Below, piece after piece: positions 1 to 32,000 of a DNA stretch of 32,000 nucleotides. Position 1 is the first letter of the stretch; each line of letters begins with the position of its first letter. The notes beneath the pieces were generated by a model. That model was not told where the DNA came from. It made no database searches and saw only the letters and a program-made list of their open reading frames with translations. Both the position numbers and the translations under genes were made by a program. Where the stretch lies: NCBI RefSeq assembly GCF_000012925.1, contig NC_007517.1, positions 1,260,001 through 1,292,000 of the forward strand, in the 5' to 3' direction. The stretch is from Geobacter metallireducens GS-15 (GTDB taxonomy: Bacteria; Desulfobacterota; Desulfuromonadia; Geobacterales; Geobacteraceae).

Positions 1-743
1 GCCGCAACCCTCTGCTCATGGACCCGGCCCGCCTCGAAGGGCCCCGGGCCATCCACACCCAGCGGCGGATGGTGACCGTGGCCGACTACGCCGACCGGCT
101 CACCGACCACCCACTGGTGCTGCGGGCCAGCGGCTGGAGCGCCTGGACCGGCTCGTGGCCCACAGTCCGGGTGGCCACGGTCCTCTGGAACGACCACCCC
201 CTCGATGAGGAGGGGCTCCCCTATCCCGATGACCTGCGGGAGCGGGTTATGGCGTTCCACCAAGAGCACCGGATCTGGGAACCGGTCTGGGAGCCGGAGC
301 CCCCCACCATCCGGACCATCCTCCGCCCCTATCTGGAGGCCTGGCGCATGGCCGGCCAGGAGGTGGTGCTGGAGGACGCAGTTCCCGTGGGGATCAAGAT
401 GTTCATCTCCATCCGGGTGCGGGAGAATTACTTCCAGTCCGAAGTCCGCAACGCCGTTCACCAGGCCCTCGGCACCGGGCCGGGGGGCTTCTTCGAGCCT
501 GGGCGCCACGACTTCGGCGAAGACCTCTACGCCAGCGACCTCTTCCAGACCCTCATGTCCCTGAATGGGGTCGAGAACGTCTGCCTCAACCGCTTTAAGC
601 GGTTCGGGGACCAGTACCCGGACCAGACCGACACGGGACGCATCCCGCTCCAGGGGCTCGAAATTGCCGTATGTGACAACGACCCGAGCCGCCCCGAGCG
701 GGGCTACATCAACCTCACCCTGACCGGAGGGCGCCGAGGATGA
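1..743 (+). CDS. Baseplate J (gp6/gpJ)-like protein, C-terminal part; 5' end outside the window
   Basis: The frame is open from base 3 to the TGA at 741-743, so the listed ORF 18..743 is probably internal to a longer gene. RRMVTVADYADRL resembles the R-x-R-A-V-T-x-x-D-[YF] signature near the C-terminus of baseplate J family proteins. The same signature recurs in the next ORF (LERAVSLDDFAWLA). The stop overlaps the next start (ATGA, 740-743). Confidence 0.55.
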   Translation, partial: RNPLLMDPARLEGPRAIHTQRRMVTVADYADRLTDHPLVLRASGWSAWTGSWPTVRVATVLWNDHPLDEEGLPYPDDLRERVMAFHQEHRIWEPVWEPEPPTIRTILRPYLEAWRMAGQEVVLEDAVPVGIKMFISIRVRENYFQSEVRNAVHQALGTGPGGFFEPGRHDFGEDLYASDLFQTLMSLNGVENVCLNRFKRFGDQYPDQTDTGRIPLQGLEIAVCDNDPSRPERGYINLTLTGGRRG

Positions 744-3700
744 GCACCGCAACCGACCTTACCCGCTGGAACCGCGCCGGACTAAGCCGCTTCAGGTACG
801 TGGACGGCAACGCCGTCACTTTTCTGGAACTGCTGCGGGCTGAGCTGGCCGAGCGCTTCCCCGCCTGGCAGGAGGTGACCCAGCTCCCCCTGGCCGAAAC
901 GGAAAGCGAGCGCCAGGAACGGATGCTGGAGCAATACCACGCTCCGCGGCGGGACTGGGCCTGGGAGATCACCCGGGTCCTGGCCCGCTCCTCCCACGTC
1001 CTGGCCGAGCACCTGGACGCCTACGCCAACGAGGGGTTCCTGGGGACCGCCACCCAGTGGGATACCGTGCGGCGCTTGGTGGAGATGATCGACTACCACC
1101 CGGCCCCCCCGGCCTCGGCCGCCACCCGGTTCGTCATCGAGGCCAAGGAGGCGGGGACCCTTGCGGCGGGGTTCGCCGTGAAGCATACCCCCGCCGATGG
1201 GAGTCCACCGGTGGTCTACGAGACCCTGGAGGAACTGAAGGTCGACCCGCTCCTCAACGCCCTCCGCTCCGCTGAATATAACCGGAACCCGGAACGGCTC
1301 GGCGGCGACACTCTCCTCCTGGAAGGGGAGGTGGAGGATCTCAAGACCGGCGAGCCGCTGGTCCTGGAAGACGAGCAGAGCGGCGTCCTTCGGGCCTACC
1401 TCATCGTCGGCACGCGCACCGTGGCGGGGAACACCGAGGTGCGGGTGACGCCGCGCCTCTCCCACCGGCTCCGCAAAGGGTACACCCTCATCCACGCCAA
1501 GCCGGCCGAGGGGCTTGCCCCGATCGGTCCGGCCGCCAAAGGGGCGGAGCTGGAGCGGGTCCTACGCCTCACCGAGGAGCCTGAGGGGCTCCTTACCGGG
1601 GCGGTGATCTACATCGACGACGGTGCCGAAGAGCTCTACCGCCGGGTCTACTCCGTGACCGGAAAACGGCTTGTCCTCGACACCGACGTGGGCCCCCTGC
1701 GGCTCGATACCGCCCGGGTCGGCTACCCGGTCACCATCACGGTGAGCGCTCAGGAGGAGCGCCCCGTGGACAGCCCCGGCTCCGTAATCTACGCCCTCAG
1801 GGTGGCCGGAGACTGGTCGCGCCTCGCCGACCGGCGGGTTGTCCAGGAGACCGTGGATGCCACGAAGCAGAAGCATCTTCCCTTCTACACGGTGACGGCG
1901 GCCCGCTACCATCCGGCCGACAGCGACCATCTCCGCAAGGGCTACACCATACTGACCGTCTCGTGGCTGAAGAGCGAACATCCCTTCCCCCTGGACAACC
2001 CCCAGACGCTGCTGGTGCCGCCGGTGGGGGTGGGGCCGTGGCGGACCGATACCTTCCTGGAGAAGCAGGATGGCCATCTCACGGCCGCCATCGTCACCGC
2101 CAAGCCCAAGAAGACCACGGTCGGCGACCTGGCCGTGGTGGTCATGGGGCACCAGGCCGCCTGGGCCCGGCTTGCCTCCGTGAGCGTCGACCTGGCGCGG
2201 GAGGAGGCGACCCTTACGGCGGAAGATGGGTGGGACGACCGGGGGGGCGGCGACTTCTTCCTCACGGAGACGAAGGTCTACGCCCACTTCAAGGAGGCGC
2301 TCCGGACCGTGGCCTGGCAGGAGAACCGCCAGCCCGTGACCGGAAACCGCATCCCCCTGGCGTTGGTGCCGTCTGCCCTGGAGAAGGGGCGCGTCCTCAT
2401 GGTGGAGCGGACCGACGACGCCACCGCCGCCTTCTTCACCACGGTGGCCAGGATCGAGGGGACCACCCTGGTTCTCGCCCGGGATCTGCCGGCGGGATTC
2501 ACCCGTGGAAACACCCTCATTGCCGGCAACGTGGCCCTTGCGGGCCATGGCGAGAGCAAGGGGGAGAAGGTCCTGGGGAGCGGCGACGCCACCCGGGCCA
2601 ACCAGTCCTTCGTCTTCGCCGAGGCGGAGGTCTCCTTCGTGGCCGATCCGACCCAGCCCGCCGGGGTGCGGGCCGCCATCGACCTCTCCGTGGCCGGACG
2701 GGTCTGGAAGCAGGTGGGTAGCTTCGCCGACTCGGGGCCCACCGACCACCACTACACGGTGAGGATGACCGAGGCGGGGCAGCTCCTCATCGCCTTCGGC
2801 GACGGGGTGCGGGGACGGCGCCTCCCCAGCGGCGTGAACAACGTGCGCGTCACCTTCCGCTCCGGAACGGGGCTCAGCGGGAACCTCCCGGCCGGAAGTC
2901 CCTTCAAGCCCTCCCGGCCCCACCGCCTGGTGGAGAAGGTGCGCCAACCCCTCCCCGCCACCGGCGGCAATGACCGGGAAGGAGTGGAGTCGCTGCGGGA
3001 GAACGCCCCGGCAACCCTCCTCACCCTGGAGCGGGCCGTCTCCCTGGACGACTTCGCCTGGCTGGCCATGTCCCAGAGCAGCGTCTGGCAGGCCCGGGCC
3101 TTCAGCCGCCCCACGGGGCTCGGCCGCAACGAGAAGGTGGAGGTGGTCGCGGTTCCCGCCGGTGGCGGGGCACTGGGAACCCTCGCCGCGACCCTCACCG
3201 ATTTCCTCACGGCCAATGCCGTGCCCGAGGTGGAGGTGACGGTCCTCCCCTACCAATCCCGCACCTTCGCCCTGGAGGTGCTCCTGACCGTGGATACCGC
3301 CGCCTACAATCCCGATGTAGTGACCGCTGCCGTGAAGAGCGCCCTTCAGGATGCCTTCTCCCTCCGGAAACGGAAGCTGGGGCAGGATCTCTTCCTGAGT
3401 GAGGTCTACCAGGTTGTGGAAGGGGTGACCGGCGTTGAGCACTCGGTGGCAGTCATCAATGGCGACCGGAGCGTGCGGAGGGTGGCTGCCGGCGACCGGG
3501 AGGTTCTCATCCTGGGGCAACTGGTGGTCGCTGTGGAAGGGGAGGCTGCGACAGGCCCCTCGCCGGGAGAGGCTATCGAGGCCAGTCCGCCGGCACCCAA
3601 GCCACGGCTGGTGGGGCGCCGGGGAGTGGGAGTCATCCAGGGGGTGGGGGACCGCTACGGCCAGCTCCTGCGGGGGGCGGGGATCCGGACCCTGAACGAC

Positions 3701-4006
3701 CTGCGGGGTATCGACCCCGCCCACCTCCCGACGGTCGATATCCCGCCAGTCAGATTGTGGGAGTTCAGGACCAAGGCGGAGATTGTAGTGGGGCTCGCTG
3801 CTGACCGCTCCCGGCTCGCGCCGCTCCTGGAACGCACCATCCACGACCTGGCCGAGGGTTCCTCCGCCGACCTGGTCCGGCTTACCGGCGAGTCAGCGGC
3901 GGCGGTGGACGAGCTGAAGGCGAAGCTCCGCCTCCTGCAGATCGCCCTGGACGAAGAGGTCTTTGCCGCAGTGACCCTGCGGGAGCTTCTGAGCGAGCTG
4001 GATTAA
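740..4006 (+). CDS. Large baseplate J-like 'putative baseplate assembly protein' (Afp11-like) with a C-terminal helix-hairpin-helix extension
   Basis: 1088-aa ORF, translationally coupled (ATGA) to the upstream ORF. The N-terminus TDLTRWNRAGLSRFRYVDG and the block GGNDREGVESLRENAPATLLTLERAVSLDDFAWLA match my recollection of the TIGR02243-type baseplate assembly family found in phage-tail-like loci. The last ~150 aa follow a Pro/Ala linker and carry HhH-type motifs (VIQGVGDRYGQLLRGAGIRTLNDL). Confidence 0.65.
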   Translation: MSTATDLTRWNRAGLSRFRYVDGNAVTFLELLRAELAERFPAWQEVTQLPLAETESERQERMLEQYHAPRRDWAWEITRVLARSSHVLAEHLDAYANEGFLGTATQWDTVRRLVEMIDYHPAPPASAATRFVIEAKEAGTLAAGFAVKHTPADGSPPVVYETLEELKVDPLLNALRSAEYNRNPERLGGDTLLLEGEVEDLKTGEPLVLEDEQSGVLRAYLIVGTRTVAGNTEVRVTPRLSHRLRKGYTLIHAKPAEGLAPIGPAAKGAELERVLRLTEEPEGLLTGAVIYIDDGAEELYRRVYSVTGKRLVLDTDVGPLRLDTARVGYPVTITVSAQEERPVDSPGSVIYALRVAGDWSRLADRRVVQETVDATKQKHLPFYTVTAARYHPADSDHLRKGYTILTVSWLKSEHPFPLDNPQTLLVPPVGVGPWRTDTFLEKQDGHLTAAIVTAKPKKTTVGDLAVVVMGHQAAWARLASVSVDLAREEATLTAEDGWDDRGGGDFFLTETKVYAHFKEALRTVAWQENRQPVTGNRIPLALVPSALEKGRVLMVERTDDATAAFFTTVARIEGTTLVLARDLPAGFTRGNTLIAGNVALAGHGESKGEKVLGSGDATRANQSFVFAEAEVSFVADPTQPAGVRAAIDLSVAGRVWKQVGSFADSGPTDHHYTVRMTEAGQLLIAFGDGVRGRRLPSGVNNVRVTFRSGTGLSGNLPAGSPFKPSRPHRLVEKVRQPLPATGGNDREGVESLRENAPATLLTLERAVSLDDFAWLAMSQSSVWQARAFSRPTGLGRNEKVEVVAVPAGGGALGTLAATLTDFLTANAVPEVEVTVLPYQSRTFALEVLLTVDTAAYNPDVVTAAVKSALQDAFSLRKRKLGQDLFLSEVYQVVEGVTGVEHSVAVINGDRSVRRVAAGDREVLILGQLVVAVEGEAATGPSPGEAIEASPPAPKPRLVGRRGVGVIQGVGDRYGQLLRGAGIRTLNDLRGIDPAHLPTVDIPPVRLWEFRTKAEIVVGLAADRSRLAPLLERTIHDLAEGSSADLVRLTGESAAAVDELKAKLRLLQIALDEEVFAAVTLRELLSELD

Positions 4007-4018
4007 ACGGAGACGATC

Positions 4019-6765
<2,747 letters not shown>

Positions 6766-6787
6766 TTTGTTGACTGAGAACACGGTT

Positions 6788-6800
6788 GCTCCGTGTTATT
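6788..6800. repeat. Right terminal/subterminal inverted repeat of the IS
   Basis: GCTCCGTGTTATT is the exact reverse complement of 5541-5553. It overlaps a local hairpin: AACACGG (6779-6785), loop TTGCT, CCGTGTT (6791-6797). Confidence 0.75.
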
Positions 6801-6830
6801 CCAATCGACTTTCATATCCAGGGGTAGCCC

Positions 6831-9800
6831 ATGAAAACTCAGATCTCACGCGACAGTTTCCAGCCGGACAAACGCTATACCGGCGTCCACCAGCAGCAGG
6901 GGCGGGTGATCACCGACGCCGACTGGAACGAGCTGGTGGCCGTCTGCCGGGAGCAGCTCCTCCAGGCCCTCGCTGATGTGGTAGGGAACGGCTCGCCCCG
7001 AACCGGCGCCGTCGCCATCACGGCCGACAGGAAGATCCTGCCCGGCGACCTCTACGTGGACGGCATCCGGGCGGAACTGCCGGGGAGCGCGCCGCTTCTG
7101 GCCAGTGCCCAGCCCGACCTGCCGGGCTACCCGGCGCTCCCTGCCACGGGGCCCTACATCGTCTATGCCGACGTCTGGGACCGGGTCGTCACCTCCCTGG
7201 AGGACGGCGCGCTGCGGGATCCGGGGCTCCACGGGGCCGACACCTGCACCCGCACCCAGACCATGCTCCAGGTGAAGACCTGCCCCGAGGCGGCGAACCC
7301 CGAGACGGGAATCCCGAAACGCGGGAACGCCACCCTCTCCCTTGCCCTCCACGCGAACCTGGAGGCGGGGGACCCCTGCGACCCCTGCGCCGGCCTCATC
7401 GCCGCCGGCACGGGGCGGGTCGGGAGCTACCTCTTCCGGCTGGAGGTCCACGCCGTTGAGGGGACGGCCGCAAACCCCACCCGCCTCATCCTCAAGTGGT
7501 CCAGCGAGAACGGGGCCGAGCAGTACGAGGCCCTTTCCGTGGAGAAGATGCCTCCGGGCTTCGTGGCCTCCAACTACGTCTATGAGTTCCATAACCTCAC
7601 CACCGAGAAGCACCTGGGGGTATTCCTGGGGACGGGGTTCACGCCCACCCATGGCGCCATCACGACTGCCTACGAGATTCCCATGGCTCCTCCCAAGGAG
7701 TTGGTCCGACGTTGGGACGGCTTCTGCGAACTGACCCGGGCGGGCGGTGTCTGGTCCTTGGCGGCCGGTGTCGACAAGGGGGTGACCCTCACCACGAGCG
7801 GTTTACCCACGGCCCCGGGCCACGTGACCCTCGGTTCCAGCGTCCAGATAAACCTGGAGGCGCTGCAGCTCACCCTCGACCTCACGGGCAAGACCTTCGT
7901 GGCGGGCGATTTCTGGCTCGGCACGGTCCGGGAGGCGGTCCTCGATCCGGGCGATGCGGTGCTGACCGGCGCCGAGCCCCGGGGGATCGTCCACCACTAC
8001 CTGCGGCTGGCTCGGGTTCAGGCCGACGGGACGGTGGTTCCCTTCGAGAACGACGCCGACAAGCGGCGCCACGCCTTTCCGCCACTCACCGACCTCCATG
8101 CCAACGATGTTGGGTACGTGACCACTTGCTCCAGCGGCCTCTTCGACGCCAGCCACGACAACGTGGAAAAGGCCCTGAACCGCCTCTGCCAGCTGGCCGC
8201 CGAGCATATCGCCTACACCGCCGACTGCACCAAGGGGCTCTACGCCGGTTTTGTCGGTACCGTGAAAGAGGCCCTCGACAAGATCTGCGAGATCCAGGCC
8301 TCTCACGTGGGGTTCGCAAAACCCTGCGATACAAGCGTCTACAAGGGGAGCACCATCGCCACGGTGGAGGATGCCTTGAAACTCCTTTGCAATGTTACTG
8401 CAGGGCAGATCGGCTTTGCCAAGCCGTGCGACACGAGCATCTACCAGGGACAGACCGTTGCCACCGTGGAGGACGCCCTGAAGCTCCTCTGCAACGTCAC
8501 CGCGGGGCAGATCGCCTACACGCCGGGGGGCTCCTGCACCTATCTCAACCAGCCGGGGATCGACACGGTGCAGGAGGCCCTCGACGCTCTCTGCGCCCGC
8601 CCCGCCGGTGGCGGCGGGGGGTGCCGGATCACTGTCGGGAAGGATGGGGGGCTCTTCGCCACCCTGGAGGAGGCCCTCAAGACCCTTATCGACAAGGGAG
8701 TGCGCGATATCTGTCTCTGTCTCCTGGCTGGGGATCACGAGTTTCCCGGCCAGCTCGTCGAACCGAAGGTCGACGGCGTTACCATCTGCCTGTCGGGGTG
8801 CGGCCATGGCACGCGGCTCCATCTCTTGAACGGGCCAATCCGCTTCAGAGCTTTCTCGGCGGTCTGCCTCTCGGACATGCTGGTCATCACCCGCGACGCC
8901 CCGACCGGGGCGCTGGTCTTTGACCGTTGCGGTGATGTCTCCCTGAAGGGGGTGGAGGTCCACGGGGTCGTCACCGACGGCTTCCTCGTGGGGTTCAATA
9001 ACGTCCGCTCCGCGGCCATGCACGGCCTCATGCTGGAGGCATCCAATCCCGCCAGCCTCGCCAGGCCCTCCAAGCTGTTTGACATCAACCCGACGCTCTT
9101 TGACCTCTACCAAGTGCCCGACCTGACCTTCTTCAACAGTAAGGTGCTCCCTGTGGCCCAGGTAGTGGCCGCCCTTTCGGCTGCGGAGCGCCGGAAGCTG
9201 GCGACGGCCATCGGCCAACGGGTGCAGGAACTGGGCTCGGCCCTTTCGGCCCGGGAACGTCAGAGTTACGAGGAATTGGTTGTCCTTCTGAACCAGACCA
9301 CCGTGAGCCCGGTCCAGTTGGCCGGGGTGCTCGGGAATATCCGCGTGGAGGCGATCCGGGAGCATCCCGCCGTTGCCCTGGTGGTGGACGATGCCGCCGC
9401 CGACATGACCCTCGGGGAGTGCGATATCCTCGGTATCGTCACCCTCTACGGCACCCATCCGGCAGATCCTCTCCCCGCGGGCATGGTAAAGGGGCTCGAT
9501 GCGCTGGTGAAACAGGGGAAGGCAACGTTCGGCGGGGCCGGTACCACCTTCCGGGCCACGGGGTGCCGCATGACCCGGATCGATGTCAGCACCGCCATCC
9601 AACAGCGGATCCAGGAGATCGTCGCCGGCGGTGACGGGACGATCCCGTCTCTCTTCTCCTCCGCCCTGTTGGGCGACCTGACGCTGCTGCACGAGGGGAA
9701 CCAGATGGCGTTCCTGAACACCAGCCTCTCCTCGACGGTCTTCGAGATAGAGGGGAGCCACGCCGCCGTGGTCATGGGGAGTTCCGCCATCTATGTCGGC

Positions 9801-9893
9801 AACCGGAGCGAGGGGGAGGCGGTCATCATGAACGTCACGCCCAAGGGGCGCTCCCAGCAGGCTGCCAACCTGGGGATAACCATCGCGGGGTAG
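6831..9893 (+). CDS. eCIS-associated large protein: DUF6519-like N-terminus, five Cys-pair repeats, beta-helix-like region (candidate fibre/receptor-binding protein)
   Basis: 1020-aa ORF. The N-terminus ISRDSFQPDKRYTGVHQQQGRVITDADWNE matches a conserved opening motif I recall as DUF6519 in eCIS loci. It has five 33-36-aa repeats (8097-8612), then a poly-Gly stretch. After that comes a segment with short alternating hydrophobic strands and Cys/Gly turns (ICLCLLAGDHEF..VTICLSGCGHGTRLHL..) typical of right-handed beta-helices. It occupies the position where Afp13-like fibres occur. Confidence 0.6.
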   Translation: MKTQISRDSFQPDKRYTGVHQQQGRVITDADWNELVAVCREQLLQALADVVGNGSPRTGAVAITADRKILPGDLYVDGIRAELPGSAPLLASAQPDLPGYPALPATGPYIVYADVWDRVVTSLEDGALRDPGLHGADTCTRTQTMLQVKTCPEAANPETGIPKRGNATLSLALHANLEAGDPCDPCAGLIAAGTGRVGSYLFRLEVHAVEGTAANPTRLILKWSSENGAEQYEALSVEKMPPGFVASNYVYEFHNLTTEKHLGVFLGTGFTPTHGAITTAYEIPMAPPKELVRRWDGFCELTRAGGVWSLAAGVDKGVTLTTSGLPTAPGHVTLGSSVQINLEALQLTLDLTGKTFVAGDFWLGTVREAVLDPGDAVLTGAEPRGIVHHYLRLARVQADGTVVPFENDADKRRHAFPPLTDLHANDVGYVTTCSSGLFDASHDNVEKALNRLCQLAAEHIAYTADCTKGLYAGFVGTVKEALDKICEIQASHVGFAKPCDTSVYKGSTIATVEDALKLLCNVTAGQIGFAKPCDTSIYQGQTVATVEDALKLLCNVTAGQIAYTPGGSCTYLNQPGIDTVQEALDALCARPAGGGGGCRITVGKDGGLFATLEEALKTLIDKGVRDICLCLLAGDHEFPGQLVEPKVDGVTICLSGCGHGTRLHLLNGPIRFRAFSAVCLSDMLVITRDAPTGALVFDRCGDVSLKGVEVHGVVTDGFLVGFNNVRSAAMHGLMLEASNPASLARPSKLFDINPTLFDLYQVPDLTFFNSKVLPVAQVVAALSAAERRKLATAIGQRVQELGSALSARERQSYEELVVLLNQTTVSPVQLAGVLGNIRVEAIREHPAVALVVDDAAADMTLGECDILGIVTLYGTHPADPLPAGMVKGLDALVKQGKATFGGAGTTFRATGCRMTRIDVSTAIQQRIQEIVAGGDGTIPSLFSSALLGDLTLLHEGNQMAFLNTSLSSTVFEIEGSHAAVVMGSSAIYVGNRSEGEAVIMNVTPKGRSQQAANLGITIAG
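8097..8612 (+). repeat. Five tandem in-frame 33-36-aa repeats, each with two Cys and a V-x-[EK]-A-L-x-x-[LI]-C core
   Basis: The units start at HANDVGYVTTC, HIAYTADC, HVGFAKPC, IGFAKPC and IAYTPGGSC. Units 3 and 4 (8307-8408 and 8409-8510) are 29/34 identical in protein but differ at about half of their third codon positions. Confidence 0.8.
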
Positions 9894-9947
9894 GAGGTGA
9901 GGGGCTGAAGGTGCACCGAACGGAGCTGTGATAACTCTTGCCATCGG

Positions 9948-10922
9948 ATGGAGATCCCAATGGGAATGATCCGTATTCATACAACCGCCACGAGCCCTCT
10001 TGTTGGCCGGAACAATGCCGCGCTTTCCGGAATCCATTTGACTCCGGATGCGGCAGTTCGCCGGATCGTTCGTGCCGGGGCAATCCAGGCCGGTGACTAT
10101 GATCAACTCAATGACGGGAAGGAAGCGGGTTCTCCCTCCACCGTCGAAACCTGTCGCGAAAATTCGGCAGGCATTCGCCAGTGCCTCCGGACGCCGGAGA
10201 AGCGACTGCAACGCACCCCCGGCAGACCCTCACGTCTTGTCCCCGACCTGGAGGAAGCCACGGTAAACGACCTGGAATCGTACATGCCGATGGCCCGTTC
10301 CGACCAGTTGCGACAGCAGATGGTGGATGCAATAGTCTCCGACCGACAGCGCAAAGGGACCGATTTCAGCATAATGGTGCGCGGCCGACCGGTCTATGAC
10401 AGTGATCTCTGGCAGCGGGCAATGCAGCAGCTTCCAGCAGAACAGCGGAGTGAGCCCCGAAACGGCATAACCGTGCATCCCCGAACACAGCTCAACCCCG
10501 ACCCGCTGCCGCTGGTGCTCATCGGCCCGACTGCCTTCGGCCCCCTCATCGACCCATCCAATCGAGACCTTGTCAGAGAGCTGGTGGTCCGTCTCTACAC
10601 CGCAATCACCCACGAATACCGGCACGCGACCCAGTGGCAGCGCCCCGCCGAAGCAACGGCCATGGGGAGGGTTCGCCTTGAGGTGGATGCCTTTTTCGCG
10701 GATATCGAAAACAGCCGTGCGACGGGGCTGGCAGGCCAGCGGGAGCCGTTTCGCCACACCTGGGACGAGGCGGTCGGCTGGTGGCGGCAGCTCCGCGCCC
10801 CCGCCCTGTGGGGCGCCCTTTCCGATGATGAGCGGCGGGCCTATGCCGAGCGATGCCGGCGGGTGTTCGCCGTTGTCCAGTCGGTCCTGGGGCGCGGCGT
10901 GAGTTCTCCCTGCGGTCCCTGA
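9948..10922 (+). CDS. Hypothetical protein with an HExxHxxQ motif (possible divergent DUF4157-like / zincin-like protein); start uncertain
   Basis: 324-aa ORF with no family I recognise. HEYRH lies at 10611-10625, followed by ATQWQ, and a Glu sits 19 residues after the second His (RLEVD). Alternative starts are ATG 9960 (GGAGAT upstream), 10284 and 10290. Codon usage is less GC3-biased than in the structural genes. Confidence 0.45.
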   Translation: MEIPMGMIRIHTTATSPLVGRNNAALSGIHLTPDAAVRRIVRAGAIQAGDYDQLNDGKEAGSPSTVETCRENSAGIRQCLRTPEKRLQRTPGRPSRLVPDLEEATVNDLESYMPMARSDQLRQQMVDAIVSDRQRKGTDFSIMVRGRPVYDSDLWQRAMQQLPAEQRSEPRNGITVHPRTQLNPDPLPLVLIGPTAFGPLIDPSNRDLVRELVVRLYTAITHEYRHATQWQRPAEATAMGRVRLEVDAFFADIENSRATGLAGQREPFRHTWDEAVGWWRQLRAPALWGALSDDERRAYAERCRRVFAVVQSVLGRGVSSPCGP

Positions 10923-10977
10923 ACAGAAATGGCGATGGCGCAGGCTACCTCAGTATGTGGAGAATAGGGAGGCGAAC

Positions 10978-11706
10978 ATGAAAACTTTCGCCGACAAACT
11001 GAAAACCAGCCCTGGGCCCGTCCGACGGACGCCAGTTTCAGAGGTTTCTCTCTATGGGTCACCAGGTAAGAATCGGCTGGAGGTTCAACAGATTATTCGC
11101 AGCACCAAAATTCAGCCCAGACTGGTGGTCGGTACACCCAACGATGTCTACGAGCGCGAGGCCGACCACGTGGCGGACGCGGTGATGCGGATGCCCGACG
11201 GGACGGTTTTTTCCGGGCTTACCGGCCGCGAGGATGACGCTGTCCAGGCAAAATCTGCCGGTGAGGCCGCACCGATTGCCGGCGAACTCTCCGAGGAGGA
11301 AGAGGAAAAGCTCGTCAGTCTCAAAGCGGACGGTGATGGAGAAGTTCCACTTTCTGGCGAATTGGATGAGCGAATACGTGCCTTGGAGGGGGGCGGGGTT
11401 CCCCTTGGCGAAGGGGAGAGGGCTTTCTTCGAGCCCCGCTTCGGCGCCGATTTCAGCCAGGTGCGGATCCATACGGGTTCAGCGGCCGAAGAGATGGTCC
11501 GGTCGCTGAACGCCCTGGCCTTCACGTTTGGGCAGGACATCGTGTTCGGGGCAGGTCACTATGCACCTGATACCCCAGTGGGCCGGCAGTTGTTGGCCCA
11601 TGAACTGGTTCATACGGTTCAGCAGAACGGGAGAACGGTGATTCAACGGGGCGGCCAGGATGACCAGGAGCCTGAGGGTAGAAGAGATGGAGACTCCGCC
11701 TCCTGA
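10978..11706 (+). CDS. DUF4157 domain-containing protein (eCIS-associated zincin-like domain)
   Basis: I prefer ATG 10978, preceded by AGGGAGG, over the GTG at 10957. PNDVYEREADHVADAVMRMP and FFEPRFGADFSQVRIHTGSAAEEMVRSLNALAFTFGQDIVFGAGHYAPDTPVGRQLLAHELVHTVQQ match the DUF4157 consensus as I know it. HELVH lies at 11599-11613. Confidence 0.8.
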   Translation: MKTFADKLKTSPGPVRRTPVSEVSLYGSPGKNRLEVQQIIRSTKIQPRLVVGTPNDVYEREADHVADAVMRMPDGTVFSGLTGREDDAVQAKSAGEAAPIAGELSEEEEEKLVSLKADGDGEVPLSGELDERIRALEGGGVPLGEGERAFFEPRFGADFSQVRIHTGSAAEEMVRSLNALAFTFGQDIVFGAGHYAPDTPVGRQLLAHELVHTVQQNGRTVIQRGGQDDQEPEGRRDGDSAS

Positions 11707-11712
11707 GTTTAA

Positions 11713-11826
11713 GCCGATGCCTTCACTCCCTGGCGAGGTACGCGAGGCATGAAATTCGGCCGGACCCTGAACCGCCGGGTGGAGCTCTTTCTGGTCCGCA
11801 CCGCAACCGTTCCCTCTTCGCCCTGA
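11713..11826 (+). pseudogene. Possible remnant of an OmpA-like (peptidoglycan-binding) domain C-terminus
   Basis: The translation ADAFTPWRGTRGMKFGRTLNRRVELFLVRTATVPSSP* contains the canonical OmpA_C terminal signature G-R-x-x-N-R-R-V-E-L. It is far too short to be a domain. It lies in the same frame as the DUF4157 ORF, separated from it by TGA-GTT-TAA. Confidence 0.3.
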
Positions 11827-11840
11827 ATCAAGGACGCCCT

Positions 11841-14231
11841 ATGAAAGTCTTTCTCCGAAAACCGAACCGCACCGGTCTGCGAAACCAGCATCCCGCGTCT
11901 GGAGCATCCTTGCCCCAAGGGGCTTCGTCCAAACAGGTGCGGTTGATCCTTCGGGGCGATCTGCGGCAAGGGATGGTCCTGCGGAAAAAGACCGCCGCAA
12001 AAAAGACCGTCTTCTACCAGTTGGTGCTTGACGAGATCGCCGGCGAAGAGAAGAGCGTTTCGGAGTCGGGGGGGATAAACCTCTTTCCCGAGCGCCTCCG
12101 GTTTTTCAATAAACTGAAGGACCTGTGCGAGGCCGTCGACGCGGGCGACGCCAAGGAGATTGCCAGTCAGGTGCCGGAGTTCATCAAGGAAGATCCTCCG
12201 GTCAATGCCCCCTATGTCATTTTCGATACGGTTTTCCGGGAGTTGGTGGCCCGGATGGCCGTGCAGGGACGCCACGGGGAGGCGCTCAAGCTCCAGGAGT
12301 GGTTTCTGGGGCGCAAAAAGAAGGAACAGACATACACCTCGCCGTGGCGAAAATATGCCGAAGAAGCGTATCTGGCGGAAACCGTCGTGGAGCGGGCAAC
12401 GGCATTCCTGGAATCGGCCGGCGCCGATGGGGCCCTCGGGGCGCTGGACGGGTTCATCGAAGCGCTGCGGTGGCTCCGCGACCGGTATGCCGCCCTGGAC
12501 ATGGACGCCGTCAAGGAGGACGCCCGGAACAATGCCGAGATCGCGACTTTCGGAGGGTCCCTCATGCCGAGCATCAGGCATACCCTGTCCGGGTATTACG
12601 GGCAGCTGGTGGAACTGATGAAGGCCGCGGCAACCGGCACCCAGAAGGCCTTCCAGGCCGTCCTCGACCTAGCCGTGGCCGACCTGGAGAAGGGGAAAGG
12701 GGGGCGGCTGGGTGAAGCAAAGGAACGGCTTGCGCGGCTCCAGGGCGTGGTGATGCCTGAGGGAAAAATGGAGGAAGGGAAGAGAATTCCCGGCCTCCGC
12801 GTGGAAGTCACCAAGTCAGTGTTCAGTGAGAAGAAGGGGCGGCACCTCGATATCTTTCTGGAGGGAAAGGCTGCGGAAAAACGGAGCATCGGCATCGAAT
12901 ACTACGAAAGGGAGATGGGGGGGACCTTTGCTGAGGAGAAGGAACTTCCTCTTGGACGCATACTCCAGGTTCGGCGCAAGCAGATCGAAGTGCTGGAGCT
13001 CCTCTACGGCGAGGCCCGCGACAAAACCGGCGCCGTGACGGCCGAGGCGAAGGAGAACCGGGAGCTCATCGAGCAGTCCCTTAAGGGGAGGATGCGGCTC
13101 CACAATAACGACGACTGGCGCACCTTCCTCCTGGCCAAGTTCCGGGCACTGGAGCCACAGGTGGGACGGGAGAAGGCCTTTGCCAAGGTGATCGATCTGC
13201 TGAGGTTCTACCTCCTCGCCTTCACCACCCACACCCCTTACAACATCGAGGATTTCGGCGTCAACTACCTGAACCGCACCTTCCCCCGGGCGCTGACCGG
13301 CCAGCTCATCCACGACTGCGGGGTCTACGCCATCCGGATCGCCTATATCCTTTCCCTGGTCCGCACTGAGCTTGATCTGGAGTTCCGGTTCGTGCGCCTC
13401 CCGCTCCACGTGGGGCTCGTGATTACCGGGACGGGGCTCCCGGCGTATGTGGTCCACAACGACCAGTTCATCCCCGTGAGCCAAGCCGAAATGGCCGATC
13501 TGCGAAAGCAGTGGCGGGAAACCGACGCGATGGGGGACCCGCGCAAGCCCGCCCCCCTTGACGAGCGGCAGTTCCTGGGAGAGGTTTCCGCCTCGCAGTT
13601 CGTCCCCAACGTGGACATCCCGTTCCGTATTATCGACCTTCCACCCCCCAAGGGGAAGCCCGCGGAGATAAAGGATCAGCTCTGGAAGCTCTACACCAGG
13701 CGAGTCGCCCCCGCCGAACTCTTCAGCGCCGCCATCGGCAACCCCGGCTCCCCCCACTACCAGTTCGATCTCAAGTATCTGGAACTCCTCAAAATGTATA
13801 AAGAATGGTTCAATGAAACCTATGTGCCGTTCTGGAACGCGGAGGGGCGCGGCATCTGGCTTAAGCACCGGGATGCGATCCGCAAGGCCCATGCCCGCCT
13901 CCAGGCTGCCGCCGGCGGGACGGGGCAGGCCGAAGCCGAGAACGAGTACCAGAAAACGATCGCTCCCTACCGGCAGGCCCTGGACGTCGCGTTTCAGAAG
14001 GTCGAGAATGGGCGGGGAAAGCTTATTGTCTTGCAGGTGGAGATTTCCACGTATTTGGCTGAGCATCCTGAAGTGCTCGCGAAGGGAGCACGGGTAAGTC
14101 CTTACCAGCGGCTCGATCTGGGTGGATGGGTAACGGCGTGGTTCTGGCGCTATCTCAGTGAACTTCTCAACGGGGCTGCCGTGGAACCACCCTTTGCCCC
14201 GGAGGATAGCTTCCTATGGCCCATTGACTGA
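11841..14231 (+). CDS. Hypothetical 796-aa protein; candidate eCIS cargo with a papain/transglutaminase-like Cys-His-Asp arrangement
   Basis: AAGGA lies 6 nt upstream of the ATG, and coding periodicity is clear throughout. The N-terminal ~480 aa are rich in E/K/A/L (helical). The C-terminal region has LIHDCGVYAIRIAY (Cys493, 13317-13319), LPLHVGLVI (His523, 13407-13409) and VVHNDQ (Asp541, 13461-13463). I recognise no family. Confidence 0.7.
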   Translation: MKVFLRKPNRTGLRNQHPASGASLPQGASSKQVRLILRGDLRQGMVLRKKTAAKKTVFYQLVLDEIAGEEKSVSESGGINLFPERLRFFNKLKDLCEAVDAGDAKEIASQVPEFIKEDPPVNAPYVIFDTVFRELVARMAVQGRHGEALKLQEWFLGRKKKEQTYTSPWRKYAEEAYLAETVVERATAFLESAGADGALGALDGFIEALRWLRDRYAALDMDAVKEDARNNAEIATFGGSLMPSIRHTLSGYYGQLVELMKAAATGTQKAFQAVLDLAVADLEKGKGGRLGEAKERLARLQGVVMPEGKMEEGKRIPGLRVEVTKSVFSEKKGRHLDIFLEGKAAEKRSIGIEYYEREMGGTFAEEKELPLGRILQVRRKQIEVLELLYGEARDKTGAVTAEAKENRELIEQSLKGRMRLHNNDDWRTFLLAKFRALEPQVGREKAFAKVIDLLRFYLLAFTTHTPYNIEDFGVNYLNRTFPRALTGQLIHDCGVYAIRIAYILSLVRTELDLEFRFVRLPLHVGLVITGTGLPAYVVHNDQFIPVSQAEMADLRKQWRETDAMGDPRKPAPLDERQFLGEVSASQFVPNVDIPFRIIDLPPPKGKPAEIKDQLWKLYTRRVAPAELFSAAIGNPGSPHYQFDLKYLELLKMYKEWFNETYVPFWNAEGRGIWLKHRDAIRKAHARLQAAAGGTGQAEAENEYQKTIAPYRQALDVAFQKVENGRGKLIVLQVEISTYLAEHPEVLAKGARVSPYQRLDLGGWVTAWFWRYLSELLNGAAVEPPFAPEDSFLWPID

Positions 14232-14294
14232 TCTCTCCATCGGGTCTGGCATCGGCATGGCCCCCCTTCCTTGAGGCGGCGACCCCGATTCCTC

Positions 14295-15650
14295 CTAAAG
14301 TTCCTTTGCAACCTCACGGGCAGCGATTACGACCGGGTCCCAGACCGGTGAGAACGGGGGGGCATAGCCCAGGTCCAGGTTGATCATCTCCTCCACCGTA
14401 AAACCGGCATGAAGGGCGGTCGCCAGGGTATCTATCCGCTTGGCCGAGCCTTCCATCCCGACGATCTGCCCTCCCAGCAGGCGGCCGCTCCCCCGTTCCG
14501 CCAACACCTTTACGGTTATTCCCCCTGCGCCGGGAAAGTAGCCGGCCCTGGTGCGGCTCTTAATGACGGCGCTGATCCACTCAATCCCCAGTTCCCTGAG
14601 TTCCTCTTCCTGGAGGCCGGTCCGTGCGACCTCCACCTGGCATATTTTTGTGACCGCTGTCCCCACGACCCCGGGAAACGTGGCATAGCCGCCCCCCAGG
14701 TTGATCCCCGCGACCCTTCCGTGCCGGTTGGCGACGGTGCCGAGGGCGATATGGACGGGTTTGCGGCTCACCAGATGGAACGATTCGGCGCAATCCCCTG
14801 CCGCCCAGATACCGGCAACGCCGGTCTGCATCCGTTCGTTCACCCTGATCGACCCCTTCTCCCCGAGGGGGATGCCGGCAGCCGAGGCAAGGGCCGTGTT
14901 AGGGCGCACCCCCAGGCCGAGGATCACGATGTCAGCCGGCAGGGTGCGCCTGTCCGTGACCACCCCGGTCACTTTCCCCCCCTTTGTCTCGAACGCGGTG
15001 AGAGTCTCCTCCAGATAAAGGCTGACCCCCACATCGCGCAGGGCCTGTGAGACCATGGCCCCCATGTCGTAGTCGAGGGTTCCCATGACCTGCGGTGCCC
15101 TGTTGACGAGGGAAACCTCAAGGCCATGCCGTACCAACGCTTCCGCCATCTCCAGGCCGATGTACCCGCCCCCGACGACAACTCCCTTTTTCATCCCCCC
15201 CTTGTCGAGACGCCTGCGGATCTCCAGGCCACTTTCAAGGGTGTTCACCCCGCAGATGTCAACGGCATCGGAGCCGGGAAGGTCCGGGCAGAGGGGGACC
15301 GCGCCGGTGGCGATCAGAAGCTGGTCGTAGGACTCCCACGCCGACCCGCCGCGCTGCAGATCGCGCACCCGCACCTTTCCCTGTGCCGCGTCGATTTCCA
15401 CTACCTCATGCAGGGCCCTTGCATCGATTCCATATTTCTCCCGGAACTTTTCCGGGGAACGGATAACGAGCTTTTCTTCCTTGTCGACAACCCGGCCGAC
15501 GTAGTAGGGAATCCCTCACGCGGAAAAGGACGTGTGGGGGCTTCGCTCGAAAACGACGATCTCCAGTTCGGGCCGGCGGCGCTTCGCCTGGGATGCGGCG
15601 CTCATCCCCGCGGCATCTCCGCCGATGACAACGAGTTTTTCCTTGGCCAT
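14295..15650 (-). CDS. Pyridine nucleotide-disulfide oxidoreductase (CoA-disulfide reductase / NADH oxidase family) with in-frame UGA; predicted selenoprotein
   Basis: ORFs 15516..15716 and 14295..15401 share one frame and are separated only by the TGA at 15516-15518. Read-through gives 451 aa: MAKEKLVVIGGDAAGMSAA (FAD Rossmann) .. ERSPHTSFSA-[UGA]-GIPYYVGRVV .. VVVGGGYIGLEMAEAL (NAD(P)H Rossmann). The UGA replaces the single redox-active Cys of this family. GGAGAGGA lies upstream of ATG 15650. Confidence 0.8.
15483..15518 (-). promoter_or_regulatory. UGA codon plus candidate bacterial SECIS hairpin
   Basis: On the mRNA: UGA, then 15 nt, then GUCGGC-CGGGUU-GUCGAC (plus-strand coordinates 15483-15500). 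This gives a 6-bp stem (one G-U pair) and a 6-nt loop containing GGU, about 21 nt after the UGA. That is within the usual UGA-to-loop distance for bacterial SECIS elements. Confidence 0.5.
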
Positions 15651-15806
15651 GATTCGTATCCTCTCCAGATCAATACAGTTTGATGGCAAGACCTGTGTGG
15701 AACTGAAATTGATCAATCCCTATGAAATGGGAAACTGCAGTCATGCGGCATGCCCCATGTCCCCGTCAAAACCGGTCTTGCTTAGCGGGGCGGTTCAGGG
15801 CTGTGC

Positions 15807-16094
15807 TCACGTAACCTTTTTGATAGCGTCGCACAAAATGGATTTGACCTCGCCCCAGATCTGCTCCGTTCCCGTTTTGAGGTCTTCCCACTCATCATCG
15901 GTGGCGGCAGATATACCCTGCAGTTTTTCCGCGGCTTCATCCCGCTTGAGCTGCAATGCCGTGATCGTGTTGTGATAGTCAAACCTCTCCTCGGGCGTGG
16001 CACTTTCCGCCTTGTCCTTGAGCCGATCGATCTGTGCATCCCATTCGACGATTTGTGCCGAGAGTTTTTCCACGTACTCTTTTCGCTCGTCCAT
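15807..16094 (-). CDS. Small acidic coiled-coil protein, function unknown
   Basis: 95 aa from ATG 16094, with a strong GGAGGG upstream. The longer listed ORF from 16244 has no SD sequence. The sequence MDERKEYVEKLSAQIVEWDAQIDRLKDKAE.. has a heptad-like helical character. Confidence 0.55.
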   Translation of the reverse strand: MDERKEYVEKLSAQIVEWDAQIDRLKDKAESATPEERFDYHNTITALQLKRDEAAEKLQGISAATDDEWEDLKTGTEQIWGEVKSILCDAIKKVT

Positions 16095-16378
16095 GACAGC
16101 ACCCTCCGCATCAGTCTGAAAGCCGACTTCATACCGGCGCGTTAGCCATTTGGGACCAGACTCTGCCGCGTATGGCGGGAACACTCCCGCATTACGTCCA
16201 TGTACCAGAGATTCTACCAGCTGTATTGAGTAATTCCACTGCATTACTGGAAAGGTCTAAGCTATCGCGTTCGCGTGGATGTTGGCCGGCTCCTTGTAAT
16301 CCTCAGATGAGCAAAGGTCTTCTCAAGTGTCCCAAGCTCGACCAGTAAATCTTGAAGTTTCCGGTGGGGTCTGACCAC

Positions 16379-16410
16379 AAAAAACTCCCTTCCGGTGTAC
16401 CAGAAGAGAG
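16379..16410 (-). terminator. Rho-independent terminator downstream of tRNA-Sec
   Basis: Minus strand: CUCUCUUCUGG-UACA-CCGGAAGGGAG forms an 11-bp stem (two G-U pairs), followed by UUUUUU. Confidence 0.6.
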
Positions 16411-16463
16411 TCTGTGAGTGAAAAGGTCTTTTAAGTTCAGTTTTTCAAGACCTTATGTTTGAC

Positions 16464-16561
16464 TGGCGGAAGCACATGGGAATCGAACCCACCGAGGAGA
16501 TTTCTCATCCCCCCCACCAGTTTTGAAGACTGGGCCGCCCACCAGCGACGGACGTGCTTCC
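16464..16561 (-). tRNA. selC: tRNA-Sec (anticodon UCA)
   Basis: Minus strand: GGAAGCAC-G-UCCGUCGCUGGUGGGCGGCC-CAGU CUUCAAA ACUGG-long variable arm (UGGGGGGGAUGAGAAAUCUCCUCGGU)-GGGUUCGAUUCCCA-UGUGCUUCC-G-CCA. It has an 8-bp acceptor stem, a UCA anticodon in a 7-nt loop, a long extra arm and an encoded CCA. It closely parallels E. coli selC. Confidence 0.9.
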
Positions 16562-16758
16562 ATAAGCGTTATCGTTACTGCCAAAATAGGATATTTCATC
16601 TTGCAAGACAACCCCCAAATTATTGTCGACATAACATCCTTACCTGAACATCCGGCCCTATCGGCACAGATGTAACTTGATGAATATGGTATTAAATGGT
16701 ATCAATTTGCCTGAAGGATATGGTTGCGAAATTACCCAGAAATTCTTTCGGAGGATCT

Positions 16759-17562
16759 ATGCGACTTCAACTGTTACGATTCGTGGGGGCACTTTCCCTG
16801 ACAGCGTGCCTCGCTGCACCGACTGCCTTTGCGGCGCCGAAAGAACAAGCCAAGGGGGAAACCCCTGAGGCGGCCGTAAAACGGCTCTTTCCGAAGCTTC
16901 CCGCCACCGCGGTGAAAAAAACCGATATCGACGGGTTCTATGAGGTTGTGGCTGACGGGAATATTCTCTATGTCAACGTGAAGACCGGTCACGTGTTTGT
17001 GGGTGACATTTTTACGCGGGAGGGGAAAAACCTGACGGCCGAGGCTCGCACCCGCCTCACTGCCGAGCGCTATAAGCTCATTACCGAGGCCGACAAAGAG
17101 AAGGCGGTGAAGGTGGGGAACGGCAAGCATGTGGTCATCGAGATCACCGACCCCGACTGCCCCTTCTGCCGCAAGATGCATGAGTACTGGGGAAACCGTC
17201 CCGATGTGACGCGTTATGTTTTCTTCCTCCCCCTTGCGATGCATAAGGATGCTGAAAAGAAGGCCCGCTATATCCTGGCGGCCGACAATAAGGAACAAGC
17301 CCTCTGGGAGGTCTATTCGGGGGAACTCGACAATAACCGCGAGAAGCTGAACAAGCCCTATGACGACAAGGGGTTGCTCTCCGCGCACAAGGCGGTGGTG
17401 GCAAAGCTCGGCATCCAGTCGACCCCTGCCTTCTGGGTAGACGGTACTTTTGTGAATGGCGCGAATATCCCGCTTATCGAAAAGATCATCGGCAAGTGCA
17501 ACCTCCGGCAAGGAACTGCTCCAGGTGAGCCGAAGGTGTGCGATGATGAGCAGGGGAAGTGA
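16759..17562 (+). CDS. DsbC/DsbG-family periplasmic thiol:disulfide interchange protein
   Basis: ATG 16759 is preceded by GGAGGA. It has a signal peptide (MRLQLLRFVGALSLTACLAAPTAFA), a DsbC_N-like segment (IDGFYEVVADGNILYVNVKTGHVFVGDIF) and a thioredoxin-fold CxxC (DPDCPFCRKMH). Confidence 0.8.
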   Translation: MRLQLLRFVGALSLTACLAAPTAFAAPKEQAKGETPEAAVKRLFPKLPATAVKKTDIDGFYEVVADGNILYVNVKTGHVFVGDIFTREGKNLTAEARTRLTAERYKLITEADKEKAVKVGNGKHVVIEITDPDCPFCRKMHEYWGNRPDVTRYVFFLPLAMHKDAEKKARYILAADNKEQALWEVYSGELDNNREKLNKPYDDKGLLSAHKAVVAKLGIQSTPAFWVDGTFVNGANIPLIEKIIGKCNLRQGTAPGEPKVCDDEQGK

Positions 17563-17584
17563 CCGGGGAGCAGGTTAACCATCA

Positions 17585-18307
17585 GTGATCCCGATAAAGG
17601 ACTATAATCCGACGCGACGCTTTCCCTTGGTGAGCGTCGCTTTTATCGTTCTGAATGTCATCGTTTTCATCCTTGACCGCATTTCCGGTCATTACGAGCC
17701 TCTGATCATTGAAACCTCACGGGGGCTGATCAGGACGAGGCAGTTTGTCGGCGGGCTCTCCGCCGACTTTGCCCTCGTTCCGGCGGCCCTCACCTCCCAC
17801 CCCCTCCTTGCCTGGCCCACCGTGTTCAGCTCCATGTTCCTCCACGGCAACTGGCTTCACATCGGCTCAAATATGCTTTACCTCTGGATCTTCGGCAACA
17901 ATGTTGAAGACGTTCTGGGACGTGGACGGTTTATCCTCTTTTATTTCACCTGCGGAGCGGTAGCTGCCCTGGCACAGGTCATGAGCGCGCCTGGCTCGGA
18001 TATTCCGATGGTGGGGGCGAGCGGCGCCGTGGCAGGGGTCATGGGGGCCTATCTTCTCCTCTTTCCCAAGGCGCGGATTCTGACCCTGGTGCCGATCCTG
18101 TTCTTTTTTACGTTCCTGGAAGTGCCGGCGTTCATCATTATCGGTTACTGGGTGCTTATCCAGTTTCTGAATGCCACCTGGCTGGGGGGAGGGGAGTTGC
18201 TGCGGGGAGGGGTCGCCTATTTTGCCCACATCGGCGGGTTCGTGGCCGGCGTGACCTTTGTCTTGCTTGCGAGGATGGGAAGGCGCGGTGGCTATGGCCG
18301 TCTTTAG
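17585..18307 (+). CDS. Rhomboid family intramembrane serine protease
   Basis: GTG start. It is a multi-TM protein with HGNWLHIGSNMLYLWIFG, the catalytic GASGAVAGVMGAY motif and HIGGFVAG. Confidence 0.85.
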   Translation: MIPIKDYNPTRRFPLVSVAFIVLNVIVFILDRISGHYEPLIIETSRGLIRTRQFVGGLSADFALVPAALTSHPLLAWPTVFSSMFLHGNWLHIGSNMLYLWIFGNNVEDVLGRGRFILFYFTCGAVAALAQVMSAPGSDIPMVGASGAVAGVMGAYLLLFPKARILTLVPILFFFTFLEVPAFIIIGYWVLIQFLNATWLGGGELLRGGVAYFAHIGGFVAGVTFVLLARMGRRGGYGRL

Positions 18308-18312
18308 GGCGA

Positions 18313-18813
18313 TTACGGTGTCGCCTCGAAACTGTTGAAACGAAGAGAGCCAGCCATCCCCTCCTCGGCGAGGCGGTAGCGGTAGGTGAACCTGATCCTT
18401 TTCGGAACCTCTCCTTCCTTTAGGGGAATCCGGATGGTGAAGGGGGCGATTTCATCCAGGGAGAACTGGTGCGGAAAGAAAAGGAACGTGCCTTCGCCGA
18501 TGATTTTCCCGTTGGCGTCAAGAAGCGTCGCCGTGATTTCCGGATCGCTCAGGTAGTAGTAACTCTGATTTTTCAGGGTGCCGTCGATGGTGACGCTTCC
18601 CCTGTTGCCGGTCGTCTCCCAGGAGACCAGAAGATCGTAGAATGAGTGACTGTGGGGATACGGGCGGGTGGCCATCATTGACCGATCACCGGCAGCGCAC
18701 CCGGCCACGAGGACGAACAACGCCGTTAGGGCAATGAGGCGAAATTCCAAGGAGGCACCTCTTTTGATGCTGAACTGTCCCTGCGCGTTTTGGAGCGCGG
18801 GGTGCGGTTTCAC
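18313..18813 (-). CDS. Hypothetical lipoprotein
   Basis: 166-aa ORF with a lipobox LVAG-C after a hydrophobic segment. The start (GTG 18813) is uncertain. I recognise no family. Confidence 0.5.
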   Translation of the reverse strand: MKPHPALQNAQGQFSIKRGASLEFRLIALTALFVLVAGCAAGDRSMMATRPYPHSHSFYDLLVSWETTGNRGSVTIDGTLKNQSYYYLSDPEITATLLDANGKIIGEGTFLFFPHQFSLDEIAPFTIRIPLKEGEVPKRIRFTYRYRLAEEGMAGSLRFNSFEATP

Positions 18814-18893
18814 TATGCCAAAATTATGCTACTATTCAACTATTTAATTGTGCGCTGGTCCCGTGCTGTGCACTTGCCCTGTGGAGGTACTGT

Positions 18894-20237
18894 TTGGAGT
18901 CGGTTTTAGGCGAGTTGGCCGTCATATTCCTTCTTATCCTTGGTAACGGTTTTTTTGCCGGTTCAGAGCTTGCCATCATTTCTGCCCGCAAGAGCAGGAT
19001 CGCGCAACTGGTCGCCGCCGGCGACCCGAAGGCGAAGATCGTCGAACAACTTCAAGACGATCCGCACCGGTTTCTCGCCACCGTCCAGATCGGGGTCACG
19101 CTGGTGGGCTCCCTTGCCTCGGCCGTCGGCGGCGCCACGGCGGTCCGTTACCTGAAACCCCTCCTGGAGGGGAGTTCCATCAAGTTTTTCCATAATGCCG
19201 CCGAACCGCTTTCCATCGGCATCGTGGTGGTCCTGATCTCCTACTTTTCCCTCATTTTCGGCGAGTTGGTCCCCAAGACCGTCGGGCTTCAGTACGCGGA
19301 CCGGATGGCCCTCCATGTGGCCAAGCCGATCAATTTCATGGCTCGCGTCACCGGGGTGGTGGTAAGTTTCCTCACCCTCTCCAATCGGGCTGTCCTCGCC
19401 GTGCTGGGGATCAAGGCAGAAGGAGATCAGGCCTTCGTCACCCCCGAGGAGGTCCAGCATATCGTGGCGGAAGGTCACGAGGCGGGTGTATTCAGTTCCA
19501 CCGAGCAGGAGTTCATCCGCAATATCTTTGATTTTACCCACACCTGTGTCCGGGAGGTGATGGTGCCCCGTACCCGCGTTGTCGCCCTTGATCTGGGACT
19601 TTCGCGAGACGAACTGGTCAACACGGTGCTCGAAAACAAGTATTCCCGCTATCCCGTCTACCGGGAGAGCATCGAGAACGTAACTGGTTTTATCCACGGA
19701 AAGGATCTTCTCGGGGGAATAGTGACTGACCCTGCCTTCGACATCAAGTCGATCATTCGTCCGCCGTTTTATGTCCCTGAGGGAAAGAAGGTCAATGAGC
19801 TGCTGAAGGAAATGCAACGCAAGCGGATTCACATGGCCCTCGTGGTGGACGAATACGGCGGCATCAGCGGCCTTGCCACGACGGAGGATCTTCTGGAGGA
19901 ACTCGTGGGTGAGATCGAGGATGAGCACGACATCGGCGAGCCGGGGAGCATCCAGCGGCTTCCAGACGGCAGCCTCCTGGTGGACGCCCTCGTCTCCATC
20001 AGCGACCTTGCGGAGCATCTGGAAATAAAGCTTGGGGACGATATCCCCTATGATACCCTGGCAGGGCTCATTCTCGATCGGCTTGGCCGTTTCCCGGAAA
20101 AGGGGGAGCGCGTTGAGTGGGACCGATTTACCCTCATCTGCGAGGAGGTGAAAAAGACCGCCGTTGTCAAGGTCCGGATCGTGGAAACGGTACCGTCGGA
20201 TTCAGGTCACGAAGAAGACGGGGATGTGAAGGTCTGA
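18894..20237 (+). CDS. CNNM/hemolysin-family protein (DUF21 - CBS pair - CorC_HlyC)
   Basis: TTG start with GGAGGT 6 nt upstream. The N-terminal TM DUF21 has FFAGSELAIISARKSR, a CBS region follows, and the C-terminal transporter-associated domain has GRFPEKGERVEWDRFTLICEEV. Confidence 0.85.
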   Translation: MESVLGELAVIFLLILGNGFFAGSELAIISARKSRIAQLVAAGDPKAKIVEQLQDDPHRFLATVQIGVTLVGSLASAVGGATAVRYLKPLLEGSSIKFFHNAAEPLSIGIVVVLISYFSLIFGELVPKTVGLQYADRMALHVAKPINFMARVTGVVVSFLTLSNRAVLAVLGIKAEGDQAFVTPEEVQHIVAEGHEAGVFSSTEQEFIRNIFDFTHTCVREVMVPRTRVVALDLGLSRDELVNTVLENKYSRYPVYRESIENVTGFIHGKDLLGGIVTDPAFDIKSIIRPPFYVPEGKKVNELLKEMQRKRIHMALVVDEYGGISGLATTEDLLEELVGEIEDEHDIGEPGSIQRLPDGSLLVDALVSISDLAEHLEIKLGDDIPYDTLAGLILDRLGRFPEKGERVEWDRFTLICEEVKKTAVVKVRIVETVPSDSGHEEDGDVKV

Positions 20238-20245
20238 GGTCAAGG

Positions 20246-21322
20246 ATGGATAGAGGACACTTCTACGCGCTGGTGGCATTTTCCTTTTGTGCGATTCTCG
20301 GTTACGTGGTCTATGCCATTGTGTCACCGTTTCTGAACTCCCTCGGCTGGGCTGCCGTGATCGGCATACTTACCTTCCCCATTTATCGTCGACTGCGTGC
20401 GGGGCTCGGCGCACGGGACACGCTTGCCGCTGGACTCATGACTCCTGCCACGGTTCTCACTCTCGTCGTACCCTTTGTGGGGCTTACCTTTTTTCTCGTT
20501 CAGGAGGCAGCCGTCGCCTACGGTTTCCTCGAAAAGATTGCCGCCGATGGGGGCGAATCCCTGGTGATGAGCATCCAGAATCATCCCGTTGTCAAGCCGT
20601 GGATCGCGCGCATCGAGGCTTACACCGGCCCACTCGGCTTTGAGATCGACACCCGGTTCCTCCCCGAAATGAAGGAAGTGGCGGCAAGGGTGCTCAACTA
20701 CTCCAAGGAGATCGTCAAGAACGTCTTTATCTTCAGCATCAAGCTGCTCCTGATGGTGATTACCCTCTTTTTCATCTACCGTGACGGCGAGCGGGTCCAG
20801 CGCCATGCCCTTGCCGTCATCCCCCTCACGGAAGCCAACAAGCAGATCCTCACCGATACGGTTCGCCGCGTTCTGAAGGCGGTCATGTATGGCGTCTTTC
20901 TCACCTGCCTCGTTCAGGGTGCTCTCGGCGGCATCGGGTTTTGGGCGGCGGGGCTCCCTTCGCCGCTTCTTTTCGGGGCCATCATGGCGGTCTGCGCCCT
21001 CATTCCGGTGGTGGGGACGGGGCTCATCTGGCTTCCCGCCGCCATCTACCTCCTGGCAAACGGCGAGGTCGTGAAGGGAATCGGGCTCATTATCTGGGGA
21101 TTCGTTGCGGTGAGTTCCATCGACAACGTGATCAGGCCCTTCTTCATCAGCGGCAGGGCAAAGCTGCCAGTCCTGGTCATTGCCATCGGCGGCCTCGGCG
21201 GATTGGCCTCTTTCGGGCTTCTGGGCGCGGTGGCTGGCCCCATCGTGCTGGCGCTTTTCCTGGCACTGTTCGAGATGTATCGGGATGAGGTGGAAACGGG
21301 GGAGGGTAGGGGCAATTCATGA
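20246..21322 (+). CDS. AI-2E family transporter (PerM/YhhT-like permease)
   Basis: I prefer ATG 20246 (GAGG upstream) over the overlapping longer ORF. It is polytopic, with the typical C-terminal part IPVVGTGLIWLPAAIYLL..SSIDNVIRPFFISG. Confidence 0.8.
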   Translation: MDRGHFYALVAFSFCAILGYVVYAIVSPFLNSLGWAAVIGILTFPIYRRLRAGLGARDTLAAGLMTPATVLTLVVPFVGLTFFLVQEAAVAYGFLEKIAADGGESLVMSIQNHPVVKPWIARIEAYTGPLGFEIDTRFLPEMKEVAARVLNYSKEIVKNVFIFSIKLLLMVITLFFIYRDGERVQRHALAVIPLTEANKQILTDTVRRVLKAVMYGVFLTCLVQGALGGIGFWAAGLPSPLLFGAIMAVCALIPVVGTGLIWLPAAIYLLANGEVVKGIGLIIWGFVAVSSIDNVIRPFFISGRAKLPVLVIAIGGLGGLASFGLLGAVAGPIVLALFLALFEMYRDEVETGEGRGNS

Positions 21323-21333
21323 ATTGCCCCTAC
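21306..21333. repeat. Perfect 28-bp palindrome between convergent genes
   Basis: The sequence is GTAGGGGCAATTCA|TGAATTGCCCCTAC. The TGA stop of the AI-2E gene (21320-21322) sits at the dyad centre. There is no flanking T-tract on either strand. Confidence 0.9.
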
Positions 21334-21364
21334 GGTATGGACGCCTTCCGGTGAAGTGTCGATA

Positions 21365-22300
21365 TCAGGCCCGATGCGCCGCTTTGGCCCGGCGGTTGCC
21401 GATGGTGACCGAGATGAGGATGGAGATGGCGAGCACTCCCACGATGGTGCCGAGAGAGAAAATGATGGGAATCTGGTAGACATCCACCAAGAGCATCTTC
21501 GCCCCCACGTAGACCAGGATGATGGAAACGCCCAACTTGAGGTAGACGAACATCTCCATGACGTTGGAGAGGAGATAGTAGAGGGACCGCAAGCCCATGA
21601 TCGCGAACACGTTTGATGTGTAGACGATGAAGGGGTCATGGCTTACCGCCAGGACAGCGGGAATCGAGTCGACGGCAAAGATCAGGTCGCTGGACTCGAT
21701 CATGACCAGGGTCAGAAAAAGCGGCGTGGCCGCCCGGATTCCCCCCTTGTTGATGAAAAAACGGTCATCACGGACTCGCTTGGTGACTGGCACAAACTTC
21801 CGTACGAGCCGGATAAGGAAGTTTTTCTCCGGATCGATCTTTTCGTCCCCCCCAAAGGCCATCTTGAAGCCCGTCACTACGAGAATCCCACCGAAGAGGT
21901 AGATGATCCAGTGAAACCGCTCGATCAGTTCGATGCCGGTCATGATGAAGATGGCCCGCATTATGAGCGCACCGATGATCCCCCATTTCAGTATCTTGGG
22001 CTGGTGGACCTTCGTGATGTGGAAGTAGGAGAAAATCATGATGAAAACGAAGAGGTTATCCACCGACAGGGACTGCTCGATCAGGTAGCCGGTGAAGAAC
22101 TCCAGCGCCTTCGTGGAACCCATCTCGAAATAGATCCAGACGTTGAAGGCCAATGCCAGGGAAACCCAGACGATGGTCCAGGTGAGGGCCTCGCGGAATC
22201 TGATCTCGTGGCTCTTGCGGCTGAAAACTCCCAGGTCGATGACGAACATCACGAGGATGATCGCCCCGAATCCGAGCCACATCATGGTTTGCAGTGACAT
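21365..22300 (-). CDS. TerC family integral membrane protein (Alx/YkoY-like)
   Basis: ATG 22300. It carries the hallmark FTGYLIEQSLSVDNLFVFIMIF and a second half with ESSDLIFAVDSIPAVLAV. Confidence 0.85.
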   Translation of the reverse strand: MSLQTMMWLGFGAIILVMFVIDLGVFSRKSHEIRFREALTWTIVWVSLALAFNVWIYFEMGSTKALEFFTGYLIEQSLSVDNLFVFIMIFSYFHITKVHQPKILKWGIIGALIMRAIFIMTGIELIERFHWIIYLFGGILVVTGFKMAFGGDEKIDPEKNFLIRLVRKFVPVTKRVRDDRFFINKGGIRAATPLFLTLVMIESSDLIFAVDSIPAVLAVSHDPFIVYTSNVFAIMGLRSLYYLLSNVMEMFVYLKLGVSIILVYVGAKMLLVDVYQIPIIFSLGTIVGVLAISILISVTIGNRRAKAAHRA

Positions 22301-22374
22301 GTAAATTCTCCGTGGATGGTAGTCGTGGTAGAGGAGGCGGGGACGGCCCGTTACCGTCCCCACGGGGAAGTGCG

Positions 22375-23238
22375 TCAGAAGGTTCTGTTGTAAGCCATCT
22401 GCTCCAGTCGTGCGATCCGCTCCTCCATGGGGGGATGGGTGGAGAAGAGGTTGAGGAGCGCACCGCCCGTGAGCGGATTCACGATGAAAAGGTGGGCCGA
22501 GGCAGGGGTCGCCTGTTGCATCGGGACCATCTGCGATGCCATCTGCAGCTTCTTGAGGGCGTTGGCCAGGGCCAGGGGATTACCGCAGATCCGGGCCCCC
22601 GACTCGTCGGCCAGGTACTCGCGGGAGCGGGAGACCGCCATCTGGATCAGCATCGCGGCTATGGGGGCGATAATCGCCATGGCAAGCCCGCCGATCATGC
22701 CGCCGGCCCCCTCGTCGTCATCGCTGCGCCCGCCGCCGAATATGGCAGCCCACTGGAGCATGTTGCCGAGCATGGAGATGGCCCCCGCGAAGGTTGCCGC
22801 GATGGTGGAGACAAGGATGTCGCGGTTCTTTACGTGGGAAAGTTCGTGGGCCATGACCCCTTCCAGTTCCTCCAAGGAGAGGATGCGGAGGATTCCCTCC
22901 GTGGCGGCCACGGCGGCATGGTTCGGGTTGCGCCCCGTGGCAAAGGCGTTGGGGCTGTCGCTCGGGATCACGTAGACCCGCGGCATCGGCAGACCGCCTG
23001 ACGTAGCCAGACGCCGCACCATGCCGTAGAAGGCCGGGTTCTCCGCCTCGGTGATTTCCCTGGCCCCGTACATTTTCAAGACTATCTTGTCCGAGAACCA
23101 GTAGGAGAAGAAGTTCATGGCGCAGGCCATGAAGAAGGCGAAGACCATGCCGGACTTGCCGCCAATGGCGCTTCCCATGGCCACCATGAGAAGGGTGAGA
23201 AGGGTCAGGAGCAGTGTGGTCTTGAGTCGGTTCATCAT
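22375..23238 (-). CDS. htpX: Zinc metalloprotease HtpX (peptidase M48)
   Basis: ATG 23238 is preceded by GGAGGA. It has [19 protein letters not shown].., the [10 protein letters not shown] zinc motif and the C-terminal [15 protein letters not shown]. Confidence 0.9.
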
Positions 23239-23320
23239 GGTTTGATTCCTCCGTTGCTGCCGACGTTTCCTTGTTCCCGGATTTTGATGTGCGGCAGGCG
23301 CGTTTAGGGTTTTGCCGGGG

Positions 23321-23373
23321 CAAATAAAAAAGACCTTTACCCACGGCGTCAATTGGCCTTGGATAAAGGTCTT
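23321..23373 (-). terminator. Intrinsic terminator forming the riboswitch expression platform
   Basis: Minus strand: AAGACCUUUAUCC (23361-23373) pairs with GGGUAAAGGUCUU (23330-23342) in a 13-bp stem with an 18-nt loop, followed by UUUUUAUUUG. The 5' arm overlaps the P1 3' strand of the aptamer, so P1 and the terminator are mutually exclusive. Confidence 0.65.
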
Positions 23374-23472
23374 GCATGCTTCGACGGAAGTCGGAAGCCC
23401 CTGGCCCGGGTGTTGCCACCGTGGTGACGGACTTTGGGTCGGCACTGTGTGCCGATTGCTACTCCCCTTTAA
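23363..23472 (-). promoter_or_regulatory. yybP-ykoY (Mn2+) riboswitch aptamer
   Basis: The minus strand reads UUAAAGGGGAGUAGC-AAUCGGCACACAGUGCCGA-...-CUUCCGACUUCCGUCGAAG-CAUGCAAGACCUUUAU. The conserved 5' AAAGGGGAGUAGC and 3' GCAAGACCUUU blocks pair as P1 (AAAGG/CCUUU). The internal hairpins fit the four-helix layout. Confidence 0.8.
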
Positions 23473-23480
23473 CGTATTTC

Positions 23481-23509
23481 AGGGTAATGATTCCGCTTTC
23501 CCGTGTCAA
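23481..23509 (-). promoter_or_regulatory. Candidate sigma70 promoter for the riboswitch-htpX-terC transcript
   Basis: Minus strand: TTGACA (23504-23509), a 17-nt spacer, then TACCCT (23481-23486). It ends about 8 nt before the aptamer 5' end. Confidence 0.45.
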
Positions 23510-23625
23510 GGGTTTTCCTTCAAGGCACGCCTGTCCTTGCTTTTGAAGAGGGAATCCTATAGCATCCACCGTTCATGGGCGATTTGATCCCATGACGTGC
23601 CATTCGTCATTACCCAGGAGGATCC

Positions 23626-24204
23626 GTGGATACCGCCGTTCTGATGACCACCTTCGGCGTCATTTTTCTCGCCGAACTCGGTGACAAGACCCAGCTCACC
23701 GCCATGGCACTCGCCATCCGCTACCCCTGGAAAAAAGTCTTCGTGGGCATTGCCGCAGCCTTTGCCCTCCTGAACGTGGGGGCGGTCCTCGTTGGCAAGA
23801 TTCTGTTCGCGGTCCTTCCGCTGTTTTGGATAAAGTTTATGTCGGGGGGGCTCTTCCTTTTTTTCGGAGTCACCACCCTGCGGGGAGGGGAGGACGCTGA
23901 CGAGGAGGAAGGGAAGAAGGCGTCTGCCCGGGGGCCGGTGGTCACGTCGTTCGTGATGATTCTCCTGGCCGAGCTCGGGGACAAGACCCAACTCGTCACC
24001 ACGAGCCTGGCTGCCCAGTACGACTCTCCTCTGGCGGTCTTCACGGGGTCCACCCTGGCCCTGTGGCTTGTCTCTCTTATCGGCATCTTCCTGGGACGAC
24101 AGCTTATCCGAGTCGTATCGCTTTATACCATCCAGAAGGCGGCAGGAGTCCTCTTCCTTGTCTTCGGCGTCATTGTCCTCTATCAGGCCTTTTCCGGCCG
24201 TTGA
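23626..24204 (+). CDS. UPF0016 (GDT1/TMEM165/MneA-like) family membrane protein, putative Mn2+/Ca2+ transporter
   Basis: GTG start with AGGAGG upstream. It has two copies of the family signature E-x-G-D-K-T (FLAELGDKTQLTAMALA and LLAELGDKTQLVTTSLA), separated by an acidic loop. Confidence 0.85.
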   Translation: MDTAVLMTTFGVIFLAELGDKTQLTAMALAIRYPWKKVFVGIAAAFALLNVGAVLVGKILFAVLPLFWIKFMSGGLFLFFGVTTLRGGEDADEEEGKKASARGPVVTSFVMILLAELGDKTQLVTTSLAAQYDSPLAVFTGSTLALWLVSLIGIFLGRQLIRVVSLYTIQKAAGVLFLVFGVIVLYQAFSGR

Positions 24205-24270
24205 CCGATTGCTTTTTCGGCATCGCATCCGTACAATGGTTGCCGGATACCTATCCTGGCAGAGAGCCTG

Positions 24271-25164
24271 ATGCCTGATAAATACGTCGAAAAATCCTTT
24301 CTCTATCTCGTAGCCCTCTCACTCCTACTTCACGTGGGTCTGTTCGCTCTGATCATTCTGTATCCCCAGGCAAAGCCGGTGCTGCGCCAGGAGCCGATCA
24401 TGATCGATTTGGAGGATATTCCCGATCTGCGTCAGGCACCGATGCCGACCGATTCGCGGAGGGAAGTGCGCCGTCAGGCCGAGCAACCCCGGCGGGTGCC
24501 GCGGGAAATGGCGCCGCGGGGAGACCGGGAACGGGACCGTATCGCCTCGCTGCCTCCCGTTGCGAAACCAATACCGTCACGGCCTGCAGTTCCCTATCAG
24601 GCCGCGCCGCAGCCCCGTCGGGGCGAGGGAGTGGGGCCGTCGGCCACAAACGGCAGGACAGGGGAGATTCCGGTGCGGGAGGCCCCCCGAGGCGGGGGCA
24701 TTCTCAAACCACGCGCGTCGGCGGAAGCGCCTGAACTGGCCCAGCTCATGCCGAGCGCCCAGAGACTTGCGAAGATCGAGGAAAGTTACCGGAAGAAGTA
24801 CCGGGATGATGTGGCGGACGGGGATACGAAGTTTCTCGATACCGACGATATTCAGTTCGGCTCGTTCCTGCGCCGGTTCGAGAACGCAATCTACGGGGTA
24901 TGGCGTTATCCCCAGGAAGCGGCCCGGCTCGGCATTGAGGGAGTTACGCCTGTAAAAATCACCTTCAACAGGAGTGGTGTCATCGTAAAGTATGAAATTC
25001 TGCAGAGTTCGGGGAGCAGAATCCTGGATGACGAGGTGCTGCGGACCCTGCGCATGGTGGGACCGGTCGGCCCCTTTCCCAGGGGGTACGACCGGGACGA
25101 GTTCCACCTCATCGCCTTTTTCCAGTACGGCATCGTTCGGGGAGCGAGCAGATCCCTCCGCTGA
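24271..25164 (+). CDS. TonB-family energy transducer (C-terminal TonB_C domain)
   Basis: It has an N-terminal TM (FLYLVALSLLLHVGLFALIIL), a Pro/Arg-rich spacer and a C-terminal domain (YPQEAARLGIEGVTPVKITFNRSGVIVKYEILQSSGSRILDDEVLRTL). Confidence 0.75.
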   Translation: MPDKYVEKSFLYLVALSLLLHVGLFALIILYPQAKPVLRQEPIMIDLEDIPDLRQAPMPTDSRREVRRQAEQPRRVPREMAPRGDRERDRIASLPPVAKPIPSRPAVPYQAAPQPRRGEGVGPSATNGRTGEIPVREAPRGGGILKPRASAEAPELAQLMPSAQRLAKIEESYRKKYRDDVADGDTKFLDTDDIQFGSFLRRFENAIYGVWRYPQEAARLGIEGVTPVKITFNRSGVIVKYEILQSSGSRILDDEVLRTLRMVGPVGPFPRGYDRDEFHLIAFFQYGIVRGASRSLR

Positions 25165-25170
25165 CCGGCC

Positions 25171-26046
25171 TCAATCCTGCCTTCTGCACAGTCGTTCCCG
25201 CAGATACTCCTCAAATTCCGTATTGAACTCTTCCCGCTTGAGCGCCATGTCAACCGTGGCCTTCAGGAATCCCAATTTGTCACCGCAATCGTGGCGTATC
25301 CCCTCAAAGAGGCAGCCGTAAATCGCCTCGTCCTTCGAGAGCTTGAGGAGGGCGTCGGTGAGCTGGATTTCCCCCCCCTTGCCCGGTTCCTGCCGCTCCA
25401 GGATCGGAAATATCTCGGGGGTGAGGACATAGCGGCCGATGATGGCCATGTCCGAGGGGGCCTCCTCCCGTTTCGGCTTTTCCACCAGATCGGTGACCTC
25501 GAAGATACGGTCGGTTATGCCGTTGGCCCTGACGCAGCCGTAGGAGGATATGTTCTCCATGGGCACCTTTTCCAGGGCGAGAACCGGCCCCCGGTACTTG
25601 CGGTAGACATCCAGAAGCTGGCCGAGGCACGGTTTCTCGGCATCGATGATGTCGTCGCCGAGGAGCACGGCAAAGGGCTCGTTACCCACGAACTCCCGGG
25701 CGCAGAGGATTGCATGGCCAAGCCCCATGGCCTGCTTCTGGCGAACGTAGAAGATGTTCACCATTTCGGCGATGTCCCGCACTTCGCGGAGGGTATCGTT
25801 CTTCCCCTTTTCCTGGAGGAGCGCCTCCAACTCGAAGGAGATGTCGAAGTGGTCCTCGATGGCCCGCTTGCCGCGGCCGGTCACGAAGAGTATCTGTTCG
25901 ATGCCGGCAGCCACCGCCTCTTCCACCACGTACTGGACCAGGGGCTTGTCGATGAGGGGGAGCATCTCCTTGGGTGAAGCCTTGGTGGCCGGAAGGAAGC
26001 GGGTGCCGAGGCCCGCCACGGGGAAGACTGCCTTTTTTACCTGCAT
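25171..26046 (-). CDS. galU: UTP--glucose-1-phosphate uridylyltransferase
   Basis: ATG 26046 with AAGGAG upstream. The opening MQVKKAVFPVAGLGTRFLPATKASPKEMLPLIDKPLVQYVVEEA is the canonical GalU N-terminus. Confidence 0.9.
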   Translation of the reverse strand: MQVKKAVFPVAGLGTRFLPATKASPKEMLPLIDKPLVQYVVEEAVAAGIEQILFVTGRGKRAIEDHFDISFELEALLQEKGKNDTLREVRDIAEMVNIFYVRQKQAMGLGHAILCAREFVGNEPFAVLLGDDIIDAEKPCLGQLLDVYRKYRGPVLALEKVPMENISSYGCVRANGITDRIFEVTDLVEKPKREEAPSDMAIIGRYVLTPEIFPILERQEPGKGGEIQLTDALLKLSKDEAIYGCLFEGIRHDCGDKLGFLKATVDMALKREEFNTEFEEYLRERLCRRQD

Positions 26047-26074
26047 CGGTGCACTCCTTGCGTTCTCGATCTTG

Positions 26075-26974
26075 TTACTTGTCTTCGTTTCGTAGTCCGG
26101 CCACGATGTTCGGAACAAGCTCTTCCCTTCCCATGGCCATGATGTGGACACCGTCGCAGAAGGGACGCGCCGCTGTCGCAAGCCGCCGGGCGATTGCCAC
26201 ACCTACTTCGAGGGGACGACCGGCGGCTTCCAGTTCGGCAACGATCTCGGGGGGAACCTTGAGTCCGGGGATGTTTTTCGTGATGTAGCGGGCCATGCCG
26301 GCCGATTTCAAAAGGATGATGCCGGCGATGATCTTGACGCCCAGGGGGCGCACCGCCTCGCTGAACCGGGCAAGGCGATCGGGAGAGAAGACCGCCTGGG
26401 TCTGGAAGAAGCGCGCACCTGCTGATACTTTTTTGGCCAGTTTGGGAAGGGTGAGGTCGAAGGGGTCCGCCTCCGGCGCCGCGGCCGCCCCAGCGAAGAA
26501 CGATGGGGCTCCCTCCAGGGGGGCGCCGGAGAAGTCCCTCCCCGCGTTCAGTGCTGCGATGGTCTGGAGAAGTTGCACCGAGTCCAGGTCGAAGACCGGC
26601 TTGGCGCCGGCATGATCGCCGAAGGAGATGTAATCGCCCGAGAGGGACAGGATGTTGGTTACGCCAAGGGCTGCGGCTGCCAGGAGCTCGCTCTGGAGGG
26701 CCATGCGGTTGCGGTCCCGGCAGGTGAGTTGGAGGATCGGTTCGATCCCTTCCCTGGTCAGGAGGGCGGCCGGGGCAAGGGGGGAGATCCGCACGTTCGC
26801 CCCCTGGTTGTCGGTCACGTTGATGGCGTCGACAAGGCCCTTGAGGTTTCGCGCCTTCTCCATGAACTCGCCGCAGTCGCACCCCTTGGGGGGGCAGACC
26901 TCGGCCGTGATGACAAAACGGTTTGATTCGAGCTTTTCGCGAAGGGTTGAGGACATGGGGGTCGGAGTAATCAT
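26075..26974 (-). CDS. metF: Methylenetetrahydrofolate reductase (MetF, short clostridial/deltaproteobacterial type)
   Basis: ATG 26974 overlaps the stop of the upstream gene (ATGA, 26971-26974). Motifs seen: FVITAEVCPPKG, AINVTDNQGANVRISPLA, QLTCRDRNR. Confidence 0.8.
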   Translation of the reverse strand: MITPTPMSSTLREKLESNRFVITAEVCPPKGCDCGEFMEKARNLKGLVDAINVTDNQGANVRISPLAPAALLTREGIEPILQLTCRDRNRMALQSELLAAAALGVTNILSLSGDYISFGDHAGAKPVFDLDSVQLLQTIAALNAGRDFSGAPLEGAPSFFAGAAAAPEADPFDLTLPKLAKKVSAGARFFQTQAVFSPDRLARFSEAVRPLGVKIIAGIILLKSAGMARYITKNIPGLKVPPEIVAELEAAGRPLEVGVAIARRLATAARPFCDGVHIMAMGREELVPNIVAGLRNEDK

Positions 26975-27618
26975 TTGTCGAGTTTCAGGCTTCCGGGCCT
27001 GAGGTTCCTGGCGAAGTCGCGGGGAGGCTTGATGGCAGTGAGCGGGGCCTCCTTGCCCCTCTCCCGAAGGCGGAGGTATATCTGGTACCAGACACACTCC
27101 GCGTCGCCGTTCACTTCGCACCGTCCCTCGTCCATTCCGCCGCAGGGCCCATTCAGGAGACCCTTGGGGCAGACGGTTACCGGACAGATGCCGGCCGTTT
27201 CGTTGAGGAGGCATTGGCCGCAGAGGGAGCAGCGTTGCTCGAACTGGCCGAATCGGCGGATGTTGCCGAGGAAGAGGGTGTCAAGGCCGGCGACCGTCAA
27301 CCGGTCAGAACCGGCGGAGACCGACTGGACACCTGCCCCGCAGGCAAGGACGAGGAGCGCTTCAGCGCCCTTAACCATCTCCCCTTTTGCCCGCAGATCC
27401 CGCTGGACCCGGAGCATGTGGCACGCCTCGTCGATCACCACCGATCCGGTCACATCCTTGCCGGCAGCGATCAAATCCTCCTGCATCTGCCAGATCTGCT
27501 CTTCGCCGCCGGCCTTGCAGACCGTGGCGCATTTGGCGCAGCCGATCAGGAAGACCCGGGAAACGGGCTCCAGGGCGGCGAGGATTTCGGTAAAGGGTTT
27601 CTGTTTGCTGACAATCAT
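26971..27618 (-). CDS. metV: MTHFR-associated Cys-rich small subunit (MetV-like, MTHFR_C domain)
   Basis: 215 aa with Cys clusters (CAKCATVC, CSLCGQCLLNETAGICPVTVCPKGLLNGPCGG). It is translationally coupled to metF and adjacent to folD. Confidence 0.7.
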   Translation of the reverse strand: MIVSKQKPFTEILAALEPVSRVFLIGCAKCATVCKAGGEEQIWQMQEDLIAAGKDVTGSVVIDEACHMLRVQRDLRAKGEMVKGAEALLVLACGAGVQSVSAGSDRLTVAGLDTLFLGNIRRFGQFEQRCSLCGQCLLNETAGICPVTVCPKGLLNGPCGGMDEGRCEVNGDAECVWYQIYLRLRERGKEAPLTAIKPPRDFARNLRPGSLKLDK

Positions 27619-27678
27619 AAAAGAATCCGGGACCGGGGATCAAGGACTCGCAAAACATAGGGCGTTGCTGCTCCCCGC

Positions 27679-28536
27679 TTACCGGTTTCCTTCCCCTGTC
27701 TTCTTTGCCGCCTCAAGGGTGTTGTAGAGGAGCATGGTGATGGTCATGGGGCCGACGCCGCCGGGAACGGGGGTGATGGCCGATGCCCGCTGGGATGCTG
27801 CGGCGAACTCCACATCCCCCACAAGCTTCTTCTCGCCGACCCGGTTGACTCCCACATCGATGACCACTGCTCCTTCCTTGATCCACTCCCCCTTGATCAT
27901 CTCGGGAACCCCCACGGCGGCGATGACCACGTCGGCCTCTTTGACCTTCGATGGCAAATCACGGGTTTTCGAGTGGCAGATGGTGACCGTGGCATGCTGC
28001 TGGAGGCACATGAGCGCCACCGGCTTGCCGACGATATTTGAGCGCCCCACGACGACCACTTCCTTGCCGGCCAGGTCAACGCCCGCTTCGCGCAGCATGA
28101 CCATGACGCCATAGGGGGTGCAGGGCTGGAAGGTGGGCTTGCCGACCATAAGCCGGCCGACGTTGTAGGGGTGGAAGCCGTCTACGTCCTTCACCGGCGA
28201 GATGGCCTCGAGAATCGTGTCGGAATTGATCTGTTTCGGGAGGGGGAGTTGAACGAGGATTCCGTGGATGGTCGGGTCGCTGTTGAGCCGGGCCACGAGA
28301 GCGAGGAGTTCTGCTTCAGTGGTAGTCGCCGGCAGGGTGTGTTTAACGGAGTGCATCCCCAACTCCTGGCAGGCATTGCCTTTCATCCGTACATAGACCT
28401 CGCTGGCGGGGTCTTCCCCCACAAGGACCGTGGCAAGGCCGGGGATAATCCCCTTTTCCTTGAGGATCTTGACTTCGGTGGCAATTTCCGCCCTCAGCTT
28501 GGCAGCGATGGCTTTTCCGTCAATGATTGTCGACAT
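27679..28536 (-). CDS. folD: Bifunctional methylenetetrahydrofolate dehydrogenase/methenyl-THF cyclohydrolase
   Basis: ATG 28536 with AAAGGAG upstream. Motifs seen: [71 protein letters not shown]. Confidence 0.9.
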
Positions 28537-28602
28537 GCTACGGCTCCTTTGCCTGGAACGGTCCGAAACCGGCACCGTCAATGGATTGGTAACAATCCCA
28601 AA

Positions 28603-28631
28603 ATAGTACGGAAGCGTCGCTGTGATGTAAA
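28603..28631 (-). promoter_or_regulatory. Candidate sigma70 promoter for folD-metV-metF-galU
   Basis: Minus strand: TTTACA (28626-28631), a 17-nt spacer, then TACTAT (28603-28608). It lies about 65 nt upstream of the folD ATG. Confidence 0.4.
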
Positions 28632-28648
28632 GATTTTTAACCGGAGCT

Positions 28649-28681
28649 AAACTAAAATCCCCCGACTCACTGAGCCGGGGG
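28649..28681 (-). terminator. Intrinsic terminator after the FmdB-like gene
   Basis: Minus strand: CCCCCGGCU-CAG-AGUCGGGGG (9-bp stem, tight loop), followed by AUUUUAGUUU. Confidence 0.55.
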
Positions 28682-28717
28682 AGGTGATGGTGTGGAAAAA
28701 GGAATGGGGTTGCAGGG

Positions 28718-28969
28718 TTACGCTGCTGCTGATGGGCAGCCGGCACAGCTTCCGCCCGAGGGGCAGGACGGGGCTTCAGACTTCTTTCCGCCGCTGTTGT
28801 ATCCTTCGGCGTACCATCCTCCTCCCTTGAGGGCGAACCCTGACTGGGAGATGAGCTTTTGCACGGGACCGCCGCACGAAGGACATTCCTTCGCCGGTTC
28901 GTCGGAAAACTTCTGGCGCAGCTCGAACTGCTTGTTGCACTCGGTGCATTGGTATTCGTAGAGTGGCAT
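28718..28969 (-). CDS. FmdB-family zinc-ribbon protein (CxxC-CxxC)
   Basis: ATG 28969 with AGGAGG upstream. [34 protein letters not shown] is the canonical FmdB/'CxxC_CxxC_SSSS' N-terminus. Confidence 0.8.
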
Positions 28970-29078
28970 CACACAACCTCCTGCGGTAATCGTTGATTCA
29001 CTATAGTAATTCACTACGGAAGTTGTCAACCCCGTGTGTGGATGATTGGAAGCGCAATATATGAAATGACTGGGGAAA

Positions 29079-29387
29079 TTAGGGCAGTAGGTTGTGAACA
29101 GCCTGAGCCGTGGCGCCAGAAACCCGAATCGTCTTGTGCCGCGACTTATCCCCGGCAATTATGGTGACGGCTGACTTGGGAACCTTGAGTAGTTTTGCGA
29201 GGTATTCAGTGCAGAGGCGGTTCGCTTCCCCCTCAACAGGGGGAGATGTCAGGCGAAGCTTGATGGCATCCCCCTGGATGCCGCAGATTCCGTTTTTTGA
29301 GGCGCGGGGTTGAACGTGCACGGAGAAGGTGACGCCATCAGCGTTTTCCGTGATTCTGAGTTCCCCGGAAGGGGTGTCACTCTTCAT
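29079..29387 (-). CDS. yggU: DUF167 (YggU) family protein
   Basis: 102 aa from ATG 29387. Motifs seen: VHVQPRASKNGICGIQGDAIKLRLTSPPVEGEANRLCTEYLAKLLKVPKSAV. Confidence 0.75.
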   Translation of the reverse strand: MKSDTPSGELRITENADGVTFSVHVQPRASKNGICGIQGDAIKLRLTSPPVEGEANRLCTEYLAKLLKVPKSAVTIIAGDKSRHKTIRVSGATAQAVHNLLP

Positions 29388-29826
29388 CAAGGGCGAGCAT
29401 TTTGTAGTGTGTGTCGAGGAGGGACTTGAAGGAACTCTCGAATTGGAGCCGCTGGCGACGGATTTCCTGGACCTGGTCGTTGAGTTGGGCGAGCCTGCGT
29501 TCGGCATCGGCCACTATTTTCTCCCCCTTGACCTCGGCCTCGGAGACGAGCAGAGCTGCCTCTTTCTGGGCGTTCGCCTTCATTTCCTCGGTGATCTTCT
29601 GGGCGGCGAGCATGGTTTCCCGCAGGTTCTTCTCCTGCTGGGCCATTTGTTCCATCTCGACGGTGGCTCTCTTGCACTGCTCCTTTAACTCGGCGTTCTC
29701 CCGCACGAGGCTTTCCATCTCTTCCGCGACCGTCTGGAGAAAGGCGTCCACTTCATGGGGGTCAAGCCCGCCAAGCATCTTGCCCTTGAACTGCTGCTGC
29801 TGGATGTCAAGCGGGGTAATTCTCAC
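29377..29826 (-). CDS. DivIVA domain-containing protein
   Basis: The GTG start overlaps the yggT stop (GTGA). MRITPLDIQQQQFKGKMLGGLDPHEVDAFL is followed by a coiled coil. Confidence 0.85.
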   Translation of the reverse strand: MRITPLDIQQQQFKGKMLGGLDPHEVDAFLQTVAEEMESLVRENAELKEQCKRATVEMEQMAQQEKNLRETMLAAQKITEEMKANAQKEAALLVSEAEVKGEKIVADAERRLAQLNDQVQEIRRQRLQFESSFKSLLDTHYKMLALDEE

Positions 29827-30140
29827 GGCATCCCTCCCATTCCGAGTTTCATCTTGTAGGCAAGGTCGTAGATGCTGCGCACCAGAAAGCTTTGGAGAAA
29901 GTAAATGGCGACGAGCACGATGATCGGTGACAGGTCGAGCCCACCCATGTCGGGAAGGAATCTGCGAACTCGCGAGAGGACCGGCTCGGTGCTCCGGTAG
30001 AGGAAGTTCACGATGGGGTTGTAGGGGTCGGGATTAACCCAGGAGATGATCGCCCGTGCAATGAGAATGTAGAGATAGATGGTGAGGAGGATGTCGGCAA
30101 TCTTGGCGACGGCCAGGAGAAAGTTGGCAAGCACGAACAT
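29823..30140 (-). CDS. yggT: YggT family membrane protein
   Basis: 105 aa. Motifs seen: YLYILIARAIISWVNPDPYNPIVNFLYRSTEPVLSRVRRFLP..GLDLSPIIVL. Confidence 0.85.
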   Translation of the reverse strand: MFVLANFLLAVAKIADILLTIYLYILIARAIISWVNPDPYNPIVNFLYRSTEPVLSRVRRFLPDMGGLDLSPIIVLVAIYFLQSFLVRSIYDLAYKMKLGMGGMP

Positions 30141-30212
30141 GGTGTGCCCCTTGGTGGTGGATGAACGACTGTCGCGTTATACAGGAAACAGCAGCCAAGT
30201 GTCAAGAAAGCG

Positions 30213-30932
30213 TCAGTTTTGAGCGGCTTTTTCCCCGGTGTAGATCGTCGCGATTCCAAAGGTGAGATCACGATGGGTGGTGGAATGGAAACCCACGGAT
30301 CGCATGAGAGTCTTGAATTCCTCTTGCGACGGAAACTCCAGCACGGAATCGGGGAGGTACTTGTAGGCGCTGAAGTTGGAGAAAAGTCCGCCGATCGCCG
30401 GCAGCAACCGGAGAAAGTAGAAATAATAGACCCGTTTGAAGAACTGTGAGCGGGGAGTGGAGAACTCGAGGATGACGGCCCGGCCGCCGGGCTTCAGGAT
30501 GCGCTGCATTTCCGCCAGCCCCTGGCGCCGGTCGACCACGTTGCGGATGCCGAAGGCGATGGTGACCGAGTCAAACGTATTGTCGGGAAAGGGGATCGCC
30601 TCGCAGGGGGCGATTTCCAGGGTGATCCGGCGGGCATAGGGGGATTGCGCAACCTTTTCGCGGCCGAGCACCACCATCCCTTCCGTGATGTCGATGCCGA
30701 TGATGGAGACTGAGTCGGGGGTTTGGCGGGCGATTTCCAGCGCCACGTCGCCGGTTCCGGTGGCAACGTCGAGGATTTTTCCCCCCTCGCTCCATCGGGC
30801 GCATTGTACGGCGATGCGCCGCCAGCGCCGGTCGATGCCGAAGCTCAGGAGCCGGTTGAGGAAGTCGTACCGGGGGGCAATGTCGGAGAACATCTCCCGG
30901 ATCTGCTCGCCTTTTTCGCTCAGTTTATACAT
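30213..30932 (-). CDS. ubiE: Demethylmenaquinone / ubiquinone biosynthesis C-methyltransferase UbiE/MenG
   Basis: ATG 30932. Motifs seen: FSDIAPRYDFLNRLLSFGIDRRWRR, the SAM motif ILDVATGTGDVA, and ILKPGGRAVILEFS. Confidence 0.9.
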   Translation of the reverse strand: MYKLSEKGEQIREMFSDIAPRYDFLNRLLSFGIDRRWRRIAVQCARWSEGGKILDVATGTGDVALEIARQTPDSVSIIGIDITEGMVVLGREKVAQSPYARRITLEIAPCEAIPFPDNTFDSVTIAFGIRNVVDRRQGLAEMQRILKPGGRAVILEFSTPRSQFFKRVYYFYFLRLLPAIGGLFSNFSAYKYLPDSVLEFPSQEEFKTLMRSVGFHSTTHRDLTFGIATIYTGEKAAQN

Positions 30933-31131
30933 CGTAAATTTTCTATCCTTTTGCGGGTAATGGTGGTATAAATCCTGATTCTTTCTGGGCATACAGACCG
31001 ATATTTTTAGCACAAAACCTCACTCCATGCCAGAAAAAACGGATTTTCGGAGCGTGGTGGTGCAGGTTTCCCGGGGACGTCCCCTGTATGGACTTGGGGG
31101 GGCGAACCGAGAAAGGGAAGGGTAAGAGGAG

Positions 31132-32000
31132 ATGGTTCCCGTGATCCGGTGGCAGGATGTCGCCGACATCATCATTATGAGCTTTCTTGCCTATCAGCTT
31201 TACAGCTGGTTCAGGCATACCAGGGCCATGCAGGTTCTTATCGGCATGGTCTTTTTGGTGGGGGTGTATTTTATAACCAAGAACCTGGGGCTCTTTATGA
31301 CGAGCTGGATACTCCAGGAACTCGGCACGGTCCTCTTTGTTCTCATTATTGTCATTTTTCAGGCGGAGATTCGACAGGCCCTCTACCGCTTCAGTCTGTT
31401 GCGGAATTTCTTTGGAAGGCAGGATGGCGGAGGGTTGATTGATCTTGCGGATATTTCCTCAACAATCTTTCGCCTTGCCAAAGAGCGCACCGGTGCAATC
31501 GTTGTCTTTCAGCGGCATGAATCGCTTGATGATTACCTTCTTCATGGTGTCCCCCTCGACAGTATTCCGAACGGGCAGCTCATTGAATGTATTTTTCAGG
31601 ACGGAACTCCTCTCCATGACGGCGCCGTTATCGTTAAGGAGGGGCGTATAACCCAGGCATCGTGCCACCTTCCCCTTTCGATGAAGACAGAACTCCCTCG
31701 TCATTTCGGTACTCGGCATCGAGCAGGAATCGGCCTCAGTGAGCGCTGTGATGCCGCCGTGGTAATCGTTTCCGAAGAACGGGGGGAGGTTGGCCTGGCA
31801 CTTGCAGGAGAACTTGAGGCAGTTGCAACTGCCGAGAGTCTGGCGGAGAAACTCCAGGGACTCCTCTATCCCCAGCGCCAGGAGAAGGTTCACATCTCGC
31901 TGGGGCAGCGGCTGGTTAGCAATCTGGTCCCTAAGCTTGTGACCACGTTGGTGGTGTTTGTAAGCTGGCTCATTATAACGACTAAGCAGGGGGCGATTTT
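31132..32000 (+). CDS. cdaA: Diadenylate cyclase CdaA (DisA_N/DAC domain); frame continues to the window end
   Basis: This gene is absent from the ORF track because no stop occurs before base 32000. From ATG 31132 (or GTG 31141) it has three N-terminal TM segments, then RTGAIVVFQR, TPLHDGAVIV and HFGTRHRAGIGLSE (DGA and RHR motifs). After ~245 aa the same frame continues into a hydrophobic YbbR-like segment (31921-31980). Confidence 0.85.
   Translation, partial: MVPVIRWQDVADIIIMSFLAYQLYSWFRHTRAMQVLIGMVFLVGVYFITKNLGLFMTSWILQELGTVLFVLIIVIFQAEIRQALYRFSLLRNFFGRQDGGGLIDLADISSTIFRLAKERTGAIVVFQRHESLDDYLLHGVPLDSIPNGQLIECIFQDGTPLHDGAVIVKEGRITQASCHLPLSMKTELPRHFGTRHRAGIGLSERCDAAVVIVSEERGEVGLALAGELEAVATAESLAEKLQGLLYPQRQEKVHISLGQRLVSNLVPKLVTTLVVFVSWLIITTKQGAI

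Follow-up and report, generated by a model that had tools for sequence, protein, structure and literature searches.

In the flavoprotein disulfide reductase superfamily, the best-known selenoenzyme is mammalian thioredoxin reductase, an FAD- and NAD(P)H-dependent pyridine-nucleotide disulfide oxidoreductase with a redox-active selenocysteine (Sec). Its Sec is part of a GCUG extension at the C-terminus, where it is partnered with an N-terminal CVNVGC disulfide, and its SECIS element is located in the 3' UTR. A bacterial selenoprotein of the NADH-oxidase-like kind has reportedly been catalogued since 2004, reference 12 of the reviews that cite its prototype being probably Kryukov and Gladyshev 2004. 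Three sources (PMC1794560, PMC9312934, and PMC13188914) describe this family as already catalogued, with WP_011365774.1 of Geobacter metallireducens as its prototype; PMC13188914 lists its Sec motif as U-G-x-P, and the 2006 survey counts one Sec member. These sources bear out the NADH-oxidase-like selenoprotein of deltaproteobacteria that the original prediction had mentioned.

The locus described here lies in a 32-kb stretch of DNA (the window), and it resembles the catalogued family in its best domain match (TIGR03385/COG0446), in a Sec motif, U-G-I-P, that fits U-G-x-P, in its Geobacter-type deltaproteobacterial host, and in having Cys-containing homologues. Like mammalian thioredoxin reductase, the predicted protein is an FAD/NAD(P)H pyridine-nucleotide disulfide oxidoreductase with a redox Sec, but here the Sec stands for the single N-terminal redox Cys beside the flavin, and the SECIS element is in the coding region. 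Comparative sequence data make it very probable that the region is one functional gene, encoding a Sec-containing single-cysteine pyridine-nucleotide disulfide oxidoreductase of the CoADR or 'NADH oxidase' type with a bacterial SECIS element (Table 1), and they favor the functional selenoenzyme of the original prediction over a pseudogene. This reading follows from a frame that is intact on both sides of a UGA at the catalytic Cys position, together with a conserved SECIS-type hairpin at a fixed distance, a tRNA-Sec gene, and the use of UGA as a usual stop elsewhere, TGA being the normal stop of 14 of the 24 family-supported ORFs in the window.

Table 1. Features of the selenoprotein locus and the evidence for each (positions in the window)
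Feature	Position	Strand	Evidence
Complete selenoprotein CDS, 451 codons + TAG (predicted)	14295..15650	-	Translation, Pfam, NCBIfam, PDB
Dimerisation domain, residues 333-436	14343..14654	-	PF02852 Pyr_redox_dim, E 5.7e-18
NAD(P)H-binding Rossmann domain, residues 156-232, motif GGGYIG	14955..15185	-	PF00070 Pyr_redox, E 1.3e-22
Putative bacterial SECIS hairpin, 18 nt, GUCGGC-CGGGUU-GUCGAC	15483..15500	-	Comparative pairing, RNAalifold, synonymous-site freeze
UGA codon 45, predicted to be read as selenocysteine in place of the single redox-active Cys	15516..15518	-	Cys in aligned structures; TGA/TGC/TGT in relatives
FAD-binding Rossmann segment, N-terminal, residues 5-43, motif GGDAAG	15522..15638	-	Pfam NAD_binding_8, residues 8-43
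Shine-Dalgarno-like GGAGAGG, 9 nt 5' of ATG	15660..15666	-	Direct reading of sequence
tRNA-Sec gene (selC), anticodon UCA	16464..16561	-	ARAGORN; Rfam RF01852, 75.5 bits vs gathering score 47

Between the ATG at 15648-15650 and the TAG at 14295-14297, both on the minus strand, the sole internal stop of the 451-codon frame is the TGA at codon 45, within HTSFSA-*-GIPYYVG. The predicted Sec-containing product would be about 49 kDa. Two same-frame minus-strand ORFs split by this TGA had been joined in the original prediction into a 451-aa product with both Rossmann motifs. The frame and the ORF list, in which the same-frame pieces are 15516..15716 and 14295..15401, agree with that joining, and the two dinucleotide-binding motifs are present as GGDAAG (residues 10-15) and GGGYIG with matching Pfam domains, Pyr_redox_2 spanning residues 5-295. 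The accompanying claim that ORF callers split the gene is borne out by public (Logan) assemblies, in which two genes are called, one for the identical C-terminal fragment of 368 aa and another for an N-terminal fragment of 44 aa. Logan assemblies of SRR12983616, SRR12983624, and SRR12983626 contain this sequence. Once the gene is split, the FAD-binding segment is stranded on the 44-aa fragment, and in L081-L083 that called gene gives a weak NAD_binding_8 match. Such automatic calls, and a GTG at 15401 that could act as a start, would suit two genes, one for a 44-residue peptide and one for an independently initiated 368-residue protein. However, neither the FAD-binding Rossmann segment nor the catalytic residue would be part of the 368-aa piece, in-frame coding conservation extends across the 38 codons that separate the TGA from the GTG (15402-15515), and the Cys-form homologues are single 451-aa proteins, all of which make two separate genes very unlikely.

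The top NCBIfam match was the CoADR model TIGR03385 (446.1 bits, E 1.3e-133), which aligned residues 5-444 with profile positions 1-439, followed by NF007123. Scores for four models fell under their curated cut-offs (446.1 against 578.8 bits for TIGR03385, 418 against 458 for NF007123, 266 against 394 for NF010037, and 241.7 against 600 for the H2O-forming NADH oxidase model NF046103), and the family models therefore do not fix a substrate assignment. The protein is best called CoADR-like on these scores, a strict (equivalog) CoADR assignment failing, and its predicted class is that of the group-3 flavoprotein disulfide reductases of CoADR / NADH-oxidase type. Solved enzymes of the Cys type include the NADH oxidase of Thermus thermophilus (6ruz), the CoADR of Pyrococcus horikoshii (4fx9/5l1n), 3kd9, and 3cgb of Bacillus anthracis. 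These are collinear with the protein over its full length (E 7e-109 to 1e-95; 6ruz, at E 7e-109, aligned over residues 4-446) and have the same FAD, NAD(P)H, and dimerisation domains, with one redox residue in S-[FY]-x-A-C-G-[IL]-P-Y; they differ in that this residue is Cys, whereas here it is Sec. Because homology to solved structures is so strong (E about 1e-100), and because Cys aligns with residue 45 in chains 6ruz, 5l1n, and 4fx9, the TGA can be placed at the single redox-active Cys, where the original prediction had put it. The single-redox-residue motif S-[FY]-x-x-C-[GA]-[LI]-P-Y is present with U for C, and there is no second cysteine of a CxxxxC disulfide. In contrast, the persulfide/polysulfide reductases 3ntd, 3icr, and 8a56 (565-588 residues) have a C-terminal rhodanese domain, which the protein here is without.

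Relatives were compared at the DNA level in the 80 most similar species-representative genomes, whose loci do not include G. metallireducens and the best of which are 85-86% identical. Codon 45 is TGA in 50 of the 80 and TGC or TGT in the other 30, so that Cys is the only alternative to TGA among these loci, and among the 120 best-matching database proteins, 66 also have Cys at the site. Alignment with homologues, which had been suggested as a check, thus returned Cys at the TGA in structures, proteins, and genomes, and not a gap or another residue. Among the same 120 database homologues, 51 are N-terminally truncated and two more show W at the site. The TGA form is carried by Geobacteraceae/Desulfuromonadales, Syntrophales, and Syntrophobacterales-type bins, one Syntrophales subgroup having U-S-I-P rather than U-G-x-P. 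Its cultured carriers close to the window include Geomobilimonas luticola JCM 17780, Geobacter sp. AOG1, and Syntrophus buswellii DM-2. Four Cys forms are nested among the Sec forms, and in those four the hairpins are relaxed. The related long-read bin L032 shows extra stops.

A length of precisely 451 codons, interrupted by one TGA only, is shared by 20 Sec-form genes (the window and 19 loci). The entropy at codon positions 1, 2, and 3 is 0.34, 0.17, and 1.09 upstream of the UGA and 0.28, 0.19, and 1.06 downstream of it, a pattern indicating that purifying selection acts on the coding sequence on both sides of the TGA. Decay in relatives, for which the original prediction had proposed to look, was not seen in these Sec-form genes, the coding pattern being equal on the two sides.

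The hairpin was also predicted correctly, as GUCGGC/CGGGUU/GUCGAC from 15500 to 15483, and it begins exactly 15 nt 3' of the TGA. Positions 15495-15500 pair with 15483-15488 in a 6-bp stem, and the apical loop occupies 15489-15494. The combination of a TGA with such a hairpin occurs once in the window, against an expectation of 0. Like the Escherichia coli fdhF-type SECIS and the bSECISearch consensus, it lies within the coding sequence, shortly 3' of the UGA, and carries G-G/U-U in a short apical loop; unlike them, it is a minimal upper hairpin of 6-7 bp, and no conserved lower stem was found. The minimal E. coli element has a bulged U and is placed 11 nt beyond the UGA, whereas here the spacing is 15 nt and no bulge occurs. 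According to the legend to Fig. 2 of PMC13188914, bacterial SECIS elements have a loop of 3-9 nt and an upper stem of 4-16 bp; the same source gives a G in the first two loop positions, a distance of 16-37 nt from UGA to loop, and, for the bSECIS model, a minimum free energy no higher than -7.5 kcal/mol. With its 6-nt loop, its 6-bp stem, and a loop that opens C-G, the hairpin falls within the published ranges for loop and stem, and its UGA-to-loop distance of 21 nt (15 of spacer and 6 of stem), likewise within range, is invariant in 51/51 Sec forms. No Rfam model matches it, and a permissive scan of 15380-15560 returned chance-level hits on the other strand only.

Conservation of the hairpin was assessed in a Sec-form set of 51 sequences (the window and the 50 TGA loci) and a Cys-form set of 30. 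The hairpin is kept in all 51 Sec forms, synonymous sites included: at third codon positions, the entropy is 0.21 bits within the hairpin compared with 1.38 in its flanks. In the Cys forms no such freeze is seen, the values being 1.57 in the hairpin region and 1.47 in the flanks. All six stem pairs are formed in 49/51 Sec forms but in only 3/30 Cys forms. Five stem variants occur among the Sec forms; three of them still pair through G-U, and two lose one pair. The loop GGTT is conserved in 44/51, and the A-AGGU-U variants have an AGGU loop. A seventh, closing pair covaries, being C-G in 20, U-A in 18, and U-G in 5 of 48 distinct sequences, and in the window itself it is a C.A mismatch. The core six pairs are near-invariant, so the support from covariation comes from one pair among phylogenetically related sequences. 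Agreement with the published constraints on loop, stem, and spacing and a synonymous freeze confined to the TGA forms answer the SECIS check set out in the original prediction. Lying within the coding sequence, the SECIS element constrains the protein, in which the segment encoded there stays V-G-[RK]-V-V-D.

In the RNAalifold consensus the hairpin is the sole helix, with 97.9% of cells paired compared with 20-86% when the 3' partners are slid. When single sequences are folded from the UGA (segments of 41-60 nt), the hairpin is in the minimum-energy structure and its pair probabilities are 0.94-1.0; with three extra 5' bases, the minimum-energy fold favors another structure, and the z value of 0.83 is unremarkable. 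The hairpin alone gives -6.4 kcal/mol against the model threshold of -7.5, and the 41-nt segment from the UGA gives -11.8 kcal/mol with a small, non-conserved second hairpin included, both under an energy model that is not that of bSECISearch. Since thermodynamics alone is weak evidence, we relied on the comparison between genomes.

A tRNA-Sec gene lies upstream on the same strand, 814 nt from the ATG, and is directly followed by a terminator-like hairpin at 16382-16413; it is predicted to be its own transcription unit and the decoder of the UGA. Its presence nearby implies that the genome has the Sec trait. The original prediction had placed it about 0.8 kb away on the same strand, which stood, but the adjacency is not conserved in relatives: no tRNA-Sec was found within 6 kb of the gene in any of 60 related loci. 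With 0/60 conservation and essentially no synteny, linkage to the tRNA-Sec gene was ruled out as a functional clue. Among the family-matched ORFs of the 32-kb window (Pfam and NCBIfam), there is no selA, selB, or selD; other Geobacter species have been reported with SelD and further selenoproteins (PMC1794560). Beyond the tRNA-Sec gene, nothing in the window reaches an Rfam gathering score, and a repeat of the tRNA-Sec 3' end, sought as a genomic-island boundary, was not found in the window. Neighbors vary between genomes (beta-CASP nuclease, YceI, LytTR regulator, Usp, SOD, and hydrolase genes), and no conserved neighbor hints at a substrate; the sole recurrent one encodes an sll1863-family stress protein, which adjoins the gene in the window and is near it in 3 loci.

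These comparisons also bear on whether a nonsense mutation from TGC/TGT to TGA killed a Cys-type flavoprotein gene whose downstream frame is now decaying. Both Cys codons are one mutation from TGA, gene callers take the TGA as a stop, and the absence of selA, selB, and selD from the window would fit such an origin. A pseudogene is nevertheless highly improbable given a TGA at the identical codon in 50/80 species-level genomes of several orders, 20 Sec-form genes of exactly 451 codons with no other stop, variation that is dominated by third positions on both sides of the TGA, a hairpin frozen in the TGA forms only, and the presence of tRNA-Sec.

Alternatively, a standard amino acid might be inserted at the UGA, whether because the code is reassigned (tables 4/25, Trp or Gly) or because near-cognate read-through is leaky, and in favor of this, the close homologues P0002 and P0016 are printed with W at the site in their JGI gene calls. 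At the DNA level, however, P0002 has TGA and then the same hairpin, which makes its W attributable to the caller's translation table. A reassigned code is at odds with the frequent use of TGA as a stop in the window, and the tRNA with the UCA anticodon is structurally a tRNA-Sec. Moreover, an enzyme with W or G in place of its catalytic Cys would be dead, while the genomes otherwise show only Cys there, and we give decoding as a standard amino acid very little credence. Least likely of all is a sequencing or assembly error, for although metagenome assemblies do carry single-base errors and L032 has its extra stops, the identical 368-aa fragment and preceding 44-aa fragment recur in 65 blocks of independent assemblies (24 contigs read), and orthologues in 50 other genomes share the TGA.

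If the gene is a functional selenoprotein gene, its expression would follow the established bacterial mechanism. SelB with GTP and Sec-tRNA(Sec) would bind the GGUU-containing apical loop as the ribosome approaches and deliver Sec at the UGA, which precedes the loop by 21 nt; with selenium or SelB limiting, translation would stop at codon 45. By homology with the solved Cys enzymes, NAD(P)H would reduce the FAD, which in turn would reduce the oxidised Sec45 center beside the flavin. That center could be a selenenyl-sulfide with CoA, another low-molecular-weight thiol or a persulfide, or a selenenic acid, and the enzyme may serve in thiol-disulfide, peroxide, or oxygen detoxification in an anaerobe.

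Our current understanding of Sec decoding is unchanged by these findings. Their bearing is on the family, in which the Sec form was found in 50/80 of the nearest species genomes compared with the single Sec member of the 2006 survey. The family is under-counted because its gene calls are split, truncated, or printed with W, and its members would look like fragments without the FAD-binding segment. To our knowledge, no Sec-containing single-cysteine flavoprotein reductase has been characterised, which makes this protein a reasonable biochemical target, and the exchange of Sec and Cys here offers a clean natural experiment. It is also conceivable, though we think it rather unlikely, that Sec is the dominant and non-sporadic form in anaerobic Geobacterales/Syntrophales/Syntrophobacterales-type bacteria, with one nearly invariant SECIS element. 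If so, Sec could enable chemistry absent in the Cys enzymes, such as turnover of persulfide, polysulfide, selenium species, or peroxide, which would run via a selenenyl-sulfide or selenenic acid beside the flavin. Alternatively, the Sec allele could have spread by horizontal transfer, and in this genome a selC-linked island, which would also bear the GC-rich contractile-injection-system block, might be involved.

The minus-strand flavoprotein gene with an internal TGA at codon 45 is, with little room for doubt, a genuine selenocysteine (Sec)-decoded gene. Directly observable at the locus are an intact frame, a UGA at the catalytic position, a constrained hairpin, a tRNA-Sec and the standard genetic code. 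Translation and a mechanical ORF list bore out the original prediction of a joined 451-residue frame with one TGA, and a GGAGAGG sits 9 nt 5' of the ATG. Coordinates are collected in the table below; for the Pfam search, Cys was substituted for the internal stop.

Features of the selenoprotein gene, its product and its flanks (window positions unless residues are stated)
Feature	Position	Strand	Details
Selenoprotein gene	15650->14295	-	451 codons + TAG stop (translation)
Sole internal stop, TGA, codon 45	15516-15518	-	context ...ERSPHTSFSA-*-GIPYYVGRVVD...
Same-frame ORF pieces (mechanical ORF list)	15516..15716 and 14295..15401	-	
Pyr_redox_2	residues 5-295		Pfam, E 3.5e-62
Pyr_redox	residues 156-232		Pfam
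Pyr_redox_dim	residues 333-436		Pfam
Hairpin GTCGGC/CGGGTT/GTCGAC	15500-15483	-	begins exactly 15 nt past TGA
sll1863-family stress-response protein	15807-16244	-	directly upstream of selenoprotein gene
Terminator-like hairpin	16382-16413		3' of tRNA-Sec
tRNA-Sec gene	16464-16561	- (selenoprotein-gene strand)	ARAGORN + Rfam RF01852, 75.5 bits, gathering score 47
DsbC/DsbG-like periplasmic thiol:disulfide isomerase	16696-17562	+	DsbC_N + Thioredoxin_2; divergent from tRNA-Sec

The top NCBIfam models for the product were those of CoA-disulfide reductase, with TIGR03385 matching at full length (446 bits) and NF007123 at 418 bits, both under their equivalog cut-offs (578.8 and 458, respectively); the H2O-forming NADH oxidase model was much weaker (242 bits, cut-off 600). 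Among solved structures, 6ruz, a Thermus thermophilus 'NADH oxidase' (E 7e-109; residues 4-446 aligned to 3-441), and the Pyrococcus CoADRs 5l1n and 4fx9 come nearest, and all three printed alignments place residue 45 on the Cys of S-x-x-A-C-G-[IL]-P-Y. Given this ranking and these alignments, we assign the protein, from its sequence, to the single-cysteine (group 3) flavoprotein disulfide reductases, in the CoADR-like branch and with a UGA-encoded redox residue. The rhodanese extension is absent from it.

Of 80 loci recovered from species-representative genomes, 50 have TGA at the homologous codon and the other 30 have TGC or TGT, in keeping with the prediction that the TGA occupies the position of the redox-active Cys. 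Three sources account for the TGA forms: Geobacteraceae/Desulfuromonadales-type genomes (among them the cultured Geomobilimonas luticola, Geobacter sp. AOG1 and Geomesophilobacter sediminis), Syntrophales (Syntrophus buswellii among others) and a Desulfoferrobacter/Desulforhabdus group. These are also the clades that the Sec forms build in neighbour-joining analysis. The Syntrophales motif is U-S-I-P in place of the catalogued U-G-x-P (loci L045-L049, L052, L055, L056, L058, L060, L065-L070 and L072). Four Cys forms (L003, L004, L006 and L010; match start 6001 each) fall inside the clade of Geobacter-type Sec forms and so point to recent Sec-to-Cys changes.

Exactly 451 codons with a single TGA were found in 20 Sec-form genes (the window gene and 19 loci), and a search for decay in relatives turned up none among these 20. 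Mean entropy at codon positions 1/2/3 was 0.34/0.17/1.09 bits over codons 1-44 and 0.28/0.19/1.06 bits over codons 46-451; because the pattern matches on both sides of the TGA, both parts evolve as one coding frame, and the claim of a functional gene rather than a pseudogene is supported by these comparisons. One orthologue from a long-read MAG (L032, 6001-7354) has additional in-frame stops, and its match is 1 base over the expected length; these stops probably reflect a frameshift sequencing error, not decay.

The predicted hairpin 15 nt after the UGA was found where expected, and the TGA-plus-hairpin pattern occurs once in the window, with 0 occurrences expected by chance. GUCGGC-NNGGUU-GUCGAC or a one-base variant stands at a constant distance from the UGA in 51/51 Sec forms. 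Mean third-position entropy in the Sec forms was 0.21 bits in the hairpin versus 1.38 bits in its flanks, whereas the 30 Cys forms gave 1.57 and 1.47 bits, respectively. Since synonymous entropy is low in Sec but not in Cys forms, we read the constraint as RNA-level and linked to the UGA. All six pairs are complete in 49/51 Sec forms versus 3/30 Cys forms; among five Sec forms with stem changes, pairing is retained through G-U in three and one pair is lost in two. RNAalifold, run on 48 distinct sequences, predicted this hairpin as the only helix and extended it by a seventh, closing pair that joins the last base of the preceding Tyr codon to the base right after GAC (C-G in 20, U-A in 18 and U-G in 5). 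The remaining five sequences, the window's among them, have a C.A mismatch (15482/15501 in the window; columns 18/37 of the Sec-form alignment A1). Paired cells reached 97.9% on the named structure versus 20-86% when the 3' partners were slid by 1 to 3 columns, and the observed covariation score was reached by 0/500 shuffles, a count that the relatedness of the sequences keeps from being read as a probability.

The bacterial SECIS model allows a loop of 3-9 nt, a stem of 4-16 bp and a UGA-to-loop distance of 16-37 nt (PMC13188914), and the window hairpin lies within these limits at 6 nt, 6 bp and 21 nt. Its second loop position is G, and the model asks for a G in one of the first two, so that together with synonymous sites frozen in Sec forms only, the check for a SECIS came out in its favour. 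The hairpin alone folds at -6.4 kcal/mol, borderline for the energy criterion, and the 41 nt from the UGA onward at -11.8 kcal/mol; its pair probability is 0.94-1.0 in segments of 41-60 nt from the UGA. Adding three upstream bases favoured another structure, so thermodynamics alone is unconvincing. The Syntrophales U-S-I-P orthologues carry the loop variant AAGGUU or AGGGUU, which permits A-U as a seventh pair, leaving an AGGU/GGGU tetraloop. In the four nested Cys forms, Ile (AUC/AUU) has replaced Val (GUC) at the first hairpin codon, so that of the six core pairs the outermost is lost, and synonymous sites of the former hairpin are starting to vary. This pattern suggests a recent conversion from Sec to Cys, after which the SECIS relaxed.

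Gene callers do treat the locus as two genes. Logan callers placed a 44-aa gene beside a 368-aa gene here, so the predicted splitting at the UGA holds to the letter. The 368-aa downstream piece occurs unchanged in 65 index blocks of the public Logan assemblies; the TGA is therefore no single-assembly artefact. In a search of a large protein collection, the full-length homologues (451 aa) were 80-86% identical and many shorter ones (359-392 aa) reached up to 91%. The site residue among the 120 homologues listed was Cys in 66, W in 2 and S in 1, with the N terminus missing in 51. A pseudogene, an assembly error or two separate genes are contradicted by the Logan records and by the comparative data (the 20 intact genes and the TGA in 50/80 loci). 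Two JGI gene calls (P0002 and P0016) show Trp where Sec is expected; beneath P0002 (L084, 206-208) the DNA reads TGA followed by the same hairpin, and a TGA=Trp table was therefore evidently applied to those contigs. A reassigned code in this genome is excluded because TGA ends 14/24 family-supported window ORFs.

The tRNA-Sec gene, predicted about 0.8 kb away on the same strand, was located 814 nt upstream of the ATG. The terminator-like hairpin that follows it makes it look like its own transcription unit. No tRNA-Sec lies within 6 kb of the orthologue in any of 60 related loci (0/60), and the adjacency is peculiar to this genome by that comparison. SelA, SelB and SelD had zero matches among window ORFs. 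An sll1863-family protein lies near the orthologue in three further loci (L002, L011 and L017), and the orthologue's neighbour is an Fe/Mn superoxide dismutase in L001 and, in L049, a universal stress protein (Usp). These recurrences amount to a loose association with stress genes, not an operon. Orthologue neighbours vary from genome to genome and the flanking genes show no synteny with related loci; the candidate substrates, CoA disulfide, persulfide or O2/H2O2, are therefore still those suggested by homology. The thiol:disulfide isomerase has the active site C-P-F-C and is thus a Cys form of PF13098 (UxxC), a family for which reviews list Sec members in Geobacter.

Located 3' of the tRNA-Sec gene is a contractile-injection-system block (18-14231, +) with Baseplate_J, Tail_P2_I, DUF6519, eCIS_core and large proteins without a family match. 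Most of the block has a GC of 0.63-0.71, versus 0.50-0.60 across most of the window right of 16 kb, where three 1-kb windows reach 0.62-0.63. Horizontal acquisition as an island is one reading that might fit; a search of the window for a repeated tRNA-Sec 3' end found none. Within the block, an IS110-family transposase ORF (5317-6765, +; DEDD_Tnp_IS110 and Transposase_20) sits in a local GC dip (0.55-0.58), and the assembly of the same locus in Logan contig L081 stops close to it. A 796-aa protein without a family match (11841-14231, +), encoded convergently to the selenoprotein gene, has 773 aa in L081 (7105-9426) and 796 aa in contig L082 (4748-7138), and its length thus varies between samples; the eCIS_core neighbour is of equal length in both.

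By analogy with the bacterial Sec insertion pathway (summarised in PMC13188914), SelB with GTP and Sec-tRNA(Sec) would bind the hairpin in its apical part and deliver Sec upon the UGA reaching the A site; if selenium were absent, translation would end after 44 residues. As in the Cys enzymes, NAD(P)H would reduce FAD, which would then reduce an oxidised centre at Sec45, adjacent to the flavin; this centre would be either a selenenic acid or a mixed selenenyl-sulfide.

NADH-oxidase-like selenoproteins had indeed been reported: a 2006 survey lists an 'NADH oxidase' selenoprotein of Geobacter metallireducens, counting one member (PMC1794560), and the Olavius symbiont metagenome holds a single sequence of the family (PMC1976440). 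The family is already catalogued, and the window gene shows both listed descriptors, the TIGR03385-type domain and U-G-x-P; it therefore belongs to this known selenoprotein family. What appears to go beyond the catalogues is incremental: the spread of the Sec form through 50/80 of the nearest species genomes, a SECIS that is near-invariant across orders, and the Syntrophales U-S-I-P subgroup.
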